Made by a program: the position numbers and the translations under genes | Assembly: GCA_964603585.1 (NCBI GenBank) | Contig: CAZRVK010000002.1 | Coordinates: 179,513 to 243,512 of the forward strand | Reading direction: 5' to 3' | Length of the DNA stretch: 64,000 nucleotides | DNA from: an uncultured Planctomycetales bacterium | GTDB lineage: Bacteria; Omnitrophota; Gorgyraeia; Gygaellales; Profunditerraquicolaceae | The notes under the pieces: generated by a model | What the model was told of the DNA's origin: nothing | The model's input: only the letters and a program-made list of their open reading frames with translations | The model's database searches: none | Shown: positions 1 to 64,000 of the stretch, piece after piece | Position numbering within the stretch: position 1 is the first letter of the stretch | Layout of the letters: every line of letters starts with the position of its first letter

Positions 1-357
1 TATTATTTTATCGACAACCGGATCACCGTAAAAACCGTTGGTGATCATAATCACGTTCCTTGCGTTTTGTTTTGCGTAATCAATGGCTTCGAATATCCCC
101 TCATATAAAAACGGCTCCCCTCCGGTCAAAACCAAATCCGGGATATCCAGCTCTACCATTTCGTCAATGATGCTCTTTATCTCTTCTACCTTGATCTCAT
201 ATTCTTTGTTAAACTCGAGGTTCTTTATCCCGCACATAATACAGTGTTGATTGCAGAGATAATTAATGGTCAATGTTACGTTACGGGGAGGAAACAGCGG
301 CCAGTCGATTTTCTTAGAAATGAAATAACGTATGCGCTCTTTATTCTTTTTTTCCAT
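1..357 (-). CDS. radical SAM protein (partial; C-terminus lies beyond window start)
   Basis: Reverse-complement translation from ATG at 357 gives MEKKNKERIRYFISKKIDWPLFPPRNVTLTINYLCNQHCIMCG... with CxxxCxxC (CNQHCIMC) and a GGEPFLY glycine-rich SAM motif. Not in the ORF track because it is truncated by the window edge. Confidence 0.6.
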   Translation of the reverse strand, partial: MEKKNKERIRYFISKKIDWPLFPPRNVTLTINYLCNQHCIMCGIKNLEFNKEYEIKVEEIKSIIDEMVELDIPDLVLTGGEPFLYEGIFEAIDYAKQNARNVIMITNGFYGDPVVDKII

Positions 358-1312
358 AATACTCTACGCCTCCTACCATACAATTCATCATACAGGGCCT
401 TTGGCAGCTGGCTACCGCACGAAGTGCATCATCGGTGCTTGATTTATTCCAGATGGTCAGGAAATCATCTTTCTTTAGATCACCCAGACAATGGTCACAA
501 ATACAAACCTTGCCGTCCACGCATACGCTAAGAAAATCACGGCCGTTCCTGCATCTGAAAATGCCCGGCTCTAACATATTCTTATAATAATTGACGATAT
601 TATTCAGATAATCCATGGTGTTAGCAACATATATGGGTGCGGAACGGTCATTTTTTATCGCAATTATCTTCTGGATCTGGGAATCCAAAGCCTTCAGGTC
701 ATCTCCCCGGACCCAGAAAGGATCGGCTAACTGATTCTGCCGCAAATCAGCGTTATCAGACAAAAATACTTCATAGGTTATATTATTGCACCCCCAGGCA
801 GAAGCTAAATTCAGGATATTCACGAGTTCAAGCACATTATTCTTTACTATAACGGTATTAACGGTTAAAAACGGTTTTTTCCCTTTTGCCTTTCTTTGCT
901 TGAGATAACGCATAAACCCGCTTAGCCTGAAAAATACCCCTTCTCCTCGAATGCTATCATGGGTTTTACTATAACCTCCGTCCAGCGATACGGTAATCTG
1001 ATCCACCGGAAGAGAAAGCAAAAGATCTGCAAAGGCAAGCCCGTCGAAACCATTGGTGACGATCTTGACTTCTTTAAAAATGGTGCGTGAGGTCTTTAAT
1101 ATTTCTGTTATTCCTTGTTTCAACAAAACCTCTCCCCCTACAAAATCTATCGTAGACACACCGGCTGCGGATAAATCCTTAAGTATTGCGATGATCTGTT
1201 TTGTCGATAACTCCTTTAGGCTAAGGGTAGAACTTTGAAGATTGCAAATCCTGCATTTAAGCTGGCATCGGTATGTAATATTAAATACTGCTGCAGAAGG
1301 TATATCTGCCAT
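341..1312 (-). CDS. radical SAM / SPASM-domain protein
   Basis: CQLKCRIC (CxxxCxxC) near the N-terminus, a GGE motif, and a C-terminal Cys-rich SPASM-like cluster (CRNG..CVDGKVCICDHC..CQRPCMMNC). Confidence 0.8.
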   Translation of the reverse strand: MADIPSAAVFNITYRCQLKCRICNLQSSTLSLKELSTKQIIAILKDLSAAGVSTIDFVGGEVLLKQGITEILKTSRTIFKEVKIVTNGFDGLAFADLLLSLPVDQITVSLDGGYSKTHDSIRGEGVFFRLSGFMRYLKQRKAKGKKPFLTVNTVIVKNNVLELVNILNLASAWGCNNITYEVFLSDNADLRQNQLADPFWVRGDDLKALDSQIQKIIAIKNDRSAPIYVANTMDYLNNIVNYYKNMLEPGIFRCRNGRDFLSVCVDGKVCICDHCLGDLKKDDFLTIWNKSSTDDALRAVASCQRPCMMNCMVGGVEYYGKKE

Positions 1313-1349
1313 AGGTTTAACCCGGGTTATTTGTTGTTATTGTCGCGCA

Positions 1350-2405
1350 TCAATTATTCAAAACCCCGCCCGAAAGGTAATCATATAATTCTTTTGCCAC
1401 AAGCGCATGCCCAGCCGCATTAAAATGATACCGGTCGCCTAAGGCCAATTTAAGGCTATTCATCCCATAATCATCGAAGGCCTTCTTCATATCGATAAAT
1501 TCAAACCCGATGCTTTTTAGCTGTGTTGAAATCCAGGCCTGCTCTTTTTGGCTGGACTCCCAATATTCAAGACTGGGGAAAACGACAAAAACGGCCTTAA
1601 AATTGTGCGCCTGGCTCAACTGCTTCAATCTTTGCAGTGCCTGTATCGTAACACCATCACCTAAATCGACATAACTCGCCGGGATTTTAAGGATTTTACA
1701 CGCCTTAACCAAAGAATGGTTCACCAGCTTATATAATTCTGAATTCATATAAAGCCAAACAGAAAACGGAACTCCCGGGCACACAGGGACACTCCTTGAC
1801 AGATCAGCGCACGCATAATATCCTTGTTTCCTTATGATCCTGTGTTTTATATCCCTGTCGTTTAAACAATACCCTACAACCACAAGGTCCGGCTTAAAAG
1901 GCAGTAGTTTCTTCTCTAAAAATTCCACCTCTTGAGTAGTTGCATATCCCGGGATACCGCAATTAACCACGATATATTCTCCGGATCTGTCTTTATTAAG
2001 CAATGCCTCCAGCTGGTAAGGGTAATAATCACTGTCTAAATCCGCGCGCGGCTCTAAACGTGTTGTCGAATCGCCCAAGACAAATATCCTGTATGCGCCA
2101 GGTGAAGCGTTGATCCTGGATTTAAAACCATAAAACCAGGTATTCGGTTCATAAAATAACCGGCTGTTACTGCTAAGCACATAGTGCGGCGGTTCACCGT
2201 TTTGAGTGTGCTGAAACGTAGCCATCCCCCACCATCGTCGGTTGTCTTTAGCCAATATCTCTAATTGGGATACTCCCAATGCAAAAGGAGAATACCTCTC
2301 ATATATCCGAAGGAAACATTCGCATGCGAATAAACCCGCGAATATAGCAAATAAAACCAGGGGTAAATTCCCGAATCGCTTAGGCATTTTAGATTTTTCC
2401 CGCAT
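1350..2405 (-). CDS. SGNH/GDSL-family hydrolase with N-terminal membrane anchor
   Basis: Hydrophobic N-terminus followed by an IFVLGDSTT block (GDS motif). Sits inside the glycan cluster. Confidence 0.55.
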   Translation of the reverse strand: MREKSKMPKRFGNLPLVLFAIFAGLFACECFLRIYERYSPFALGVSQLEILAKDNRRWWGMATFQHTQNGEPPHYVLSSNSRLFYEPNTWFYGFKSRINASPGAYRIFVLGDSTTRLEPRADLDSDYYPYQLEALLNKDRSGEYIVVNCGIPGYATTQEVEFLEKKLLPFKPDLVVVGYCLNDRDIKHRIIRKQGYYACADLSRSVPVCPGVPFSVWLYMNSELYKLVNHSLVKACKILKIPASYVDLGDGVTIQALQRLKQLSQAHNFKAVFVVFPSLEYWESSQKEQAWISTQLKSIGFEFIDMKKAFDDYGMNSLKLALGDRYHFNAAGHALVAKELYDYLSGGVLNN

Positions 2406-2408
2406 GAT

Positions 2409-4337
2409 TTAATCACAAAAGCAAGGCAAAAGGCAAGGATTACCGCATGCCTTGACCCTTGCCATCGCCTGACGGCTTTCTTTAGAATCGAAGATATTTT
2501 TTAAATAATCCTTACGCACATTCCCATAACTGCCATAACAGGTGGTAACCTCGCCGTTATTTGCAATAAGCATGGTCCTTTCCGCATAAAGGCACCTCAC
2601 ATCCTGTGGGGCTAAATTACCGCGAAAGTATTTTTTGGCTAAAGCAAGATTATTCACCGAATTGCGCAAGAGCGAAACATTTTTATTCTTAAATTCTATC
2701 AGATCATCAATAACCTGGTCCAGGACAGCTAATCTTTCCTTGGGGATCCAATACTTAACCTTGCTCGAGCGCTGTTTCATTATCAGATTGTTAGAAAGTA
2801 ACGGCTGGAATTGTATCGAATTCACATTCAGGGATTTTAAAAACCCGGCCAAAGATAAAAGCTCTTCTAAGTTCTCATTAAGTATTATGGAAATAACGTT
2901 GAAGTTTATCCCCGGGTCGGTTTTCTTAAGATATGCGAGTTTCTTCAGCCCTTTAATAGTCTTTTCAAAACACCCCTTGCCACCTCTTATATCATCATGG
3001 ATCTCCGGCGTTAAAGCGTCCAGGGAGATACTCAAAGATAGCGCACGGGAAGTTAAATAAGGCGATAATCTGCCAATGAATTTGTCATCCAATAATATCC
3101 CGTTTGTTAAAATCCCAGTATGATATTTTTTCTCTTTTACATAATCCAGTATCTCAAATATATCCTCTCGTATAAGCGGTTCACCCCCGGACAAAACAAA
3201 CTCCTTTACCCCCCAGTCATAAGCCTGGGCAATCAGGCTTTTTACCTCGTTTGTGGCAAATTCCTTGATCGGACGGTCGGATCTAATCTCACAGATATTA
3301 CATTTTAGATTACACCTATGGGTTATATCCAAGATAATGAATTCCGGGCGATCATTAAGCGGGACGGTTTCCTTGAAATCCCCGGGTAAATCCGGATCAA
3401 TGAAGTTATGTGTCCTGAAATATTCGGAAACATTCCCTGCCAAGTAGATAATTTTATGCAAAGCTAAATAAGCATAGATCCGGGATCTCTTATAAAGATC
3501 GGCCTGCCCCTGCAAAGAAACCAGGCCATTACCTAAAAGACACGAAAACCGCGGGATCTTTAAAACATTAATTATAGTGGCAAACCAAAAAGAAACCTTG
3601 CCGGTAGAGAGTTCTTTTAACAGAGGGTGATCTTTATGTATCCTTTTAACAAGTAAATTCCCCCGGCCGTAAATGTATGCCTGTTTCATAAAACTCCGCA
3701 TATTTTCATCGCGATAATGTATGACTTTTATCTTTTTATCCCAAATGAACCTGTGCCCCCCCTTAAATAACCGCCAAAAGAATTCCAGGTCTTCTCCTCC
3801 GGGCAAAGGAAATCTTTCATCGAATTTATATTTGTCAAATACCCACCTCTTTAATGAAACATTGCAGGTGGGGAAAAAAATCACCTCTTTATTTCCTTTT
3901 ATGCTGGTTTCTATGCTGAATGTGCTTAAAAACTGGCTGACCATGACCGGGGTTTTCTGATTAGAAGCCAGGGTCAAGCCGCCTACTGCGGCAATATCCG
4001 GATTACTGCGGTGTGTCTCCACCATAGCCCTTACCCAGCCAGGGTGTGCCGTACAATCATCGTCGATAAAACCAACGATTGCACTGCAACTGTTTGTGAC
4101 CCCTAAATTCCTGCCCTTTGCCGGGCCAAATCCGGGTTGAGAAAAATATCTTAAGTTTGGATGCCGGGGCCTAAACCTGTCTATCAAAGACCTGGTCTCA
4201 TCACTGGCGGCATCATCGATTATGATAACCTCAAACGCATCCTGCGGATAATCCTGATGAATAAGGGATTTCAAACATTCCGCAAGTTTATCTTGCCTGT
4301 TATATGTCGGGACGATTATTGAAATATCAGTGGGCAC
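2409..4337 (-). CDS. family-2 glycosyltransferase fused to a radical SAM/SPASM domain
   Basis: N-terminal IIVPTYNRQD...IIIDDAASDE (GT2 fold, DxD). The C-terminal half has ITHRCNLKCNICE (CxxxCxxC), GGEPLIRED and a terminal CGNPCLLPCFCD SPASM-like cluster. Confidence 0.75.
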   Translation of the reverse strand: MPTDISIIVPTYNRQDKLAECLKSLIHQDYPQDAFEVIIIDDAASDETRSLIDRFRPRHPNLRYFSQPGFGPAKGRNLGVTNSCSAIVGFIDDDCTAHPGWVRAMVETHRSNPDIAAVGGLTLASNQKTPVMVSQFLSTFSIETSIKGNKEVIFFPTCNVSLKRWVFDKYKFDERFPLPGGEDLEFFWRLFKGGHRFIWDKKIKVIHYRDENMRSFMKQAYIYGRGNLLVKRIHKDHPLLKELSTGKVSFWFATIINVLKIPRFSCLLGNGLVSLQGQADLYKRSRIYAYLALHKIIYLAGNVSEYFRTHNFIDPDLPGDFKETVPLNDRPEFIILDITHRCNLKCNICEIRSDRPIKEFATNEVKSLIAQAYDWGVKEFVLSGGEPLIREDIFEILDYVKEKKYHTGILTNGILLDDKFIGRLSPYLTSRALSLSISLDALTPEIHDDIRGGKGCFEKTIKGLKKLAYLKKTDPGINFNVISIILNENLEELLSLAGFLKSLNVNSIQFQPLLSNNLIMKQRSSKVKYWIPKERLAVLDQVIDDLIEFKNKNVSLLRNSVNNLALAKKYFRGNLAPQDVRCLYAERTMLIANNGEVTTCYGSYGNVRKDYLKNIFDSKESRQAMARVKACGNPCLLPCFCD

Positions 4338-5535
4338 CTAAACCCCTTTCGCTCTCGGCCTTATTATTACCCCGGTGATAACCTTTAAGGCGCTCACCTC
4401 TCGAAACCGGACTAAAATAAAAATTCCTGTAGCAATCATTCATGAACCCATCGAATTCTTCTCTGCGGGTACAGCCTAATAAACAAGGGTTGGCGCATTG
4501 TTTAATACATTTTCTGAATGTATTCGCCTTGCGCGAATACCAAAGCTGCCGCAAGCTATCTTTATAAATATCTCCGAAGCTTATTTCACCTTGCATTGGC
4601 TCTTGAGCACAAAAATACATTTTGCCATCTTGAGAAACGATCATCCGATTAAAACCCGTATAACATTTCTGCTTAGGCAAGGTGCCCCTGAAATACCATT
4701 TCACCATTTGTAATTGATCTACTCCATTAAATATAAAATCGAAGTTTTCTTTGGATGAAAGTTTATACTCTACTAATTTGTTTATTGCCCGATCAAGTTC
4801 TGGATAGCGATCCCTGGGTATCCAATTTGAATCCGGGTTATCCCTTATCCTGGCGTCCGTGTTATCACTAACAACCGGCTGAAACCCGATACAGGCAACT
4901 TCTAATTTTCTTGCTAAATCCACAATATCCAGCAATTCTTCTATATTGTGATCCATTATAGTGCAAAAAATAACTATGTTGGGTAAAAAAGACTTCTTCG
5001 CTTTCTTTTTGCTATTTAACAAATTTATGTTGGATAATATCCGCTGGAAAATACCTTCGCCCCTGATTTTCTTGAAAGTATCTTCACACGCACCATCAAT
5101 CGAAACCACCAGATCTTCAAGCCCGGAGGCAAACATTTTGTCCACTATATCTAACCGGTCCAGAAGGGTGCCGTTTGTCGAAACCAGGGTTTTCATATTG
5201 CAGGTGTTGGCAAATTTTATGATCTCAAAGATATCCTCCCGTAAAAAAGGCTCTCCTCCCAGTAAAAACAACTGTTTAATCCCCATTTCCCGGGCTTGCA
5301 TTATCAAATTTATTATTACTTCATAAGGCAGCTCTGAATTCAGCCCGGATTGTTTAACTATTTCTGACCGTTCATGCATGTTGCACATTTTGCACCTTAA
5401 GTTACAACGGAACAAAAAACACAACTGCAACATATCCGGCTCAACCAAAGGATAACCTATTTGCCTGGAAAGATAAAATCTAAAATGTCTAAGTAATATT
5501 CTGGCTGTAGACTGCCAGTTCAAGACATCATTCAT
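4327..5535 (-). CDS. radical SAM / SPASM-domain protein
   Basis: FRCNLRCKMCNM (CxxxCxxC), GGEPFLREDIFEII, and a C-terminal CYTGF..YFCAQE...CIKQCANPCLLGC cluster. Paralogous to the adjacent rSAM genes. Confidence 0.8.
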   Translation of the reverse strand: MNDVLNWQSTARILLRHFRFYLSRQIGYPLVEPDMLQLCFLFRCNLRCKMCNMHERSEIVKQSGLNSELPYEVIINLIMQAREMGIKQLFLLGGEPFLREDIFEIIKFANTCNMKTLVSTNGTLLDRLDIVDKMFASGLEDLVVSIDGACEDTFKKIRGEGIFQRILSNINLLNSKKKAKKSFLPNIVIFCTIMDHNIEELLDIVDLARKLEVACIGFQPVVSDNTDARIRDNPDSNWIPRDRYPELDRAINKLVEYKLSSKENFDFIFNGVDQLQMVKWYFRGTLPKQKCYTGFNRMIVSQDGKMYFCAQEPMQGEISFGDIYKDSLRQLWYSRKANTFRKCIKQCANPCLLGCTRREEFDGFMNDCYRNFYFSPVSRGERLKGYHRGNNKAESERGLGAH

Positions 5536-5552
5536 TTTTCACCCCATGCCAC

Positions 5553-8270
5553 CTATCCATCAATACTAAAGTCGCCAGCAAAATAAAAATAATTCCCGGG
5601 GGCCATAATTAATTTAATCGGGTCCAAACACTGTATTAACCGGCCCCGGTGATAAACGTCGGAATTCACGATATTAAGGCGCTGATTGGCATTTACCCCT
5701 TGATTAAACAATGTGATCGTAGGCAATGATTTCTCCTGATCCGAGGTTTTAGCTACGCCAATACGCCTGGCATTATCCTCACTCGAATAAATAACATCCC
5801 ACTTGTCATCGAGGTTATTATTAAATACGGGAAAATCCTGCACCAAGGTATCTTTTATCCACCGGGAGTATATCTCTGAAACCATAAGATTTGTCTGCGC
5901 GGATTCGATCTCTACCTCTTTATTGATTTCCATTCTAACATTAAATTCAATAAGATTATCGTCTTTTATACCTATCTGCCAATATTGCGTCAGAGGTAAA
6001 TACACCCACTCTCCGGCAGCCTTAATTATCCGAGTATCATTTTCTATAATCTTCCATCTGGCAAAAGAAGCCGAATCATACCACCTCCCCTTAGAGCACA
6101 TGGAGGTATAAAGCCCCAGTTTCTTAGTCAGTTCGAAGCCATCCCAAAATATACGCCCGCTTCCCTGGCTAAAAATAATCTTCAGCCTATTGCCTTTCAA
6201 CTCATTTGAAACGGGACGACGCATTAAATCATTCCGCCCCAAATGCATGTCTAATTTAAAGCAAGGATATGTACCGACAGATAATTTATTGGCCCTTTCC
6301 GGATCTACTTTATCTATACGCATTATTCTTGCCTTATCATAAAAATTAGAATTGATGATTTTCGCATAATTATGAGATAGATTGGAGAACTTCACGTTTA
6401 ATTCCGGCAATTGTGCCTCTGGGACGGAAAGCCCCAATTCACCTTCAGGCAGGCATATTTGCAGCATATCCATTTCGCTTTCCCGGAAACTTTCCGGAAA
6501 AACTCCTACGCCATACTTGCTAAACCAATGTGAATAACCATCACAACAGGCAATAGAAAAATGCTGCTGATCAATAACTAACTCTTCAGCAACCTGGATG
6601 CTCACATCCCAATTAACAGAATTGCCACCGTTAATTTCTGCCTCCCAGATCTGGATCAATGCAAGACCAGGCCACCGACCTAAAGCAATGATCTTATTAC
6701 TACCTTGTTTCTTAACCTCCCATTGCGCCAGATTAGAAAAATACCCTTTCCCGCCAGAATAAACAGCTGTGCTGATGTGGTTGTTCTTGGTTAAGCTCCT
6801 GCCTTCATATTCGAGGATAAACCTGCCGTTATCGAACACGAGCTTTAAATCCTTGGCAGATAAAACAAACTCATTTTGTGTTTTTGAAAGATATCCGTCT
6901 ATATCTGCAGTATTTATCACCATCTTGCCTGCAAAACAAATGGACTGATCCGCCTGATGGACTGACTGGAGGGAAAAAGGGTTCAATCGGTACTGCAATA
7001 TGCGTGACCGCGATAAATAATCCGAGTTTATGATCGATCCCTGCGACAAGCCTCCTAACGGCAGTTTTTCAAACAGAAAAGACTTCATAATGGAATCATC
7101 CGAAGGCAAAGAATACACCCCAAGACAGGCGCTCGTAACAAGCCTTGTAAATATAGGTACCGGGATTTTATCTTCACCGCTAATTACAGGGAAAACCCCT
7201 TTCTTGGAATCAGCAAACCATTGGAGATATTCTTCTTTCATTGCAACATTAACATGCATTTCAAGCAAATCCGGGCTTTTATCCACCTCCAGCTCTATAT
7301 CCCAGGTAACCTCCATATTATCTGAAACCTCTATGTGCCAAACTTGAGTCAACCCTAATTGATAAAAATTACCGGCTGCCGTAAAGGCCCCGAAAGAGGT
7401 ATTTTTAATCTCCCATTCCGCTTGAGCAGAATTATACCACCTGGATCCGGCGTTAAATGCCGTATAGGCGCCCAAAGGAGAAGTAACTGGATCGCCGTTC
7501 CAGCTCAAAAATAATCTGCCATTATTAAATATTAAACCAAGGGGCCCCCTTTCAATTATCGCTATCCCCTCCGGGCTGCCAATGGCTTGAGAGTAAACAG
7601 GCACAACCTTAGAAGATGTATCGTCTTTTACCAGGGTGCCATTCTTCATAAAAAGCGCCCTTTTGCATAACCGTTGTAAAAGCGCCATATCATGGGTCAC
7701 AATAACAATAGTCCTGGATTGCTCTTTCAGCTCCAACATCTTTTTTATGCATTTTCTTTGAAAATATTCATCCCCCACCGACAAGGTATCATCGATAAGC
7801 AAAATATCCGGATCCGTATGAATGGCTATGGCAAAGGCCAGCCGCACGAACATACCCTGCGAATAACATTTTACCGGAGCATGAATGAACTTGCCTATCT
7901 CTGCAAATCCCACGATCTCTTCATATTTGGTTTCGATTAAATCTTTAGATAAACCAAAAAGTTCGGATTGCAGATAAAGATTTTCCCTGCCGGTCAATTC
8001 CGGCTGAAAACCAGCACCTAACTCCAGCAGCCCGGACACATTCTTCGATACTTTTATCTGGCCGCGGTCAGGTTTTAACATCCCTGCGATCAACTTTAAA
8101 ATCGTGGTTTTACCAGAACCATTTTCACCGATTATACCGACAATCTCTCCGGGTTCTACCGAAAATGTTACCCCTCTTAACGCCCAGAAATTATCCCAGG
8201 AGGCCTTGCCCTCGGCCATAAACTTGATCCGGTACATTTCCCAAACATCGCTTAATTCAATTATCGCCAT
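5553..8270 (-). CDS. wzt: ABC transporter ATP-binding protein, Wzt-like, with three tandem C-terminal substrate-binding-type domains
   Basis: Walker A GENGSGKTT, signature-like YSQGM, Walker B ILLIDDTLSVGD in the first ~250 aa. The remaining ~650 aa hold three ~160-aa repeats sharing NGR(L/F)(F/I)L..W.G / W...A.W(E/K)(I/V)K / Q.W.I motifs. Confidence 0.8.
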   Translation of the reverse strand: MAIIELSDVWEMYRIKFMAEGKASWDNFWALRGVTFSVEPGEIVGIIGENGSGKTTILKLIAGMLKPDRGQIKVSKNVSGLLELGAGFQPELTGRENLYLQSELFGLSKDLIETKYEEIVGFAEIGKFIHAPVKCYSQGMFVRLAFAIAIHTDPDILLIDDTLSVGDEYFQRKCIKKMLELKEQSRTIVIVTHDMALLQRLCKRALFMKNGTLVKDDTSSKVVPVYSQAIGSPEGIAIIERGPLGLIFNNGRLFLSWNGDPVTSPLGAYTAFNAGSRWYNSAQAEWEIKNTSFGAFTAAGNFYQLGLTQVWHIEVSDNMEVTWDIELEVDKSPDLLEMHVNVAMKEEYLQWFADSKKGVFPVISGEDKIPVPIFTRLVTSACLGVYSLPSDDSIMKSFLFEKLPLGGLSQGSIINSDYLSRSRILQYRLNPFSLQSVHQADQSICFAGKMVINTADIDGYLSKTQNEFVLSAKDLKLVFDNGRFILEYEGRSLTKNNHISTAVYSGGKGYFSNLAQWEVKKQGSNKIIALGRWPGLALIQIWEAEINGGNSVNWDVSIQVAEELVIDQQHFSIACCDGYSHWFSKYGVGVFPESFRESEMDMLQICLPEGELGLSVPEAQLPELNVKFSNLSHNYAKIINSNFYDKARIMRIDKVDPERANKLSVGTYPCFKLDMHLGRNDLMRRPVSNELKGNRLKIIFSQGSGRIFWDGFELTKKLGLYTSMCSKGRWYDSASFARWKIIENDTRIIKAAGEWVYLPLTQYWQIGIKDDNLIEFNVRMEINKEVEIESAQTNLMVSEIYSRWIKDTLVQDFPVFNNNLDDKWDVIYSSEDNARRIGVAKTSDQEKSLPTITLFNQGVNANQRLNIVNSDVYHRGRLIQCLDPIKLIMAPGNYFYFAGDFSIDG

Positions 8271-8271
8271 A

Positions 8272-9063
8272 TTAAATATGCTTTAATATCCTATCCTCAA
8301 AATACACGGAAATAAATAAACCAAGGCACACGCTTAATACCGTCCAACAGGCAACTTCCTGAAAAGTGGATATTGCGGGGATCTTACCTTGAAAGACTAT
8401 ATCATGATAAAAAGTAACAAAAGGGAGCGCCGGATTGAACTTAAAGATCCATCTAAACGCCTCCGGAACCATCTCTATGGAATAAAACACCGGCGTTGCC
8501 CAAAACCAAAACATCATAAAAACACCAAGAAAATGTTCGATATCCCGGAAGAAGATATTGGCTACCGAACAAATTAACCCTATCCCGCTGGCAAATAGAT
8601 ACGTAAACAAAAGGATGAATGGCAGCAAAGGAAAGACCCAGGCGATTTTAGGGTTGGAGAGCAAGAAAACCGGGTAGATCAAACACCAGCTCAAAAGAAA
8701 TGTGAAAAAGTAAGAAAGTGTTATACAAAGAGGTAATATTTCCTTGGGCAGGCCAAATTGATGCAAAACCCCGCGTTGATTGATAAAAGCCGGCGTTGTT
8801 TCAGATACCGCTCCGGACAAAAACATCCACGGCAAGATCCCGGAAAGCACAAATAATCCGAAATTTTCCATTTCCGTCTTAAAAACAACGGTAAATACGA
8901 AGGTTATTGCCAGCATTATCAAAACAGGGTTAATTATCACCCAGAAAACACCCAGGAAAGATGCAGCGTATTTAGCCTTAAATTGTTTTACCGCCATAAG
9001 CCATAAGGAGCGCCGGAAATGGTATATCTTCTTAATTTTTTCGGCAATTAATCTTAAAAGCAT
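8272..9063 (-). CDS. wzm: ABC-2 type transporter permease (Wzm/TagG/KpsM-like)
   Basis: 263 aa, six hydrophobic segments. Immediately upstream of and translationally coupled to the Wzt-like ATPase. Confidence 0.7.
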   Translation of the reverse strand: MLLRLIAEKIKKIYHFRRSLWLMAVKQFKAKYAASFLGVFWVIINPVLIMLAITFVFTVVFKTEMENFGLFVLSGILPWMFLSGAVSETTPAFINQRGVLHQFGLPKEILPLCITLSYFFTFLLSWCLIYPVFLLSNPKIAWVFPLLPFILLFTYLFASGIGLICSVANIFFRDIEHFLGVFMMFWFWATPVFYSIEMVPEAFRWIFKFNPALPFVTFYHDIVFQGKIPAISTFQEVACWTVLSVCLGLFISVYFEDRILKHI

Positions 9064-9134
9064 CCCGGGATTTAACCATCCTTCCAGATTATTTTAGATC
9101 AGTTGCATTTTTTACTAACTTTACACCCTCTGCG

Positions 9135-10457
9135 TTACGCCATCCCCCGCTCATCCCCCCAGAGCTGCATGGCTAAATTCGCGCCATCCAACAACGCATC
9201 TTCCATTGACATATACCGCCATGAACCATAGCGCCCACAGGAAAAAATATTATTCTTAGCTAAAAATCCAAGGATCCCTTCCCGTGACCGCTTATACTGC
9301 CTGTCATAAATCGGATAACCATATTTAATATCGTTTACGTCTTCTGCACAAATTTGATCGGTTTTATCCAGGATCCCGGTCTTTAGCAGGTCCGCGCGGA
9401 TCTTGCGGATCATTTCGGATTTATTCACGCGGCCATTCTTAGGATAAGAAACTTCGGCATATAAAGAATACTCCCCGGGCCGGGAGAGAACGAAATTATG
9501 ATAAAACCCTACCCGAAAAAAACAAATCTCCTTTTGAGGAAAATACATCCAGTGCCGGGAGGAATTATCATGTTTTTTAATCCCCAGGTTTAAATTAAAA
9601 ATGGAATTCCACTGCAGCTGGTTAAATAATTTACTTATCTCTGCAGGCAGGCTTTTAATCATGCCCGGCAATTCAGGCAAAGGGATGGTAGAAATCAAAT
9701 AGTCGTATTTTTGCCTGATCCCGGAGGCGGTTACTACCTCTTTTTTATCAAGATCGATACCCACCACCTTAGATCCAGTACTAATGTTTTTAGTCTCATT
9801 TGACAAAGCCGAAATCAACCGGCTTATCCCCCCGTTTTTGGGATACCAAAAACGGGCATTATATCCGAATTGCCTTTTGCTATCTTCGACGGTTCCTTCG
9901 ATCAGCTGTTCTAATGAAGGCACCGGGATCACCCCATCCAGCCACTCACAAGTCAGGTCACGAGGATCCAGCGTCCAGAATTTACGGTTATACGGCACCA
10001 TAAAATGGCGGGCGATACCTTTGCCAAAGGTCAGGTTGATCCAATTTAAAAAACCCGGATCTTTCCTATTACGGCTTTCGCATCCATACCTGCGGGCGTT
10101 AATGAAACCCAAAACGCACTCCTTGGAAACACGCGGAGGCAGGCCATGCAGATTTGCCTGAAAAGGATATGGGATATACCTTCCGCAGGTATACACCCAG
10201 GCACTTCTTTTATGAACCAGCAAATTGTCCGGCAACAGGTGCTTGATCAAATCGAATGATTCCCTGCGTTTAAAATGCAGCAGATGCCCTGAACAATCAA
10301 ACGTGAAGCCGTTTATTTGTTTTGAGCAGCATAAACCTCCTACGATGGGATCTTTTTCCAAAATCCGGTAATCTGCGCCTTTTTTATCGAGTTGCCGCGC
10401 GGCGCTTAAACCCGCTATCCCTGCGCCTAAAATAAGGAATTTTTTCTTAAGCATCAA
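9135..10457 (-). CDS. FAD-dependent oxidoreductase (amine-oxidase fold; UDP-galactopyranose mutase-like)
   Basis: N-terminal ILGAGIAGLSAA dinucleotide-binding motif. Sits in the glycan cluster and overlaps the MraY-like gene by 11 nt. Confidence 0.55.
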   Translation of the reverse strand: MMLKKKFLILGAGIAGLSAARQLDKKGADYRILEKDPIVGGLCCSKQINGFTFDCSGHLLHFKRRESFDLIKHLLPDNLLVHKRSAWVYTCGRYIPYPFQANLHGLPPRVSKECVLGFINARRYGCESRNRKDPGFLNWINLTFGKGIARHFMVPYNRKFWTLDPRDLTCEWLDGVIPVPSLEQLIEGTVEDSKRQFGYNARFWYPKNGGISRLISALSNETKNISTGSKVVGIDLDKKEVVTASGIRQKYDYLISTIPLPELPGMIKSLPAEISKLFNQLQWNSIFNLNLGIKKHDNSSRHWMYFPQKEICFFRVGFYHNFVLSRPGEYSLYAEVSYPKNGRVNKSEMIRKIRADLLKTGILDKTDQICAEDVNDIKYGYPIYDRQYKRSREGILGFLAKNNIFSCGRYGSWRYMSMEDALLDGANLAMQLWGDERGMA

Positions 10458-11430
10458 TTTTGACCCCGTTCATTTTAAAACCAACTGCTATCCCCGCCAC
10501 AAGTATTACGGCGATAACCATAATACCCAAGCCATTAGAAACCTGGCTTATTATCACCCCAGAAATAGCAAAAACCAAGCTCAAGCTTAACATTAAAAAA
10601 AGCGCCTTACGATTAGAATGGCCGATTTTTAAGAACCGCAGGACAAGATGATCCCCGCTTTTATGGAAAACCGGCCTTTTTTGTTTGACCCTCATACAGG
10701 CCAAGAATATCGTATCGAAGATCGGAAACCCCAGGATCAATAATGGAGTAAGTAACGCCGGGTGCCTACCGCTCTGCGCGTAGCTGATTAAGATCGCGAT
10801 CCCCGCCAAGAAAAAACCCAGGAAATGGCTTCCGGAATTACCCAGATAAACCCTGGCCGGAGGTAAGTTATAGATCAAAAATGCCCCCACCGCACCAAGC
10901 AAGGCAGCCAATAAAGCCGCCGCCATTATATTTCCATTTAAAAAAGATATGATAAAGAATGCCCCGGCAACGATAACCGCAACCCCGCCGGCCAACCCAT
11001 CAACCACATCTAACAGATTAAAAGCATTAGTAATCCCGATCATCCAGAGAAAGGTAATAAGAATATTGGCAAAAAGCCCTATATGGATAATCTGTGTCCG
11101 TAAACCGGATAAAACAAGGATCGAAACTGCCAGAGCCTGAACAATTAACTTGGTTTTTACTGAAAGTTCCTTCAAATCGTCTATCATTCCGAAAATAAAC
11201 ATTGCCGAAGAAGCTAATATAAGCGCCATAACAGGCTTTGGCAAAAACATCACCGGGGTTATCCAAAGCCAATACACCAGAATAACGGACAAGATAATGC
11301 TTAGCCCTCCGACAAGAGGAACGCCTTTAAAAAGAAACTTGTGTTTCCAGGAAAGTTTTATTAACAGGACAAGCAAGACCAATCCTAAGAAAAAACTCAA
11401 GATTGAAAAAAGGATATATTGTAAAGCCAT
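10447..11430 (-). CDS. polyprenyl-phosphate sugar-1-phosphate transferase (MraY/WecA family)
   Basis: Polytopic membrane protein with a GMIDDL motif and NAFNLLDVVDGLAGG (the NxxNxxDGxDGL motif of the family). Confidence 0.8.
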   Translation of the reverse strand: MALQYILFSILSFFLGLVLLVLLIKLSWKHKFLFKGVPLVGGLSIILSVILVYWLWITPVMFLPKPVMALILASSAMFIFGMIDDLKELSVKTKLIVQALAVSILVLSGLRTQIIHIGLFANILITFLWMIGITNAFNLLDVVDGLAGGVAVIVAGAFFIISFLNGNIMAAALLAALLGAVGAFLIYNLPPARVYLGNSGSHFLGFFLAGIAILISYAQSGRHPALLTPLLILGFPIFDTIFLACMRVKQKRPVFHKSGDHLVLRFLKIGHSNRKALFLMLSLSLVFAISGVIISQVSNGLGIMVIAVILVAGIAVGFKMNGVKIDA

Positions 11431-11523
11431 GATGATCTGGTTTTATGATGCTTTAAAAAATACCGCCTAATCGAGTCAATATTATATCATAAATATAATC
11501 CGCGGATTTATTTAATCAGCGTT

Positions 11524-14500
11524 TTAACGACAATTCATTGAAAGAGGCACCCTGCAGCAGAGGATCTTTATATATCGAAAAACCCGCGCAGCACCCTTAT
11601 AGTGGCATAATACCGCTTTGACCGTTCGATTATACTCATCTAAAGCCAGCGTAGCTTTATCCTCACCTAATTGATGTTTACTGTAATTAGCCTCTTCGAA
11701 CCTTTCCGTAAAGCGAATAAAGGTTCTATCGGAAATACCATACTTATTCTCGGCTATCACGGCTAATTCTAACGGGGGGATGAATTCCAGGTTCTGCGGG
11801 CTTAAAATCGAGAGTAATTCATTTAAATTACGGTATAAGGCAATGATAAATCCTCTGGGATCACTGTGCATCAGGCGGCATAACCGCTGCTTGGCCTGTT
11901 CAGCGATTAAATACAATACGAGAAAAGCTGCTGACGCCGCCAAAAGAATTGATCCGAATACCTTGGCCGCAATAACAAAGATCCACTCCCAGGTAACAAT
12001 AACCGAAACCTTAACCGGCAGGCTTTCTACCCCGCCGTATTTCGCATTAACTGCAGTTTCTCCGATAATTAAAGGATTGATCTTGCCTTTTTCTATTTTT
12101 AGTATTCTGGGCTTAGAAACATGCCAAAGGACTTCTCCGGTCAAATCCAAGAGGCTGTCATCGCTATAATATCCTTCTGCCTTTAGAGTTAATTGATCGA
12201 ACATGGATATCCTTGGATCAGACGGGGACAGCAAAATAGAAATAAGTTTGGCGCTATCTACTGTAACTATAGCGTTATTGCTCTTTATCCCGGAGATCTG
12301 GGCATAAATACCGGCGCTTCCCACAGAAACGCCCTGGACTTGCCCATGTTTAGAAACTCTTGCGACCGACTCATCCTGGCTCACCCACTCTACTGCCGAG
12401 GTAAGGTCGATCTCGGTTTTATCGCTAAGCACCCCCTGGGCTATTATTTCTCCGCTGGCGCCAAAAGCAAAATTCTGGGATTCCGGGATTATTTTTATTG
12501 CCACCAGGTTCTTCTCTATTGCCTCTACCCCCTCGTCTCTTTCAGCTTGTTCATTTTTGGCACCTTCTTTTGAAAAATTCTCTTCCTGCTCTAAATTAAA
12601 ACCTATCGCCAAATACCCGCTCAACTCCTTTAGACTATTTGCCAGGTTATCTCCTAATTGCCGGCTGATAACACCCTGTTCCTGCAATTTATCTATCCTG
12701 CCTTCTATGGAACCAGTCTCTTCTTCCAGGCCTTTTAAACTGTCAGTTTGGCTTAATTTATCAATTCTACCCGCAAGTTCTTTTTTGGTTTCCGGATTAG
12801 AACTATCCAGGTGTTTCTTAATTTCATCTTTTTTCTCTCCAACCGCACGTTGAGCCTCGATTTTAACCAACTCTAATTCTACGTTCTGCATCTTTTGTTT
12901 CTTTACATCGTCACCGCTGTCCCTTTTATCTGTAATCTCATCACCGCCAGTCCCTTTACCGCCGCCACTGCCTTCTGCACCTCGAATTTGCCCAAAACCA
13001 TCGCTAACACCGTCGCTCTTACTGCCTATGGAAATAGATTCAGCACCTGCGGCGGTGTTCAAACCCTCTCTAGCGGATTGACCTTGGGGATCAATCTTTG
13101 CCGTTAGATCATCTGTTTTCCTGGACAAATCCTGTTTTTCCAAACGCTCGGCCATTGCCTTCTCTTCATGGCCAGAAGATGCCTGGCCTGCGGCATTGTC
13201 TTTATTTGCCCCTCCTTGAACACCCGCTTCAGACAGATTATCCGATCCAGCCCCGGCAGATATTCCTTTATTGGACTGGCGAGCTCCCGTTTCTTGCTTG
13301 CGCCCGCCTTTTTTGCCTGAACTTCTGGCAACCAAATCTTTTTTTGCATCATACAATTTCTCTAACTCAATGATGATCAGGCGTTGCCCGGAAGAAGAAG
13401 CGCTTGAACGAAAATCATCTATCTTTTTTTGCAGTAAATCCAGGTCTTGCATGTTTTCCGCGCGTTTTATACCTTCCAATGCCTGGTTAAAATCTTCCCT
13501 GGCAAAAGCTTCTTGCAAATCACTCTTTACCATTAAACTATCCAGCTGTTGAGAAATAACCTGCTCATCTAAATGAACATCCAAATCTGCCGCCCCCTGT
13601 TCAGGCAGGTGTCGGCCTTCTATTTCTACATTTTCCAGTTCCTCCAGGATAGCCTTAAGATCATCGTGGTTATCTTCCAATTTAGCCGCACTTACCGAGT
13701 ATTCGAGCTCGTCGATCGTCTTTTCCGCCTGATCCAGCTTAACTTTGGAGAGATTTGTTTTCTCCAAACCTTTCTTCAGCGTGCGGTTTTTTTGCGCCAT
13801 AAGCATTCCCACTTTTAAAGAAAGCACTTCCTCCATATCCTCAATTATGTTTTTTTGCGCACCAACCGCTAATCCAGCCAAACTTTCCATTTGTTCCTGC
13901 ACCTGTTTTAAGCTGGAGGATTTACTCATTTTTTCAATATTGCCAAGGGCATGAAATAAAGGATCCCGCATCTCTTTGCCTTCTTCGGAGATCTTTTGCT
14001 TCAACTCTTTCATTTTCTTTAAATAAAGCTGGTAAAGTTTCCACTCTTTAAGAGAAACCACGGATGTTTTTTCTTCTTTTTTCAATTCCTTGTCCAATGA
14101 AGATCCCATGATCTCCGTATATGCGTTTTTTGCGTTTTTAACTGCCCCCTCCGAAGTATCGCTTTTCTGGATCCTACTTGTAGACTGATATATAAGGACC
14201 CGGTCTTTTATATTCAGGGGGTTGCTTTTTAGAACCTCCATTGCCTTGTTACGGGATATTTGCATATTTAAGAGCGCTTTGGTCTCCAGATAATCATTAG
14301 CTAAGGTTAAAATCTGCTCTGTATCATTTTTCTCCAGCCCCGGGCCTGGCTCCTTTAAAAGACTGACCAGCCCCTGATGCGCCGATTCCACCTCCACAGT
14401 ATCCGCGGAGTTTTTTATCAGGCGCTCTATAAAGCTCAATACCTGCCGGGCTGTTTCTACGGAGTCGGTCTTATTGATCAGGACGGTCGTTTCATTTTGC

Positions 14501-15192
14501 AGGCCATCCTGCAGCCGGTAGTAATTCTCTTCCAGTTTTTCAAAAGTATCTTCCATATCTGTTGCGCCAAGGCGGAAAATGCCTCCGCCAGATCTATAGA
14601 CCAGAGATTTGGTTAAAGCCATACAAGAAATGATCACTCCGCAGATAAAAATTGCCACGGCAATGATAGTGGAATACTCCCGGGGCATAGAACCACCGAT
14701 CGGAGAATGCGCAAGCCGGTAAAACTTTATTTTTAGAATAGCAAAACAGATGACAATGAATAAAAATGCTTTAATAACCACTGCCGGGGAGAAATCCTTG
14801 ATAAATACCGGCAAGCACCAGAACAAAAGTACAGAGATAACCTGGAGGTAAGAGAGTGTCCGTTGGCGAAATGCGCTAACGGCCAAGATGGTCGCCAGCA
14901 AAAATCCTCCTTTTACGCAAAGGAGCATAATGTTCTTATAGAGAAAAGCCGAATTCAAGAAGGTATGCACAAACCAGCCAAAAACCGCCATCACGGCAAC
15001 GTTCATGATTATATTGCGGACAGGAGAAACCTGGTCTTGGGTATAAAATGCAGCGACAAAAGCGCTAATGATACAGAGCGCAAAGAATAATCCGCTGTAG
15101 GGCAAGGCCGAGCCATATAATAATATTAAAATAAGAAAAAGCCCGAGGGTAAAAATCAGTTCCATATACCGATAGGCATTGTTCTCTTTCAT
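11524..15192 (-). CDS. giant membrane protein with a DUF4129-like C-terminal domain (TgpA-like architecture without a transglutaminase core)
   Basis: 1222 aa. The N-terminus has ~6 hydrophobic helices. It is followed by a long E/K/Q-rich coiled-coil and a G/S-rich low-complexity stretch, then a Big_2-like Ig region. After a late TM helix the C-terminus reads ALYRNLNELLSIL..FIRFTERFEEANY.. (DUF4129-like). Last gene of the MoxR-DUF58 operon. Confidence 0.5.
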   Translation of the reverse strand: MKENNAYRYMELIFTLGLFLILILLYGSALPYSGLFFALCIISAFVAAFYTQDQVSPVRNIIMNVAVMAVFGWFVHTFLNSAFLYKNIMLLCVKGGFLLATILAVSAFRQRTLSYLQVISVLLFWCLPVFIKDFSPAVVIKAFLFIVICFAILKIKFYRLAHSPIGGSMPREYSTIIAVAIFICGVIISCMALTKSLVYRSGGGIFRLGATDMEDTFEKLEENYYRLQDGLQNETTVLINKTDSVETARQVLSFIERLIKNSADTVEVESAHQGLVSLLKEPGPGLEKNDTEQILTLANDYLETKALLNMQISRNKAMEVLKSNPLNIKDRVLIYQSTSRIQKSDTSEGAVKNAKNAYTEIMGSSLDKELKKEEKTSVVSLKEWKLYQLYLKKMKELKQKISEEGKEMRDPLFHALGNIEKMSKSSSLKQVQEQMESLAGLAVGAQKNIIEDMEEVLSLKVGMLMAQKNRTLKKGLEKTNLSKVKLDQAEKTIDELEYSVSAAKLEDNHDDLKAILEELENVEIEGRHLPEQGAADLDVHLDEQVISQQLDSLMVKSDLQEAFAREDFNQALEGIKRAENMQDLDLLQKKIDDFRSSASSSGQRLIIIELEKLYDAKKDLVARSSGKKGGRKQETGARQSNKGISAGAGSDNLSEAGVQGGANKDNAAGQASSGHEEKAMAERLEKQDLSRKTDDLTAKIDPQGQSAREGLNTAAGAESISIGSKSDGVSDGFGQIRGAEGSGGGKGTGGDEITDKRDSGDDVKKQKMQNVELELVKIEAQRAVGEKKDEIKKHLDSSNPETKKELAGRIDKLSQTDSLKGLEEETGSIEGRIDKLQEQGVISRQLGDNLANSLKELSGYLAIGFNLEQEENFSKEGAKNEQAERDEGVEAIEKNLVAIKIIPESQNFAFGASGEIIAQGVLSDKTEIDLTSAVEWVSQDESVARVSKHGQVQGVSVGSAGIYAQISGIKSNNAIVTVDSAKLISILLSPSDPRISMFDQLTLKAEGYYSDDSLLDLTGEVLWHVSKPRILKIEKGKINPLIIGETAVNAKYGGVESLPVKVSVIVTWEWIFVIAAKVFGSILLAASAAFLVLYLIAEQAKQRLCRLMHSDPRGFIIALYRNLNELLSILSPQNLEFIPPLELAVIAENKYGISDRTFIRFTERFEEANYSKHQLGEDKATLALDEYNRTVKAVLCHYKGAARVFRYIKILCCRVPLSMNCR

Positions 15193-16430
15193 TTTATCCC
15201 CTTTAGAAAGATTTCCTCTAAATTGTCTCCCCGGGAGATAAGAATCGGGGAAATATTATATGCCTTGGACACCTTCATTCTGACGTCTTGCACAACTTCC
15301 TGGTTTTCTATCGAATACAGGAATGTGGAGGAAACTAAAATCAATGGCAACAAGCTAACGTTCCTCTTCTCCAGAGGGATCATGGCGGGCAGATTATTCC
15401 ACTCCTTATCCAGCATGATCACAATCAGATTCGAATCCCGCGGGATATGCAAAGATGCGTCTTCGAACATTTCTCCTAAACTGATCTTGCTCTGTGCTTG
15501 GGCCGAGGCCAAAAACTTTAATATCTCCTCCAGATGAGCCTGGCCTTTATTAAAAGGAATATGCACAGCTTCATTGGCCTGGGAGATGATTTCCAGAGAA
15601 ACGTTCTTTTCGACGAGATATTTCGCCACCGAAGCCGCTAATCTGATCATGTATTCGGCAACACTTTCTCTGCCTGAACCGAAATTATCCTCCTTGCGTA
15701 AATTAAGCATTATCGTCGCCCGGAAAAAATTCTGGGGCTGAAGCTGTTTGATGATCAGCTTATTCTGTCTGGCAGTAGAGATCCAATGGATCCGGTTAAT
15801 CGGATCACCGGATTTATACTCCCGGATCGCGAAAAACTCATCTTCATCCCCGAAAGAACGGGAAGAATTGATACCGAACCAAGGCAAGGCCCCCTTTATC
15901 ATTTCAGGGAAATCGCGGATTTTGAAAGTCCGCGGGTAAACATATACCTCGGAATATACCGGGTATGTCTTTTTAATAAAAAATATCCCGAAAGGATCAA
16001 AGAAATAAATCACTGCCGGCCCTAAAATATACCGGCCGCGCTTATAAGTTGAGCAAGTATAATTGACAGCCGCCTGGCTTTTCGCTAACAAATAATCCAG
16101 CCTTGCCCTCTTAAACCGTTCTGGTTCCGCGGCACAAGTCAAATTATCCTGTATGATCAAATTAAATACAGGGAAAAACCCCTTATTCCGGACAAACATC
16201 CTGACTTCTATAATATCTAATTCATCTACTTTCTCAATAGCCTCCCGGGATAAAGATAGCTTTGCCAGAAAATATTCTAAGATCGTCCAAATCATGCTTA
16301 TCGCCATGACGGAAGACAAGAGGTAAAAAATAAACAAGAAAAACCCCAGCGCGTTTTTTAGCCCCATAAAAAGGCTGAACGCCATCACAAACAAAAGAAA
16401 AACTAATTTTTTTAAGCAGGTTTTAAGCAT
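15189..16430 (-). CDS. DUF58 domain protein (vWA-like, MoxR partner)
   Basis: Two N-terminal TM helices and a DPINRIHWISTARQNKLIIKQ motif typical of DUF58. Overlaps the MoxR stop and the downstream giant gene. Confidence 0.7.
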   Translation of the reverse strand: MLKTCLKKLVFLLFVMAFSLFMGLKNALGFFLFIFYLLSSVMAISMIWTILEYFLAKLSLSREAIEKVDELDIIEVRMFVRNKGFFPVFNLIIQDNLTCAAEPERFKRARLDYLLAKSQAAVNYTCSTYKRGRYILGPAVIYFFDPFGIFFIKKTYPVYSEVYVYPRTFKIRDFPEMIKGALPWFGINSSRSFGDEDEFFAIREYKSGDPINRIHWISTARQNKLIIKQLQPQNFFRATIMLNLRKEDNFGSGRESVAEYMIRLAASVAKYLVEKNVSLEIISQANEAVHIPFNKGQAHLEEILKFLASAQAQSKISLGEMFEDASLHIPRDSNLIVIMLDKEWNNLPAMIPLEKRNVSLLPLILVSSTFLYSIENQEVVQDVRMKVSKAYNISPILISRGDNLEEIFLKGIK

Positions 16431-16431
16431 T

Positions 16432-17358
16432 TTATGGTATCGGGATGCTTTTTACGATCTCATTTACCAGTGATTCCGTTGTTTTCCCGGCAATCACCGC
16501 CTTGGGCTGTAAGGCGATCCTGTGCCTTAGAACAAAAGGTAAAAGTTTGATCACATCATCCGGGATCACATAATCCCTGCCTTCTAAAAATGCCCAGGCA
16601 GATGATGCTTTCATCAGGGCAATGGATGCCCTGGGGCTGGCGCCTAATTTGATCTCTTCCATTTTTCGGGTAACTGAAATCAGGTGCACTATATAATCCA
16701 TAACATTGGCGGAAACCTCTATATTCTTCACCTCTTCTTGCAGTTTTAAGATCTTTTCCAGTTCCAATACCGGCTTAAGGCTTTCCACCGGATGAGTTTT
16801 CTTTTGTTCCAAAACGACCTTTGACTCTTCCTCCCGTGAAAGATACCCCATACTGATTTTCATTAAAAACCGGTCTATCTGCGCCTCCGGCAATGGATAT
16901 GTCCCTTGAAATTCAATGGGATTCTCGGTCGCCACAACCATAAATGGGCGGTTCAATGCAAAGGTATGCCCGTCAAGGGTAACCTTGGATTCCTGCATAC
17001 ACTCCAAAAGCGCTGACTGTGTCCGGGGGCTGGTACGATTAACTTCATCTGCCACAAGGATATTAGTAAAAACCGGGCCTTTACGAAAATCGAAATCCGA
17101 GGTTTTAGAATTATAGACAAAACCCCCGGTTACATCCGAAGGTAATAAATCCGGCGTAAACTGTATGCGCTTAAATTCCGCGTTTATTGATTTGGCCAGT
17201 GCCAAAGATAACATTGTTTTTCCGGTGCCCGGGACATCTTCAATTAAAATATGCCCATTGGTCAACAACCCGGTAATCAACAGCTTGACTATTTCCGTTT
17301 TCCCCACAATAACCTTCTCAATATTGTCCACCAATATTTTTAATGATTCATTGCCCAT
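16432..17358 (-). CDS. MoxR-family AAA+ ATPase
   Basis: LIEDVPGTGKT Walker A, 308 aa, and the typical MoxR length and order (MoxR then DUF58). Confidence 0.85.
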   Translation of the reverse strand: MGNESLKILVDNIEKVIVGKTEIVKLLITGLLTNGHILIEDVPGTGKTMLSLALAKSINAEFKRIQFTPDLLPSDVTGGFVYNSKTSDFDFRKGPVFTNILVADEVNRTSPRTQSALLECMQESKVTLDGHTFALNRPFMVVATENPIEFQGTYPLPEAQIDRFLMKISMGYLSREEESKVVLEQKKTHPVESLKPVLELEKILKLQEEVKNIEVSANVMDYIVHLISVTRKMEEIKLGASPRASIALMKASSAWAFLEGRDYVIPDDVIKLLPFVLRHRIALQPKAVIAGKTTESLVNEIVKSIPIP

Positions 17359-17377
17359 ACCCCCTCCTTTTGACTAA

Positions 17378-18517
17378 TTAATTATTTACCGATCTCTGAT
17401 AAAGCCAACTATGCTCTTCTACCATATGCTCAAGGTTAAACCGTATTCCTAAATAATCCCGGGCATTTTTAGCCAGGCAAACACGTAACTTATCATTTTT
17501 TAGTAAAGTAACCGTTTTTTCTGCCAAGGATTGCAAATCATGGGGAGTAACCATAAATCCTGTATAGGAATCTTTGACTACCTCGTTGACCCCTCCGGTA
17601 TCGGTAACTACAACCGCAACTCCGGCAAGCATGGCTTCTAAGACGCAGATCGGCTGCCCTTCCCATAATGAGGTCAATACAAATACATCCAGTGACGCCA
17701 GCAACCTCTGGATATCCCTGCGCCAGCCAAGTAAAATAAATTCTCTCTGTAAAGAAAGCCGCCGGATCCTTTCTTCTACTGCGTGCCGCAAACACCCATC
17801 CCCTGCCAAGATAAATCTGGTCTTAGGAATTTCCTTATGGATCAGGCCCGCCAAGGATACAAAGTCCAGAGGAGCCTTTTGCGGCTTAAGGCAGGCAACC
17901 ATGCCTACGGCAAATTCATCATCTGCCAGGCCAAATTCACTCCGGCAGGACAACGTTTTATTGGAAAACTCCTCGTAGTTCAAGCCATAACGGATCAGCT
18001 TGTATTTTTCGGAATAAGCGATCCTTTGCGCCAGGCCTTTTTTACGGTCATATTCGCAAACAACAACCAGGCAATCGGTAAGACTGCCGCATATCCTTTC
18101 CAATAAAATATACAGGCCTCGCACCAAAGGATGCTGAAAATCATTAAAGCTCCATCCATGCACCGTATGAATGATATTTTTTACTCCGGCCAGATGCCCG
18201 CCCAGGCGGCCAAGAATGCCGGCTTTGGAACTATGCGTATGCACAATTTGTATCCGGTTTTCCCTGATAAAACGGTATATTTCGATCAAACAGATCAAAT
18301 CGTTTACCGGACTAATCGGTCTCTCTAAAAACCGGGATAGTTTTAACTTTAACCCGGGAATCCCTCGAGCTTCATCGAGCAATAAACCTTCTTGAGCGGT
18401 AAATAAAAATACCTGGAAATCCGCTTCATCCAGCCTGCGGATAAGGCTCAACACCTGCTTTTGAGCCCCGCCCAATTCCATTTTTGTTACGATATAAAGG
18501 ATATTGATCTTAGGCAT
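17378..18517 (-). CDS. GT-B fold glycosyltransferase (family 4-like)
   Basis: 379 aa. The C-terminal E..TGGVNEVV region is typical of GT4 retaining glycosyltransferases. Confidence 0.7.
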   Translation of the reverse strand: MPKINILYIVTKMELGGAQKQVLSLIRRLDEADFQVFLFTAQEGLLLDEARGIPGLKLKLSRFLERPISPVNDLICLIEIYRFIRENRIQIVHTHSSKAGILGRLGGHLAGVKNIIHTVHGWSFNDFQHPLVRGLYILLERICGSLTDCLVVVCEYDRKKGLAQRIAYSEKYKLIRYGLNYEEFSNKTLSCRSEFGLADDEFAVGMVACLKPQKAPLDFVSLAGLIHKEIPKTRFILAGDGCLRHAVEERIRRLSLQREFILLGWRRDIQRLLASLDVFVLTSLWEGQPICVLEAMLAGVAVVVTDTGGVNEVVKDSYTGFMVTPHDLQSLAEKTVTLLKNDKLRVCLAKNARDYLGIRFNLEHMVEEHSWLYQRSVNN

Positions 18518-18522
18518 ATCAA

Positions 18523-19272
18523 TTATTTATATTTTAACACGATTTTTCCCCAACTGATCAGGTTTCCGCCAATAATAATCAAGGCGCCTAACACCCCTTT
18601 TATCGAACGGGCAAAATTTATACTTTTATCCAAATCATCTTTCGACCCAACCAAATTAGCCGTAGCCGTAGCCACCGCATCGGCTAACCCAGGGTCTTTT
18701 GATAAGATAGTTACGCTGTCTGCCAAACCGAAACTAAGCGAATGTCCAATAGTCCCTGATGAAGTACATACTCCAAGAGGCGTATCAGAAGGAGGAATAA
18801 ATAAGCCCAGGCCCTTTAAACTCCGGGCCCCCCCGGTATAAACCCCGATCCGACAAGGTTTGGAAATTTTCAAAAAAATATCTCCTCCATTCTCGATGAT
18901 TATATCTTTATAACCAAGACGGATGAAATCGCGTCCTAAATATCCGGCGATACTCCCCGCTACTGCCGCCATTGGCCCGACATTGGCTTTTTTAGCATAA
19001 CCACTCATTGACCGGACGATTGCTGGTGCGTGCATCTCTACTGGCAAAGGCTTTAAACTGTTTAAAAATCTTTCATCCCTTAAAATATATTGCTGGATCT
19101 GGCGCCGGTATAATAAAATCCTTTCTTTCAAAAAGATTTCATCGATTGCCTTATCTGCCGACACCTGTAAATCGGTTTCCCCTATTACCTGGCGATAAAG
19201 ATACCGGCCTTTGCCCCTGACCCAATCCCGGTAAAACCTTTTTTGGTATCCATTGGTTTTCACTGCACTCAC
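18523..19272 (-). CDS. UPF0280-like conserved protein
   Basis: 249 aa with a GTG start. An ..RFYRDWV.. N-terminal motif resembles UPF0280 family members. Low certainty. Confidence 0.35.
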   Translation of the reverse strand: MSAVKTNGYQKRFYRDWVRGKGRYLYRQVIGETDLQVSADKAIDEIFLKERILLYRRQIQQYILRDERFLNSLKPLPVEMHAPAIVRSMSGYAKKANVGPMAAVAGSIAGYLGRDFIRLGYKDIIIENGGDIFLKISKPCRIGVYTGGARSLKGLGLFIPPSDTPLGVCTSSGTIGHSLSFGLADSVTILSKDPGLADAVATATANLVGSKDDLDKSINFARSIKGVLGALIIIGGNLISWGKIVLKYK

Positions 19273-19335
19273 CGGCGATTTCTTGTACTGATAAAAAATA
19301 ATATATTCTATGGCTATTTATTTCACCTTCTGGAT

Positions 19336-19968
19336 TTACTCTAACCGGACCCCCAAAGAAAACAAATCTTTCTTAAGCTGATCCGGGTTTTGAAAAACAA
19401 AACCATTTATACCCAAGCTCCTGGCTTCTTCTATCAACTCGGCGCGATCATCAGTATAAAAGGCGTTTTCGGGCAGAACATTCATCTCCTTCAAGGCCCA
19501 AAGATAAATTTCATGGTCTGGTTTCTTTCTTTTTAACTGGCAGGAGGCAAAGATATGGCTAAAGATATCCAGGACGGGAAAATGATTCTTGATGTACTCC
19601 AGATGTAAAATATTAATATTGGAAAGCAGTCCGATCCGGTAATACGCTTTAAGTGACTTGGCTAAGGCGTATACCTGGCGGTTATGCTCGCTAAAAAAGA
19701 AGATCTCGTTCCAGATCGGCAAAAACTTTTCGTAAGAAATATCCGCCCCCAACAGGTCTTTAACCTTGAGGAAGAAATCCTTGGGACCGATCAATCCTTC
19801 CTCAAAAGCGCCGGTAATGCCGGAATCAAAAAACAGCTGGTATATCTCTTCGACGGTTTTATTGGTATAAGGTTTAATGCCCCTTGCTGCGATCGAGTGG
19901 TCAAAATCAAGCAAAACATTCCCCAGGTCAAAGATTACCACCGAAATGGTTGCGCCGGAGCGGGTCAA
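19336..19968 (-). CDS. HAD-superfamily hydrolase
   Basis: N-terminal VVIFDLGNVLLDF (DxG/DxD motif I of HAD phosphatases). 210 aa. Confidence 0.6.
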   Translation of the reverse strand: MTRSGATISVVIFDLGNVLLDFDHSIAARGIKPYTNKTVEEIYQLFFDSGITGAFEEGLIGPKDFFLKVKDLLGADISYEKFLPIWNEIFFFSEHNRQVYALAKSLKAYYRIGLLSNINILHLEYIKNHFPVLDIFSHIFASCQLKRKKPDHEIYLWALKEMNVLPENAFYTDDRAELIEEARSLGINGFVFQNPDQLKKDLFSLGVRLE

Positions 19969-20975
19969 TTGTTGTTTTCCTTTGTCTTGCGAAAAAGGTC
20001 TAAGAACCTATCTTCATACTCTTTATACACATTCCATTTGTCAAGTTCCTGTTTTAGCAAACCGGCTTTTGTAAGATCGCTTTTTGCCTGGACAAACAGC
20101 TGTTCTATCTTCTCTTTGATCGAAATAGGCAATTTAGTCAATTGGCTCAAAGATTTCTTTATTTTTTCTATGTCATCTTCTCCGATCGGCCCGACTGGAG
20201 GGGTGATCTTTAGAAAATCCAGAAGTTTATTGATCTCTTCCTCCATATTATGTGCCTGGACCAATAATTTAGAGAAATCTATTTTAAGATTTAATACCCT
20301 GGCCAATGCATCTAACACCGCGCATGCCGCTTTGGGATTGTCAATCTGGATAGCATAAAGCGGGATCTCTCCTAACAGACAGAAACCTTCCAGACCGGAT
20401 TTTTTTGCCAACCCTAAAAATAACCCGTTCATGCCGCTGATCTGCCCATCCAGCATCGGATTCATATTAAATCGTGCCAAATGCAGATTTAACGCCTTTG
20501 AGGTAGAGGCGAACCAGACATTGGGGGTTTGGGTATGATCTATCGGTTGAGGCATAGCCGCAAAACCAACAATTGATTTTATTTTCAATGTTTTCGCTAA
20601 AGAAATGATCGCCTGGCAGTATCTTTCTGCGTTTGCCAGATCCGGCTGTGCGTTGCTGATAAAAAAAACCAGGTCGGATTTAAACGGCTTTAACCCTGCG
20701 GTTTTGGATACAGCCGAACCTTTTAAAGCGGCGGGATTCTTCCAATAATAAAACTTACCGGAGGGAAGCTCCGGGGTATTTAATATCCCGTTTTGAATAT
20801 TGCAAGCTACCGGATAAAAGAAATCTTCCGAGGCGATTTCAGCGAATTCCTGGGCCTTTAAAGTATCTATCAAATAACTGGCGGCATTGAACGCCACCTC
20901 TCCCATCCCCGGCCAGGCAACAACCAGCTGGGGACTTCTTAATTTCACGTTTTTATGAACTTTTATTCCTTCCAT
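19965..20975 (-). CDS. PAC2-family (ATP-grasp-like) protein
   Basis: LVVAWPGMGEVAFNAASYL resembles the PAC2 N-terminal motif. 336 aa. Confidence 0.45.
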   Translation of the reverse strand: MEGIKVHKNVKLRSPQLVVAWPGMGEVAFNAASYLIDTLKAQEFAEIASEDFFYPVACNIQNGILNTPELPSGKFYYWKNPAALKGSAVSKTAGLKPFKSDLVFFISNAQPDLANAERYCQAIISLAKTLKIKSIVGFAAMPQPIDHTQTPNVWFASTSKALNLHLARFNMNPMLDGQISGMNGLFLGLAKKSGLEGFCLLGEIPLYAIQIDNPKAACAVLDALARVLNLKIDFSKLLVQAHNMEEEINKLLDFLKITPPVGPIGEDDIEKIKKSLSQLTKLPISIKEKIEQLFVQAKSDLTKAGLLKQELDKWNVYKEYEDRFLDLFRKTKENNN

Positions 20976-20984
20976 AACATCTCC

Positions 20985-22118
20985 TTAATTTTTCTTGAAA
21001 CGGTAGTTTTTAAGAAAATCCTCCAAGACGACCGCGCCTTTATAAAGATTTTTTATTTCCGCATATTCGTCTTCCATATGCGCGCACCCATAGGAACCAA
21101 AACCAGTAGCCACTGCCGGAATATTTTTTCCCTGGAAGAATGATATCGTAGTTGCTCCTTCAGAACCCGTAATCACAGGCCTGACCGCGGATTTTTGCAT
21201 GGCTTTTATCAGCCCCTGGACCAAAGAATGCTTACGACAGATAAGGAATGGCTCCTGTATACCTTCGACTTCGATCCTGCATTCGGGATTGATTTTATGC
21301 GCCAAACGAGAAATATCCTTAAGGACTTTCCGGGATGATTCCCCGGGCAAAAAACGCAAATCCGCTTCAAATTCACACCAATCTGCTACCACATTGACCT
21401 TATCGCCTCCTTGAATCGTCCCGATGTTGATGGTAGGAGATTTAAGATATTCATTCCGAGTATATTTAAATTTATAAGTTTTTAATTTTTTAATCAATAC
21501 TAAAGCGGTATCAATGGCGTTTTTACCGAGCCAGGGATATGCCCCATGAGCCTTTTTCCCCTTTATTTTTATTTTAAGATGCATCAGCCCTTTTTGTGCC
21601 ACAACAATATGGAATTCATCGGCATCCAATACCAACGCCACATCCGGCTCAAGCAGGCCACTGTCTAAAAGTTTCATTAATCCCAGCGCTGAACCGCTTT
21701 CCTCATCCGCGGTAGCAGAAAAAATAAGATTATATCCTAATTCCTGCTTATCTTCAATCAAACTGTTAATTACTTCCATGCTCACTGCTAAATTACACTT
21801 ACAATCAGTAGCTCCCAGCCCGTAAATCCTGCCGTTCTTTATCTTTGCAGAAAAAGGAGGGATTGTCCAGTTATTCCCCGAAGGGACGGTATCTAAATGA
21901 GGGGTGACTAAAAGAGACCTTGTGCGATCTAACCCTGGGATAAATGCCACTATATTGGAACGTCTTTTGGCAAATTCATGGATTTTAGAGTCGACCCCGA
22001 AACTCGACAGGTATTTCTTCACAAACCTGGCGATCTCGAATTCATCCCCACCGGGATTGGAGGAGTTAATCCGTATCAATTGTTGCGTAAGATTTATCAG
22101 CCGTGTTTTATTGATCAT
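20985..22118 (-). CDS. M20-family metallopeptidase (ArgE/DapE-like)
   Basis: 377 aa. Has the overall M20 arrangement (TPHLDTV..G.TD.K) and a dimerisation-domain-like middle region. Confidence 0.65.
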   Translation of the reverse strand: MINKTRLINLTQQLIRINSSNPGGDEFEIARFVKKYLSSFGVDSKIHEFAKRRSNIVAFIPGLDRTRSLLVTPHLDTVPSGNNWTIPPFSAKIKNGRIYGLGATDCKCNLAVSMEVINSLIEDKQELGYNLIFSATADEESGSALGLMKLLDSGLLEPDVALVLDADEFHIVVAQKGLMHLKIKIKGKKAHGAYPWLGKNAIDTALVLIKKLKTYKFKYTRNEYLKSPTINIGTIQGGDKVNVVADWCEFEADLRFLPGESSRKVLKDISRLAHKINPECRIEVEGIQEPFLICRKHSLVQGLIKAMQKSAVRPVITGSEGATTISFFQGKNIPAVATGFGSYGCAHMEDEYAEIKNLYKGAVVLEDFLKNYRFKKN

Positions 22119-22151
22119 GCTTTAAAATAAAATTACGCGCACACCCTCGTC

Positions 22152-22832
22152 TTAAAATCCGTAATTAATACTAAAAGCGAACGCATCACTGTCAAATGAC
22201 TGGCCTTCCAGGTTCAACCAGATCTTTGGCGTAACAAAGAAATCCAGCCCATAGATCAAACCGATGCTTTTAGTGCCATCAGACATCCTGCGTTTTCGTA
22301 CGCCATCTACCCAATGGATATAATCCACCCTTGACCAGCGGGTCCCTATATAAGGAGTGGCCTTCTTGAAATGATATGCCCCCAAAACCGACCATTGCCA
22401 GTCATCTAAAATCGCCTTGTTCTTGGTATTTCCCAAATGCGTGCTTTTAGGGTGCACACTGATATGCTGAAAACCTAAAACGGCCTTCATATTATTTCCT
22501 TCCCAGAATTTCCAGCGGATCCCATAACCGCCGGCAAAACTGGAAGTATAATCCACCTCATCTCTGCCGACAGGATGCTGTTTAATATTACCGCCGCCTG
22601 CCTTTAAGTCTATAGATAACCAGTCAAACACCCCGTAAGACATCCCATAAAACTGCTGTTGACTGCGCACCTTGCCCCAACCGTCTTCTAAATACCGCTT
22701 AAATAAACTGTATGATTCCAGGCTGGCGGTCAGCTTATTCCGCAAAGGTAATGTCGGGCCATAACAGGGTGCGGCGAATATGTTTGTATTGAATAAAAAA
22801 ACAATGGCGATGGCGAATAGAAACCTGGGCAT
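22152..22832 (-). CDS. outer-membrane beta-barrel protein
   Basis: Signal peptide (MPRFLFAIAIVFLFNTNIFAA), alternating amphipathic strands, C-terminal ..FSINYGF ending in Phe. Confidence 0.5.
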   Translation of the reverse strand: MPRFLFAIAIVFLFNTNIFAAPCYGPTLPLRNKLTASLESYSLFKRYLEDGWGKVRSQQQFYGMSYGVFDWLSIDLKAGGGNIKQHPVGRDEVDYTSSFAGGYGIRWKFWEGNNMKAVLGFQHISVHPKSTHLGNTKNKAILDDWQWSVLGAYHFKKATPYIGTRWSRVDYIHWVDGVRKRRMSDGTKSIGLIYGLDFFVTPKIWLNLEGQSFDSDAFAFSINYGF

Positions 22833-22847
22833 CGAATTACCTCCTAT

Positions 22848-24221
22848 TTAAACACGGGACTCTTGTGCGGACACCGCGGCGATCACCGCAGCGCCTATTC
22901 CGGAACCATCCTTGGTCAAAGCCATTCTTAATTTATTGGATCTGGATCCAAAAATCTCTTTGAGGGCTGCCTTCAAATGCCTGGAAAATCCCGAATGTAA
23001 TTCATATAAACTTCCGTCAACAGCAATGGTATGTTTACAGGCGAGATCGCGGTCAATCCTAAAAATCAGCGCGGACAATACCGCAGCAGCTATACGTGCG
23101 CCTCGAATGGCAACCAGGCGGCAAACCGCCTGAACCGTTTTTCTGTCGATCAAAGAAGAATTCTGTATCCCGATCCTTTTTAAAAACACCTCCACTCCGG
23201 ATAAATCATAAGACAGGTCCGCTTCAACCTGCGACATATATTCCGATTTAAACTCTTTTGGGGACTCAAACATAAAAGCTGTCTGGCCGTTAAAAAGGTT
23301 TGTGTCTTTAATCAATCCCTGCAATACCAGCCTGGCGATCTCCCCCAGATACATCCCAGAAACCATTTTTTCCAGGATCTGCTGTCCTGGATTAAGAGAC
23401 GCCTTATCAAGTATCCGATCATAAGCGGTCATCGGAAGTTTGTCAAAATTACCCCATTCGACATTAATGATCATCTGTCTTGAATTAAACTTACGCCCAG
23501 CCAACTTTCGGATTTTAACAACCTTCTCCTGATAACAAGCATTGGTGCCGGTCCCAAGTATCATCCCGATCGAGCATGATGGGTCACGATAAGCCCGAGT
23601 AACCAAAGTGCCGACAGTATCATTGGCCAAAGCACATATCCTCATGTTCCTAAGCCCCTGCGCCAGAAGAGCAGAATTAAGCAATTTCACCACATCATGA
23701 CCTATTACACCGCTGGCGTTGAAATCTTTAGTCCAATGTAGAAGTTTTCCGCTATCGATCTTGGACTGTTCCACCGGGAAAGAAAAAGTAAAACCGATTT
23801 GCCTGATATCCTGATCAGAAATCCCCTGCTGGAGACAGAAATCCTTGACACACAAAGCAATAAACCCAAAAAGCTCTTTGCCGCTTCCTGCAATGTATTT
23901 TTTATCTAAAACGAATTTCCTTTCTCCGGAAGAACTGATCTGCCCCCGTCCTTTAAGCTGAAGCTCTAATATCCTAAGGTTGGTGCCGCCTAAATCCAAA
24001 GCGATGAATTTCCCTTTTTCTTTGCCTGTAGGCTTATCCGCATAAGAAGGAATCATCTTCAATGAACTGCCTTTGCCCGAAAGGCCGGCTGTCATCTCTA
24101 ACTGGAAATCCCGGCAGATCCGCTTCATCTCTTGTAAAGAAATGGCAAGATCTTCTGCGACCTTCTGTAAATATCTCATTTTAACGGGCATTGCTTGCAC
24201 CTGGGATTGTTCTTTAGGCAA
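22848..24221 (-). CDS. hexokinase-family sugar kinase
   Basis: Hexokinase signatures LDLGGTNLRI, GFTFSFP and ALANDTVGTL. Confidence 0.75.
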   Translation of the reverse strand: MPKEQSQVQAMPVKMRYLQKVAEDLAISLQEMKRICRDFQLEMTAGLSGKGSSLKMIPSYADKPTGKEKGKFIALDLGGTNLRILELQLKGRGQISSSGERKFVLDKKYIAGSGKELFGFIALCVKDFCLQQGISDQDIRQIGFTFSFPVEQSKIDSGKLLHWTKDFNASGVIGHDVVKLLNSALLAQGLRNMRICALANDTVGTLVTRAYRDPSCSIGMILGTGTNACYQEKVVKIRKLAGRKFNSRQMIINVEWGNFDKLPMTAYDRILDKASLNPGQQILEKMVSGMYLGEIARLVLQGLIKDTNLFNGQTAFMFESPKEFKSEYMSQVEADLSYDLSGVEVFLKRIGIQNSSLIDRKTVQAVCRLVAIRGARIAAAVLSALIFRIDRDLACKHTIAVDGSLYELHSGFSRHLKAALKEIFGSRSNKLRMALTKDGSGIGAAVIAAVSAQESRV

Positions 24222-24805
24222 AATTCCTTAGCTAACCTCACCAAAAGGGCATGATATTCATTATACACCTTAACATCTTTTTTCAAAGCACGCATAAAAA
24301 TACTTTGGGCTTGGGCATAAGAGATATCTTCTTTGAATAATTGATGCCGGGAAAATATTCTCTTGGTATACGCATCGACGACAAACACCGGCTTAGCTAA
24401 TGCATAAAGCAGGATGGAATCCGCTGTCTCCGGACCAATCCCTTTAACCCGCAGCAATTCCTGCCTTAAAAGCATTGTTTCGATGCGGGACATTTTTTTA
24501 AGATTTCCCTGGTATTTCTTAAAAAAGAATTCCAGGAAGCTCTTTATCCTCTTCGCCTTAAGATTATAATAACCTGATGGTACCAGAGCCCGGGCCAATT
24601 GTTTATGCCTTAATCGATAAAGTCTCTCGGGTGTTAACACTTTCGCAGCTTTAAGGTTAGAGATCGCCTTTTCTACGTTTGACCAAGAGGTATTTTGAGT
24701 AAGTATCGCCCCGATAATGACCTCAAAGGCACTCTCTGCCGGCCACCAGTACTGCTTTCCAAAATACGCATAAATCTTTTTATAAACCTTTCGGATGTCT
24801 ATCAC
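24176..24805 (-). CDS. HhH-GPD base-excision DNA glycosylase (endonuclease III-like)
   Basis: VKGIGPETADSILLYAL..PVFVVDAYTKRIF helix-hairpin-helix/GPD region. 209 aa. Confidence 0.75.
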   Translation of the reverse strand: MIDIRKVYKKIYAYFGKQYWWPAESAFEVIIGAILTQNTSWSNVEKAISNLKAAKVLTPERLYRLRHKQLARALVPSGYYNLKAKRIKSFLEFFFKKYQGNLKKMSRIETMLLRQELLRVKGIGPETADSILLYALAKPVFVVDAYTKRIFSRHQLFKEDISYAQAQSIFMRALKKDVKVYNEYHALLVRLAKEFCLKNNPRCKQCPLK

Positions 24806-26760
24806 TGCTTCAATTCCAAAGGATTGAATTTATAATAAGCAAAAATAGTATATGCTGTTCCGGATACTGAACCAGTGGTCTTGCCTTTAGGAGTCATCCA
24901 GCCATGCCCAGTATCCACAAAATCAAGGGTGGCATAAGGCAGGCAACTCTCACCCTGGCCCGAGGGAGAAGGGCTGGAAATCACCATATTCCCTAAAGAA
25001 GAAAGATACTCATCGGCCTTGCGCTCATAACTGCGCGCCTTGGCAACCATTCCTTTCTGATAACAATAATCTGCCATAATCCTAAAAGATAAAACCATTT
25101 GCGCGGTCCATTCCGAAGAAACTACCCCGCCCCTAGCCACATGGCGAAGAGGCGCAAAATCAAACCCCTTGACTTTGACTACCCTCCCTTCCGGGCGATA
25201 GTAATCGACTTCAACAGAACAGTTATCCTCGGCAAATTCAATGATCCGGTCCGGATTCATACCCAAGGACTCGAGTTTCTCCGGCCCAATCGCCGCAATT
25301 GACCAGGCATAGGTATCGGTAGCGATTGTCGAATCACCTTTACCTCGCATGATCGGGACCTCGCCTTTATCATAAGTATGTGCAACTAACCACTTCAATA
25401 CCTTATCTTCCGCCTGCATATATTTTTCCTTACCGGTAACTTGATAAAGCATTTTAAAAAAAGAATACGCATCCAAATTATGTTCGGTAGCATACCATCC
25501 TACCTGCGGCCCACCGCGAATCCCTCCATCGGAATCTTTCCCTTGGAGATCAATAACAAAATCCGCGATCTCTTCTGCCACACCCAGATATGTTTTATCC
25601 CGGGTCTTCTGGGTATACTGAAGAATGGCGATCCCCAGCCATAAATTAGGCCCGCTATGCACGATAAATTCTGCCGGCTGTCCGTCATTTACATAATAGG
25701 CGTTAAGAAACCCGCCATCGATCCTTTTAGCCTTACGGGCAAAAAAATCCAGGATCTTCTTTGCCCGCGATAAATCAGAGAAATTAGTATATGCCATGAG
25801 CACCAAAGACTGGTCATAAATAAACGCCCAGTTTTCCAAATCCCCATCCCCTTCGAAGCTTAAGACCAGGCCGGTATGCGGATTCTGATGCACTTTAAGC
25901 CACTGGTACATTTTCTCTAAATTCGCCTTTTCTAAAGTAGCTTTTCTTACATCCAGTCGTAGCAATTCCTCCGTTAAAACATTTTCCGTGCTTTGCACGG
26001 AAAGCATTTTATCCTGCAGGGCATTTTTCTCCTGCGTAATCCGCTCGATCAACGCATTAAGCTCCTCTTCACGCTTGGTTATTTTAGTTTCGGTTAATTT
26101 AGCTTTAGCGTTCAATTTAGCTCTTTCTTCGGAGACATTTTCTATCTGCATCTTTAAGGTTTGGATCTTTATCTGTAATTCTTCTTTCTCCTTATATATC
26201 TGCTTTACCTTTTGCTTGGCAATACTGGATTCCTGAACAATACTGACCAGCTGGCTGACCAAAGCCTTATTTCCTTTGATCAAAATAAAATTAAAATAAC
26301 TACCTAAACCCACCCCTAAAGCTAAAAGGATGATCAAAGAGATCGCTGCCGGCTTAAAAGCCTTTTTGACCCGGACATAATGTATCAGGCGGGAATTTTC
26401 CTTACCGGATATCTTACTGTAACTTAAACCTAAAAGATACTTGCCTTGGGATTGGCTTAATTCCTGCACCCAGGATAATCTGGCTTCGGCTTTTACGCTG
26501 TTATCGCTAAAAGGAACTTCTATATCCAGAGAAATCACAGCCTGCTTGCCCTTTACCAGCATGGATAATTCCGCATTTAAATTATTGATTTCCAGGCAAA
26601 TCCCTCCTATCCCGATATTACAGGTAAACCCTTGCAGATTACCAGAAACCGAGCTTAACCCATCAGGGCTTAAAATATGAAAGGCTACCGGCAGGACAGA
26701 ATCGATCCTTAAATACCTCCTGCGCTCATTTGAAGGCAGATCTTTCTTTTTTATCATCAT
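24802..26760 (-). CDS. PilZ-domain membrane protein with coiled-coil and a large C-terminal glycoside-hydrolase-like domain
   Basis: N-terminal RRRYLRID ... CNIGIGGICLE (PilZ RxxxR / (D/N)xSxxG-like, Ser replaced by Gly). One TM helix (AISLIILLALGVGLGSYF), ~110-aa coiled coil, then a ~380-aa Trp/Tyr-rich domain. Confidence 0.45.
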   Translation of the reverse strand: MMIKKKDLPSNERRRYLRIDSVLPVAFHILSPDGLSSVSGNLQGFTCNIGIGGICLEINNLNAELSMLVKGKQAVISLDIEVPFSDNSVKAEARLSWVQELSQSQGKYLLGLSYSKISGKENSRLIHYVRVKKAFKPAAISLIILLALGVGLGSYFNFILIKGNKALVSQLVSIVQESSIAKQKVKQIYKEKEELQIKIQTLKMQIENVSEERAKLNAKAKLTETKITKREEELNALIERITQEKNALQDKMLSVQSTENVLTEELLRLDVRKATLEKANLEKMYQWLKVHQNPHTGLVLSFEGDGDLENWAFIYDQSLVLMAYTNFSDLSRAKKILDFFARKAKRIDGGFLNAYYVNDGQPAEFIVHSGPNLWLGIAILQYTQKTRDKTYLGVAEEIADFVIDLQGKDSDGGIRGGPQVGWYATEHNLDAYSFFKMLYQVTGKEKYMQAEDKVLKWLVAHTYDKGEVPIMRGKGDSTIATDTYAWSIAAIGPEKLESLGMNPDRIIEFAEDNCSVEVDYYRPEGRVVKVKGFDFAPLRHVARGGVVSSEWTAQMVLSFRIMADYCYQKGMVAKARSYERKADEYLSSLGNMVISSPSPSGQGESCLPYATLDFVDTGHGWMTPKGKTTGSVSGTAYTIFAYYKFNPLELKQ

Positions 26761-29177
26761 TTCCCCTCTAAAACTACTCTCTCTTTAATACGTTTTGCCA
26801 GCCCTTCAAAAAAGGCCTTAAAATCCCGATACTCTTCAATCTCAACCACATTCTTTTTTAATTCCACTTTCTGTTTAAAATATATCCGCCCATCACGCAC
26901 GTTGTATTCGGCATTAAAGCGTATCCAGGGGGTATCATGGCTGATCCGTTCAGGCATATATTTTACACCGAAATCCTTTGGGATTGCAACTTCAAAGATT
27001 GTTTCTCTGGCATCCAAAAAATTGAAATTTAACGGATACTTTCTTTTTTGCCTGGCAACCAAAGAGGCGTCGATACTGGTCATCTGTGGCATGATCCGCA
27101 GGCGGCCTGCAGAAATGAAATACTCCTGCCCTTGGAAATCATAATTCAACTGCACCGGTAAATTAAGATCATCGAGATTCCTGATATCATACGTCATCAG
27201 CTGTGACCCAACAGATATATCCTGTATCTTTTCATTTAATGACTCTTTGATCAACTCCGGGGGAGTATACAAAAGCCAATGTCTTTGAGCCTGGTCATAA
27301 ACCCCGGAGGTGGACACATTTTTTCTGGCGGTAATCCCGCCGTTTTGGCTAAGTGCAATATCCAATTTATGTTGAATAAAATTATGCTCTGCGGGATATA
27401 ACGGCGTATTCTGGATCAAATAGGCATCATCTTTACAGATCAAAACGCGCCGCGCCTGATCATCTACCGGCAAATCGCCAAAGGAACAGGTTTCTGCGGT
27501 CGGGTCCATAAAAATCATTTTCTCTCCCAAAGCCACTATGGCGATACAGTGGTTAAAAAGCATGCCCGGGAAATCGTCCCTTAAGTTATAACAATCCCGG
27601 GTAGGGATAAGCACCGGCCAGCTATCGTTGATTGCGGCTTCTCTCAGCATGGTCACCAAAAGTATCGCCTGATCCTTGCAGTCTCCATATTTATTCTTGA
27701 AGATATCAGCGGCAAAATGCGGTTCATACCCTGCCTGCCCATATTCAACCGCGACATAACGGATATCCTTGGCGCAAAAATTATAGATCGCGCGGATCTT
27801 TTCCTCATCACTTTTCTTATCCCGGATCAATTCAGCTACTTTATTCTTTATTGCCGTATCCGCCGTTATCTTATCTTTCGCCAAACCCCACCACCAGGCA
27901 TAAATCTCCTGCCAATTTGCAAATGTCGAGAACAAAAGAGAAGGATTGATCTCTGCATCTGGAGGCATATTAGGTTCCGGGATGATCTGCGGGATATCCC
28001 TGAATTCCCAGGAATAACTGATCTGTGTTGGAGACTCTTGTATTTTGGGATCGGGTTTGGCGGAAAAATCGTTAAATCTTTCATTGATATATTTCAGATG
28101 CAATGGTTTTTTTCTGGGAAGGACCAGCTTAAAATTAGCCGAGATCACCGGGTCATAATTCTGTAGAGGGTAACTAAAAACAAACTCTTTCTTGTTGATC
28201 AGTTCATTGCGAGTGATTTTCAGCTTGTATTCCAAAAATACCCCTTCGCTGATCTCCGGGAAAGAAATTATCCGGACCCTGGCGTTACTATAAAGCGGGA
28301 AATTCAGGTATTTTGAGACATCCCGAATATGCCGGGATCCCACATCCACTACAGTTCCATCTGGTTTGACTGTGCGGGCATACACTATCTCAACTTTTTC
28401 ATAAGTAGAGTCGTACTCGATCCTGCTTTCGGAAAAATTCCCTTTTCCCCGCTCGTTGAGGATCTTTATCAGATAATGCATCGACGAAACCTGCCGGTTA
28501 TCCTCGGTTACCTCGATCTTTTCATCGGCCAAAAGTATCAATGCCCCTGCCTGGGGATAGGCTTCTTCGGATGGGCTGTTCTTGATCAGATCATAAATAT
28601 CCCTGTCTATCTCCTGTATTTTAAGAGGGCTGGCTTGTTTTTCTATTGAATTTATCCTTTCTAATGCCTGGATATTGAATGGTTCGTCTTTGATGGTGCG
28701 GTAAATAGCTAACGCCTGATCAAAAAGATTCAATTTTTCCATAACTAATGATTGATAATAACGCGCCTCGTCATCCTGGGGAGGATTTTTAGAGAATTGC
28801 TCTGCGGCACCAGCAAAGTCGGATAAACGGTAAGAAGCAATCGCCAGGAATTTCTTTGCCTGCGGCAGGCGGGAAGAATCGAATTCCTTGCGCGCCTTAA
28901 TAAATTCTCCGTGATTAAAATACAACATCCCTAATTCAAAATGCGCCCGGTCCAAACCTGATCCCTGCCTGACCAGGGACTGATACTCTTTTTCTGCCTT
29001 ATGATAATACTCCTGCGAAAGCTTTGCTTGGGTTTGTGCCTTTTGTAAATCCGTATTATCCCTGCATCCGGATAAAATCGTACATCCTATCCATAAGAAT
29101 AACGGTAGTACGGACAGGGCATTACCCGAGGATACCCACCATTTATCTCTATGCCTTGTACACATCGCTATAGGCAT
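26757..29177 (-). CDS. TPR + transglutaminase-like (DUF3857/transglutaminase-core) lipoprotein
   Basis: Lipobox ILSGC after a signal peptide and TPR-like helices. Later a YGDCKDQAILLVTMLREAAI Cys-containing transglutaminase-core-like motif. 806 aa. Confidence 0.6.
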   Translation of the reverse strand: MPIAMCTRHRDKWWVSSGNALSVLPLFLWIGCTILSGCRDNTDLQKAQTQAKLSQEYYHKAEKEYQSLVRQGSGLDRAHFELGMLYFNHGEFIKARKEFDSSRLPQAKKFLAIASYRLSDFAGAAEQFSKNPPQDDEARYYQSLVMEKLNLFDQALAIYRTIKDEPFNIQALERINSIEKQASPLKIQEIDRDIYDLIKNSPSEEAYPQAGALILLADEKIEVTEDNRQVSSMHYLIKILNERGKGNFSESRIEYDSTYEKVEIVYARTVKPDGTVVDVGSRHIRDVSKYLNFPLYSNARVRIISFPEISEGVFLEYKLKITRNELINKKEFVFSYPLQNYDPVISANFKLVLPRKKPLHLKYINERFNDFSAKPDPKIQESPTQISYSWEFRDIPQIIPEPNMPPDAEINPSLLFSTFANWQEIYAWWWGLAKDKITADTAIKNKVAELIRDKKSDEEKIRAIYNFCAKDIRYVAVEYGQAGYEPHFAADIFKNKYGDCKDQAILLVTMLREAAINDSWPVLIPTRDCYNLRDDFPGMLFNHCIAIVALGEKMIFMDPTAETCSFGDLPVDDQARRVLICKDDAYLIQNTPLYPAEHNFIQHKLDIALSQNGGITARKNVSTSGVYDQAQRHWLLYTPPELIKESLNEKIQDISVGSQLMTYDIRNLDDLNLPVQLNYDFQGQEYFISAGRLRIMPQMTSIDASLVARQKRKYPLNFNFLDARETIFEVAIPKDFGVKYMPERISHDTPWIRFNAEYNVRDGRIYFKQKVELKKNVVEIEEYRDFKAFFEGLAKRIKERVVLEGK

Positions 29178-29219
29178 GGCATACTCCTTCTACAAAGGCT
29201 TTTACACAACTATAATTCC

Positions 29220-30041
29220 TTATACGATCTCTATTTCTAAAATATTGTCGATACGAAAAGTTCTCTCATCATTCTTCAGGGAACAAAACCCCACTAAATA
29301 ATTGTGCTGATTCTCCCGGCGGATCACTTTTGGTTTTACTTCCCTTAAGGTAACCTCTGCCGTGGATGAAGATAAATACCGGATTTTAAGACCAGCACCC
29401 AGATCAATTGCTTCTTGGATTTGAAACAACTTTTGGGCCAATTCGCCACCTAAAAAATGCTTATTCACGGAAAACAAACTGGCGTAATGTCGGTAATCCA
29501 TAACGCCTTGGGATTTTAATTTATTTTTTAGCTTCTGAAATACCGCAAAGGTGAGCTCCACGTCAGAAAAAGCCCGATGCTCCTGTTTACATTTTATTCC
29601 CAGATGTTCGGCTACAAACCAAAGGGCATACCGATCCAATCCCGGCAACAACCTTCTGGCCATTTTCAGGACATCCAAAACCATTATCGTTTTATCCAGA
29701 TCCTGATTGAGCAGTCTCAATTCATTCTGCAAAAACTCCAGATCAAACCCGGCGTTATACGAACACAAACAGCTGCCTTTAATGAACTCCATAAACTCTG
29801 CAGCCACTTTTCTCATCCCGGGTGCGTTTTTTAGCATTTCCTGGGATATCTGGTTAACCTTAAACGCTCCAGGAGATACCTCTCTGTCCGGATTGACCAA
29901 TGTCTGGAAGGTATTGATCAAAGAAACGCCTTTAAACCGCATCCCGGCGATCTCTACGATCCGGTCTCCGGCTTGCGGTGAAAGCCCGGTGGTTTCGGTA
30001 TCGAAGATCGTCAATTCTATTTCATCGATTTCCTTGTTCAT
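29220..30041 (-). CDS. DnaQ-like DEDDh 3'-5' exonuclease fused to a C-terminal WYL domain
   Basis: Exo I IFDTETTGL, Exo II YNAGFDLEFL, Exo III EHRAFSDVELT. The C-terminal ~100 aa contain YLVGFCSLKNDERTFRIDNI (WYL / R.FR.D(R/N)I signature). Confidence 0.6.
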   Translation of the reverse strand: MNKEIDEIELTIFDTETTGLSPQAGDRIVEIAGMRFKGVSLINTFQTLVNPDREVSPGAFKVNQISQEMLKNAPGMRKVAAEFMEFIKGSCLCSYNAGFDLEFLQNELRLLNQDLDKTIMVLDVLKMARRLLPGLDRYALWFVAEHLGIKCKQEHRAFSDVELTFAVFQKLKNKLKSQGVMDYRHYASLFSVNKHFLGGELAQKLFQIQEAIDLGAGLKIRYLSSSTAEVTLREVKPKVIRRENQHNYLVGFCSLKNDERTFRIDNILEIEIV

Positions 30042-30177
30042 ATCAGCAATGTTTTCCTCTTAATAATGCCATTAAGAGTAATCGTGCCGCCGAAGTGGCA
30101 AGCGGCGACGCAGTCTCAAAAACAAGATTACTCCGCCCTTAGGGGCTCGCAATTACTGTTAAGACGGTCCCGGGAGG

Positions 30178-31068
30178 TTATTTTTTAACGATATACGCCG
30201 GAATCAGTTTTACCGGATGATAAGATAATTTTACCTGCTTTAAATTCTCCAGTCCGGAATCATCCATAACATTTATATATTTATACCCTTTAAGCTCGGA
30301 GCAAAAGGCCTGAAAAATAAACTGCGCCAGCCCTTTAATACTTAAATCGGTAATTTCATAGAGTATGCAGAAAGTATCTGCATTTATAGGGTACCCGAAT
30401 GTAAACCCCTTTATTCGTCCGGACACCTCAACAACCCTGCCGATACAATCCAGTCTTTCATACCGGTCCAGCATAATCCCAAAAGCATTTTGGCTATCAT
30501 CGATCAAGCCTTGATATACCGGATCATCGCTTTTAGGCAAACGCTGCTTTGCCCAGAGGCCAAAAAGGTCCCGGCATGCAGCGTCATCATTTTTTACAAA
30601 AGGCTTGAACTTATATGCATAGTGTTTGCAAAAATAATTACGGCTGGCGCGCTTGGATTTAAAAGCGTTGCCTTTTAGCCGTACCAAATCCGTCCGCAAG
30701 CAAATATAATCCGATGATTTTGGGAATGATTTATATCCTAACCTATGATAAAGATCCAGATCTTTTTTTTCAAGATTCTCGATGCGTGAGACTTCCGGAT
30801 TGGGATTCAAATCATTCATTAATGCAAAAACCTTAACGATTGTTTCTTCTGTTATCCTTACCCCTAAGGGGGGCAGATACAGAAAAATCCCCATTTTATC
30901 CCTAAAGAAAACACAAAGACAGTCCTTGTCTATCGTCCAGTTTACTTCAAATAATCCCTTCCAGATATAAATATTAGCAAAGGCATAAACCGATAACTCG
31001 CGGCATGATATATTCAAGTATCGCTGAAAGATCTTACGGTCAGCAATAGATAGTTTCTTTAGTTTCAT
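30178..31068 (-). CDS. DUF2156-family protein (MprF C-terminal aminoacyl-tRNA-dependent transferase-like domain)
   Basis: 296 aa, soluble. Resembles standalone homologues of the lysyl-phosphatidylglycerol synthase C-domain (GNAT-like tandem fold). Moderate certainty. Confidence 0.45.
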   Translation of the reverse strand: MKLKKLSIADRKIFQRYLNISCRELSVYAFANIYIWKGLFEVNWTIDKDCLCVFFRDKMGIFLYLPPLGVRITEETIVKVFALMNDLNPNPEVSRIENLEKKDLDLYHRLGYKSFPKSSDYICLRTDLVRLKGNAFKSKRASRNYFCKHYAYKFKPFVKNDDAACRDLFGLWAKQRLPKSDDPVYQGLIDDSQNAFGIMLDRYERLDCIGRVVEVSGRIKGFTFGYPINADTFCILYEITDLSIKGLAQFIFQAFCSELKGYKYINVMDDSGLENLKQVKLSYHPVKLIPAYIVKK

Positions 31069-31071
31069 GCA

Positions 31072-31563
31072 TTAAATCTTTAATTCCATGATATCCAGGA
31101 CTTCTTCATATGCCTGAATAATGTGTGGATTGTCTTTTAATATGCTTAACTGTGCCGGTGAATTCAGGCAAGCACTTAAATATTCGACATACTCTTTAAA
31201 CTCTTTATCTTTTATCTTTTTTTGTATATATGGACAGTTTAAGTCTACGGTAAGAATGACCTTCTTATTGCGCATACCGATAAGGAATGGATAAAGCTGG
31301 CATTCAAAGGGGCGCCGGGCATAAATCTTACACTTATTATCCTGTAAACTCAAAAGAGGGCAAAGGAAACCTTCTTGCGAAGGATCTTTGACCAGTCCAA
31401 TCCGTTTGTCTAACGAGATCGTGACTGACGCCAAATCATTATCCAGTAATCCCTGGATCTCCTCATCCAGAAGACAAGGGGACCAGAGGGAATTCTCTTC
31501 TTTAAACCGGCAACATCCCCGGCATTCCAGGCAAACTTCCTGCGGAACAAACTGTTTTATCAT
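31072..31563 (-). CDS. YkgJ-family zinc/iron-chelating (CxxCxxCC) protein
   Basis: N-terminal CLECRGCC motif plus further C..C pairs, as in UPF0153/YkgJ. 163 aa. Confidence 0.65.
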   Translation of the reverse strand: MIKQFVPQEVCLECRGCCRFKEENSLWSPCLLDEEIQGLLDNDLASVTISLDKRIGLVKDPSQEGFLCPLLSLQDNKCKIYARRPFECQLYPFLIGMRNKKVILTVDLNCPYIQKKIKDKEFKEYVEYLSACLNSPAQLSILKDNPHIIQAYEEVLDIMELKI

Positions 31564-31880
31564 TTAACCGTACTTCCTAATTTAATTTGTTTTACTGGGC
31601 TAACTATGGCAAGCCCAGTATCATCAGAAGCCGCCAAAAGCATACCCTGGCTTTCCACTCCTCGCAGCACTGCCGGTTCTAAATTATCCACCACTATTAC
31701 TTGTTTACCGATCAAATCTTCTTTAGAATAAGCGCCTCTTATACCGGCCACGATCTGCTTGATTCTATCACCCAGATCAACCTTAATAACATACAGCCGA
31801 TCTGCATTGGGATGTTCCGTAACTTCTTTTATTTCAGCAACTTTAAGCTCTATTTTCCTAAAATCATCGATGGTAATCAT
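31560..31880 (-). CDS. CsaA/EMAP-like tRNA-binding domain protein
   Basis: FRKIELKVAEI..EHPNADRLYVIKVDLG..QIVAGI...LIGKQVIVVDNLEP..LRGVESQGMLLA matches the OB-fold tRNA-binding domain of CsaA / MetRS C-terminus. Stop overlaps the YkgJ start (ATGA). Confidence 0.8.
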   Translation of the reverse strand: MITIDDFRKIELKVAEIKEVTEHPNADRLYVIKVDLGDRIKQIVAGIRGAYSKEDLIGKQVIVVDNLEPAVLRGVESQGMLLAASDDTGLAIVSPVKQIKLGSTVK

Positions 31881-32211
31881 TACAAATGCCTCCTTTTAAT
31901 ATACGCTAATTTTACCATGCCCCGTCTTAAAAAACAAGGCAAAAAACAGGGAATGGTCTTCCTCCGCCAGAGAATAAATGTGTCACTCCTGCCAATTCCC
32001 ACATTCAAGCCTAAAAAAGAATTTTGTTTTGAAACAACAGAATTCCAGTTTAACAAGCCCTAATCTAAAAACCTTAACGATATATTTGTTCTTTCCCGGA
32101 GTGTTTTTACCGATCATGGCTGTCATTTTCTCCCTCTGGCATAATTGAAAGGCCTTCTGCTTATTAAACGCATAGGCCGGAAAAAAGTTTCATAATTTTA
32201 GCCGGGACAAG

Positions 32212-32245
32212 AAACAAAAAAGCACTCCGTAAAGAGTGCTTTTAA
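32212..32245 (-). terminator. rho-independent terminator downstream of tRNA-Asp
   Basis: Minus-strand GCACUC-UUUACG-GAGUGC hairpin followed by UUUUUUGUUUCUUG. Confidence 0.6.
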
Positions 32246-32263
32246 AATACCGCATAATATAAA

Positions 32264-32339
32264 CGGGGCCGACGAGATTTGAACTCGCGATCTTCGCCGT
32301 GACAGGGCGACGTGTTAAACCAGACTACACTACGACCCC
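32264..32339 (-). tRNA. tRNA-Asp (anticodon GUC)
   Basis: Reverse complement GGGGTCGTAGTGTAGTCTGGTTTAACACGTCGCCCTGTCACGGCGAAGATCGCGAGTTCAAATCTCGTCGGCCCCG folds as a cloverleaf: 7-bp acceptor, anticodon loop CTGTCAC, T-arm GTTCAAATC. Confidence 0.85.
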
Positions 32340-32346
32340 AGGACTA

Positions 32347-32384
32347 CAGATTCAAGATTAAAGGACCAAGACTCAAGAATGAAG
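32347..32384 (+). repeat. heptamer tandem array CAGATT-CAAGATT-AAAG... (left arm of an inverted pair)
   Basis: Plus strand reads CAGATTCAAGATTAAAGGACCAAGACTCAAGAATGAAG. It is the inverted counterpart of the array at 32756-32820 and overlaps the stop of the four-helix-bundle gene. Confidence 0.7.
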
Positions 32385-32735
32385 TGATTTAATTATTGTA
32401 CACAAAATTTTAATAACTTCAATGTTTTCTTTTTCTATTCCGAGCAAATCCGACTTATCAAAACAAATCACTTTTGAATCTTTTAATATCTGCAACCAAT
32501 TGTCAAACTCATAACTTGAGTTTAACGCGATCTGAAAATATGTTTCTTTTTGTTTCGCGTTATGAGAATCGTTACCTTCTGCGACATTGGCCCCTACCGA
32601 AGTAGCTGCGCCGAAACATTGATCAATAATTCTCGAATATTTTGGATTGCTTTTATCCAGTAAATTTATGATTAAAAGCGCATTTTTATGTGCCTTTTGC
32701 CAAACGATAAGTCTTCTATAACTCGGCTCACCCAT
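32373..32735 (-). CDS. four-helix-bundle protein ('23S rRNA intervening-sequence protein' family)
   Basis: LIVWQKAHKNALLIINLL ... QCFGAATSVGANVAEGNDSHNAKQKETYFQIALNSSYEFDNWLQILKD matches the TIGR02436/PF05635 pattern (VWQ..., NIAEG). Confidence 0.8.
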   Translation of the reverse strand: MGEPSYRRLIVWQKAHKNALLIINLLDKSNPKYSRIIDQCFGAATSVGANVAEGNDSHNAKQKETYFQIALNSSYEFDNWLQILKDSKVICFDKSDLLGIEKENIEVIKILCTIIKSLHS

Positions 32736-32755
32736 ACCGCCTAAAATCGCAGGTC

Positions 32756-32820
32756 TTGCCCTCTGAATCTTGGATCTTTGATCTCGAATCTTGAATCTTT
32801 AATCTTGAATCTTGAATCTG
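32756..32820 (-). repeat. heptamer tandem array (CAAGATT)n, ~8 units, immediately 3' of tRNA-Val
   Basis: Minus strand reads CAGATT CAAGATT CAAGATT AAAGATT CAAGATT CGAGATC AAAGATC CAAGATT CAGAGG, starting 6 nt after the tRNA-Val discriminator. Confidence 0.8.
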
Positions 32821-32826
32821 CATTTA

Positions 32827-32900
32827 TGGGCGGTAGAGGACTCGGACCCCTGACCTTCTCTGTGTAAGAGAGACGTTCTAACCAGCTGAACTAACCGCCC
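32827..32900 (-). tRNA. tRNA-Val (anticodon UAC)
   Basis: Reverse complement GGGCGGTTAGTTCAGCTGGTTAGAACGTCTCTCTTACACAGAGAAGGTCAGGGGTCCGAGTCCTCTACCGCCCA. Perfect 7-bp acceptor, anticodon loop CTTACAC. Confidence 0.85.
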
Positions 32901-32932
32901 TGCGATCTAACTTCCGGATTCAAAAGATAAAT

Positions 32933-33382
32933 TTACAGTTTGCCTAAGGTGCCTAAGGTAAAAGCCATGACAAATAAAGCTACGGTTTCGATAACACCCA
33001 AAACAACGATATAACTACCAAATCCCTTTCCGGTCTCTCCCATCGCATCACAAGCACTTGCCGCGGCCTTACCCTGCCAATAAGCAGAAAGCCCGATAGC
33101 CAATCCGGCAAACAGGCCGATACTCCACAAATATATACCTTTATTTACCATTTCGAGGATTTTATTCATTACGATCATCCCATACACTGTTTGAGTAAGC
33201 GGAGCGCCAACAAATGCGACCAGCATAAACGATGCCGGCTTGTTTTGAGAAAGATTCTTTTTCCAGGCGCCAATCGCGCTCATTCCGGCAATACCTGATC
33301 CTAAAGCCGAACCACACGCCGAAAGGGCTAAAGCCATAATTGCCCCTAAATCCTTAAATTGCCCCATTAACCCGTTATCCAT
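32933..33382 (-). CDS. atpK: V-type ATPase subunit K (proteolipid c-ring subunit)
   Basis: 149 aa, four hydrophobic helices, Gly/Ala-rich. Last gene of the V-ATPase operon. Confidence 0.75.
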   Translation of the reverse strand: MDNGLMGQFKDLGAIMALALSACGSALGSGIAGMSAIGAWKKNLSQNKPASFMLVAFVGAPLTQTVYGMIVMNKILEMVNKGIYLWSIGLFAGLAIGLSAYWQGKAAASACDAMGETGKGFGSYIVVLGVIETVALFVMAFTLGTLGKL

Positions 33383-33404
33383 AAAACCCCTCCCTTATAA
33401 TGCC

Positions 33405-35174
33405 CTAATCTTCTTTAAACGGTTTATATTCTAAGCCGCTCCAAGTCACATTAGCATGCCCGGAAAACTCCAGCACATTGAGCCTGACCCCATGCACTAA
33501 AACCGACATCGGACCAAGAACAATATTTAAAGCATGCCCGGCTAAAAGAATTACTGCGCTCAATAAAAGCGCAATAAAATTAGCCTGTCCGACAGATCCC
33601 GCCATCGCATTAAATGTGTCTGCGATAGCAACCCCGGCCAAACCCACAGCAAAAAGGCGGACATAAGAAACCACGTCGGTGAAATTATTCATCAGGTTTA
33701 AAAGCAACGTCCCTATCCCTGCGCCAACCGCCTTAAACAGATTCCTTTGGGGGTTAGTAAAAAATACCACTAAGATAACTCCGAGAATTATCAAATAATT
33801 GCCAAAACTCGGGAAATTATCACCTAAGATCAAGGTTTTAGCCAATAAAAATGCTGTCCAGAGAACACAAACCCAACCTAAATCCGCTAATGCAGATAAA
33901 GATGGGATTTTTAAAACCGCTCTCCAGGCATGTGCAATAGTAAGATGTATCGCCCCCAACGAAAAGCAAAAAGCTTGCAAAGCCTTACTATCGCTTAAAG
34001 CCGGAAGCAAAGGCTTATAAATCCCGGCTAACCATGCCTGGCCAAAAAATGTCCCGGTCAAAAGCCCCCATATAATAGCGCAAAAACTTAATATGTAAAA
34101 GAGAAAAAATGGTGATTTATCCGCTGCTCTTTTCCCAGACTTAATATATGCCCAAAAGGTCAGCAATAAATAAATCAGGCCATACCCGGCGTCTCCAATA
34201 AGCATACCGAAGAAAATACTGAAAAAGAAAAGAAATGGTAAGCTGATATCCAATTCGTGATAGCCCGGGATAATCTCTAATAATTTAAAAACCGGCTTGA
34301 TCAAAGAAACCCACCCGGGATTACGGATTAAAGTAGGAACGTTATCATCTTGCCGGGGATCATTGACCATTAACCCCCATTTTCTTTCTTTTGCCCAGAG
34401 AATTAACCTATCCAAGGCATCAACCGGGATAAATCCAGACAAGTAAGAGATCTTTTCGCTTTTACCCAGTCCATTCAAAACCCCGAGGAATTCTATTTCT
34501 TTCTCCAAATGCCGTTTTTTTTCCACAAAGTCATCGGCGTAACGAGTGGATCTGATGATTTCCTGTTTGATTGACTCCATTGTCTTCTGGTCCTCCAGGA
34601 GTTTGCTGTGCATCTGGCTTAATCCCTGTTTAGGGGGAATAATCTCTTTTAAATTACATTCGAATTCGCCCTGAAAGAAAACCGTGCAAAAAACTGTATT
34701 GCCTTGTGCAAAAATCTCTTTTACGACCGCACCGGAAGGGAAATTCTTTAATTCTTTCCGAGGCACCTGAAAAAATCTTACAGAAATACCTTTTTGCTTT
34801 AAATGGCGGATCTCTGCCGGATCAAAATCCCCCCAAGGGCACCAAACGCTGATTTGATAGCGCATATTGTTAGAATATACATCCAATTGATCATAACGTT
34901 TCCAAAGGTCGTTTATATGCCGGGCGCAAAACATCCAATCTCCGGGAACCTTAGCCGCAGGGATATTTAGTTCTGTCAATCCCTTAGCCCAGTTGAGGAT
35001 CCCTAGGACTGTATTTACTGCAGATAGCTCTTCTTGCAGGACAGCGGTTTCTTTGCCATGCGGGGATAAGTCACGTTGGATATGCATAACCCCCAATTTA
35101 GCCAAATCCCTGACAGCCGTAGAGGCATCTTTATCCTGAATAATGATTGTGGCTTTTTTCATCTGCACAATCAT
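33405..35174 (-). CDS. atpI: V-type ATPase subunit I (a-subunit)
   Basis: 589 aa, hydrophilic N-terminal half plus polytopic C-terminal half. Placed between D and K. Confidence 0.75.
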   Translation of the reverse strand: MIVQMKKATIIIQDKDASTAVRDLAKLGVMHIQRDLSPHGKETAVLQEELSAVNTVLGILNWAKGLTELNIPAAKVPGDWMFCARHINDLWKRYDQLDVYSNNMRYQISVWCPWGDFDPAEIRHLKQKGISVRFFQVPRKELKNFPSGAVVKEIFAQGNTVFCTVFFQGEFECNLKEIIPPKQGLSQMHSKLLEDQKTMESIKQEIIRSTRYADDFVEKKRHLEKEIEFLGVLNGLGKSEKISYLSGFIPVDALDRLILWAKERKWGLMVNDPRQDDNVPTLIRNPGWVSLIKPVFKLLEIIPGYHELDISLPFLFFFSIFFGMLIGDAGYGLIYLLLTFWAYIKSGKRAADKSPFFLFYILSFCAIIWGLLTGTFFGQAWLAGIYKPLLPALSDSKALQAFCFSLGAIHLTIAHAWRAVLKIPSLSALADLGWVCVLWTAFLLAKTLILGDNFPSFGNYLIILGVILVVFFTNPQRNLFKAVGAGIGTLLLNLMNNFTDVVSYVRLFAVGLAGVAIADTFNAMAGSVGQANFIALLLSAVILLAGHALNIVLGPMSVLVHGVRLNVLEFSGHANVTWSGLEYKPFKED

Positions 35175-35848
35175 AACATTACCTCCTCTAAAGCACTGGT
35201 TTCAATCTTACTTTTTGCCATTTTACTGCGGCCGACGGCATTGGCCATCTGGTCGCCGATATAGATCTTGATCACCCTGATCGTTTCTTCCGTGGCCGGG
35301 ATCTTGACTTTCTCAAAAAGATTGACTCTTTGCGACGTAACCCTTAACTCCCGTTTTAAGACCGCTATACCCTTTTCGATCACCTTTATCTCTTCCTGCA
35401 AGGAAACTAACCCCCGTAACTGATCGATCGCCGCATCCATCCATAAGGGAACAAGGAACAGGTCATATTCGACAGGCGTAAAATCTAACTGATGAAAAAC
35501 CGGAATATCCACGCCGGCAACATTCTTTACTCCGGAAATGACCTTGCTCGGATTAAGCCATGGCTTGAAATTTATCCCTGGCTCCGCCAACAACCCAGCC
35601 CAGGCCTGCGCCAAAACCTTTTTACCCTCCAGAGTTTTTTTCTGTTCGCTTAAAAGATTATACTGCCCAAGGATCTCTAACTGTAATTGTTGTTTTTTAA
35701 GCTGTAAAGTCGGCAGATACCGTGAATACTGCTTAAGTGCATCCCTCTGCTTCTTAAGTTCTCCCTTGGTTAATTTTACTTTCACACCTTGCCCCTTACC
35801 TCTGCATAGCTGGCTTTGTATACAGACATCCTCTATCCCTTGGGCCAA
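35171..35848 (-). CDS. atpD: V-type ATPase subunit D
   Basis: 225 aa, highly charged coiled-coil protein following subunit B, overlapping stop/start. Confidence 0.75.
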
Positions 35849-37128
35849 TATTTTTCAACTAATGACTTTTTGATCCCGGTCTCTTGGGGAGAAAAACATT
35901 CCCACATCATCTGCCAGCCTAAATCCAAGGCCTTCTCCAGAGGAATATTTACTTTTAACGACATCATTTTTTCCTCAAAAATCTTTCCATAGCGCAAAAG
36001 TTTCATATCCCAGGCGCTCATCTGGAAACCCATAGCTTGCTTCTCCAGGGTTTCACGATAGCTGGCAAAAAGCTGGATCATTGTATCCATGATCGTACGA
36101 TGGTCATCGCGTGTATTGCCGTTGACCTGTTGTTTCAACCGGCTCAATGATCCAAAAGGTTCGATCACAGAATTCTTCAAATAAAACTGGCCTTCTGTAA
36201 TATAACCGGTGTTATCCGGGACCGGGTGGGTCACATCATCACCCGGCATAGTAGTTACCGCTAATATCGTAATTGACCCCGCCCCGTCAAAATCAATGGC
36301 CTTCTCATACCGTGCCGCCAGCTGGCTGTAAAGATCCCCCGGATAACCACGATTGGAAGGGATCTGTTCCATAGTGATAGCGATTTCTTTCAGGGAATCG
36401 CAGAAATTAGTCATATCGGTTAGCAATACTAAAACCCGTTTCCCTTGCAAAGCAAAATTTTCCGCTACCGCCAAACTGATATCCGGGACCAAAAGGCACT
36501 CTACCGTAGGATCGGAAGCGGTGTGCACAAACATGATCGATCTGGAAAGCGCACCATGTTCTTCAAGGGTGTCCCGAAAAAACAAGTAATCGTCATGTTT
36601 TAAACCCATCCCCCCTAAAATAATGATATCGACTTCCGCCTGTGTCGCAATCCTTGCTAAAAGTTCATTGTACGGCTCGCCGGCGATGGAAAAAATCGGC
36701 AATTTTTGCGATTCCACCAATGAATTGAAGATATCGATCATCGGGATCCCGGTACGGATCATCTTATCCGGAATAACCCTTTTAACCGGATTAGCTGATG
36801 GTCCTCCAATATCAATCATGTTTTCCGTCAATTCCGGGGCGTGATCCAAAGCCATCCCGCTTCCATTAAAGATCCTCCCCAAAAGATTAACCCCGCTGGA
36901 AATTTTCATCGAGTGCCCTAAAAACCTAACCTTGTCCCCCGTAGAAACCCCACGGCTGCCGGCAAAAACCTGTAAGAACACTTTTTTGCCATCCAGCCGG
37001 ATCACCTGCGCCAAAGAAACTCCCCGCAAGGTAGAAACCTGCGCAATTTCAGAATAACCGACACCCTCGGCTTCTACGGTAATCACATCGCCGGCGATCT
37101 GGATAATGTTCGTGTATGTTTTTTGCAC
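35833..37128 (-). CDS. atpB: V-type ATPase subunit B
   Basis: 431 aa. Non-catalytic nucleotide-binding subunit fold (..SIAGEPYNE.., ..[22 protein letters not shown]..). Confidence 0.9.
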
Positions 37129-37129
37129 T

Positions 37130-38866
37130 TTAGCCCTTCCTTATTTTTTCTTTTACAATGCCATTAATTTCTTCTTCTATTGTCTTGAATTCATCGGTTT
37201 GCCAAGAGGCCGAGTTCCATCCCCTAAACAACTGCCTTAGCTTTTGAAAGAAACCCAAGGCGTCCTCTTTGGAAACAAACGAAAATTGCCCCAGTAAAAT
37301 CTGTTGAATAAAACCAAAAATATAAATCTGGCGATCCCGCGGAGTAAACTCATCTACCGGGTCAAAGGCATTTTGCTGCAGATAAACAAAATCCAGGAAT
37401 TCCCCCTTTAGATAATCGATATAATCTGACAACGATGTCCCCTCTTCTCCAATAACTTTCATCATCTGTGATACCTCATGGCTTTTACGTAAAAAACCGT
37501 GTGCGATTTCCATTTGTTTTGCATCAATAAAACTTTTATATTTGCTCCAACTGATCAGAGGATCGATTGCCGGATACCTCCTGGCATCCGACCGCTCCCG
37601 AGAAAGGCCATGAAACGCGCCGACAACTTTTAAAGTAGCCTGGGTCACCGGTTCTTCGAAATTCCCACCGGCAGGACTAACTGTCCCGCCAATCGTAACG
37701 GACCCGATACCGCCATCATAAAGCCTGACCACCCCGGCTCTTTCATAAAATGAGGCGATCCGTGACTCCAGATACGCCGGAAATGCCTCTTCTCCGGGGA
37801 TCTCTTCCAATCTGCCGGACATCTCACGCATCGCTTGCGCCCAACGTGAAGTAGAATCTGCCAGCAATAAAACATTTAACCCCATCTGCCGGTAATATTC
37901 AGCAATGGTCACTGCAGTATAAACACTTGATTCACGGGAAGCTACAGGCATGGAACTGGTATTGCAGATAATAACCGTGCGATCGCTCAAAGGTTTACCC
38001 GTCCTGGGGTCATGCAGTTTGGGAAAAGTTTTCAAAGTTTCTACAACCTCGCCGGCACGTTCCCCACAGGCAGCAATAATAACTATATCCACCTCGGCAT
38101 GCCGGCTGGTCAATTGCTGTAAGACAGTCTTACCGGCGCCAAACGGCCCGGGGATACAATAGGTCCCTCCCAGAGAGACCGGGAACAGAGAATCAATCAA
38201 ACGTATCTTTGTCACCAGAGGCTCGCTGGGCTTTAATTTCTCCGCATAGGCCTGAATAGGGATTTTTACCGGCCACATCTGGCTTAAAAATACGGGATAA
38301 ACCTTCCCTGAAGGATCCTTTATTTGTGCCACCGCTTGTTTTAAATTAAATTTGTCTTTGCCGACAATCTCTGCTACCTCAAAAACCCCCTGCAAATGAA
38401 AAGGGACCATTACGTAATGCTTAAAGATCTTTTCCTGTACGAAACCGATTTTTTGTCCGGGGCGCAATTTATCCCCGATTTTAACCTGCGGAGAAAATTC
38501 CCAGGACTGGTTATCAGATAGGGCCTTGAGATAAACCCCTCGCTGCAGGAAAAATCCCGACTTTTCTGCAAGCAGCGGAAGAGGATTTTGTAGACCATCA
38601 AATATCTGTCCCAACAGTCCCGGACCAAGTTCAACGGATAAAAGTTCAAGGCTAAATTCCACCTCATCCCCGACCTTTAACCCTCCGGTAGATTCATAAA
38701 CCTGCATTTCAGCAAAATTCCCTCTAACACGGATGATCTCTGACTTCAGCCGCTCTTGGCCATGGATAATATAAGCGACTTCATTCTGCATTACTGTAGC
38801 ATTAAATTTGACTGTAACCATATTGCCGTTGATCTTTACAATATTGCCAAGCCGTGTTTGCGTCAT
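37130..38866 (-). CDS. atpA: V-type ATPase catalytic subunit A
   Basis: 578 aa. P-loop GPFGAGKTV and the bulge domain typical of A subunits. Confidence 0.9.
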
Positions 38867-38879
38867 CTAATCTCCATTA

Positions 38880-39413
38880 TTACCCCTTATTCAGGGTATT
38901 TTCTAACAGCGCGGTTTTATCAGCACCTTTTATCCTATCCCAGCGTTCTAATATCAATAATTTATAGGCATAAACAACGAGTGCCTCAAAGTTGAAATAC
39001 TGGCCTTGCGATAGCTCTTCCAGCTTATTCCACCTGGCATAATCCAGCATTTTCTCTGCTTCAATGATCGAGGGGTTGCGATGCACGGCAGAAGCAAGAT
39101 GTGTAACAGAAATATCCGAGGCGTAATCCATGCGCAAATATCTTGCCGCCTCCAAATGTTTTCGGCTGGCGCGGATTTTTGCTAGTTCATTCCTAAGCAA
39201 GCCATCGAATAAAACCCATTTTCTTAAAACAGGCGTTTTAGGTAACCCCTGATCGTAATTGTCCGCCTGCGGCAGATGGCTTATTAGTTTATAATCGCGT
39301 TCCGGGATAAATTGCCGGCATGACTCCAGGAATTTATCAAAAGCAAAAGGCATATTTCCGTCAAAATGCAACACGGGCAAACTGGACATAAAATATACAT
39401 AGAAATCTATCAT
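38880..39413 (-). CDS. V-ATPase operon-associated hypothetical protein (DUF2764-like)
   Basis: 177 aa, no motif recognised. Occupies the slot between subunits E and A, as in spirochaete/chlamydial-type V-ATPase operons. Confidence 0.3.
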   Translation of the reverse strand: MIDFYVYFMSSLPVLHFDGNMPFAFDKFLESCRQFIPERDYKLISHLPQADNYDQGLPKTPVLRKWVLFDGLLRNELAKIRASRKHLEAARYLRMDYASDISVTHLASAVHRNPSIIEAEKMLDYARWNKLEELSQGQYFNFEALVVYAYKLLILERWDRIKGADKTALLENTLNKG

Positions 39414-39414
39414 T

Positions 39415-40035
39415 TTATTTTCCCTGGCCGAGTAAAGCCTCGGACAAAATCTGTTTTAACTTGGGTTTTAATCCGTTCCCGATATACTCTGCCAGAGCCT
39501 TATCCGTGAACTCATACTGTGACCGCCCAGAATCATAACTAATTGTAAACCCTCCTGTAATCTCATTGGCTGATCTTAAGGTTATCCCGCGCCTGGTTTC
39601 TTCCTTCAGCCGGGCGAAAAAAGTTTTTTCCAAAACTTCCCGGTCCTCATCTTTTAGCCCGATAACAATATCCTGCCCGGCAGATACCCCAACATCTAAA
39701 ACCAACCGGCTTAAAATATTCGATAAAACCTCCGGGGTTAATGCCATACGCACATCCATAGCGATAATCGCCTGGAATATAGACTCTATCTCTTTTCTTA
39801 CACCCAAAAGCAAATCCCGTCCGGCCTGCGCCAGAAGTGCTTTTGCCCGCGACTCATCCCGGGCAATACCCTCTTTGGCGCTGTCCATCAACTCTTTCGC
39901 CTGGCTCTCGGCATGAGCCACGATCTCTTGCGCACGGTGTTTAGCTTGGACTTCCATCTCTTGGGCTTTTTTTTCGGCCGCCTGGAAACCTTCCTGATTA
40001 ATCTTTTCAATCAAATCCTTGATCTCTTCTGCCAT
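39415..40035 (-). CDS. atpE: V-type ATPase subunit E
   Basis: 206 aa. Long N-terminal charged helix (EEIKDLIEKINQE..AEKKAQEMEVQAKHRAQEI) plus a globular C-terminus. First gene of the operon. Confidence 0.65.
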   Translation of the reverse strand: MAEEIKDLIEKINQEGFQAAEKKAQEMEVQAKHRAQEIVAHAESQAKELMDSAKEGIARDESRAKALLAQAGRDLLLGVRKEIESIFQAIIAMDVRMALTPEVLSNILSRLVLDVGVSAGQDIVIGLKDEDREVLEKTFFARLKEETRRGITLRSANEITGGFTISYDSGRSQYEFTDKALAEYIGNGLKPKLKQILSEALLGQGK

Positions 40036-40048
40036 ATGCCTCTCTCTT

Positions 40049-40798
40049 TCAAATTAAAGCGTCCACTGCCGCCAAAGGGTCCGCCGCCTCCAAAATAGGC
40101 CGGCCAACAACTAAAAAATTGCTACCCGCCTTAAGTGCTTCTTTGGCTGTTGCGACCCTTTTTTGATCATCTGTTTTTAAACTCTTGGCCCTGATCCCGG
40201 GTGTAACAATGATAAAATCAGGGCCAAATGATCTTCTGATCATTTCGGCTTCACTCACTGCACACACTACGCCATCTAACCCGGAGTCTTTGGCTAATTG
40301 TGCCGCCGATAAAACCTCCTGATTAATATTATCGCTTACGGCATCACTAGTCAAGCGGGTAACACCGACCATATAAGGCTTGGCGATTTTTAACTCTTCC
40401 GACCTTTCTTTAGCCGCTTTAGCGACCTGCAGAAGCATTTCCTTACCGCCTTTGGTATGCACCGTCATCATAAAAACAGGGGGTGCAATAATATTTTTCG
40501 GGTTACCGGTACTTTCTGATAATACCCCTTTACCTCCTAAAAACCCCGCTCCGGCAACCGTCCCGGATAACACCGCCCGATAAACGGTATTGGGAATATC
40601 GTGGTATTTTAAATCCAAAAAAACTTTTGCCCCCTTTAACCCGATCATCTTAACCGCTTCCGGACCACATGCCGTAAACAATTGCATGCCGACCTTAAAC
40701 ATAGTTACTTTAGGGTATAAGATATCCACAAAACGTTCTGCCTCTTCTAATGTGGGCAGATCTAAGGCAACAATGAGTTTTTCTTTTATATTCGTCAT
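40049..40798 (-). CDS. pyrF: orotidine-5'-phosphate decarboxylase
   Basis: LIVALDLP..A...V..L...V.MFKVGMQLF and DLKYHDIPNTV motifs of OMP decarboxylase. Confidence 0.85.
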   Translation of the reverse strand: MTNIKEKLIVALDLPTLEEAERFVDILYPKVTMFKVGMQLFTACGPEAVKMIGLKGAKVFLDLKYHDIPNTVYRAVLSGTVAGAGFLGGKGVLSESTGNPKNIIAPPVFMMTVHTKGGKEMLLQVAKAAKERSEELKIAKPYMVGVTRLTSDAVSDNINQEVLSAAQLAKDSGLDGVVCAVSEAEMIRRSFGPDFIIVTPGIRAKSLKTDDQKRVATAKEALKAGSNFLVVGRPILEAADPLAAVDALI

Positions 40799-41703
40799 TG
40801 TAAAGACCCGGTTAATTGTCGGATCGAAGACATCTTGTTCTTTCTTAAATAATCCTTGATCCCGGATATAACTTCCATTGCTGTCCGGGGATCAATAAAA
40901 TTTGCGGTGCCGATACTGACGGCGCTTGCACCGGCGATAAAAAACTCCAGCGCGCTTTGTGCATCCATGATCCCCCCCATGCCAATAACAGGGATTTTAA
41001 CCTTTTGAAAAACCTCCCAAACCATCCGCACGGCTACCGGCCGGATGGCAGGGCCGCTTAAACCTGCAACACCCCGCGCAATCTTGGGTTTACGGGTATA
41101 AATATCGATGCTCATTCCGGTCAAGGTATTAACTAAAGACACCGCATCGCTACCGGCCGATTCTGCCGCCTGCGCGATTTCAGAAATATCCGCGACATTG
41201 GGAGAAAGCTTGGCGATCAAGGTTTTCTTTGTCGCCTTGCGGATATTCCTGACCACAGAGTATGTTTCCAATGGATCCTGTGACACTAACCTTGTTTTCT
41301 TAAGGTTCGGGCAGGAAAGGTTCAACTCTATTGCCGCTACCTCATTTATCCGTTCAAGCCTTTCCGCAAGGATCAAAAACTCCCCGGGATCCTTATCTGA
41401 AGAAATACTGATAATGACAGTGGTCCCGATCTTTTTCAGATAAGGCATTTTTTCCAAGAGGAATTTATCTATCCCGGGGTTTTCCAGACCAATGGAATTG
41501 AGCATCCCTGCGGGCGTCTCACAGGTACGCGGCATGGGATTGCCTTTGCGCGGATTGACCGTAATGGTTTTCGTGACCACGGCCCCCAAATCCTTCGGAT
41601 CAAAAAAGTCTCTAAACTCATCGGCATAACCAAAAGTACCCGAAGATACCATTACCGGATTTTTTAATTTTAATCTGCCGATACAAACACTTAAATCAGC
41701 CAT
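40795..41703 (-). CDS. pyrD: dihydroorotate dehydrogenase catalytic subunit (class 1B)
   Basis: 302 aa. Matches PyrD motifs (NPVMVSSGTFGY, ..TKTITVNPRKGNP.PR.., ..NSIGLENPG.., GGI..). Confidence 0.85.
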   Translation of the reverse strand: MADLSVCIGRLKLKNPVMVSSGTFGYADEFRDFFDPKDLGAVVTKTITVNPRKGNPMPRTCETPAGMLNSIGLENPGIDKFLLEKMPYLKKIGTTVIISISSDKDPGEFLILAERLERINEVAAIELNLSCPNLKKTRLVSQDPLETYSVVRNIRKATKKTLIAKLSPNVADISEIAQAAESAGSDAVSLVNTLTGMSIDIYTRKPKIARGVAGLSGPAIRPVAVRMVWEVFQKVKIPVIGMGGIMDAQSALEFFIAGASAVSIGTANFIDPRTAMEVISGIKDYLRKNKMSSIRQLTGSLQ

Positions 41704-41705
41704 AT

Positions 41706-42065
41706 TTATTTAGTAAAAATCATTTTTAAGGCAATGAATAATAAAAACATACCAAACCCTTTACGTAATATCGGATCGGATAGATTTTTCACGGCATGGG
41801 CGCCCAATAAGGCTCCGAGGGCAAAACCGATAGCGATGAACACCGCAATCCCTATTTTTACATTCCCGGCATAATAATATTGTATCGCCGCCAAAAGCCC
41901 AATCGGGGGGATCATCACAGCCAAGGTGGTCCCCTGGGCCTGATGTTGAGTTAAGCCAAAAATAAACACTAATGCCGGGATCAAAATAACCCCGCCGCCA
42001 ATACCAAACAACCCGCTTAATATCCCGGCAGCTAATCCCAGAATTATATATAGCACTTGTGACAT
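41706..42065 (-). CDS. half-size TSUP (TauE/SafE-like) membrane protein
   Basis: 119 aa, four TM helices with GxGGG (LFGIGGGVILIPAL). Corresponds to a single TSUP repeat unit. Confidence 0.55.
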   Translation of the reverse strand: MSQVLYIILGLAAGILSGLFGIGGGVILIPALVFIFGLTQHQAQGTTLAVMIPPIGLLAAIQYYYAGNVKIGIAVFIAIGFALGALLGAHAVKNLSDPILRKGFGMFLLFIALKMIFTK

Positions 42066-42115
42066 TCTTGCCTCCTATGGCAATAAAACTTTATCTTGAT
42101 GGCTCCGGACAGGGA

Positions 42116-43024
42116 TTAATCCCAAATCACCTGGTTAGCAGCAAATACCGGACCATCCTTACAGACCCTTTTATATTCAAAATCATCCTGGCGATTGTTA
42201 TCCTCGACAAAACCCGGTATTTTTGGGGGCCTGTCTTCTGAATTTGCGATTTTAACTACACACCCCAGACAAGCACCTATTCCGCAGGCCATATGGGCCT
42301 CCAAAGAAATCTGTGCTGGGATTTCTTGCTCGGCGGCAATTTGAGATAACGCCTTAAGCATGGGTTTAGGCCCACAAGCGCATATAGATCTTTGCCCATG
42401 GCTCGTGGCTTTTAGCTCATGGCTTAATAGTTCAGTAACCCGGCCTTTGAAGCCTTTTGATCCATCATCGGTAGCAACCTTTACCTGATAACCTAAAGCT
42501 GCAAATTCTTTTTCGCACAATATATGGCTTTTGCTTTTTGCCCCAATTAATACCACCGGTTTGCTTCTGGCCTTGCAGCCTTGCCCTCTTTGAATCGGCT
42601 TTGTTTTGCTTAGCACTGCCTTTGCAACCAATGTCTCCGCCAAATAGACAAGAGGTGCCACTCCCATCCCCCCGGCAACAAGAATTAGCTCTTGGCTCAC
42701 AGCCCCTGGCTCATAACTGAATCCATTTCCTAAAGGGCCAATTACGTCCACATATTCACCGGGCTTCTTCGCGGATAAGATACTGGTCGCCCGGCCAACT
42801 GCTTCGACCAATATATCAAAGGTGTCTTTTTTAACCCGATGAATGCCTATCGGGCGGCGTAATAGCGGATCATCCGAAACCGAAACCATTATTTCCACGA
42901 ACTGTCCCGGCTTCGATACAGAAGTGATATTGGCAGAGCCCAGAGTAAGATGAAACTGGTTTTCGCCCACCTTTTGGTTTCTTAACACCTTGGCTTTTTC
43001 CTGAAAAATCTTTTTCTTCATCAT
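42116..43024 (-). CDS. pyrK: dihydroorotate dehydrogenase electron-transfer subunit
   Basis: FAD/NAD-binding fold plus a C-terminal 2Fe-2S ligand cluster (CACGPKPM..CGIGACLGC). Confidence 0.8.
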   Translation of the reverse strand: MMKKKIFQEKAKVLRNQKVGENQFHLTLGSANITSVSKPGQFVEIMVSVSDDPLLRRPIGIHRVKKDTFDILVEAVGRATSILSAKKPGEYVDVIGPLGNGFSYEPGAVSQELILVAGGMGVAPLVYLAETLVAKAVLSKTKPIQRGQGCKARSKPVVLIGAKSKSHILCEKEFAALGYQVKVATDDGSKGFKGRVTELLSHELKATSHGQRSICACGPKPMLKALSQIAAEQEIPAQISLEAHMACGIGACLGCVVKIANSEDRPPKIPGFVEDNNRQDDFEYKRVCKDGPVFAANQVIWD

Positions 43025-43093
43025 TATCTTAAATATGACCGAATCAACGTCATCAGCATACCAGGCGGCAGATAATAACCCGATTATACAGTT

Positions 43094-43672
43094 TTATCTG
43101 AAATAGTTCCAAATGGTTATCCCGGTTAACACCGCTAAAACCGCTGATAACGACGGCAATTCCTTTTTTATCCACGGCCATTTCAACATTAAGTATTGCT
43201 CTGGCCTGGTTTTCAACAAAGCCGAAGGGGACGGGAAAAATTTAGGCGTGGTTAATTGGTAATTGCGGAACCTTTCGCCAAAATATCCCTTAAGGCGTTC
43301 TTCTTCCCGGCTGATTTGCGGGATATAAATCGATAGATAAATCACAAGGAATATCCCTCCAACCCAAATCCTGAATGCCGCCAGGACCACCCCTAATCCA
43401 ATCAAGAGTGTGCCAAAATACATTGGATTACGCATCAGATTATAAGGCCCTTCACACACAAGAGTTTTTCCGTCCGGATTACGCTCGGCTTTAAACCCCC
43501 TGGCAGAAATACGCAACAAATAGCCTAACAATACCGCCAATAAACCTGCGACCGATCTTATATACCGGGTACCTTTGCCAACGGGATCAGGCAGCAAATA
43601 TTTATAAAAAAAGATCAGCGCCACCACGCCCAGACAGATCAAAAATCCCTGCATTCTTATGCGCGCTTTCAT
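43094..43672 (-). CDS. isoprenylcysteine carboxyl methyltransferase-family membrane methyltransferase
   Basis: 192 aa, polytopic. C-terminal ..NPMYFG..L..GLGV.. and EE..L...FGE.F..Y motif of the ICMT/PEMT family. Confidence 0.55.
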   Translation of the reverse strand: MKARIRMQGFLICLGVVALIFFYKYLLPDPVGKGTRYIRSVAGLLAVLLGYLLRISARGFKAERNPDGKTLVCEGPYNLMRNPMYFGTLLIGLGVVLAAFRIWVGGIFLVIYLSIYIPQISREEERLKGYFGERFRNYQLTTPKFFPSPSALLKTRPEQYLMLKWPWIKKELPSLSAVLAVLTGITIWNYFR

Positions 43673-43695
43673 TTTCTATTCCTTTTGCCCGTTCT

Positions 43696-44496
43696 TTACT
43701 TCTGGCAGTTCGGGCAAAAATAACTCCCCCTTCCGGCCAAACTGATCCTTTTGATCGGCTTTTTGCACACTAAACATGCCAAACCGTTACGCCCATAAAC
43801 CTTGTGGTATTTTGCATAATTACCGCGCTTGCCATTAAGATGAACGTAATTATCCACCGAAGAACCTTTGTGCCGCGTCGCTTCGCGCAAAGTGTCCTTA
43901 ATCTCTTTGAGCAATTTTTTTCTTTCATTAGCGGTTAAACTTTGCGCACTTCTTTCCGGGCTGATACCCGCACGGAACAATGCCTCCGCAGCATAAAGAT
44001 TCCCTACCCCGGAAATAAAGGCCTGGTCCATCAATAACGGCTTGATCTTTGTCTTTTTGTTCTCGAGCATTTTATCAAATTTATCCGTATTAAGGCCAAA
44101 CGGCTCCGGGCCTAATCTCTGAATAAATCGCAAGGCATGCCAATCCTCCACTAAACGCAGATCGGCAAATAGCCGCTGGTCATTAAAATCCAGCAGCTTG
44201 CCGTTGGAAAATTTAAAACTAACCCGGCTGGTTTTCCCGTTCCCTGGATATACTAATTGCCCGGTCATTTTAAGATGGATGGTCAAGGCACACCCGGAAG
44301 ATAATTCCAAGATCAAAAGTTTGCCTTTTCTAAGGATATTTTTTATCGTGGCATTCTTTAAACCTTTTACAAAACCTTCTTGGCCGGGCTCGCGAATAAC
44401 TTTGGGATTATTCACGAACACATCTATGATCTTTTTTCCCAAAAACTCTGACTTCAGCTCTCTTTTTATCGTTTCGACTTCAGGCAATTCTGGCAT
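43696..44496 (-). CDS. mutM: formamidopyrimidine-DNA glycosylase (Fpg/MutM)
   Basis: Hallmark N-terminus MPELPEVETI and C-terminal zinc finger C..C...C..C (CLVCKKPI...YFCPNCQ). Start moved to the MPELPEV Met, five codons downstream of the track's first Met at 44511. Confidence 0.85.
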   Translation of the reverse strand: MPELPEVETIKRELKSEFLGKKIIDVFVNNPKVIREPGQEGFVKGLKNATIKNILRKGKLLILELSSGCALTIHLKMTGQLVYPGNGKTSRVSFKFSNGKLLDFNDQRLFADLRLVEDWHALRFIQRLGPEPFGLNTDKFDKMLENKKTKIKPLLMDQAFISGVGNLYAAEALFRAGISPERSAQSLTANERKKLLKEIKDTLREATRHKGSSVDNYVHLNGKRGNYAKYHKVYGRNGLACLVCKKPIKRISLAGRGSYFCPNCQK

Positions 44497-44548
44497 CCCG
44501 CATCCTTCCATTCCTTCATCATCAGCCTTACGCCCATCGATTGCATCA

Positions 44549-44938
44549 TCATACCACTTTCACCCACACCTGCCTCGACCGGGGACCGTCATTTTCACAA
44601 AAAAATATCCCCTGCCACGCACCAAGCATCAACCTGGAATCTTCCACGAATACCTGCAAGGAAAAACCGAATAATGATGAGCGTATATGACTGTCCGAAT
44701 TACCCTCGCTATGCAGGTAATCCCCCCGGGAAGGAATGAGCTCTCCCATGGTATTTTTTATGTCTTGGGGCACTGCCGGATCAGCAGCTTCATTAATGGT
44801 TAAACCCGCGGTAGTATGCGGACAAAACAAAAAACAAATCCCGTTTTTAGTCTTGCTCTTGGTCACAATCGCCTGCACCAAAGCGGTTATCTCAACCAGT
44901 TCTATACGGCTATTTGTTTTTACCTGTATTTTTTCCAC
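44549..44938 (-). CDS. yjbQ: YjbQ/UPF0047-family protein
   Basis: [14 protein letters not shown]..., [27 protein letters not shown] motifs. 129 aa. Confidence 0.8.
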
Positions 44939-47900
44939 CCTTACCTTTATGCTTTCGCGGTCTATTGAACTTTTTATGATAATCCTGCAGTGAATTAACT
45001 TCCAGATTTTTCTTTATCATCGCCTCAATCCCGCTTACCGTTGCCTGGGCCCCGGAGATCGTAGTAGTATAAGGTATATTATACATAATCACATGCGAGC
45101 GGATCTTTACTTCATCCTGGCGGGGGATCCTTCCGGTTGGGGTATTGATCACTAATTGTATACGCCCGTCTTTCATGAGATCTATTACATTGGGCCTTCC
45201 CTCGGCGATCTTCGGCACTTTTTTTACTTTGATATTATTCCTTTCCAGGGTCGCGGCAGTCCCGGAAGTAGCATAGATATTAAACCCTAAATCCTGCATT
45301 GTCTTAGCAATAAAAACCACTGCTCTTTTATCCTTATCCCTGACGGAAATGAACACATTTCCCTTCTTTGGCAGATTTTGCCCGGCGGCAAGCTGGCTTT
45401 TGATATAGGCTCGGCCAAAATCATGGTCTTGCCCCATCACTTCTCCTGTCGAACGCATTTCCGGGCCCAAGATCACATCCACTCCCGGGAAACGATTGAA
45501 AGGGAAAACCGATTCTTTGACCGAAAAATGTTCCGGGACCACTTCTTTGGTAAAACCGAGGTCTTTAAGCTTTTTACCAAGCATTACCTTAGTGGCTAAT
45601 TTCGCCAGCGGCACCCCGATAGCTTTCGAAACAAAAGGTACAGTCCTTGAGGCGCGAGGGTTTACTTCCAGCACATAAACCTTTTCATCTTTAACCGCGT
45701 ATTGCACATTCATTAATCCTATAACATGTAATTCCCGGGCCATTGCCTGGGTAGCTAAGCGGATATTATTCAATATATCCTGCGACAGTGTATATGCCGG
45801 TAAAGACATTGCCGAGTCCCCAGAATGGATACCGGCTTCCTCAATATGTTCTAAGATCCCGCCAACCACAAAAGTCTCTCCATCCCCGATCAGGTCCACA
45901 TCTACCTCAATAGCATCCTCCAAAAACTTGTCGATTAGAACCGGATGCTCCCCAGACACACTGGCCGCTTCGATAATAAATTTCTCTAAAGTACCCTCGT
46001 CATAAACAATCTCCATGGCCCGGCCGCCTAAAACATAAGAAGGCCGCACTAAAACCGGATATCCGATTCTTTTGGCTACTTCTTTTGCCTCATCGAAATT
46101 AAACGCCGTCCCATTTGCCGGCTGTAATAAGCCTAATTTATGCAGCATTTGCTGGAAACGTTTCCGGTCTTCGGCAATATCAATACTGTCCGCGCTGGTC
46201 CCCAACAGGTTCACCCCCAATTTACGCAAAGGCACTGCCAGATTAAGCGGAGTCTGCCCGCCAAACTGGACGATCACCCCCATGGGATTTTCCAAATCGA
46301 TTATATTCAAAATATCTTCCTGTGTCAGCGGTTCAAAATAGAGACGGTCTGATGTGTCATAATCCGTAGAAACAGTTTCCGGATTACAATTGACCATAAT
46401 ACTGTCGATCCCTTCTTCCTTTAAGGCATAAGCAGCATGGCAACAACAATAATCAAATTCGATCCCCTGTCCGATACGATTAGGACCTCCGCCAAGAATC
46501 ATAACTTTTTTATTTTTGCTGGCTCTGCCCTCCTGGGTAGTTTCCTGGGTAGAATAAAAATACGGCCGTTTGGACTCGAATTCCCCGGCACAGGTATCTA
46601 CCAATTTATACACCGCCTCCACCCTTTGTTTTTTACGAAACTCTCGCACGGTTTCCTCCTTAATATTCAATAAAAATGCCAGCTGACGGTCAGAGAACCC
46701 GTTTTCTTTGGCTTCTTTAAGCAATGACAACGGGATCTGTCCCCCCGGATTATTCTGGTCTTTTCTGTATTTTTTGATCTCCTCTTCCAGCTCAACTAAT
46801 CTCTGCATATTATCTAAGAACCACCTGTCTATATGTGAAAGCTGATAAATCTCTTCGCAGGACATACCGGCCTTGAGTCCATACCGGATATAAAAAAGAC
46901 GTTCGTCATTAGGCAGGCTGATTTTATCTTTAATCAAGCGCAACAACCCATTATCAGGATGCCGCAATTGTTCATCATTAATCTTATCTTTGCCGTCTGC
47001 ACCAAATCCGAAGCGGGAAATTTCTATGGAACGGATCCCTTTTTGCATTGCTTCGTTAAAATTCCTGCCGATAGACATCGCCTCTCCCACCGCTTTCATT
47101 GAAGTATTCAATACGCGCTGGGCATGTGGGAATTTCTCAAAGGTAAACCGGCAGATCTTAAATACGCAATAATCCACCGTGGGCTCAAAAAAAGACCTGG
47201 TTTTGCCGGTCACTTGATTCATCACCTCGGGCAAAGTATATCCTACCGCTAGTTTTGTGGCAACCCGGGCAATAGGAAACCCTGTGGCTTTAGACGCCAA
47301 AGCCGAAGACCGGCTAAGCCGGGGATTAACCTCTATGATCACGATCTGCCCGTTTTCGGGGTTTTGACCAAACTGGATATTCACCCCGCCTCCGGAAACA
47401 CCGATACGTCGAATGATCTTTTTGCATAAATACACGAAGTGTGCATACTCCTCGGCGGTTAAAGTTTGCGCGGGAGCAACAACAATGCTATCCCCAGTAT
47501 GCACCCCCATAGGATCGACGTTTTCCATCGAAGTAACAATGACCACATTGTCGGCACAATCCCTCATCACCTCAAATTCGATTTCCTTCCAGCCCAACAC
47601 AGATTGTTCAACTAAAACTTGATGTACAGGGCTGATCTCCAGCCCTTTAGTTAAAGATTGTTCCAGCTCCTCCTGATTATAAACGATCGCCCCGCCGCTT
47701 CCTCCCAGACAATATGCCGGACGCAGGATAAGCGGAAAACCGATACCAAGGCCAATCCGCATCCCTTCGGCAACGCTTGTAGCAATACCGCTTTTGGGTA
47801 ATCCAACCCCTATCTCCTGCATAGCCTTTTTAAAAAGCTCCCGGTCTTCGGCACAAGAAATTGCACCTACAGAAGAACCTATAGATTCTATTTTGTATTT

Positions 47901-48227
47901 CTTTAAAATCCCCTGCTTCATCAAAAAAAATGCCAGGTTCAATCCCGTCTGCCCTCCCAAGGTAGGCAAAATCGCGTCGGGCCTTTCTTTGTCGATGATT
48001 TTCGTCACCATATCCACAGATAAAGGTTCTATATAAGTGACATCTGCCATCTCTGGATCCGTCATGATAGTGGCGGGATTAGAATTAACCAGGATCGTAA
48101 AATACCCTTCTTCCTTTAAGGCTTTACAGGCTTGCGAACCAGAATAATCAAATTCACAGGCCTGGCCAATAACTATCGGTCCGGAACCGATCATAAGGAT
48201 TTTCTTTATATCCGTGCGTTTTGGCAT
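44910..48227 (-). CDS. carB: carbamoyl-phosphate synthase large subunit
   Basis: 1105 aa with duplicated ATP-grasp halves ([23 protein letters not shown] ... [20 protein letters not shown]) and a C-terminal MGS-like domain. Confidence 0.95.
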
Positions 48228-48236
48228 TTTTACTCC

Positions 48237-49313
48237 TTATTCAATAAATGATTTAAAGAAATTCTCAAAGACCCCATTTGCTTCTTCCGGACCGGCCCAG
48301 GCCGGAAAATATTGTATCCCCATAAATCTTAATTGCCTGCTTTCCAGCCCTTCGATCGTTTGGTCATTTAAATTAAGCAAGGAGGCCTTGGCTTGTTTAC
48401 TCCTGCTTAAAGATTCTTCATCGACTACCCAGGAGTGATTCTGTGCCGTGATCTCTCCCTTGAAACAACCCGGTTTATGCACCGGGTAATTCAGCCCGTG
48501 ATGCCCGGATTTCATTTTATTTATTTTCACGCCTATGGCTTTAGCTAAAACCTGATGCCCGCAGCAAATCCCCAGCATCGGGACTTTTCCTAATAGAATC
48601 CTGATGTTTTCTACAACCGTATTTAATCCGGGGTCTTCTTCTAACCCTCCAGCAAGGATCAACCCGTCCGGGCGGTATCGCATGATTTCTTTTGGAGTGG
48701 TATCATGAGGCAAAAGAACCACCCGGGCTTTAAGCCTTTCGATCTGCCGGATCAAGCTGTTTTGCACTCCTAAATCAAGGACGGCGATCTTATATTTACC
48801 GTTAGCTTTTCCTAAACGCTGCACAGTATTCACAGAGATCTTCGCCAACAGGCTGTTTTTGTTTTTTCCTCGATAATCTCCTATTTTAAGCAACAGTTCT
48901 TTGGGGTCAAAACAAAGAGTGGAAATAATCCCTAACATTGAACCCTTGGCGCGTAAATGCACGGATAAAGAACGGGTGTCTACTTTTGAAATGGCCAACA
49001 GGTTATTTCCTTTAACAAAATCTTCCAGGCTTTCCTTAGCCTGCCAATTAGAATAAATCCGGCTTTTCTCTTTAACTACCAAGCCTTGCGCCCACACACC
49101 TTTAGATTCATTAAACTTTGGGGACACTCCATAATTACCGATCAAGGGGTAAGTCAATACCAGAATTTTACCGGCGTTGGCGGGATCGGTCAAGATCTCC
49201 TGATACCCTACCACGGAAGTATTACAAATCACTTCTGCAACTCTTTCATCCTGCGTCCCAAAAGATTCTCCCGTAAAAACTGTTCCGTCCTCCAACAGCA
49301 AAATCGCTTTCAT
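48237..49313 (-). CDS. carA: carbamoyl-phosphate synthase small subunit (glutamine amidotransferase)
   Basis: 358 aa with class I glutamine amidotransferase motif GICCGHQVLA. Directly precedes carB. Confidence 0.9.
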   Translation of the reverse strand: MKAILLLEDGTVFTGESFGTQDERVAEVICNTSVVGYQEILTDPANAGKILVLTYPLIGNYGVSPKFNESKGVWAQGLVVKEKSRIYSNWQAKESLEDFVKGNNLLAISKVDTRSLSVHLRAKGSMLGIISTLCFDPKELLLKIGDYRGKNKNSLLAKISVNTVQRLGKANGKYKIAVLDLGVQNSLIRQIERLKARVVLLPHDTTPKEIMRYRPDGLILAGGLEEDPGLNTVVENIRILLGKVPMLGICCGHQVLAKAIGVKINKMKSGHHGLNYPVHKPGCFKGEITAQNHSWVVDEESLSRSKQAKASLLNLNDQTIEGLESRQLRFMGIQYFPAWAGPEEANGVFENFFKSFIE

Positions 49314-49789
49314 CCATTACTCCTCTTTAGGATTTCCTTTGTTTTTACTATAACTTCATCTACTGTTTTAACATTGATAACGCCTGGGATATCCCAGGAA
49401 TTCAAGCTGATCACCGGGATCTTGAATTGCAAAGCATAGGCTATTTCAGAAAGGGTTCCTTCTTTGCCTTGCAAAGCAATCACAACATCCGCACTTTTAA
49501 CTACTAAAATATTCCTGGCAAATCCCAGACCTGTAGGAATTACGATATCAATGAATGGATTTGCTGCTTGCTTTTCATATCCTGGAATAATTCCTATGGT
49601 CTGTCCACCTCCGGACTTAAAACCGCTTGAAACCGCCTCCATTACTCCACTTAATCCCCCGGAAACGAGAATTTCAGCCACTTTAGCTAATTTTTTGCCT
49701 AATTCATGCCCTAATCGCTCCACTCCATCTGAACACTCATGCCCCCCAATAATACTTACTACTCGCTTTCTCACATCTCTCCCCATCAT
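49310..49789 (-). CDS. TIGR00725/LOG-like Rossmann-fold nucleotide-binding protein
   Basis: VVSIIGG..., LVSGGLSGVMEAV, ...VIALQGKEGTLSEI pattern of the LOG/YvdD-like family. 159 aa. Confidence 0.6.
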   Translation of the reverse strand: MMGRDVRKRVVSIIGGHECSDGVERLGHELGKKLAKVAEILVSGGLSGVMEAVSSGFKSGGGQTIGIIPGYEKQAANPFIDIVIPTGLGFARNILVVKSADVVIALQGKEGTLSEIAYALQFKIPVISLNSWDIPGVINVKTVDEVIVKTKEILKRSNG

Positions 49790-49796
49790 CTTTTAT

Positions 49797-49826
49797 CTCG
49801 AATCTTCAATCTTAAATCTGTATTTT
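49797..49826 (-). repeat. heptamer array CAGATT-TAAGATT-GAAGATT-CGAGATA directly 3' of tRNA-Arg
   Basis: Minus strand CAAAAATA CAGATTTAAGATTGAAGATTCGAGATA. Same unit and phase as the array after tRNA-Val. Ends 7 nt before the ATG of the LOG-like gene. Confidence 0.7.
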
Positions 49827-49898
49827 TGCGCCTGGACAGAATCGAACTGTCACAACTGGCTCCGGAGGCCAGTGCTCTATCCGTTGAGCTACAGGCGC
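49827..49898 (-). tRNA. tRNA-Arg (anticodon CCG)
   Basis: Reverse complement GCGCCTGTAGCTCAACGGATAGAGCACTGGCCTCCGGAGCCAGTTGTGACAGTTCGATTCTGTCCAGGCGCA. Acceptor GCGCCTG/CAGGCGC, anticodon loop CTCCGGA. Confidence 0.85.
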
Positions 49899-49903
49899 AT
49901 TAA

Positions 49904-51142
49904 TTAAAATAAATTCAACTGTTTTTCTCCTTGAATGATTTCTTCATCTTTATTAAAAACCGAGATCGTGCCATATTCACCATCAAACCCCGGAGCAATA
50001 TTTACTTTGCCTTGACGCACCCGTAAAACTCCGTCTGCAATTTTTCTCGGCAACTGTTTATACAAATCTTCTTTCGTGGCTTTCAACAATATTTCAAACT
50101 CTGTGCCAAACCGTAAAACCAAATTCTGGTATTCCCTTTCCACCGCCACCGAAGTTTTTGCCAGGCCTTTAGCATCAGCAATAATTTCCACCAAAGGGAT
50201 AAGATTTTTGTATGGGATGCTGTTTTCCGGGGTATACCCTTCTGGCCGGTCAGATAATGCATCCACCCGGCTCATTACTCCGACTGTAACTGGCTTGGCA
50301 CATTTGGGGCAAATGCCTTTATGCATCCTTGTTTCTTCCGGAGAAAATCTTACCCCGCAAAGCCGATGCCCATCATAATGGTATTTGCCTTCTTCCGGGA
50401 AGAATTCAATGGTGTAAAGAAACCGGTTTTTATCTTTTGTTCTTAATACATCCCGTATAACATCATAGCTTAGATCGCAATCAAAAACATTTGCTTCCCG
50501 GCCAATTTTGGCCGGAGAATGCGCATCGCTATTAGAAAGCAGCGTGTATCTGTCCAATGCGCTCAACCGCCAATTCATCGCCGGGTCGCTGGAAAGGCCA
50601 GTCTCCAGGGCAAAAATCCTGGGAGATTGTTTGCCAAAACAATCCTCGATCTTATCAAATCCCGACATCGAACCAAAAAGAGAAAACCACGGGGTCCAGG
50701 CGTGTGCCGGGATCAACATACATCTTTCATCGATATCAAAAATGATCTGTGCAAGGTCCTCTGCGTCTAACCCTAATATCGGCCGGCCATCAGCAGCCAA
50801 ATTCCCGCATTTAGAAAGCGCTGTGTTTATTTTATCGGTACTCTTGAATGACGGGCTGAAAATCAAATTATGGATGCGATACCCCCGGCCATTCTTCGAA
50901 TAAATACTGCTTATTTCCGCCGTAAGGATAAAATGCACCCCCTTATACCTGAATATTCCGTTGCCCAGGTCCTCCAGCTTACCTCTTAATTCTTCTATCC
51001 AGAGATGATGCGTAAAATCCCCGGTACCTATAAGAGCAATGCCTTTTAATTTCGCCCAGTCGGATAGATGCTCCACATCCATATCCCGGCTGGTAGCACG
51101 GGAATATTTGGAATGAATATGAAAATCGGCGATAAATTGCAT
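49904..51142 (-). CDS. PHP-domain protein (TIGR00375-like)
   Basis: N-terminal FIADFHIHSKYSRA PHP metal-binding motif. 412 aa. Confidence 0.6.
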   Translation of the reverse strand: MQFIADFHIHSKYSRATSRDMDVEHLSDWAKLKGIALIGTGDFTHHLWIEELRGKLEDLGNGIFRYKGVHFILTAEISSIYSKNGRGYRIHNLIFSPSFKSTDKINTALSKCGNLAADGRPILGLDAEDLAQIIFDIDERCMLIPAHAWTPWFSLFGSMSGFDKIEDCFGKQSPRIFALETGLSSDPAMNWRLSALDRYTLLSNSDAHSPAKIGREANVFDCDLSYDVIRDVLRTKDKNRFLYTIEFFPEEGKYHYDGHRLCGVRFSPEETRMHKGICPKCAKPVTVGVMSRVDALSDRPEGYTPENSIPYKNLIPLVEIIADAKGLAKTSVAVEREYQNLVLRFGTEFEILLKATKEDLYKQLPRKIADGVLRVRQGKVNIAPGFDGEYGTISVFNKDEEIIQGEKQLNLF

Positions 51143-51180
51143 ATTTATTTTTTATGCCTGTCTTAAGGCAGTCATCCTGT

Positions 51181-52461
51181 TCACAGCTTATTCTCATAGG
51201 CGATCCTGCCGCCCAGAATAGTATATTCTACCACACCTTTTAATTTCCTGCCTAAAAAAGGAGAGTTTTTGGATTTGGAAACGATCGTTTCCTTGCTAAG
51301 CAAAAGTTCATGCTGGGGATCCACAATAATTATATCCGCATCTTTGCCAATCCCTAAAGATCCTTTATCGACCCCTAAAATCACCGCCGGATTAAAAGAT
51401 AATCGCCTTACCAGGCCCGGCCAATCTAAAACCCCCTGCCCTATCAACTCCGTAATACTAACCGCTAATCCGCTTTCTAAACCGATCTTGCCGAACTCTG
51501 CACGGTCAAATTCTATGTCTTTCTCATTATCGGTGTGCGGGGCATGATCGGAAGCTATAACATCTATGACCTGTTTTCTTAACCCATCCTTGATCGCGGA
51601 GAGATCTTCTTTTGACCTTAAGGGCGGATTTATCTTCATGTTAGTATCATAATCTACTACATCCTCTTCCGACAATGCAAAATAATGCGGGGCTGTTTCT
51701 GCAGTAATCTTTAAGCCTTTTTTCTTGGCCCGGGCAACGGCCTCGACCGATTCCCGACAACTAACATGAGCAATATGCACCCGCGCGCCTGATTTGGCAG
51801 CCAGGCCAATATCACGCTCGACGCGCAGATATTCTGATTCTCTCGATATCCCCCGCAATCCGAGTTTCGTGGAAATAACCCCTAAATTAACCACCCCATT
51901 GTTGCTTAAATTCTTATCTTCACAATGGCAGATAACCAGGAGTTTCTCCTTTTTAGCGTGCCGCATTGCCGCTAACAGAACTTTTTCATCCTCAACCGAT
52001 GAACCATCATCACTAATAGCGATTACCCCTGTTTTTTTTAAAGCCGGGATATCCACCACTTCCTTACCCAACCTGGCAATAGTGATAGCACCGCAAATAA
52101 AAACATTGCACTGGGCATCATGGGCTATAATCCCTTTTAGCAATTTCACGTTTTTGATAGAGTCTATTGCTGGTAAAGTATTAGGCATCGCTAAGACAGA
52201 GGTAATCCCCCCTTTTAAAGCCGCATGTGTGCCGGTAAACACCGTTTCCTTGTCCTCCCGGCCCGGTTCCCGCAGATGCACATGCATATCTACGGCACCC
52301 GGCATAACAATCTTGCCGCATGCATCAATTACTTGAGGGAAATGCCCCTGGATATTTTTGGAAACCAAAGCTATCCGGCCGTTGTCTACCAAAACATCTA
52401 ATTGCTCGTCGATATTGTTTGCCGGATCTACAACACGGCCGTTCTTAATCAACAATTTCAT
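51181..52461 (-). CDS. pyrC: dihydroorotase
   Basis: 426 aa amidohydrolase with PGAVDMHVHLREPG metal-binding motif. Overlaps the pyrB stop. Confidence 0.85.
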   Translation of the reverse strand: MKLLIKNGRVVDPANNIDEQLDVLVDNGRIALVSKNIQGHFPQVIDACGKIVMPGAVDMHVHLREPGREDKETVFTGTHAALKGGITSVLAMPNTLPAIDSIKNVKLLKGIIAHDAQCNVFICGAITIARLGKEVVDIPALKKTGVIAISDDGSSVEDEKVLLAAMRHAKKEKLLVICHCEDKNLSNNGVVNLGVISTKLGLRGISRESEYLRVERDIGLAAKSGARVHIAHVSCRESVEAVARAKKKGLKITAETAPHYFALSEEDVVDYDTNMKINPPLRSKEDLSAIKDGLRKQVIDVIASDHAPHTDNEKDIEFDRAEFGKIGLESGLAVSITELIGQGVLDWPGLVRRLSFNPAVILGVDKGSLGIGKDADIIIVDPQHELLLSKETIVSKSKNSPFLGRKLKGVVEYTILGGRIAYENKL

Positions 52462-53402
52462 ATTTTGATATCCTCTATGCTGTCCCTGGCCTGTGACACC
52501 AAAAATAATACCGCCATCCTCACGGCAATCCCGTTGGTTACCTGATCTAAAATTACTGAATTCGTCCCATCCGCTACTTCACTGGACATTTCTATCCCGC
52601 GATTGATCGGCCCGGGATGCATCACAATAATATCCTTTTTTGCCTTTGCCAGGCGTTCTTTAGTAATTCCAAAATTCTTGAAATATTCCAGCTGCCTGGG
52701 AAAAGCATTTTGTTCATCCCTCTCAAATTGCATGCGCAAGACATTGACCGCATCGGCATTTTTTAATGCCGCATCGATATCATAAGTAACGGTAGCCCCT
52801 AATTGCTCGATCCCATAGGGAATAAGCATTTTTGGGGCGCACACCATAACCTTGGCTCCTAATTTTGTCAATCCCCAGATATTGGAACGCGCTACGCGGG
52901 AATGCGCAATATCCCCAACGATGCTTACCTGTAATCCCTCAATCTTGCCTAGATTTTCCTTGAGAGTAAAAATATCCAAAAGCGCTTGTGTCGGATGTTC
53001 ATGCCACCCATCTCCAGCATTAACAATACTGATCTCCAAGTTGCGCGCCAGCATTTTAGCCGCTCCAGAATAATTGTGGCGCATCACAATAATATCCGCT
53101 TTTAACGCCTGGATGTTTTTACCGGTATCTATAAGTGTCTCCCCTTTACGCACACTTGAAGTTTCACTGGCAATGTTGATCACATCGGCAGACAATCGTT
53201 TCGCCGCCACCTCAAAAGAAACCCGGGTGCGGGTGGAAGGCTCATAAAACAAATTTACTACGGTTTTACCGCGAAGGGCGGGTACTTTTTTGATCTCTCT
53301 TGAAGAAACCTCTTTAAAAGACTCGGCTGTCGCTAAAATGAGTTCGATCTCCTGGCGGGATAAATCTTCTAAACCCAGCAAATCCTTACGTGTCCAAATC
53401 AT
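52458..53402 (-). CDS. pyrB: aspartate carbamoyltransferase catalytic subunit
   Basis: ATCase motifs FYEPSTRTR (carbamoyl-phosphate binding), ..HEHPTQALLD.. and HPGP. Confidence 0.9.
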   Translation of the reverse strand: MIWTRKDLLGLEDLSRQEIELILATAESFKEVSSREIKKVPALRGKTVVNLFYEPSTRTRVSFEVAAKRLSADVINIASETSSVRKGETLIDTGKNIQALKADIIVMRHNYSGAAKMLARNLEISIVNAGDGWHEHPTQALLDIFTLKENLGKIEGLQVSIVGDIAHSRVARSNIWGLTKLGAKVMVCAPKMLIPYGIEQLGATVTYDIDAALKNADAVNVLRMQFERDEQNAFPRQLEYFKNFGITKERLAKAKKDIIVMHPGPINRGIEMSSEVADGTNSVILDQVTNGIAVRMAVLFLVSQARDSIEDIKI

Positions 53403-53938
53403 TATTTCTCCACGATCACTACTTCATCTCTTCCATCTACTTGGGATAACCTGACTTCTACAGTCTCATTTTGCGCAGTAGGTATATTCTTTCCTACATA
53501 ATCAGCCCGAATGGGCAACTCCCGATGCCCCCTGTCAATCAAAACTGCTAACTGGATCGATTTTGGCCGGCCTAGGTCAATTAAAGCATCCATGGCCGCG
53601 CGTATAGTCCTGCCGGTATAGAGGACATCGTCAACTAACACCAGATCTTTGTCAGTAATATCGAAATCTATCTCTGTCTTATGCACCACTGGTTGCTGGG
53701 AGATAAGCGTCAAATCATCCCGGTAAAGAGTAATATCCAAAATACCTACCGGTATCTTTTCTTTCTCGATCCGTTCAATACAATCCGCAAGCCTTTTGGC
53801 CAGGTATGCCCCGCGGTTACGAATGCCTATTAGACACAGGTTTTTCATCCCTTTGTGCTTCTCCAATATCTCATGGGCAATACGCACCAGGCTACGGTTT
53901 AATGTTTCAGCATCAAGTATTTTTGCTTTTTCTTCCAT
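53402..53938 (-). CDS. pyrR: bifunctional pyrimidine operon regulator / uracil phosphoribosyltransferase PyrR
   Basis: MEEKAKILD...[23 protein letters not shown]...I...E....[11 protein letters not shown]....[20 protein letters not shown]...[30 protein letters not shown] is collinear with known PyrR. Start set at the second Met (53938) because the first 7 codons of the track ORF overlap the leader terminator hairpin. Confidence 0.85.
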
Positions 53939-53940
53939 AA

Positions 53941-53971
53941 TAAAAAACCCAACCGTCATAGAGGTTGGGTA
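53941..53971 (-). terminator. hairpin + U-tract abutting the pyrR start (candidate PyrR-controlled attenuator terminator)
   Basis: Minus strand ACCCAACC-UCUAUGAC-GGUUGGGU followed by UUUUUUAUU then AUG. Confidence 0.5.
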
Positions 53972-54057
53972 TATGATATACTGGTATTCTTTCCATTTTT
54001 ACTTGATCCTTGCCGGTTTCTCTTGAACCAGCTTAAAGGTTATTTGTATTAGCAAGG

Positions 54058-54086
54058 AATATACCATATTTACCGAGGATCGTCAA
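54058..54086 (-). promoter_or_regulatory. sigma70-like promoter for the pyr operon (TTGACG - 17 nt - TATATT)
   Basis: Minus strand TTGACGatcctcggtaaatatggTATATT, ~115 nt upstream of the pyrR start. The leader between contains GCUGGUU-CAAGAGA-AACCGGC and ACAGUCAAUGAGGGAG hairpin-loop candidates. Confidence 0.45.
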
Positions 54087-54335
54087 GATTTTTTCCTGCA
54101 AAATCGCTAACGCCATAACACATACTCCCTCATTGACTGTGGAAATCTTGTGCATACAGGGGATAAATAAAATCGTAGGGATGCAGGGGATAGAATAAGC
54201 CACCCGGGCTTAACATAATGTGTGGCAGCCATTTACAGCATTAAAGCCGCGCAGCTAACTACAAATATTGACAGATCGGGCTTCTATACGGTTTTATTTC
54301 TTCAATCGCCTGCAAGCCTTATAATCTGCTATAAG

Positions 54336-54989
54336 TTATATAATAATTACAAATTCACCCCGGGGATCTTGTTGCTTAAATGCAGATAGGATTGTTGCGG
54401 CAGAGCCTCTTTTGACCTCTTCAAATTTTTTGGTCAGCTCTCTGGCTACAGCAATCTCTCTTTCTCCAAAAACTGTCTGTATGTCCTCTAAAGCGGCTGT
54501 GATCCGATGGCAAGATTCATAAAACACAACGGTGTATTCGGTTTCTTCTAATTTTCGCAGCCGATTTAAGCGGGATTGGCGTTTATTAGGTAAAAAGCCC
54601 TCAAAAATGAATTTATGCGCCGGTTTTCCGGATAACACTAAAGCATCAACAAAAGCAGACGGCCCGGGGATAACCGAAACCGCAATATTATGCTGGATCG
54701 CAAGATTAATTATATTATACCCGGGGTCTAAAATCCCGGGAGTCCCAGCATCCGAAACCAAGGCCACGGATTTACCCTCCTTAAGTAATTTCAACAGATA
54801 CTCTGCTTTGGTAATCCGATTGTGCTGAAAGAAACTGGTCATCGGTTTTTTTATTCCATAATGGTCTAAAAGGATCCTGGTATGGCGGGTATCTTCGCAG
54901 GCAATTAAATCTACGCTTTTCAAGACTTCCAAAGCGCGCAAGGTAATATCTTTCAAATTGCCGATAGGCGTTGCAACTATGTACAACAT
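54336..54989 (-). CDS. rsmI: 16S rRNA (cytidine1402-2'-O)-methyltransferase RsmI (tetrapyrrole-methylase fold)
   Basis: N-terminal LYIVATPIGNLKDITLRALEVLK..DLIACEDTRHT.ILL is the RsmI signature. 217 aa, short for the family. Confidence 0.75.
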   Translation of the reverse strand: MLYIVATPIGNLKDITLRALEVLKSVDLIACEDTRHTRILLDHYGIKKPMTSFFQHNRITKAEYLLKLLKEGKSVALVSDAGTPGILDPGYNIINLAIQHNIAVSVIPGPSAFVDALVLSGKPAHKFIFEGFLPNKRQSRLNRLRKLEETEYTVVFYESCHRITAALEDIQTVFGEREIAVARELTKKFEEVKRGSAATILSAFKQQDPRGEFVIII

Positions 54990-54995
54990 ACTGAT

Positions 54996-56837
54996 TTATT
55001 CCACTGTAACCGATTTGGCCAGATTCCTCGGCTGGTCCACATCACAGCCTCTCCTGACCGCTATATAATAAGCCAACAACTGCAGTGGGATCACCGCCAC
55101 AAGAGGAGAGAAGAATTCATTGGTTTTAGGGATATAAATGACTTCCCGGATCAAATCTTTTACCTTTTGATCCCCGCAGGTAGCGATAGCAATGATCACG
55201 CCTTTACGTGAACGGATCTCCTGTATATTGGAGATCATCTTCTCATAAACCCGGGAATCAGGTGCAACACAAACCACCGCACGATATTCATCGATCAGTG
55301 CGATCGGGCCATGCTTCATCTCGCCTGCAGAATACCCTTCCGCAGGAATATAAGAAATCTCTTTTAACTTCAGCGCCCCCTCTAAAGCCAGGGGATAATT
55401 GATATTCCTGGCTAAGAATAAAAATGACCCGAAATTATGGTGTTTCCGAGCCGCACTTTTAATGACATCCTGTTTCTTTAAAACCTGCTCCTGTATTTTT
55501 GGGATTAACTGCATCTCTCCCAGCAGCCGCAAGATTTTCTCATGAGGAAGTGTTTTCTTTATCTGCGATAAAAACAAGGCGAAAAGGTAAAGGATGCTTA
55601 ATTGTGCGGTAAAAGCCTTTGTGGATGCGACCCCGATTTCAGGCCCGGCATGAGTATAAATCACCCCGTCGGATTCCCTGACCAGGGTTGAACCAAGAAC
55701 ATTACAAATGGTCAGGGACAACGCCCCTTTTCTCTTAGCCTCCCTTGCCGCAGCAATTGTATCAGCGGTTTCTCCGGACTGACTGATGGATATAACTAAA
55801 TCGCTTTTATTCACAATCGGATTCCTGTATCTAAACTCGCTGGAAACATCTACGCTTACCGGCAAGGCGCAGATCTCTTCAAGGATATATTTACCGCAGA
55901 GCCCGGCATGATAAGCGGTCCCGCAGCCAATGATAATAATGTTTTTTACCGCCGCTATTTGTTCCGTGGGGACCTTTAATTCTTCAAAACAGATCTGCGC
56001 CGATGATCCCGCCAGCCTCTGCTTTAATATCCCTTCAAGCACTTTGGGCTGTTCATGGATCTCCTTAAGCATAAAATGCGGCCAACCTTGTTTCTGTGCT
56101 TGAGAGACATCCCAATTTATCTTCACAACCTCTCTTTTTACCTGTTCACCAGCAAGATTAGTGATTTTCACCCCTTGGCGGGTTAAAGACGCCAGTTCAT
56201 TGTCTTCTAAAAATATCGCCTCTTTCGAAAAATCCAATAAGGCCGGTATATCCGAGGCAATAAAATTCTCCTCATCCCCTAACCCGACAACTAACGGACT
56301 TCCTTTTCTGGCACCGATCAATTTCCCGGGATCTTTTACGGAGATCACCCCGATGGCAAAAGAACCCTCTAATTTTAAAAGCGCCTTTCTCACTGCTTCT
56401 TCGAAAGACACCCTTGCGGAATAGAATTTCTCGATCAGATGAACAATGACCTCTGTATCGGTTTGGCTTAAAAACCTGTGCCCCTCTTGAATCAACTCTT
56501 TTTTTATTTTAGAATGGTTTTCTATAATTCCGTTGTGTACCAGGCCGATCGTGCCGTGGCAATCCAAATGGGGGTGGGCATTAATCTGATTAGGGGCTCC
56601 ATGAGTAGCCCAACGGCAATGTCCTACGCCGATACTACCAGCAAGCGGTTTAGACTTAAGAAGTGTTTCTAATTTTTTAACTTTTCCGGGAAGTTTTCTT
56701 GAAGAAAGGGCTTTTTTTTTATCTATGTAGGTGACCATCCCGCAGGAATCATATCCGCGGTATTCCAATCTTTTTAACCCGTCCAAAAGAAGTCCTGCAG
56801 CTAAACGATGTCCGACATATCCGACGATTCCACACAT
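54996..56837 (-). CDS. glmS: glutamine--fructose-6-phosphate aminotransferase
   Basis: N-terminal MCGIVGYVG (Ntn amidotransferase Cys2), two SIS domains. 613 aa. Confidence 0.95.
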   Translation of the reverse strand: MCGIVGYVGHRLAAGLLLDGLKRLEYRGYDSCGMVTYIDKKKALSSRKLPGKVKKLETLLKSKPLAGSIGVGHCRWATHGAPNQINAHPHLDCHGTIGLVHNGIIENHSKIKKELIQEGHRFLSQTDTEVIVHLIEKFYSARVSFEEAVRKALLKLEGSFAIGVISVKDPGKLIGARKGSPLVVGLGDEENFIASDIPALLDFSKEAIFLEDNELASLTRQGVKITNLAGEQVKREVVKINWDVSQAQKQGWPHFMLKEIHEQPKVLEGILKQRLAGSSAQICFEELKVPTEQIAAVKNIIIIGCGTAYHAGLCGKYILEEICALPVSVDVSSEFRYRNPIVNKSDLVISISQSGETADTIAAAREAKRKGALSLTICNVLGSTLVRESDGVIYTHAGPEIGVASTKAFTAQLSILYLFALFLSQIKKTLPHEKILRLLGEMQLIPKIQEQVLKKQDVIKSAARKHHNFGSFLFLARNINYPLALEGALKLKEISYIPAEGYSAGEMKHGPIALIDEYRAVVCVAPDSRVYEKMISNIQEIRSRKGVIIAIATCGDQKVKDLIREVIYIPKTNEFFSPLVAVIPLQLLAYYIAVRRGCDVDQPRNLAKSVTVE

Positions 56838-56883
56838 GATTATCCTGCTCCATTCGCCAGAACACCAAAAACATGCTAATTAT

Positions 56884-57100
56884 TTATGTCCCCACGGGGA
56901 TTTTTAATGAGGCCATAACTTACGGAATGAGCGCAGCGAATGAACGTAAGTTATTTGGCCGAATTAATCCCGCGCTTTAGGCGGGAGAACCCCGGTCGAG
57001 AGCTTGTCCCGCATCCCGCTGCTTAAATACCTGATGCGGGATCCCGCTCATCTCCTCAAAACTGCCGGAGCGGGAAAAAGCTCTTGTCCTACCTTATTTA
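56884..57100 (-). pseudogene. 5'-truncated second copy of tRNA-Glu(UUC), interrupted in the anticodon loop and T-loop by two hairpin-rich insertions
   Basis: Minus strand GGACAAGAGCTTTT[~70 nt TCCCGC...GCGGGA]CAAGCTCTCGACCGGGGTTC[~85 nt TCCCGCCTAAAGCGCGGGA...]AAATCCCCGTGGGGACA. Removing the bracketed segments reproduces nt 25-75 of the intact tRNA-Glu exactly. Both copies are followed by TAAATA. Confidence 0.6.
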
Positions 57101-57175
57101 TGTCCCCACGGGGATTTGAACCCCGGTCGAGAGCTTGAAAAGCTCTTGTCCTAGACCAGGCTAGACGATGGGGAC
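57101..57175 (-). tRNA. tRNA-Glu (anticodon UUC)
   Basis: Reverse complement GTCCCCATCGTCTAGCCTGGTCTAGGACAAGAGCTTTTCAAGCTCTCGACCGGGGTTCAAATCCCCGTGGGGACA. 7-bp acceptor, anticodon loop TTTTCAA. Starts 4 nt after the gyrA stop. Confidence 0.85.
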
Positions 57176-57179
57176 GGAT

Positions 57180-59609
57180 CTATTCTTCCTCGGCGATCAC
57201 CGGGGCGACACAAGAAACCCTGTCTTTGTCCTGCAGCTTTATCAACCGCACCCCTTGAGCAGACCTGCCGGTTGTACGTATATCTTTGATCGCACAGCGC
57301 AAGAACATACCGTTTTGCGTAATAACCATCAATTCATCATTATCGCTTACCGCTTTGAGATTAACCGCTGCCCCGTTTTTCTCGGTAACTTTTATATTAA
57401 TGATTCCTTTACCGCCGCGGCTGGTCAAGCGATACTCTTCTATCGGGGTCCTTTTAGCAAAACCAAGCTCGGTGACCGTCAATATAGACGCTTCTTTTTT
57501 AGCCAGCACCATATCGATCACAGCGTCTTTTTTATCCAAGGAAATGGCGCGCACTCCGTGTGCCGCCCGCCCCATATCCCTCACCTTCATCTCCGGGAAA
57601 TGAATCGCTTTTCCCTGCCTGGTGGCAATTAATAACTCCAGGCTACCGTCGGTAAGCTCAACGCCGATCAATTCATCCCCTTTATCCAAAGTGATCCCGA
57701 TAATTCCTGCCTTGCGCGGGTTACCGTAAGCATCCAGCCGGGTCTTCTTAATCTGGCCTTGACGCGTTACCATCACCAAATACTTGTCCGGGGAAAATTC
57801 TTTAACCGGGATGGTAGAGCTTATTTTAGCTCCGGATTCCATTTCTATCAAGTTAATTATTGCCTTGCCTTTAGAAATACGGCTGGCCTGCGGGATCTCA
57901 TAAACTTTAAGCCAATGCACCTGGCCTTTATCCGTAAAAATTAACAGGTAATCCTTGGTAGAAGCGACAAACAGGTGTTCTATAAAGTCCTCATCTTTCA
58001 CCTCCGCCCCGCTGGATCCGGTACCTCCGCGTTTTTGTTTACGATAGGCGCTTACCGGCAGGCGCTTGATATATCCTGCGTGGCTGATAGTTACCACCAC
58101 ATCTTCTTCGGCGATCAGATCCTCAACCTCTAACTCCTCAACCTCTGCAACAATATCCGTACGTCGAGGATCACCATATTTCTCTTTGATCAGCGTCAAT
58201 TCATCTTTTATGATCCCCTCGATCTTTTTTTCGGAAGCCAGTATTGCCCGGCAGGCTTCGATCTTTTTCAAAAGCTCGAGATATTCGGCTTCGATTTTAT
58301 CTCTTTCCAGCGCGGTCAACCGCTGCAGTTGCATCTCCAATATCGCCTGCGCCTGGATCTCTGAAAGTTCGAATTCTTTCATCAACCGCTCTTTGGCATT
58401 CTCGGTATTCTTGGAGGTTTTGATCACTTTGATGATCTGATCGATAAATTTCAAAGCGATCTTCAATCCTTCCAGGATATGCGCCCGCTTAAGAGCTTTA
58501 TCTAATTCGAATTGAGTCCTTCTGCGAATGATCACCTTGCGGTGCATAATATAGGCATCGAGGATCTGCCGCAAATTCAAAACCCGGGGGCGGTTTTCTA
58601 CCAGGGCCAGCATAATGATCCCAAAGGTGCTTTCCAGCTGGGTGTGCTTGAAAAGCTGGTTTAAAATGATCTGTGATTCCACATCCCGTTTCAGCTCAAC
58701 AACAATCCGCATCCCGTCTTTATCCGATTCATCCCGGACATCAGAAATGCCTTCGATCTTTTTTTCATCTACCAGACTGGCGATGTTTTCAATGATCCCG
58801 GATTTCTGCACCTGATAAGGGATTTCCGTGATCACAATAAGATCTTTATTGTTTTTTTGCCGCTCTACCGTTGCCTTGGCCCGTACCGTAAGCTTGCCCC
58901 TGCCCGTCATATAGGCGTCTTTGATCCCACCTTTACCGCAAATTACTCCCCCTGTGGGAAAATCCGGACCCTTGATGTGCTTGATCAAATCCTTGATCTC
59001 TGCGGCAGAATTATCTAAAAGATAAATTATCGCATCCGCCACCTCATTTAAATTGTGCGGGGGGATATTTGTTGCCATGCCTACGGCAATACCACTGGAG
59101 CCATTGACTAAAAGATTTGGCAAGGCCGCCGGTAAAAGCAACGGTTCCTGTAAAGAAGAATCAAAATTAGGCCCGAAGTTTACAGTCTCTTTATCTATAT
59201 CTGTCAGCATTTCATTGGCGATGGCAGAAAGCCTTGCTTCGGTATAACGCATGGCTGCGGCAGAATCCCCGTCGACCGAACCAAAATTACCCTGGCCGTC
59301 GACTAAGGGATACCGCAATGAGAAATCCTGCGCCATTCTGACCAAAGTATCATATACCGCTACATCCCCATGGGGGTGGTACTTACCCAGAACCTCCCCT
59401 ACGATACGGGCACATTTTTTATAAGGCTTGGAGTGGTCAAGATTTAATTCCTGCATCGCATAAAGTATCCTGCGATGCACGGGTTTTAAACCGTCCCGCA
59501 CATCAGGCAGGGCCCGGCCAACAATGACGCTCATCGCATAATTAAGATATGCGTCTTTGACCTCATCCTCTATATATATCGGCATGATCTTTTCGTTTCG
59601 CGTATACAT
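57180..59609 (-). CDS. gyrA: DNA gyrase subunit A
   Basis: 809 aa. Active-site region [10 protein letters not shown] with catalytic Tyr, QRDR-like ..[17 protein letters not shown]... C-terminal beta-pinwheel repeats. Confidence 0.95.
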
Positions 59610-59645
59610 TTTTATCTCTTTTTCTGAAAGGTTAAAACCAAACCC

Positions 59646-62365
<2,720 letters not shown>

Positions 62366-62366
62366 A

Positions 62367-63458
62367 TTAACCAAGCCGCATCGGCAGAACAATATAAGTA
62401 TAATCATCCACACGGATAACGCCGGGTTTTTCACTATCCGTCAATTCAAAATTAATCTTTTCTTCCGATAGATTTTTTAAGACATCAATCAGATAATTCG
62501 GATTAAAACCAATAATCATCTCCTTGCCACGGTATTCCACTTTAACCTCTTCCCGTGATTCTCCTATATCCGGAGTGGATTTAGAAACCACCAATTTATC
62601 CTTAAATACTTCCAACTTAACCGCCTGATAATCCGGAGTAGAAAGAAGAGCCGCGCGCTTTACCGCCAAAAGGAATTGTTCCCTCTCAATACTGAATTTA
62701 TTCTCTGAAACTGCGGGAATAACCTGCCTAAAATCCGGGAATTCCCCCTCAATCAGCCGGGAGATCACCACTACTTGACCTAAATCAAAAAGTGCCTGGT
62801 TACTACCCAACAATATTGATAATTCCCCGGAATCTTTTAAGTTCCGGTTTAACTCTTGAATAGTCTTAATAGGTATAATAATATTAACTGCTTTCTCAAA
62901 ACCTTGCTGGATTTTTCTCTCTACAACTGCCAACCTTTTACCATCAGTAGCAACCAGGGTTAAAGTATTTTTTTCGATTTTAAAAAGGATCCCGTTTAAA
63001 ATATACCTAGTCTCATCAAAAGAAACAGCAAAGGCTGTTAACCCTAGCATGGTTTTTAATACCCCTTGGTCCAACTTAATAATTTCTTTATCTTTAAATT
63101 CTGGGAGTTTGGGAAACTCTTCTTTTCCTAACCCCATAATTTTAAATTGACATAATTCTGTTTCAATATTTACCTGATTATTTTTCTTTGTATTAACCAC
63201 TATCTCATTACTGGGTAATTCACGGATAATATCGCTAAACCTTTTAGCGGGAATGGTTATCGCTCCTGTCTCCAGGATATTAACAGGGATTAAACAGGTT
63301 ATACCTATATCTAAATCCGTTGCGGTTAACCTTAATTTATCTTGAAAAGTTTCAATTAATATGTTAGAAAGTATTGGTAATGCTGATTTTGGAGTAATGA
63401 CATTTTGTACTATTTGTATTCCGCCAACTAAAATTTCTTTATCTGCTTTAAACTTCAT
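62367..63458 (-). CDS. dnaN: DNA polymerase III beta sliding clamp
   Basis: 363 aa, three-domain clamp. Begins MKFKADKEILVGGIQIVQNV and shows the typical ..ATDG.RLA.. segments. Confidence 0.9.
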   Translation of the reverse strand: MKFKADKEILVGGIQIVQNVITPKSALPILSNILIETFQDKLRLTATDLDIGITCLIPVNILETGAITIPAKRFSDIIRELPSNEIVVNTKKNNQVNIETELCQFKIMGLGKEEFPKLPEFKDKEIIKLDQGVLKTMLGLTAFAVSFDETRYILNGILFKIEKNTLTLVATDGKRLAVVERKIQQGFEKAVNIIIPIKTIQELNRNLKDSGELSILLGSNQALFDLGQVVVISRLIEGEFPDFRQVIPAVSENKFSIEREQFLLAVKRAALLSTPDYQAVKLEVFKDKLVVSKSTPDIGESREEVKVEYRGKEMIIGFNPNYLIDVLKNLSEEKINFELTDSEKPGVIRVDDYTYIVLPMRLG

Positions 63459-63603
63459 TTTCCCTCCCTATTATTATTAATTAAATGGTATAAAAAAACT
63501 ATATAGTATTGGTAGTAATAGTGGTTTTGTTTCTGTTTAAAAGTTTTTAACCTGTTTAAATAACTATATTTACTTAAGTATTTATTTGTGGATATCTTTG
63601 GTA
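63459..63603. other. AT-rich dnaA-dnaN intergenic region (candidate oriC / DNA-unwinding element)
   Basis: 145 nt at >80% AT. Contains one DnaA-box-like 9-mer (TGTGGATAT at ~63589-63597; complement ATATCCACA matches TTATCCACA in 8 of 9 positions). Confidence 0.35.
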
Positions 63604-64000
63604 TTACTGCCGAAGTCCTTGAATAACCCGGGTAATCCGGTTTTTTAAAACCTCGTCTTTTTCCAAACCCTCTTTTATTTTATTATATGCGTGTAAAACA
63701 GTTGTGTGGTCCTTTCCTCCAAAAAAAGCCCCTATTTCCGGCAAAGAAAGATCGGTTAATTCCCGGCTGATATACATGGCTATCTGTCTGGGAAAAACCA
63801 CTGTTTTATTGCGGCGTTTGTTTTTCAGGTCCTGTAAGGATATTCCAAATTCTTCCGCAATACAACGCTGTATAAAATCAACCGTGATTAATTTTTTTGG
63901 TTCTCGCAACAGGTCTTTTAACACATCTTTCGCCAGATCTAAATTAATAACCTTTTCTTCTAATAAGGAATACGCGATAATACGGACTAATGCCCCTTCC
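63604..64000 (-). CDS. dnaA: chromosomal replication initiator DnaA (C-terminal part; N-terminus beyond window end)
   Basis: C-terminal DNA-binding domain ..KDHTTVLHAYNKIKEGLEKDEVLKNRITRVIQGL and upstream ..VFPRQIAMYISRELTDLSLPEIGAFFGG.. The reading frame stays open to position 64000. Confidence 0.9.
   Translation of the reverse strand, partial: EGALVRIIAYSLLEEKVINLDLAKDVLKDLLREPKKLITVDFIQRCIAEEFGISLQDLKNKRRNKTVVFPRQIAMYISRELTDLSLPEIGAFFGGKDHTTVLHAYNKIKEGLEKDEVLKNRITRVIQGLRQ

Follow-up and report, generated by a model that had tools for sequence, protein, structure and literature searches.

A Wzm/Wzt-type export locus of Candidatus Omnitrophota that carries an array of radical SAM enzymes

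Introduction

ABC-transporter-dependent O-polysaccharide pathways, such as those of E. coli O9a, the Klebsiella O1/O2 galactans and A. aeolicus WzmWzt, have a WecA-type initiator, cytoplasmic glycosyltransferases (GTs), the permease Wzm and a Wzt with an extra C-terminal module, and lack Wzx and Wzy. The locus described here shares all these traits, as well as the pyranose-furanose mutase of the Klebsiella galactan pathway. By contrast, its Wzt module consists of three repeats of ~220 aa without detectable Wzt_C homology, and such loci are dominated by 4–11 radical SAM (rSAM) genes in place of NDP-sugar pathway genes. The galactan module of mycobacterial arabinogalactan (WecA, Glf, GlfT1/GlfT2, Wzm/Wzt) has the same parts list (PNPT, UGM, GT2 and ABC-2 exporter), but it has no rSAMs, its family cutoffs are far above the scores of the locus proteins, and the UGM of the locus is of the long eukaryote type. 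Among teichoic-acid enzymes, which operate with TarGH, the cytoplasmic GT-A proteins TarP, TarS and RmlT are the nearest structures to the GT2 half of a fusion protein of the locus, and the nucleotide-binding domain (NBD) of its Wzt is about 39% identical to TagH. However, the locus has no gene for polyol-phosphate synthesis (TagF/TarL-like), and its GT2 is fused to an rSAM.

Known rSAM enzymes offer further points of comparison. The sugar-acting twitch/SPASM and class B enzymes of antibiotic pathways (BtrN, HygY, AprD4, DesII, BlsE, GenK) share with those of the locus the rSAM core and a C-terminal auxiliary-cluster domain; the four-Cys pattern of the locus resembles the single-cluster twitch type, and B12-type members also occur at 27 of 31 loci. 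Nevertheless, sequence likeness is at superfamily level only, and the antibiotic enzymes work singly in small-molecule pathways, not in arrays of up to 11 within an export operon, and are not fused to GTs. HpnJ, which acts with the GT2 enzyme HpnI, and Cds provide an established precedent for a GT2 followed by an rSAM acting on a membrane-anchored sugar. Their systems differ in that they use a single rSAM, lack WecA, Wzm and Wzt, and make a head group instead of a polymer, and homology to the locus beyond the superfamily was not shown. Finally, SPASM maturases of RiPPs (SuiB, CteB, AlbA, PqqE, MftC) have the Pfam SPASM match and the overall fold in common with the enzymes of the locus, but the canonical CX2CX5CX3C motif contrasts with CX3CX3C and four universal cysteines at the locus, which lacks the RRE, precursor, peptidase and peptide exporter of those systems.

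Results

The DNA analyzed was a window of 64,000 nucleotides from a member of Candidatus Omnitrophota, a group that also carries a separate, conventional Wzc/ligase polysaccharide cassette. Eight complete minus-strand ORFs were present where an initial annotation of the sequence had placed them, the domains assigned to them reached Pfam gathering scores, and each gene call, from the WecA-like transferase through the rSAMs, was upheld by HMM searches. The rSAM genes are not frameshifted: they are intact and have full-length orthologues. The limits proposed for the cluster (1–11430), however, proved too narrow, as did the count of four rSAMs. A public contig (L087) identical to positions 1–4553, with 0 mismatches, adds 11.4 kb of cluster (at least 11,391 bp beyond position 1), including two additional GT2 genes and another SGNH-like gene; with it, the locus has 10 rSAM genes that encode at least 11 rSAM domains. 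In this genome the set comprises ten twitch/SPASM-type domains and one B12-dependent enzyme. The locus is at least 23 kb long (about 30 kb if a displaced GT1 gene is counted), and its GTs comprise this GT1 and no fewer than three GT2 enzymes, among them a GT2::rSAM fusion and a 439-aa protein. In a scan for transmembrane (TM) segments, WecA and Wzm were the only polytopic proteins of the locus, which has neither Wzx nor Wzy. No WbdD-like terminator was recognized, and no ligase or acceptor gene was identified at the locus, so that a destination in LPS, capsule, protein or lipid cannot be assigned.

The presumed initiating enzyme is a polyprenyl-phosphate HexNAc-1-phosphate transferase of the WecA/MraY superfamily (10447–11430, minus strand; Glycos_transf_4 PF00953, 1.8e-35), with 11 predicted TM segments and a match to the WecA family TIGR02380 (1.1e-27) under its cutoff. 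Next to it, a FAD-dependent pyranose-furanose mutase homologue (9135–10457, minus strand) was identified by its Pfam FAD/amine-oxidase fold and by phmmer against the PDB, which matched residues 2–416 to the UGM of T. cruzi (4dsg, 4.1e-50) and also retrieved that of A. fumigatus (about 3e-44). The alignment keeps the motifs xGH, PYPFQxN, PYNxKxW and GR(F/Y)GxWRY, whereas the bacterial-type family TIGR00031 matched at only 3.7e-08 and did not reach the equivalog cutoff. The initial annotation had no GT1 partner for WecA. A GT1-type enzyme (GT-B, CAZy GT4-like; 17378–18517, minus strand; Glycos_transf_1, 2.7e-31) is 52% identical over 374 aa to a GT adjoining WecA in a sister locus (L011:361-1530). 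Sister loci have its orthologue immediately ahead of WecA; it was found in 24 of them, and in the window it is parted from WecA by a 6-kb insertion, a module of MoxR, DUF58 and a 1222-aa protein. An SGNH/GDSL hydrolase (1350–2405, minus strand; Lipase_GDSL_2 PF13472, 4.7e-13), membrane-anchored by one N-terminal TM segment according to the TM scan, probably handles an (O-acyl) ester. With orthologues in only 2 sister loci, it is a variable accessory gene.

The exporter consists of Wzm, an ABC-2 permease (8272–9063, minus strand; ABC2_membrane PF01061, 1e-12, and TM scan), and a Wzt of 905 aa (5553–8270, minus strand; ABC_tran). The best NCBIfam match of Wzm was the galactan export permease Wzm/RfbD (2e-16, under cutoff). 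Mycobacterial galactan-export families were the top-ranked match of Wzm and the third-ranked match of Wzt, without reaching a cutoff. The Wzt NBD (residues 1–235; 7566–8270, minus strand; PF00005, 1.3e-21) was matched by Foldseek to the NBD of the A. aeolicus O-antigen Wzt (6m96_A; TMt 0.87, 40% identity) and to that of TagH (39% identity). The initial annotation had overlooked the remaining 670 aa (residues 236–905; 5553–7565, minus strand), which form three tandem beta-rich repeats with approximate bounds 6891–7565, 6201–6890 and 5556–6200 (all minus strand). These thirds are mutually homologous (hhalign probability 100%, E about 1e-42), and in an AF2 model of the whole protein (mean pLDDT 84) the extension is beta-rich save for two short helices. 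It gave no Pfam or PDB sequence match, Wzt_C included; sequence homology of the repeats to any CBM was likewise undetectable, and a Foldseek overlap with the A. aeolicus CBD was not discriminating. The extension was seen in 35 Wzt-like proteins only, of which all three with a taxon name belong to Candidatus Omnitrophota/Omnitrophica, and it sits where a canonical Wzt_C sits in a distant variant locus. We propose that it is a lineage-specific glycan-recognition module, a role that is inferred.

The signature gene of the locus encodes a 642-aa GT2::rSAM fusion (2409–4337, minus strand; Glycos_transf_2, Radical_SAM and SPASM at 22.6 bits). In this observed architecture, a GT-A domain (residues 1–311; 3405–4337, minus strand; Glycos_transf_2) is joined by a disordered linker (residues 312–327) to an rSAM and auxiliary-cluster domain (residues 328–642; 2412–3356, minus strand; Radical_SAM and SPASM). 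More than 120 full-length homologues with 51–65% identity were found, and all 14 with a taxon name are Candidatus Omnitrophota/Omnitrophica. Invariant among them are DxD, ED, CxxxCxxC, GGE and five C-terminal cysteines. Foldseek searches with an AF2 model (pLDDT 90) matched the GT2 half to TarP, TarS, RmlT and WrtF, and the rSAM half to SuiB (top), BlsE (TMt 0.70), SkfB and DesII.

Three further rSAMs lie in the window. A semi-conserved member of 402 aa, rSAM_A (4327–5535, minus strand), is of SPASM/twitch type (PF04055, 6e-22; PF13186, 2.3e-09, 37.8 bits) and has relatives at ≥35% identity in 42 loci. It met no NCBIfam family at its cutoff, its best PDB sequence matches were weak (MoaA 5e-9, BlsE 2e-8), and CteB aligns with its residues 39–347. 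The 323-aa rSAM_C (341–1312, minus strand) is also of SPASM/twitch type (PF04055, 2.6e-16; PF13186, 7.4e-05), its SPASM score of 23.4 bits exceeding the gathering threshold of 21.5. It had no relatives at ≥35% identity in the sampled loci and is thus a lineage-specific part of the variable block. Of rSAM_D (369 aa), translation yields only the N-terminal 119 codons, cut at the window edge (1–357, minus strand, ORF 357-1); the complete gene is present in L001, L002 and L087. CxxxCxxC is found in all four window rSAMs, as the initial annotation held. GGEP, assigned to all four as well, occurs in three, but the 323-aa protein has GGEV. The C-terminal cysteine clusters had been called SPASM-type, and each of the three complete rSAMs does match both Radical_SAM and SPASM in Pfam; however, the motif is reduced, following Ca-x17-Cb...Cc-x3-Cd(-x3-Ce) versus the canonical seven-Cys SPASM motif, and the four cysteines common to all auxiliary domains are twitch-like. 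All NCBIfam matches of the paralogues were far under cutoffs, and by sequence they are no closer to any one of the RiPP, cofactor and sugar rSAM groups than to the others. Since the TM scan found no TM or signal-like segment in them, the rSAMs are taken to be cytoplasmic, which fits completion of a polymer before export. Fusions of GT2 with rSAM, of rSAM with rSAM, and of GT2 with two rSAMs occur at the loci, and tie the rSAMs physically to glycosyltransfer and to one another.

Whether the combination of multiple rSAMs, Wzm/Wzt and WecA is conserved, a question left by the initial annotation, has a clear answer: the order GT1-WecA-UGM-Wzm-Wzt-GT2::rSAM, followed by a variable block of 4–11 rSAM genes, was observed in dozens of metagenomic loci. 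Named homologues come nearly all from Candidatus Omnitrophota, an uncultivated phylum. Among 34 non-redundant loci whose sequence extends 7 kb or more upstream of the fusion, the long Wzt was present in 32, Wzm in 31, UGM in 27 and WecA in 25. All 31 loci extending 8 kb or more downstream carried 4–11 rSAM genes (median 7), with a B12-type rSAM among them in 27. Because the same arrangement appears in dozens of independent loci, chance is excluded as its source. In sister loci the variable block also holds genes of sugar-tailoring types, among them those for a NodU/TobZ-type carbamoyltransferase, a class I methyltransferase, a PMT_2 GT-C and a GH44-like protein. A distant variant, labelled 'archaeon', whose fusion is 44% identical, has rSAM arrays beside Wzm and a Wzt with canonical Wzt_C.

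Discussion

These results support the reading of the region as a glycan locus made by the initial annotation, which had also named findings that would refute it (cysteine clusters not of SPASM/twitch type, a precursor peptide with an RRE, frameshifted rSAM genes); these were checked and none went against it. The polysaccharide-export context was strengthened by the UGM homologue, by the roughly 40% identity of the Wzt NBD to that of A. aeolicus and by the synteny across metagenomes. On balance, the region would make up the upstream half of an operon that assembles a cell-envelope glycan and exports it by the Wzm/Wzt route. Its product is probably, though by no means certainly, a lipid-linked glycan, likely with furanose residues, that is exported by the ABC transporter after tailoring in the cytoplasm by radical enzymes, a chemistry that is inferred and not shown.

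In such a pathway, the WecA-like transferase would prime polyprenyl phosphate with HexNAc-1-phosphate at the cytoplasmic face, and the chain would be extended by GT1 and GT2 domains (the fusion, the 439-aa GT2 and at least one more), using a furanose donor such as UDP-Galf from the UGM homologue. Tailoring of the chain, or of its sugar donors, by the oxygen-sensitive rSAM battery would take place before export from the cytoplasm. Sugar-acting relatives provide precedents for each of the reactions that are plausible here: dehydrogenation, epimerisation, deoxygenation, decarboxylation, ring contraction and C-methylation. That such radical steps act in series on a sugar or on a lipid-linked intermediate, as the initial annotation had it, remains an undemonstrated inference from context, and the identity of the substrate (glycan or donor) and each single reaction are inferred as well. 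Acyl esters could be acted on by the membrane-anchored SGNH enzymes. The finished lipid-linked polymer would leave via Wzm/Wzt, the three-repeat module presumably recognizing the completed or modified chain, as the carbohydrate-binding Wzt_C domain classically does; the final acceptor is likewise inferred. Structural neighbours of the modelled fusion that act on sugars (BlsE and DesII for the rSAM) or decorate polymers (TarP, TarS and RmlT for the GT2) lend support. Against this explanation, no product is backed by biochemical or structural-chemistry data, and the top Foldseek match, SuiB, is a RiPP maturase. Also weighing against it are the lack of a closer sequence tie of the rSAMs to sugar-acting enzymes, the undetected homology of the Wzt repeats to Wzt_C or a CBM, the WecA and UGM cutoffs that were missed, the absence of an identified ligase or acceptor gene, and the separate Wzc/ligase cassette of Omnitrophota.

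That the rSAMs act on soluble nucleotide sugars instead of the lipid-linked chain, taking the place of the SDRs, aminotransferases and dehydratases found in ordinary O-antigen loci before GTs incorporate the products and export proceeds unchanged, seems unlikely, albeit worth keeping in mind. Apart from the UGM homologue, the loci showed no classical genes for NDP-sugar modification, and BlsE and DesII, structural neighbours here, use small nucleotide- or aglycone-linked sugars, as do BtrN, HygY and AprD4. Yet the rSAM-GT2 and rSAM-rSAM fusions fit a membrane-bound assembly complex at least equally well, and the number of rSAMs per locus exceeds the need of a few donor pathways; the evidence does not separate donor from chain level. 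It is improbable that the product is a small exported glycolipid, with a sugar or lipid moiety rearranged by the rSAMs and no polymer. HpnJ and the calditol synthase Cds do rearrange hopanoid and GDGT head groups, so that rSAMs on lipid-linked sugars have precedent (HpnH/HpnI/HpnJ, Cds); the archaeal tetraether synthase Tes was among the weak PDB and NCBIfam matches, and ABC-2 transporters can export lipids. However, the locus has no lipid-biosynthesis genes, it encodes several GTs (GT1 and at least three GT2), its Wzt NBD is nearest to O-antigen and teichoic-acid exporters, and the conserved UGM homologue and the canonical glycan-binding Wzt_C of the variant locus point to a glycan chain.

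Peptide maturation is the role of most characterized SPASM enzymes, SuiB and SkfB were among the best structural matches, StsB, WgkB and ScmE among the weak NCBIfam ones, and some sister loci carry PMT_2-type GT-C genes for protein or glycan. Even so, modification by the rSAMs of a ribosomal peptide or surface protein, for instance a giant Omnitrophota protein, which the GTs would then glycosylate, is very hard to sustain. As the initial annotation had stated for its shorter cluster, a precursor peptide, an RRE and a C39 transporter are all absent: genes over about 23 kb are separated by only 0–93 bp, too little for a precursor ORF; searches detected no RRE/PqqD domain, for which the rSAM N-termini (15–70 aa) are in any case too short; and neither a C39 nor any other peptidase is present. 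The transporter is Wzm/Wzt, no peptide exporter, and RiPP pathways use neither WecA nor UGM.

The view that the locus matches no well-characterized pathway also held, in that no curated family describes it and no account of such a locus was found in the searchable literature. It joins an ordinary polysaccharide-export machine to an rSAM array, and points to an undescribed, radical-tailored surface sugar polymer. The loci are observed to have conserved ends and a highly variable rSAM middle, which suggests that radical enzymes, and not the usual NDP-sugar pathway genes, create the diversity of surface structures from strain to strain.

Gene content of the locus and its continuation past position 1

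The minus strand between window positions 1 and 11430 contains eight complete ORFs and one truncated ORF, separated by 0–93 bp or overlapping slightly. Following the direction of transcription, Pfam identified a Glycos_transf_4 protein of the WecA/MraY superfamily (10447–11430), an FAD/amine-oxidase-fold protein (9135–10457), an ABC2_membrane protein (Wzm; 8272–9063), an ABC_tran protein (Wzt; 5553–8270), a Radical_SAM plus SPASM protein (rSAM_A; 4327–5535), a single 642-aa protein combining Glycos_transf_2, Radical_SAM and SPASM domains (hereafter the fusion; 2409–4337), a GDSL/SGNH protein (1350–2405) and another Radical_SAM plus SPASM protein (rSAM_C; 341–1312). Translation of positions 357–1 gave the initial 119 codons of a further radical SAM enzyme (rSAM_D). 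Every gene assignment made for this region in the initial annotation, which had interpreted it as a glycan-export cluster with four radical SAM/SPASM paralogues, was matched by Pfam. The ORFs are unbroken and have full-length orthologues, ruling out an assembly artefact or frameshift. Exact-match look-up of the SGNH protein gave nothing, scans for promoters and terminators yielded only the numbers expected by chance and marked no operon boundaries, and tRNA and Rfam scans detected nothing in or near the locus. Across the 64 kb, strand bias is extreme: nearly all ORFs of at least 150 aa run on the minus strand, and every 2-kb bin shows negative GC skew. GC content drops to 0.35 in 62001–64000.

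Public contigs of the same population were recovered by exact-match look-up of the window proteins. Of these, L087 matches window 1–4553 exactly (0 mismatches) and reaches 11,391 bp past position 1. The sequence beyond the window edge encodes the remainder of the 369-aa rSAM_D and a 787-aa protein made of two radical SAM domains. Radical SAM enzymes of 355, 385 and 394 aa are also encoded there, as is a B12-binding one of 450 aa (L087 14445–15797; precomputed Pfam). The other genes are for a further membrane-anchored SGNH-like protein (407 aa), a GT2 of 439 aa (GT2_439), a 262-aa protein that has two TM segments and whose tail is predicted to form a coiled coil, and one more GT2, of which only the start is present before the contig ends. 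The extension thus supplied more radical SAM, GT2 and SGNH-like genes and no precursor-peptide gene. The four radical SAM genes first noted are present, but the locus holds at least 11 radical SAM domains in 10 genes. Because the extension breaks off within that last GT2 gene, where a 19-kb Logan contig ends, the true end of the cluster was not reached, and locus sizes and radical SAM counts are lower bounds.

Proposed initiation, furanose supply and export

The protein encoded at 10447–11430 matched PF00953 (1.8e-35) and has 11 TM segments, thereby meeting the profile of a putative initiator of the polyprenyl-phosphate N-acetylhexosamine-1-phosphate transferase type. Its sugar specificity could not be assigned, since the WecA equivalog TIGR02380 scored 97 bits against a cutoff of 326. 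The FAD protein aligned over residues 2–416 (415 residues) with the UDP-galactopyranose mutase (UGM) of T. cruzi (4dsg; 4.1e-50) and matched that of A. fumigatus (~3e-44), and its GxGxxG, xGH loop, PYPFQxN, PYNxKxW and GR(F/Y)GxWRY motifs align with those of solved UGMs. The bacterial-type model TIGR00031 remained far below cutoff, which places the protein in the long, eukaryote-type subgroup. It is, by sequence, a clear homologue of these mutases, and catalysis on UDP-Gal itself is inferred. Related mutases convert other sugars. Given the homology and the aligned motifs, a furanose donor is the likely product, its exact sugar not being assignable.

The Wzm (PF01061) and Wzt (PF00005) genes adjoin with a 1-bp gap, and in Foldseek comparisons the nucleotide-binding domain (NBD) of Wzt resembled the O-antigen Wzt of A. 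aeolicus (TMt 0.87, ~40% identity) and TagH (39%). A TM scan found WecA and Wzm to be the only polytopic proteins of the locus, the glycosyltransferases and radical SAM enzymes having no TM segments. No Wzx or Wzy family was found by Pfam in the locus, and no ligase gene (e.g. of the WaaL type) was seen there, the remaining genome not being covered. In its initiation and export chassis, the locus can be recognised as one of the ABC-transporter-dependent glycan pathways, and its parts list comes closest to those of the galactan systems of Klebsiella and mycobacteria. The published hypervariable polysaccharide cassette of Omnitrophota, of Wzc/ligase type, is distinct from it.

Wzt carries an unusual C-terminal part. 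Beyond the NBD, 670 residues consist of three homologous repeats of ~220 residues (hhalign E ~1e-42), and this part was found only in 35 Wzt-like proteins, of which the three with a taxon name all belong to Candidatus Omnitrophota/Omnitrophica. In an AF2 model (mean pLDDT 84 for the whole 905 aa) the repeat part is beta-rich apart from two short helices. Wzt_C (PF14524), the carbohydrate-binding domain expected of Wzt where chains are capped, gave no match in this protein at E ≤ 1, and searches with the repeat profile against PDB and Pfam returned no sequence match. Foldseek with the full model retrieved mostly NBD matches, which does not settle whether the repeats resemble a carbohydrate-binding domain. 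The triple repeat occupies the exact position of the classical, non-homologous carbohydrate-binding domain (Wzt_C in the distant variant of the locus described below). It is a testable candidate for a new carbohydrate-recognition domain.

Radical SAM enzymes and the glycosyltransferase fusion

All complete radical SAM proteins matched PF04055 (2.6e-16 to 6e-24). CxxxCxxC and GGE motifs could be aligned across nine paralogous domains and are invariant in 83 orthologues of the fusion. The motifs reported initially for the four window enzymes were largely borne out: CxxxCxxC occurs in all four and GGEP in three, but the 323-aa rSAM_C has GGEV. No NCBIfam equivalog reached its cutoff for any of the enzymes, the best scores being ~70–106 bits against cutoffs of 380–650; going by these profiles, the window enzymes are uncurated members of the broad MoaA/PqqE/SkfB-type group. 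Pairwise identity among the nine twitch/SPASM-type domains, aligned over their full length, is 23–35%, and judged on this alignment they are old paralogues, not recent duplicates.

The C-terminal cysteine clusters had been taken as SPASM-type. Scores for PF13186 of 37.8, 22.6 and 23.4 bits against a gathering score of 21.5 uphold the Pfam assignment, but the canonical seven-Cys, two-cluster motif (CX9-15GX4C...CX2CX5CX3C...C) was not met in the aligned domains. Its first half is there (C-x17 with GX4C) and its second half reads CX3CX3C(XC), giving a reduced auxiliary pattern Ca-x17-(GX4)Cb ... Cc-x3-Cd(-x3-Ce). Four cysteines are common to all nine domains, the fifth is missing in two paralogues, and the fusion family has five invariant C-terminal cysteines. 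The four shared cysteines and the altered second half favour a single, twitch-like auxiliary cluster, and the pattern is consistent with this better than with a two-cluster SPASM domain, the number of clusters being inferred. Class B architecture, an N-terminal B12-binding domain followed by Radical_SAM, was found in the gene outside the window and in sister-locus members; no B12-binding radical SAM enzyme lies within the window.

An AF2 model of the fusion (pLDDT 90) comprises two domains joined by a disordered linker (residues 312–327). By Foldseek, the GT-A half resembles the polymer-decorating enzymes TarP, TarS, RmlT and WrtF, and the radical SAM half resembles SuiB, BlsE (best superposition, TMt 0.70), SkfB and DesII. 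Larger proteins occur in sister loci (L078/L080, L006) and among related protein matches (P0302, P0276), including radical SAM proteins of 991, 694 and 666 aa, a 963-aa GT2::rSAM::rSAM, an 880-aa GT2::rSAM and a 1179-aa protein with a GT2 and two rSAM/SPASM domains; in a 1161-aa sister protein, ~520 unassigned residues precede the fusion. Such large multi-domain fusions suggest that the enzymes work as physical assemblies. Large multi-stretch matches of the exhaustive search were rejected as relatives, being mostly multi-GT2 proteins without radical SAM domains. Among these, P0283 and similar proteins (1200–4400 aa) are unusual giants built from four to eight GT2 domains in tandem and are unrelated to the radical SAM system; one example of 1862 aa with six GT2 domains is labelled Candidatus Roizmanbacteria.

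Peptide or cofactor maturation as alternative roles

Most of what is known of SPASM/twitch radical SAM enzymes concerns the maturation of peptides and cofactors, along with single steps of antibiotic sugar pathways. Across ~23 kb, gaps of 0–93 bp leave no intergenic room for a precursor peptide, and the small ORFs of at least 40 aa that were listed all lie inside or antisense to large genes. No PqqD-like RiPP recognition element (RRE), fused or stand-alone, was detected by Pfam in the locus, and most paralogues could not accommodate an N-terminal one (~90 aa) because CxxxCxxC starts at residue 16–77. Neither a leader peptidase nor a peptide exporter is present in the locus, whose transporter is Wzm/Wzt. 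The RiPP reading was rejected for want of precursor space, RRE, peptidase and peptide exporter, and the initial statement that precursor gene, RRE and C39/peptide exporter are lacking held over the extended locus. A cofactor-maturation cluster was likewise considered and rejected, as similarity to the W-cofactor, NirJ and AhbD families was only sub-threshold. Modification of an exported glycan is the reading retained here.

Conservation and variability across sister loci

The fusion, the signature gene of the locus, has more than 120 full-length homologue clusters at 51–65% identity. All 14 homologues with a taxon name belong to Candidatus Omnitrophota/Omnitrophica, most rows being unnamed; named matches of the 385-aa radical SAM enzyme are likewise Omnitrophota/Omnitrophica, with one exception labelled only 'bacterium'. 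This taxonomic spread rests on source labels and metagenome loci. Searching genome contigs with the single fusion protein gave one locus, and scanning metagenomes with an alignment of 83 fusions gave 79 loci, whose ORFs were called and then annotated with the window proteins. The recurrent order is [PAC2][HAD] GT1 – WecA – UGM-like – [TPR] – Wzm – Wzt (~905 aa) – GT2::rSAM – rSAM block, the block often ending in rSAM (~385 aa) – rSAM (~395–410 aa) – GT2 (~435 aa) – small protein. In the 34 non-redundant loci where 7 kb or more of sequence was available upstream of the fusion, the long Wzt is present in 32, Wzm in 31, the UGM-like protein in 27 and WecA in 25. All 31 loci with at least 8 kb downstream contain 4–11 radical SAM genes (median 7), a lower bound because flanks were limited to 10 kb, and 27 of these 31 include B12-type enzymes, an assignment that was verified. 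The combination of radical SAM enzymes, Wzm/Wzt and WecA therefore recurs across metagenomes.

GT1, WecA, UGM, Wzm, Wzt, rSAM_A, the fusion, the radical SAM paralogues rSAM_G and rSAM_H, and GT2_439 form a widely recurring core. The SGNH genes, rSAM_D and the paralogue rSAM_F have one to six counterparts each among the sampled loci, and no close counterpart of rSAM_C, the double radical SAM protein or the 262-aa protein was found among them. By analogy, this arrangement, in which the ends are conserved and the middle varies, is the one seen in surface-polysaccharide loci. Accessory genes in the variable block of sister loci encode a NodU/TobZ-type carbamoyltransferase, a class I methyltransferase, a PMT_2 GT-C, a GH44-like protein and extra GT2s, which are, from their family assignments, carbohydrate-tailoring types. 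In L006, two U32-peptidase-family genes (708–4905) lie just upstream of Wzt, beside a B12-rSAM gene; the U32 family includes O2-independent hydroxylases, and these genes may represent another anaerobic tailoring activity.

A GT1 gene (17378–18517) is 52% identical to the GT1 that directly adjoins WecA in sister loci. Here, genes for a MoxR ATPase (16432–17358), a DUF58 protein (15189–16430) and a 1222-aa Big_2 multi-TM protein (~8 TM; 11524–15192), all on the minus strand, lie between GT1 and WecA. Because GT1 abuts WecA in sister loci, the MoxR/DUF58 (Bat-like) module looks like an insertion into a glycan operon. Upstream of GT1, also on the minus strand, are an unannotated 249-aa ORF (18523–19272) and the HAD hydrolase (19336–19968) and PAC2 (19965–20975) genes, the latter two being conserved neighbours in many sister loci. 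Farther out, the minus strand encodes a 457-aa protein (22848–24221) with very strong matches to both eukaryote-type hexokinase domains (Hexokinase_1 2.4e-63, Hexokinase_2 3.7e-75), which is uncommon in bacteria. It also encodes a protein of 806 aa (26757–29177) in which DUF3857 and TPR accompany a transglutaminase-like core, adjacent to a 652-aa ORF (24802–26760) without Pfam match.

A distant variant was found in L088 (ERZ24794644 NODE_1784) and L089 (GCA_016784125.1 JADHVI010000011.1, labelled 'archaeon' at NCBI), with a fusion of 44% identity. It contains 7–8 further radical SAM genes (SPASM and B12), four GT2s, GT1, a PMT-like gene and Wzm on both strands, and its Wzt, of 399 aa, has a canonical Wzt_C. 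Since radical SAM genes still lie beside a glycan exporter in this variant, the link between radical SAM array and glycan export survives deep divergence.

Proposed pathway and implications

Functional statements on the locus rest on homology, gene fusion and synteny, and the following steps are inferred. WecA would prime polyprenyl phosphate, and GT1 and GT2 domains would build a chain with furanose supplied by the mutase. Before export, the cytoplasmic, TM-less radical SAM enzymes would act on the lipid-linked glycan while it grows, or else on its donors. Wzm/Wzt would export the polymer, and the repeats of Wzt would recognise the chain once it is completed or modified. SGNH enzymes would handle acyl groups. 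An ABC-transporter route suits oxygen-sensitive Fe-S enzymes, because the polymer is completed inside the cell. Precedents for radical SAM enzymes acting on sugars include dehydrogenation (BtrN), epimerisation (HygY, NeoN), dehydration (AprD4), deamination (DesII), decarboxylation (BlsE), ring contraction on lipid-linked sugars (HpnJ, Cds) and C-methylation by class B enzymes such as GenK.

The locus is not described in the literature that was searched, where matches on Xanthomonas and Cronobacter were irrelevant. An array of 4–11 radical SAM genes replacing NDP-sugar pathway genes has no described counterpart, nor have radical SAM fusions to glycosyltransferases and to each other, or the triple-repeat Wzt module. 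The chance of a product without chemical precedent is substantial. A more specific proposal is put forward only tentatively, at somewhat less than even confidence: that Omnitrophota make an unknown class of envelope glycopolymer, in which radical SAM arrays diversify a lipid-linked, furanose-containing chain (by C-methylation, deoxygenation/epimerisation, ring contraction or even C-C/ether cross-links between sugars) and the triple-repeat Wzt proofreads it before export. If true, the substrates of twitch/SPASM radical SAM enzymes would extend to a new class, polysaccharides, and anaerobes would possess a radical route to surface antigen variation.

A conserved, phylum-wide operon pairing 4–11 radical SAM enzymes with WecA, UGM, Wzm and Wzt would open up this substrate class and predict new sugar chemistry. 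Because the ends of the locus are conserved and its radical-enzyme middle varies, enzyme discovery can draw on it as a natural library of orthogroups. Omnitrophota are abundant, uncultivated, ultra-small and probably host-dependent, and what they display at the surface probably plays a central part in attaching and in evading phages or predators. The locus would make the cell surface of these bacteria accessible at the molecular level for the first time.

Follow-up and report, generated by a model that had tools for sequence, protein, structure and literature searches.

The locus described here raises the question of what a DnaQ-like 3'-5' exonuclease does with a WYL domain joined to its C-terminus. 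The gene lies in a 64,000-nucleotide stretch of an Omnitrophota contig (hereafter referred to as the window), and a WYL domain is usually taken to indicate the regulation of phage defence or of the response to DNA damage. A preliminary description of the window proposed a nuclease switched by a ligand, a candidate defence or repair effector, set apart from the flanking operons and with a structured leader of its own. The analysis below leads to another reading, to which I give roughly an even chance: that of a housekeeping, core-genome DnaQ-family (DEDDh) exonuclease, in which the WYL domain would be a built-in ssDNA-binding module. The features on which the analysis is based are listed in the table.

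Table. Coordinates of the fusion gene, its domains and motifs, and its upstream flank in the window.
Feature	Position	Strand	Extent and remarks	Basis
Exo-WYL fusion CDS	29220..30041	-	complete, 273 aa + stop	ORF list, Pfam RNase_T + WYL
DnaQ-like DEDDh 3'-5' exonuclease domain	29514..30020	-	aa 8-176	PF00929, TIGR00573, PDB relatives
Exo I FDTETTGL	29982..30005	-	D14, E16	read directly from DNA
Exo II YNAGFD	29742..29759	-	D100	read directly from DNA
Exo III HRAFSD	29562..29579	-	H155, D160; 'h' subtype	read directly from DNA
Connector	29394..29513	-	aa 177-216	AF2 secondary structure
WYL SH3-like beta-barrel	29226..29393	-	aa 217-272	PF13280, Foldseek
Upstream spacer ('structured leader')	30042..30177	-	136 nt; GC-rich hairpins	
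Upstream trio	30178..31880	-		Pfam + synteny
LPG_synthase_C/DUF2156	30178-31068	-	directly upstream of Exo-WYL	Pfam
CxxCxxCC	31072-31563	-		Pfam
tRNA_bind	31560-31880	-		Pfam

The fusion gene (hereafter Exo-WYL) runs from an ATG start to a TAA stop, and 39 homologues of ∼273 amino acids align with its product end to end. Its Pfam matches are RNase_T, RNase_H_2 and WYL only. RNase_T (PF00929) covers residues 12–168 (E = 1e-34; 120.9 bits, cutoff 24), and the NCBIfam model for the dnaq family domain, TIGR00573, reaches 119.3 bits (cutoff 71.5). This agrees with the three Exo motifs pointed out in the preliminary description, whose catalytic residues D14, E16, D100, H155 and D160 do not vary among 40 close and 17 distant homologues. 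Judged by its sequence, the two-metal DEDDh active site is intact, and 3'-5' exonuclease activity is predicted. The best PDB relatives of this domain are the Thermotoga maritima PolC-type exonuclease (2p1j, E = 1e-36), PolC (4.5e-30) and Escherichia coli epsilon (2.6e-22), and further relatives include S. thermophilus DnaQ, as well as DinG and Cas2-DEDDh with their exonuclease domains. Compared with DnaQ/epsilon and PolC (1j53/2gui, 2p1j, 9qpc), Exo-WYL has the same fold and the same Exo I, II and III DEDDh residues, at ∼24–35% identity and an rmsd of ∼2.1–2.5 Å, except for 2p1j (6.7–13.6 Å). Unlike these proteins, it is not inserted in a PHP domain, has neither a C-terminal alpha-binding tail nor Pol III neighbours, and carries a WYL domain instead.

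The C-terminal WYL domain is also confirmed. PF13280 is detected over residues 205–272 (E = 9.8e-12, 45.1 bits against a gathering score of 21.8), the WYL models of PADLOC match as well (E = 1.7e-15), and the YLVGF string is found at positions 29286–29300. In an AF2 model of the C-terminal fragment the barrel has a pLDDT above 84, and all of the top 30 Foldseek matches of this fragment in the PDB are WYL domains (TMq 0.62–0.71). The best of these are PafBC (6sj9), BrxR (7qfz), DriD (7tzv) and CapW (9c5g), the last two in complex with ssDNA, on which the barrel superposes with an rmsd of 1.2–1.9 Å over ∼70 columns, at 19–34% identity. Among solved structures, the profile search ranks the C-terminal region of the helicase DdPif1 (8bnv) first, with a match to residues 179–271, that is the helix and the barrel, and PafBC comes next. 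The Foldseek search found the two domains together in no PDB entry. The AF2 model of full-length Exo-WYL (pLDDT 91.5, pTM 0.89) places them in a confidently predicted fixed arrangement.

In WYL domains, conserved basic residues and a cysteine line the ligand groove (Makarova et al., 2014, PMC4012209). The corresponding residues in Exo-WYL are R233, C253, K/R256, R260 and R263, four of which (R233, C253, R260, R263) pair in the alignment with DdPif1 R464, C488, R495 and R498. It has been shown for the Pif1 of Thermotoga elfii (TePif1) that mutating R470, C494, R501 and R504 of the WYL domain abolishes ssDNA binding (PMC9964779; bioRxiv 10.1101/163188). From the sequences I infer that the four Exo-WYL residues are equivalent to these, an assignment that includes the match between TePif1 and DdPif1 numbering. 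All four are invariant or nearly so in the 40 close homologues and mostly retained in the 17 distant ones, and the mean pairwise identity of the barrel (72.5%) compares with 68.5% for the exonuclease domain. Its conservation pattern shows a ligand channel that has stayed intact under purifying selection. My best guess for the ligand is a nucleic acid, most probably ssDNA, which the preliminary description gave as one example; with this likeliest ligand, a repair-type role remains plausible.

The Pif1-WYL helicases (TePif1; DdPif1/SsPif1, 8bnv/8bns) resemble Exo-WYL in that a DNA enzyme is followed by a C-terminal helix and a WYL domain with the four channel residues kept. In both families some lineages have the WYL domain and others lack it, as reported for Pif1 (PMC9964779). 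Unlike in Exo-WYL, the partner in Pif1 is an SF1B helicase. The WYL domain of Pif1 contacts the ssDNA on its 5' side. Cas2-DEDDh (8fy9) and Staphylococcus aureus DinG (8zef) also join a DnaQ-like exonuclease to another nucleic-acid module (E ∼1e-15 to 1e-16), but their partners, Cas2 and an SF2 helicase, and the CRISPR adaptation context differ from those of Exo-WYL.

Between the two domains, the AF2 model shows a short helix (residues 183–190) with the conserved L189 and F190, followed by a long helix (residues 194–214) leading into the barrel. The pLDDT of the short helix is ∼95 in the full-length model and falls to ∼51 in the model of the isolated C-terminal part, which suggests that it packs on the exonuclease domain, of which it is probably a capping helix. 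In close homologues F190 is invariant and L189 nearly so, and their position recalls the QTSMAF motif of E. coli epsilon. The two residues were considered as a clamp-binding motif and rejected, since the models place them in a confidently folded helix that becomes disordered without the exonuclease domain; they are, in addition, kept in exonuclease-only relatives and unconserved in the wider fusion family.

Every Omnitrophota locus fetched contains an Exo-WYL orthologue of ∼273 amino acids, 51–67% identical and in one copy per locus. The order tRNA_bind, CxxCxxCC, DUF2156, Exo-WYL is the same wherever the upstream flank is present, with Exo-WYL at the end of the block (seen in L001/L002, L004–L007 and L009–L014, partly in L008, L015 and L016, and lying outside the view in L003). 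Around the block are housekeeping genes, among them those for hexokinase, an HhH-GPD glycosylase, V-ATPase, carAB, glmS and gyrBA/dnaN/dnaA. The glycosylase, three genes downstream, is the sole direct contextual link to replication or repair, and no defence or Pol III gene adjoins Exo-WYL in the loci inspected. LPG_synthase_C/DUF2156 is an aminoacyl-tRNA-dependent transferase domain, and together with the tRNA_bind neighbour it provides a counter-hint towards an RNA or tRNA role.

This context does not bear out the defence effector of the preliminary description. The Omnitrophota orthologues, for which defence islands were a possible setting, all lie in housekeeping synteny without defence genes. 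PADLOC returned generic DEDDh and WYL accessory models and the exonuclease domain of PDC-S48 only, and a classification as a defence system was rejected, these being matches at the level of single domains. A viral origin was likewise rejected, as the viral-contig matches are distant: no close viral homologue was found, the best such match reaching 31% identity and covering the exonuclease domain alone, and a true but distant Exo-WYL fusion (L118, 24% identity) lies on a phage contig, within a DNA-metabolism module. I therefore infer that Exo-WYL is not a defence effector.

For a conserved core gene in a housekeeping neighbourhood, the WYL domain is likely to grip ssDNA rather than to act as a phage-defence switch. 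In the mechanism I propose, the WYL channel would hold the strand 5' of the 3' end that is seated in the active site. By analogy with the WYL domain of TePif1, this grip may raise the affinity of the enzyme, or set its preference for 3' single-stranded tails. The enzyme would trim 3' ends in DNA replication or repair, possibly proofreading in trans, or degrading ssDNA in the manner of ExoX/ExoI.

The distribution of the C-terminal domain is informative in this regard. One positional orthologue (L016) is only 193 amino acids long and lacks the WYL domain, and close relatives consisting of the exonuclease alone occur both in Omnitrophota and in candidate division NPL-UPA2. The members of a distant Omnitrophota clade retain the C-terminal domain without its basic channel (R233 is replaced by E, and C253 and R260 are also replaced), and there it must serve for something other than canonical ligand binding. 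Taken together, the orthologue without WYL and the loss of the channel in the distant clade are easier to reconcile with an accessory module than with an obligatory gate. Family members are also found in Chloroflexota and Elusimicrobiota.

Among the alternatives, the first to consider is that Exo-WYL is an epsilon-like proofreading subunit of the Omnitrophota replicase, in which the WYL domain replaces the C-terminal alpha-binding tail of proteobacteria, and either holds template or primer ssDNA or docks on the polymerase. The TIGR00573 score and the PolC and epsilon exonucleases as best relatives speak for this, as do the single copy in all Omnitrophota loci fetched, the JGI labels on members of the family (epsilon or PolC-type), and the location of the gene, co-oriented with replication at a distance of ∼33 kb from dnaA/dnaN/gyrBA (the beta clamp is encoded at 62367–63458 of the window). 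A further DnaQ-like ORF did not turn up in the 378 kb that comprise the window and the loci with at most ∼10 kb of flank each, too small a sample to weigh either way. The scores for the epsilon equivalog models, however, fall far below their cutoffs (TIGR01406, 117.5 against 222.7; NF004316, 116.3 against 196; NF004964, 102.8 against 236). The C-terminus is a folded WYL domain without an alpha-binding peptide, and the only candidate clamp string, L189/F190, is the one rejected above. Pol III genes, which the preliminary description took as the neighbours of a plain epsilon-like proofreader, are never adjacent. I regard an epsilon subunit of this kind as unlikely.

A role on RNA was also considered, in which Exo-WYL would be an RNase T-like exoribonuclease acting on the 3' ends of tRNA or stable RNA, with the Sm-like WYL barrel binding ssRNA. 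The stand-alone tRNA_bind gene, found one to three genes upstream in the Omnitrophota loci with a visible flank and retained even in the distant clade, is consistent with this, and so is the DUF2156 gene directly upstream in the clade of the window gene. The structure of WYL1 (6oaw), a Cas-related protein that binds ssRNA, is among the fold matches, and NCBI names one member of the family '3'-5' exoribonuclease'. The same two-domain pairing was catalogued as 'WYL + 3'->5' exoRNase' in a defence-oriented survey that left its members uncharacterised (Makarova et al., 2014, PMC4012209), and this architecture is most probably the Exo-WYL family or a relative of it. Nevertheless, both sequence and fold are nearest to the DNA-acting DnaQ, PolC, DinG and Cas2-DEDDh. 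The fold match to RNase T is weaker (Foldseek E ∼1e-8, against ∼1e-12 for DnaQ, PolC and DinG), and RNase T and Orn models are absent among the 25 best NCBIfam matches. The synteny within one phylum may be mere inheritance, and the members in Chloroflexota and Elusimicrobiota, as well as a distant member described below (L172), do not have these neighbours. I regard an exoribonuclease as unlikely too.

A more novel reading involves a new way of coupling. Exo-WYL could supply the proofreading in replication or repair for Omnitrophota, and likewise for some Elusimicrobiota and Chloroflexota, recruited or activated by ssDNA through the WYL channel rather than tethered to the polymerase by a C-terminal peptide; I hold this to be quite unlikely. 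If true, Exo-WYL would be the first case in which a WYL sensor directly controls an enzyme and not a transcription factor, and it bears in any case on the identity of the Omnitrophota replication proofreader.

The ligand switch of the preliminary description corresponds to a nuclease that remains inactive until its WYL domain is occupied by a signal, either ssDNA arising from damage or a nucleotide messenger, and that acts in the DNA-damage response or against phage. The intact channel would allow for this. The neighbourhood of the distant member L172, which overlaps an ARPP-1 gene that is followed by a kinase-UvrD helicase fusion, also resembles a conflict system. The WYL domains of DriD, PafBC and CapW sense ssDNA allosterically (PMC9186387, PMC11804915; PDB 9c5g), and one WYL domain senses c-di-GMP (PMC11880434). 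PafBC, DriD, CapW and BrxR share the basic ligand channel with Exo-WYL, but possess an N-terminal HTH, a C-terminal WCX and a transcriptional output, whereas Exo-WYL is an enzyme that ends at the barrel, and Pfam finds neither module in it. The likeliest ligand, ssDNA, would here also be the substrate. I know of no precedent for a WYL domain gating an enzyme directly. With the housekeeping synteny of the window gene and its orthologues, the generic PADLOC matches, the orthologue without WYL and the distant clade without the channel residues, such a switch is highly unlikely.

Finally, that the WYL domain is mainly an Sm-like protein-protein or oligomerisation module and not a nucleic-acid binder is most improbable: the distant clade retains the domain after losing the basic channel, and it has been suggested that WYL domains may build toroidal multimers like other Sm-like barrels (Makarova et al., 2014, PMC4012209), but the TePif1 WYL domain does not mediate oligomerisation (bioRxiv 10.1101/163188), and the channel residues are invariant in the clade of the window gene.

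A literature search found no experimental paper on a DEDDh-WYL enzyme, and nothing linking Omnitrophota with DnaQ. If the WYL domain of Exo-WYL is an ssDNA clamp acting in cis, it would be the second case, after Pif1-WYL, of a WYL domain that helps a DNA enzyme to bind its substrate, and would offer a simple system for the effect of WYL occupancy on catalysis. The practical impact is modest unless a proofreader or ssDNA-gating role is demonstrated. Since a core-genome exonuclease carries the WYL domain as a fixed part throughout an entire candidate phylum, the presence of such a domain alone should not be counted as a defence signal.

The region upstream of the gene was analysed separately, because it had been described as a structured leader setting the gene apart from the flanking operons. 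A 136-nt gap is indeed present, compared with 42 nt downstream of Exo-WYL, and it contains an 8-bp hairpin overlapping an AAGAGG ribosome-binding site. Its predicted fold is weak (z = -2.0; 6 of 200 shuffles fold as well). A riboswitch or other known RNA was rejected on account of this modest score, of the Rfam search (no family at the gathering threshold or at E ≤ 1), of the failure to find a terminator-like site in the spacer, and of the lack of a further copy in the window or in the fetched loci. In the other orthologous loci the spacer is absent and Exo-WYL abuts or overlaps its neighbours, so that the 'structured leader' is a 136-nt spacer particular to this lineage, as is the separation from the flanking operons. 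The spacer is partly shared with a single other locus (L086, protein 95% identical), where the gap is 99 nt long and the hairpins carry indels.

Both domains predicted for Exo-WYL, the gene under study, lie well over the gathering scores in Pfam, with RNase_T (PF00929) matched at residues 12–168 (E=1e-34) and WYL (PF13280) at residues 205–272 (E=9.8e-12). The three exonuclease motifs and the YLVGF string of the WYL domain were verified against the DNA, which confirms the preliminary description of a DEDDh exonuclease fused to a WYL domain. The protein belongs to both the DEDDh superfamily and the WYL domain family, and its catalytic residues are invariant both in an alignment of 40 homologues (close family) and in that of 17 more remote ones (distant set). 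In NCBIfam, the N-terminal domain is assigned to the dnaq family domain TIGR00573 (119 bits, for a cutoff of 71.5), and the epsilon, PolC and DinG equivalog models all fall far under their own cutoffs.

Features of Exo-WYL, its upstream spacer and the origin region (window coordinates)
Feature	Position	Strand	Remark
Exo-WYL ORF	29220-30041	-	273 aa
FDTETTGL motif	29982-30005	-	checked against DNA
YNAGFD motif	29742-29759	-	checked against DNA
HRAFSD motif	29562-29579	-	checked against DNA
YLVGF string (WYL)	29286-29300	-	checked against DNA
Spacer upstream of Exo-WYL	30042-30177		136 nt; can form hairpins
Chromosomal origin region	57180-63924		right end of window
gyrA	57180-59609	-	
gyrB	59646-62081	-	
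DciA-family gene	62084-62434	-	
dnaN	62367-63458	-	
dnaA C-terminus	63604-63924	-	runs past window end

A confident AlphaFold2 model built with the 40 homologues as input (pLDDT 91.5, pTM 0.89) shows an exonuclease fold, followed by a short helix (residues 183–190), a long helix (194–214) and a five-stranded barrel (218–272). The exonuclease domain is nearest to the DNA-acting DnaQ, PolC, DinG and Cas2-DEDDh enzymes. I modelled the C-terminal 95 residues separately, and a search of the PDB with this model matched only WYL domains, namely those of PafBC (6sj9; 34% identity, 1.6 Å), BrxR, and DriD and CapW, both with ssDNA. These share the WYL fold with Exo-WYL, but belong to the HTH-WYL-WCX class of regulators, of which Exo-WYL is not a member. 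No solved structure with both domains was found in the PDB.

Among solved structures, the C-terminal region that comes closest by profile belongs to the Deferribacter Pif1 helicase DdPif1 (8bnv); the match spans the long helix and barrel (residues 179–271), and PafBC ranks second. In Thermotoga elfii Pif1 (TePif1), which also has a C-terminal WYL domain, the isolated domain binds ssDNA; when it is deleted, or R470/C494/R501/R504 are mutated, ssDNA binding falls ∼15-fold and the helicase unwinds less well, whereas oligomerisation does not depend on the domain (bioRxiv 10.1101/163188). The basic residues R464, R491, R495, R498 and R501 of DdPif1 (PMC9964779), whose equivalence to the TePif1 numbering is inferred, align in HMMER with R233, K256, R260, R263 and N266 of Exo-WYL, and C488 with C253. 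Of these channel residues, all 40 members of the close family have R233, C253 and R260, and 38 have R263; in the distant set R233, C253, R260 and R263 are found in 15, 16, 15 and 12 of the 17 sequences, respectively. The WYL domain of Exo-WYL thus probably binds nucleic acid, and this part of the earlier reading stands. ssDNA is also the ligand characterised for DriD, PafBC and CapW (PMC9186387, PMC11804915; title of 9c5g). As ssDNA would be the substrate of an exonuclease as well, the simplest mechanism would be an in-cis ssDNA clamp, raising the affinity, processivity or 3'-tail preference of the exonuclease. A ligand-operated switch, as had been suggested, is not supported; the likeliest ligand would here also be the substrate.

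A word-indexed search returned 2626 homologues, the best 120 of which are all 269–298 residues long with an architecture identical to Exo-WYL, are 58–67% identical (P0001 excepted, at 95%), and come from Candidatus Omnitrophota where the organism is named. In a scan of species-representative genomes, full-length matches (lowest identity 51%) are confined to Omnitrophota MAGs or same-locus MAGs labelled Planctomycetales, and in other phyla the exonuclease domain alone was matched. When 1.84 billion cluster representatives were searched exhaustively by profile, 728 passed E<1e-30, and over 100 of these are full-length fusions of ∼270–290 residues; among the more distant ones, named examples occur in Elusimicrobiota and Ca. 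Viridilinea (Chloroflexota). Public annotation already recognises both domains, as "exonuclease domain-containing protein", "WYL domain-containing protein" or, at JGI, "epsilon" or "PolC-type", and a WYL fusion to a "3'->5' exoRNase" is among the architectures of Makarova et al. 2014 (PMC4012209). Neither experimental work on an exonuclease-WYL fusion nor a computational study devoted to one was found in the literature.

Conservation of the WYL barrel within the close family is no lower than that of the catalytic domain (mean pairwise identity 72.5% vs 68.5%). At one close Omnitrophota locus (L016, 1619–2200), the positional orthologue is a 193-residue protein without WYL, stopping right past the capping helix, and the next gene begins 25 nt further on; exonuclease-only close relatives (190–220 residues) are also present in Omnitrophota and candidate division NPL-UPA2. 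An in-cis clamp is consistent with such a dispensable domain. In three distant Omnitrophota loci (L169–L171) and the homologue P0317, a protein of 272–273 residues is kept, WYL is undetected by Pfam, R233 is replaced by E, and C253 and R260 are lost. Because this clade retains the C-terminal domain without the canonical ligand site, the domain may also have a structural role.

Every substantial gene of the window is on the minus strand, co-oriented with replication; farther from the origin region lie glmS, pyrimidine-biosynthesis genes, carAB, a V-type ATPase operon and two tRNAs. Genes for tRNA_bind, CxxCxxCC and LPG_synthase_C (DUF2156) proteins precede Exo-WYL in this order, and past it come a DUF3857/transglutaminase/TPR protein, a PilZ-N protein, an HhH-GPD glycosylase and hexokinase. 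The four-gene block ending with Exo-WYL is found in the close Omnitrophota loci (L001–L016) wherever the upstream flank is present, with spacing of 0–8 nt or overlap. Beyond it these loci vary, with pabB/pabC or hyp insertions, and the DUF3857 gene is lost in some. In three of them (L001, L003 and L004), a pabB-like (Chorismate_bind) and a class IV aminotransferase gene, sometimes with hypF/C/D, lie between Exo-WYL and the DUF3857 gene; in the window this junction is a bare 42-nt gap (29178–29219) without pabB, aminotransferase or hyp genes. The distant Omnitrophota clade (33% identity) has the order tRNA_bind, YjbQ, Exo, AsnC, aminotransferase, DUF1805, DUF3857, and the Chloroflexota and Elusimicrobiota members have unrelated neighbours. 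At a further locus (L172, 6001–10309), the ORF of a distant Exo-WYL (P0383, 294 aa) and a downstream ARPP-1 (PF20208) gene overlap, and next comes an 866-aa fusion of a protein kinase and a UvrD helicase; these surroundings look like a conflict system, whereas the window context is housekeeping.

I give about even chances to Exo-WYL being a housekeeping exonuclease of the DnaQ family, with its WYL domain as a built-in module for binding ssDNA. The favoured role is the trimming of DNA 3' ends during replication or repair, because the closest exonucleases act on DNA and a distant fusion on a phage contig lies in a DNA-metabolism module. This high-GC viral contig (IMG/VR UViG_3300020202_000104; L118, 4247–9602) encodes a 262-aa fusion (RNase_T 6.5e-18, WYL 5e-6), flanked by a phage exonuclease (phrog_10477) and a DNA methyltransferase; among PHROGs the fusion is matched best by "DNA polymerase exonuclease subunit". 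A less likely rival to DNA trimming is a role at RNA or tRNA 3' ends, for which the persistent tRNA_bind neighbour and the DUF2156 neighbour, an aminoacyl-tRNA-dependent transferase domain, both speak. The upstream block (30178–31880; stand-alone tRNA_bind, YkgJ-like CxxCxxCC and soluble DUF2156/LPG_synthase_C), kept in close Omnitrophota loci, suggests an aminoacyl-tRNA-related function of some kind.

That Exo-WYL is the replicase proofreader is a less likely reading; no second dnaQ was found in 378 kb (window and loci). It does not reach epsilon equivalog scores and lacks the alpha-binding tail; L189/F190, at the site of the clamp-binding motif in E. coli epsilon, lie in a helix whose order depends on the presence of the exonuclease domain, and are not conserved across the wider family. 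Exo-WYL is not demonstrably an epsilon. The Pol III adjacency that the preliminary description associated with a plain proofreader was not seen either, as neither a Pol III nor a defence gene adjoins Exo-WYL in the window, in L001–L016 or in the distant Omnitrophota clade. The proposed defence effector is not supported, given this housekeeping context and PADLOC matches to generic DEDDh and WYL accessory models alone.

The spacer upstream of Exo-WYL, previously taken as an independent structured leader, has a fold z-score of -2.0, and one hairpin covers the AAGAGG ribosome-binding site. It has no Rfam match and no further copies within the window. The relative with a 95% identical protein shares it partly (gap of 99 nt, one hairpin deleted), and in the remaining orthologous loci it is missing, with adjoining genes directly abutting. 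The evidence for a functional element is weak: the spacer is specific to this lineage, not a conserved regulatory element, and an independent leader is not supported.

Elsewhere in the window, a 23S_rRNA_IVP four-helix-bundle gene (32373–32735) lies between two tRNA genes (32264–32339 and 32827–32900); this stretch separates the tRNA_bind block from the V-ATPase operon. A SLOG cluster4 (LDcluster4) family protein (49310–49789) is encoded directly upstream of carA and carB, with an adjoining tRNA gene (49827–49898). Finally, a 1222-aa ORF (11524–15192), whose sole match is a weak Big_2, lies upstream of DUF58-type genes.

Follow-up and report, generated by a model that had tools for sequence, protein, structure and literature searches.

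A conserved Omnitrophota operon of tRNA_bind, CxxCxxCC and DUF2156 genes encodes a candidate soluble aminoacyl-tRNA-dependent transferase

Few enzymes divert charged tRNA from the ribosome: MprF, Fem, the L/F- and R-transferases, ErdS/ErgS, and the transferases of antibiotic pathways, each of which is biologically important. To our knowledge, large clades of free-standing DUF2156 proteins, including that of the 2006 structure 2HQY, have no known function. Aminoacyl-tRNA transferases share a basic helix and a conserved lysine, i.e., Lys813 of L-PGS, Lys840 of A-PGS, Lys305 of FemX, and Lys304 of Ate1 (PMC9351520). Ate1, the arginyl-tRNA-protein transferase, is a GNAT-fold aminoacyl-tRNA transferase with this basic helix and catalytic lysine. 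Its N-terminal Cys4 site (CxxC...CC), which lies close to the active site, binds either Zn or an [Fe-S] cluster that is sensitive to oxygen (PMC9351520, PMC9884297). Two fungal enzymes aminoacylate sterols: ErdS (AspRS-DUF2156) needs its fused AspRS for full activity, with channelling, and ErgS is an active free-standing DUF2156 (PMC7334510, PMC8913301).

Genes of the locus and their products

The operon described here is encoded on the minus strand of the window (the whole stretch of 64,000 nucleotides that was analysed). It consists of tightly packed genes for a predicted tRNA_bind protein, a CxxCxxCC protein, and a DUF2156 protein (Table 1), as observed in an earlier note made from the sequence alone, with which the coordinates of the open reading frames and of their junctions agree. 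The ATG of the CxxCxxCC gene overlaps the TGA of the tRNA_bind gene upstream, and 3 nt (31069-31071) separate it from the DUF2156 gene. The tRNA genes said to adjoin the operon are indeed found upstream, on the same strand. The earlier note did not include the downstream gene, which encodes an exonuclease-WYL protein. None of the operon proteins has a membrane segment and all are soluble.

Table 1. Features of the operon and of its immediate surroundings in the window.
Feature	Position	Strand	Evidence
tRNA-Val(TAC), syntenic upstream neighbour	32827-32900	-	ARAGORN, Rfam
tRNA-Asp(GTC), syntenic upstream neighbour	32263-32340	-	ARAGORN; Rfam 65.6 bits
Terminator-like hairpin and T-run, 3' of tRNA-Asp	32218-32243	-	consensus scan only
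Predicted tRNA_bind OB-fold protein, Trbp111/MetRS-C-terminal-type, 106 aa	31560-31880	-	PF01588, TIGR00399
ATGA stop/start overlap, tRNA_bind/CxxCxxCC	31560-31563	-	sequence
CxxCxxCC (PF03692, YkgJ/COG0727-type) eight-cysteine protein, predicted metal-binding, 163 aa	31072-31563	-	PF03692
Free-standing DUF2156 tandem-GNAT protein, 296 aa, candidate aminoacyl-tRNA-dependent transferase	30178-31068	-	PF09924
DEDDh (DnaQ-family) 3'-5' exonuclease-WYL fusion, 273 aa	29220-30041	-	PF00929, PF13280

A consensus scan, the only evidence for this element, placed a terminator-like hairpin (a stem of 11 pairs, then TTGTTTCTTG) after tRNA-Asp, which suggests that the tRNAs are transcribed separately from the operon. 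We found no T-box or other leader RNA between tRNA-Asp and the operon: the Rfam search (E-value mode, 29000-33500) returned the two tRNAs only. The defence-system models of PADLOC matched none of the tRNA_bind, CxxCxxCC, and DUF2156 proteins, and gave only generic DEDDh and WYL domain matches for the exonuclease-WYL protein.

The first product had been described as a tRNA-binding OB fold of CsaA/EMAP type. The tRNA_bind OB fold was recovered (PF01588, 1e-29, 102.9 bits for a cutoff of 27). The CsaA identity was rejected, with 55.2 bits against 119.65 for TIGR02222 and 39.2 against 171 for NF007496. The protein passes NCBIfam TIGR00399 (metG_C_term) with 122.7 bits for a cutoff of 116.65, and its best matches in the PDB are the C-domain of MetRS (1MKH, 3.7e-33) and Trbp111 (1PYB, 1e-21), against around 1e-8 for CsaA. 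By sequence it is therefore of the MetRS-C-terminal/Trbp111 type, and the NCBI cutoff rule would name it MetRS beta-subunit-like, a housekeeping factor. Probing with an approximate sequence of E. coli MetG detected no MetRS gene, either in the window or among 171 loci. A 734-aa "fusion" noticed in this search (locus L150) turned out to be a stop-to-stop read-through from a PGI gene.

The pocket residues of the OB protein (K/R28, A/V70, R73, S77, and M80) are kept across 74 orthologues. They correspond to K33, R75, F78, S82, and M85 of Trbp111, and their equivalents in Arc1p are V271, R274, S278, and M281 (PMC11286949). Compared with Trbp111, the pocket is in the Arc1p configuration, with Val/Ala for R75 and Arg for F78, plus the Ser and the Met. 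Since Trbp-type OB folds contact C75-A76 at the 3' end of tRNA (PMC11286949), this intact Arc1p-type pocket is predicted to bind the 3'-terminal CA. By residue spacing, the site of the deacylase lysine corresponds to position 68, which is Glu or Asp as in the inactive MCP2, unlike the Lys of MCP1 and Arc1p that is needed for Ala-tRNA deacylation (PMC12021450). The OB protein thus seems to lack the lysine for the deacylase activity reported for Arc1p and MCP1.

The assignment of the second product to the YkgJ family was borne out by a PF03692 match of 2.7e-8 and 34.8 bits (cutoff 23), and by eight cysteines (C11, C14, C17, C18, C68, C78, C88, and C110) that are invariant among 34 sequences. Its AF2 model has a pLDDT of 90.5, and neither sequence nor fold searches gave a solved relative, the family being without any solved structure. 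In the flagellin lysine methyltransferase FliB, a PF03692-like Cys motif holds a [4Fe-4S] cluster that is essential to catalysis (PMC8598068). By analogy with FliB, and from the family description, the CxxCxxCC protein may carry a Zn or Fe-S site.

Conservation of the gene order and partners of the DUF2156 protein

The earlier note made its proposal depend on finding the three genes together elsewhere. They are: 160 loci, retrieved independently, show this gene order at protein identities of 28-59%, and the arrangement is therefore far beyond chance. The CxxCxxCC-DUF2156 clade is present in at least 251 species-level genomes of Omnitrophota. All named relatives, split and fused, are from Omnitrophota or from records mislabelled "uncultured Planctomycetales". 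Beyond the phylum, we did not find the same context at the Bacteroides 2HQY orthologue, which has different neighbours. The operon has so far been seen solely in Omnitrophota and is undescribed in the literature that we searched, where no paper ties the CxxCxxCC/YkgJ family to DUF2156 or tRNA, or links DUF2156 with Omnitrophota.

In 169 of the 170 related loci, the CxxCxxCC and DUF2156 domains are encoded side by side or fused. They form a single polypeptide in 61 of the best 150 representatives of 50%-identity clusters (around 40%). These fusions were called as single genes by the source annotations, and their N-terminal domain matches the Omnitrophota CxxC profile with E-values from 1e-14 to 1e-51 in all but one partial case. 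DUF2156 thus has CxxCxxCC as its obligate partner, and not the tRNA-binding protein. The latter, which had been presented as a "dedicated" partner, is at most a candidate for that term: it is absent from the most divergent forms, lies inside a broad synteny block, and is MetRS beta-subunit-like by the NCBI rule.

The association with tRNA_bind could have two origins. One is a functional link with the enzyme. The other is inherited synteny: the OB protein would be a general Trbp111-like tRNA chaperone, or an appendage acting in trans on MetRS or PheRS, and the enzyme would work independently of it, with or without aminoacyl-tRNA. We find this second explanation rather unlikely, although it accounts for several observations. 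The OB protein scores above the metG_C_term cutoff and its closest solved relative is the MetRS C-domain. The PheT of one Omnitrophota locus (677 aa, L087) lacks the usual PF01588 N-domain, therefore a trans-acting copy could be needed. Unrelated neighbours are also kept in the block, e.g., tRNA-Asp (≤3 kb upstream in 23 of 51 species-representative loci), a transglutaminase-like gene (39 of 64 loci), V-ATPase genes, and a porin upstream. Overlapping genes such as those of the operon are frequent in the window, whose genome is compact. Finally, the most divergent forms, which are mostly fused, have neither tRNA_bind nor the exonuclease (both are missing in 13 of 50 metagenome loci), and tRNA_bind is thus not an obligatory partner. 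On the other hand, tRNA_bind is directly upstream in 63 of 69 species-representative genomes (91%) and in 41 of 58 metagenome loci (71%), whereas other syntenic neighbours are kept in 23-61%. Its adjacency outlives upstream rearrangement, being kept in 23 of 27 and 18 of 30 loci with broken tRNA-Asp synteny. Its 4-nt overlap with the CxxCxxCC gene is found in 83 of 122 related loci, and it also precedes fused CxxCxxCC::DUF2156 forms at about 36-44% identity.

Some neighbours could be set aside. About half of the loci share the Val-Asp tRNA pair in synteny, and a coincidental neighbourhood was therefore rejected. We found no reason to infer donor specificity from this pair, which the terminator-like hairpin separates from the operon. 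A 509-aa ORF that recurs in 25 loci, where it lies between tRNA-Asp and tRNA_bind, had been suspected to be a synthetase but is an Alginate_exp-like porin. Clustering of the ORFs flanking the divergent fused forms gave only sporadic sensor kinase and GGDEF genes as further neighbours.

The exonuclease-WYL gene (PF00929, 1e-34; PF13280, 9.8e-12; TIGR00573, 119 bits for a cutoff of 71.5) is the fourth gene of the conserved unit and is kept about as often as tRNA_bind, i.e., downstream of DUF2156 in 70 of 77 and 40 of 62 loci. It overlaps the DUF2156 stop in 73 of 125 loci and is possibly part of the operon. Its presence allows for a reading in which tRNA is the substrate and not the donor: the OB protein, the metal-GNAT module, and the DEDDh enzyme would modify, repair, or survey the 3' ends of tRNA (or of other RNA or DNA). 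OB folds bind the terminal CA (PMC11286949) and DEDDh enzymes digest 3' ends, so that the activities of all three can converge there, and the PF03692-like motif of FliB holds a catalytic cluster (PMC8598068). The tRNA_bind and exonuclease genes were gained or lost together (31 metagenome loci have both, 13 neither, and 6 only one), which one ancestral rearrangement would explain equally well. Elp3, which combines an Fe-S cluster with a GNAT domain, offers a loose analogy. Yet, the exonuclease resembles the proofreading domains of DnaQ and PolC, not RNase T (its JGI name is Pol III epsilon), it lies 136 nt away from DUF2156 in the window, and no known DUF2156 enzyme acylates RNA. We regard this reading as very improbable.

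The DUF2156 protein and its proposed activity

The 296-aa protein scores as DUF2156 in profile searches, as anticipated, with a full-length match to PF09924 (LPG_synthase_C; 3.9e-30, 105.4 bits for a cutoff of 27.5, model positions 9-297 of 298). Its AF2 model (pLDDT 89, pTM 0.84) shows a tandem (dupli-) GNAT fold, matched by Foldseek with probability 1.0 to 2HQY, 5VRV, 4V36, 6LV0, and 7DUW. The closest structure is 2HQY (TM 0.85, 27% identity), also the sole PDB match of phmmer at E ≤ 1. The next-best matches are all aminoacyl-tRNA transferases with TM of 0.55-0.65: the MprF synthase domains (5VRV/4V36/4V34/7DUW/9J8Q), Sba18/Sbb17, and FemX. The non-ribosomal aminoacyl transfer suggested in the earlier note is consistent with the basic helix, the invariant Lys280, and the 3'-CA pocket, which are kept, but identity to the proven MprF synthase domains is only 10-16% (TM around 0.6), and the DUF2156 profile reaches 4V36 at E 0.0073 in one segment only.

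The candidate hallmarks of a transferase are the following. In alignments, the basic inter-GNAT helix L131-H150 (LKGNAFKSKRASRNYFCKH), with a mean net charge of +4.8 for residues 131-150 in 38 sequences, matches the region of the basic helix in 4V36 (L-PGS). The invariant residues are P67, G133, R140, W172, G225, E238, G246, and K280, among which R140 and K280 are invariant from Omnitrophota through the Bacteroides 2HQY clade. K280 does not vary among 38 sequences of split forms and Bacteroides, and by our own mapping an invariant Lys occupies the matching motif of 28 fused sequences. The alignment of K280 to the K of "SFKEKYKP" (4V36) is weak, falling in a statistically insignificant stretch of around 0 bits, and K280 lies in a low-confidence loop of the AF2 model (residues 271-281). 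Its equivalence with Lys813, which draws on this insignificant alignment and on an inferred construct numbering, is thus only suggested. From its family membership, we infer that the DUF2156 protein may use aminoacyl-tRNA.

The tandem-GNAT fold is also common to acyl-CoA-dependent enzymes. The protein could accordingly be an acyl-CoA-dependent N- or O-acyltransferase, next to which the tRNA-binding neighbour would be irrelevant. Such enzymes (2WPW, 5KF1/5KGA, 3N7Z, and 2HV2) are among the fold matches, and inspection of the sequence shows, after strand beta-4 in the second GNAT, a G246-x-A248 stretch with a loose likeness to the loop that binds the CoA pyrophosphate. The Bacteroides homologue, which lacks the CxxCxxCC and tRNA_bind partners, is followed by an ordinary GNAT acetyltransferase to which it is sometimes fused. 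We nonetheless find an acyl-CoA enzyme distinctly unlikely: the better-scoring fold matches after 2HQY are all aminoacyl-tRNA transferases, a basic helix and an invariant Lys are kept, the protein carries a strongly basic net charge (+13), the canonical Q/R-x-x-G-x-G/A motif is not conserved at its first residue, and no Pfam acetyltransferase family scored even at E ≤ 10.

Could the protein be an ordinary lipid aminoacylase, i.e., an aminoacyl-phosphatidylglycerol or -diacylglycerol synthase that works at the surface of the membrane and has no flippase domain? Its membership of PF09924 and its NCBI product name would imply so. The DUF2156 enzymes characterised so far are all lipid-modifying (PMC7334510, PMC8913301, PMC6103681, PMC10580965), and the fungal ErgS acts on ergosterol in spite of being free-standing (PMC8913301). 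Still, we give this reading little credence. The protein has neither a membrane segment (maximal 19-residue Kyte-Doolittle hydropathy of 1.18) nor an adjacent membrane protein. In vivo, an MprF synthase domain isolated from its membrane part makes no aminoacyl-PG (PMC8131360). The clade is nearest to 2HQY rather than to the synthase domains, and it is obligately partnered by a Cys-rich, soluble metal domain that known lipid aminoacylases lack. The database name [quoted passage not shown] probably over-predicts a lipid function. Because no operon protein has a membrane segment, a non-lipid or non-membrane acceptor is plausible.

Our best reading, held tentatively and with nearly as much for it as against it, is that the operon encodes a soluble aminoacyl-tRNA-dependent transferase, equipped with a metal domain and aided by a CCA-end-binding subunit. 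The enzyme core would consist of two modules, the eight-cysteine CxxCxxCC and the soluble DUF2156 tandem-GNAT, which would together move the aminoacyl group from aminoacyl-tRNA to an acceptor other than bulk membrane lipid, e.g., a small molecule, the precursor of a glycan, or an amino group on a protein. The basic helix would dock the tRNA's acceptor stem, and Lys280 would stabilise the tetrahedral intermediate as in FemX, the aminoacyl-phosphatidylglycerol synthases, and Ate1. The OB protein would capture the 3'-CCA end, acting in trans like the synthetase-fused domains. It would raise the local tRNA concentration, lower the Km, and pass tRNA to or from the catalytic site. For the metal module (Zn or Fe-S), the proposed role is to shape the acceptor site or to gate it, or else to sense the redox state, by comparison with the Cys4 site of Ate1.

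A bolder and more doubtful version is that CxxCxxCC::DUF2156 represents a new class of bacterial aminoacyl-tRNA transferases, a counterpart of Ate1 in which a redox- or metal-sensing Cys8 domain would gate transfer to a non-lipid acceptor (the N-terminus or a side chain of a protein, a precursor of the cell envelope, or a metabolite). The tRNA 3' end would then be delivered or removed by a Trbp-type subunit that acts in trans and is deacylase-dead, and the DEDDh exonuclease, a possible partner, might process the released tRNA end.

The clade ties DUF2156 by fusion to a fold predicted to bind metal, and by operon to a predicted tRNA 3'-end binder. The locus is therefore a testable system for the role of free-standing DUF2156 proteins, for the purpose of the CxxCxxCC/YkgJ fold, and for whether stand-alone Trbp-type proteins deliver tRNA to enzymes other than synthetases.

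Comparison with known systems

The full-length homologue 2HQY, a free-standing DUF2156 of Bacteroides thetaiotaomicron (phmmer 2.8e-28, profile 2.9e-90), has the same size as the DUF2156 protein of the locus, is also soluble, and shares G133, R140, W172, G225, E238, and K280 with it. Its gene context differs (LrgA-LrgB-DUF2156-Acetyltransf_9), with no CxxCxxCC or tRNA_bind neighbours. Since 2HQY is a structural-genomics structure without assigned function, no function can be transferred from it to the locus.

The C-terminal domain of MprF (4V36, 4V34/35, 5VRV, 7DUW, 9J8Q) has in common with the locus PF09924, the tandem-GNAT fold, the aligned basic helix, and, by a weak alignment, a conserved Lys within a K-x-x-Y-x-P motif near the C-terminus. 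MprF has a flippase/transmembrane domain. The DUF2156 of the locus has neither and, unlike MprF, it is partnered by a soluble Cys-rich metal domain. The comparison does not point to a lipid acceptor. ErdS and ErgS resemble the locus in lying outside the MprF architecture. Compared with ErdS, the tRNA-handling module of the locus is a separate OB protein, predicted to bind the CCA end, and not a synthetase. Compared with both, the locus comes from a bacterium, is not expected to use sterol acceptors, and has a metal domain in addition.

Ate1 shows the same architectural logic as CxxCxxCC::DUF2156, and the likeness is architectural only. ATE_N and ATE_C gave no match at E ≤ 10 with the split proteins and two fused proteins. 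No homology between CxxCxxCC and the Ate1 N-domain was thus detected, and the likeness therefore stays an analogy. Ate1 is absent from the 50 Foldseek matches listed for the DUF2156 model. It is eukaryotic and has four conserved cysteines, whereas the CxxCxxCC of the locus has eight, as does the PF03692/YkgJ family to which it belongs. The OB protein aligns gap-free to Trbp111 and to the C-domain of Pyrococcus abyssi MetRS. What sets it apart from Trbp111, MetRS-C, and Arc1p-EMAPII is that it is encoded in a DUF2156 operon and is not fused to a synthetase.

Gene arrangement and the enzyme core

The earlier note had described a translationally coupled three-gene operon beside a tRNA cluster, and the ORFs, the junctions, the tRNAs and the Pfam matches all agree with this description (see table). 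The names given to homologues place the organism in Candidatus Omnitrophota. The CxxCxxCC ATG and the preceding TGA share the sequence ATGA, and 3 nt separate the CxxCxxCC TAA from the DUF2156 start. An exonuclease-WYL gene lies directly 3' of DUF2156 in most relatives and is the fourth member of the conserved cluster. Rfam revealed no leader riboswitch for the operon, and PADLOC gave no support for a defence-system identity.

Features of the conserved cluster and of its surroundings in the window
Feature	Position	Strand	Size and matches
Family-2 glycosyltransferase/radical SAM fusion	2409-4337	-	642 aa; glycosyltransferase 1.8e-30, radical SAM 6.1e-24
Hexokinase-like protein	22848-24221	-	457 aa; Hexokinase_1 2.4e-63, Hexokinase_2 3.7e-75
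Transglutaminase-like protein	26757-29177	-	806 aa; TPR, DUF3857, transglutaminase-core, DUF3858
DEDDh (DnaQ-family) 3'-5' exonuclease fused to WYL	29220-30041	-	273 aa; PF00929 1e-34, PF13280 1e-11
DUF2156/LPG_synthase_C protein	30178-31068	-	296 aa; PF09924 3.9e-30, model positions 9-297 of 298 (Pfam)
CxxCxxCC protein	31072-31563	-	163 aa; PF03692 2.7e-8, 34.8 bits vs cutoff 23 (Pfam)
tRNA_bind OB-fold protein	31560-31880	-	106 aa; PF01588 1e-29 (Pfam)
tRNA-Asp(GTC)	32263-32340	-	upstream of operon
23S rRNA intervening-sequence protein	32373-32735	-	120 aa, four-helix bundle; PF05635 1.6e-18, TIGR02436
tRNA-Val(TAC)	32827-32900	-	upstream of operon
V-type ATPase genes	32933-35174 and beyond	-	c/K subunit 149 aa; I-like subunit 589 aa, under Pfam cutoff

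The pairing of CxxCxxCC with DUF2156 is the strongest link in the cluster. In loci from 80 GTDB species representatives and 80 metagenome contigs, with 10 more from look-ups, the two were adjacent or fused in 169 of 170 cases, the lone exception being a truncated locus. We took the 150 best cluster representatives (50% identity) for the DUF2156 protein. Of these, 58 had at least 400 aa and reached up to 545 aa, with DUF2156 as the C-terminal part, and Pfam placed PF03692 at the N-terminus of eight of the ten tested. With a profile of the Omnitrophota CxxCxxCC orthologues, 61 of these 150 representatives proved to carry the domain (E-values from 1e-14 to 1e-51, one partial case excepted). These fusions are single gene calls in the source records, and their NCBI names are those of Omnitrophota proteins. 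Fusion in relatives is classic evidence that two proteins belong together, and here it shows the products to be parts of a single two-module enzyme.

The CxxCxxCC protein has eight invariant cysteines (C11, C14, C17, C18, C68, C78, C88 and C110) and a confident model (pLDDT 90.5). Neither sequence nor fold searches returned a solved relative. Biochemical work close to this family is limited to FliB, where a related Cys motif holds a catalytic [4Fe-4S] cluster (PMC8598068).

Fold and hallmarks of the DUF2156 protein

The near full-length PF09924 match bears out the earlier assignment of the 296-aa product to DUF2156. Its AlphaFold model is a confident tandem GNAT (pLDDT 89), and the nearest structure by both sequence and fold (phmmer 2.8e-28; TM 0.85) was 2HQY, an uncharacterised free-standing DUF2156 protein of Bacteroides thetaiotaomicron. 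Among the matches listed in the fold search, those ranking next after 2HQY were all aminoacyl-tRNA transferases (TM 0.55-0.65, 10-16% identity), i.e., the MprF synthase domains (5VRV, 4V36, 6LV0, 7DUW, 9J8Q, 4V34/35), the streptothricin-type peptide synthases Sba18/Sbb17, and FemX. Acyl-CoA tandem GNATs ranked lower, and we regard an acyl-CoA-dependent enzyme of this fold as improbable. The Bacteroides orthologue differs in context (LrgA-LrgB-DUF2156-Acetyltransf_9), with neither CxxCxxCC nor tRNA_bind beside it. Some database entries join DUF2156 with one of its neighbours, either the GNAT downstream (478 aa) or LrgB upstream (508 aa) (retrieved proteins P0467 and P0381); these fusions may be real or gene-calling artefacts.

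Two features are common to aminoacyl-tRNA transferases: a positively charged helix, against which the acceptor stem docks, and a catalytic lysine, e.g., Lys813 of L-PGS, Lys840 of A-PGS, Lys305 of FemX and Lys304 of Ate1 (PMC6103681, PMC9351520). The basic helix of the DUF2156 protein (residues 131-150, LKGNAFKSKRASRNYFCKH) aligned with the corresponding helix region of L-PGS (4V36). It has a mean net charge of +4.8 (n=38 sequences), with G133 and R140 invariant and N144 nearly so. K280, in the conserved motif G-L-x-x-L-K-x-x-K-x-S-Y-x-P, was invariant in all 38 split (separately encoded) Omnitrophota and Bacteroides sequences, and by our own mapping of the correspondence the fused forms have an invariant Lys in the matching motif (28/28 sequences). 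It falls on the K of SFKEKYKPVW in 4V36, in a weak second alignment stretch that alone is not significant, and would be the equivalent of Lys813 under the numbering that we assumed for the crystallised construct. The motif lies within the sole low-confidence loop of the model (residues 271-281), as would fit an active-site loop ordered by substrate.

The protein is basic (net +13) and soluble, with no hydrophobic segment (maximum 19-residue hydropathy 1.18). A lipid acceptor, as in the NCBI product name, is less likely because no product of the operon is membrane-bound and the MprF synthase domain in isolation had no activity in vivo (PMC8131360). It keeps some weight because the fungal ErgS is a free-standing DUF2156 protein (PMC8913301). 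We regard a conventional lipid aminoacylase as quite improbable.

The OB-fold protein and its linkage to the enzyme

The earlier note correctly saw a tRNA-binding OB fold (PF01588) in the first gene, but its CsaA type was ruled out by the CsaA models (55 bits vs a cutoff of 119.65) and by the ranking of solved structures: the C-domain of Pyrococcus abyssi MetRS (1MKH, 3.7e-33) and Aquifex Trbp111 (1PYB, 1e-21) came first, and CsaA structures scored around 1e-8. The protein passed the NCBI trusted cutoff of the MetRS C-terminal/beta-subunit model TIGR00399 (122.7 vs 116.65 bits). Recent work overturned the old 'tRNA elbow' binding model: Trbp111 and Arc1p read only the single-stranded 3'-terminal C75-A76 and tolerate terminal-ribose adducts, and synthetase-fused domains of this type raise the local tRNA concentration and lower the Km (PMC11286949). 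Trbp111 aligned with the window protein without gaps, and the 3'-CA pocket is intact, in the Arc1p configuration, across 74 Omnitrophota orthologues: K/R at position 28 (Trbp111 K33, Arc1p S227), A/V at 70 (R75, V271), and invariant R73 (F78, R274), S77 (S82, S278) and M80 (M85, M281).

In MCP1 and Arc1p the Trbp-like OB fold has a second activity, hydrolysis of Ala-tRNA, for which K326/R331/S335 (Arc1p K269/R274/S278) are required; MCP2 has Glu in place of the Lys and lacks the activity (PMC12021450). The equivalent residue by spacing, 68, was Glu/Asp in 73 of our 74 sequences. The most economical reading would be a CCA-end binder without deacylation, which would suit a neighbour that consumes aminoacyl-tRNA.

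The three genes do co-occur elsewhere: tRNA_bind was immediately upstream of CxxCxxCC in 63 of 69 species representatives and in 41 of 58 metagenome loci, the latter retrieved with the fused profile, which excludes the OB domain. A tRNA-Asp was found within 3 kb upstream in 23 of 51 loci; where this synteny was gone, tRNA_bind was still kept in 23 of 27 species representatives and 18 of 30 metagenome loci. The 4-nt stop/start overlap was kept in 83 of 122 loci, and the gene also precedes fused forms at around 36-44% identity. Overlaps between genes are frequent in a genome as compact as this one, and a transglutaminase-like gene lies within 6 kb downstream in 39 of 64 species representatives. 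Among metagenome loci with both flanks, 31 had tRNA_bind and the exonuclease, 13 neither and six only one; the two were jointly gone from the most divergent, mostly fused forms, with no recurrent replacement neighbour at these loci. The overlap frequency, the wide synteny block and the joint absence argue against over-reading the linkage. The proposed dedicated partner is thus frequent and tightly joined, but not obligatory.

The association might instead have been inherited as synteny, in which case the OB protein would serve MetRS, PheRS or tRNA handling in general; we consider this less likely than our main reading. It is favoured by an Omnitrophota PheT (retrieved locus L087, 529-2562, 677 aa) without its usual PF01588 tRNA_bind N-domain, and under it the enzyme could still be an aminoacyl-tRNA transferase. 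This PheT has the B3_4, B5, tRNA_synthFbeta and FDX-ACB domains; its locus encodes a fused CxxCxxCC-DUF2156 gene without adjacent tRNA_bind, and PheS/PheT lie about 2.4 kb upstream of it. A module directed at tRNA 3' ends, with the exonuclease as a member, seems very improbable. The exonuclease gene is gained and lost together with tRNA_bind. It has a C-terminal WYL in many relatives, lacks it (206 aa) beside some fused enzymes (L088 6399-7019, L090 6513-7133), and shares a 90%-identity cluster with a 273-aa protein that JGI calls Pol III epsilon.

About half of the related Omnitrophota loci share the tRNA-Val/tRNA-Asp pair (32263-32900), upstream and on the operon strand (L011, L013, L019-L021, L025, L027, L030, L032, L038 and others), including the fused-form locus L088 (36% identity), and tRNA-Leu(GAG) is directly upstream in another subset (L003, L017, L034, L061). 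L081 has an ORF (1495-1887) homologous to the intervening-sequence protein gene in the same position between the tRNAs. The synteny block is large, since V-type ATPase genes recur upstream in 16-22 related loci (e.g., L011 1124-3581). In 25 loci, a gene for an Alginate_exp-like outer-membrane beta-barrel (porin) of about 509 aa, absent from the window, lies between tRNA-Asp and tRNA_bind (e.g., L020 3649-5175), and some genomes have pabB/pabC-like or hypF/C/D genes between the cluster and the transglutaminase-like gene, whose syntenic copy is in the window. The window also encodes a glycosyltransferase/radical SAM fusion and a strong match to Hexokinase_1 and Hexokinase_2, which are eukaryote-type families and unusual in a bacterium. 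Nearly all ORFs of at least 150 aa (window 1-64000) are on the minus strand, every 2-kb bin shows negative GC skew, and GC falls to 35% in the last 2 kb; the strand bias and skew would fit a single replichore in which genes strongly prefer one strand.

Proposed mechanism and comparison with known systems

We tentatively favour a soluble metal-domain aminoacyl-tRNA-dependent transferase with a CCA-end-binding OB subunit. The CxxCxxCC-DUF2156 enzyme would use aminoacyl-tRNA as donor and pass its aminoacyl group to a non-membrane acceptor. The OB dimer would recruit or hand over the tRNA 3' end, and the Cys8 module would bind Zn or Fe-S and may shape or gate the acceptor site. This logic of transferase, tRNA handling and metal module has precedents in ErdS and Ate1. 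Full activity of ErdS depends on its fused AspRS, an argument for channelling (PMC7334510). In Ate1, a GNAT-fold aminoacyl-tRNA transferase has a Cys4 Zn/[Fe-S] site beside the active site, where the cluster is an oxygen-sensitive regulator (PMC9351520, PMC9884297). We found no sequence homology to Ate1, and the parallel is therefore architectural only.

The DUF2156 family, its chemistry and its free-standing forms are already known. The CxxCxxCC::DUF2156 enzyme, which has no specific NCBIfam model, its operon with a Trbp-type CCA-end binder and its occurrence throughout the phylum Omnitrophota (matches in 251 species-level genomes) appear to be undescribed in the literature searched, and the system is directly testable.
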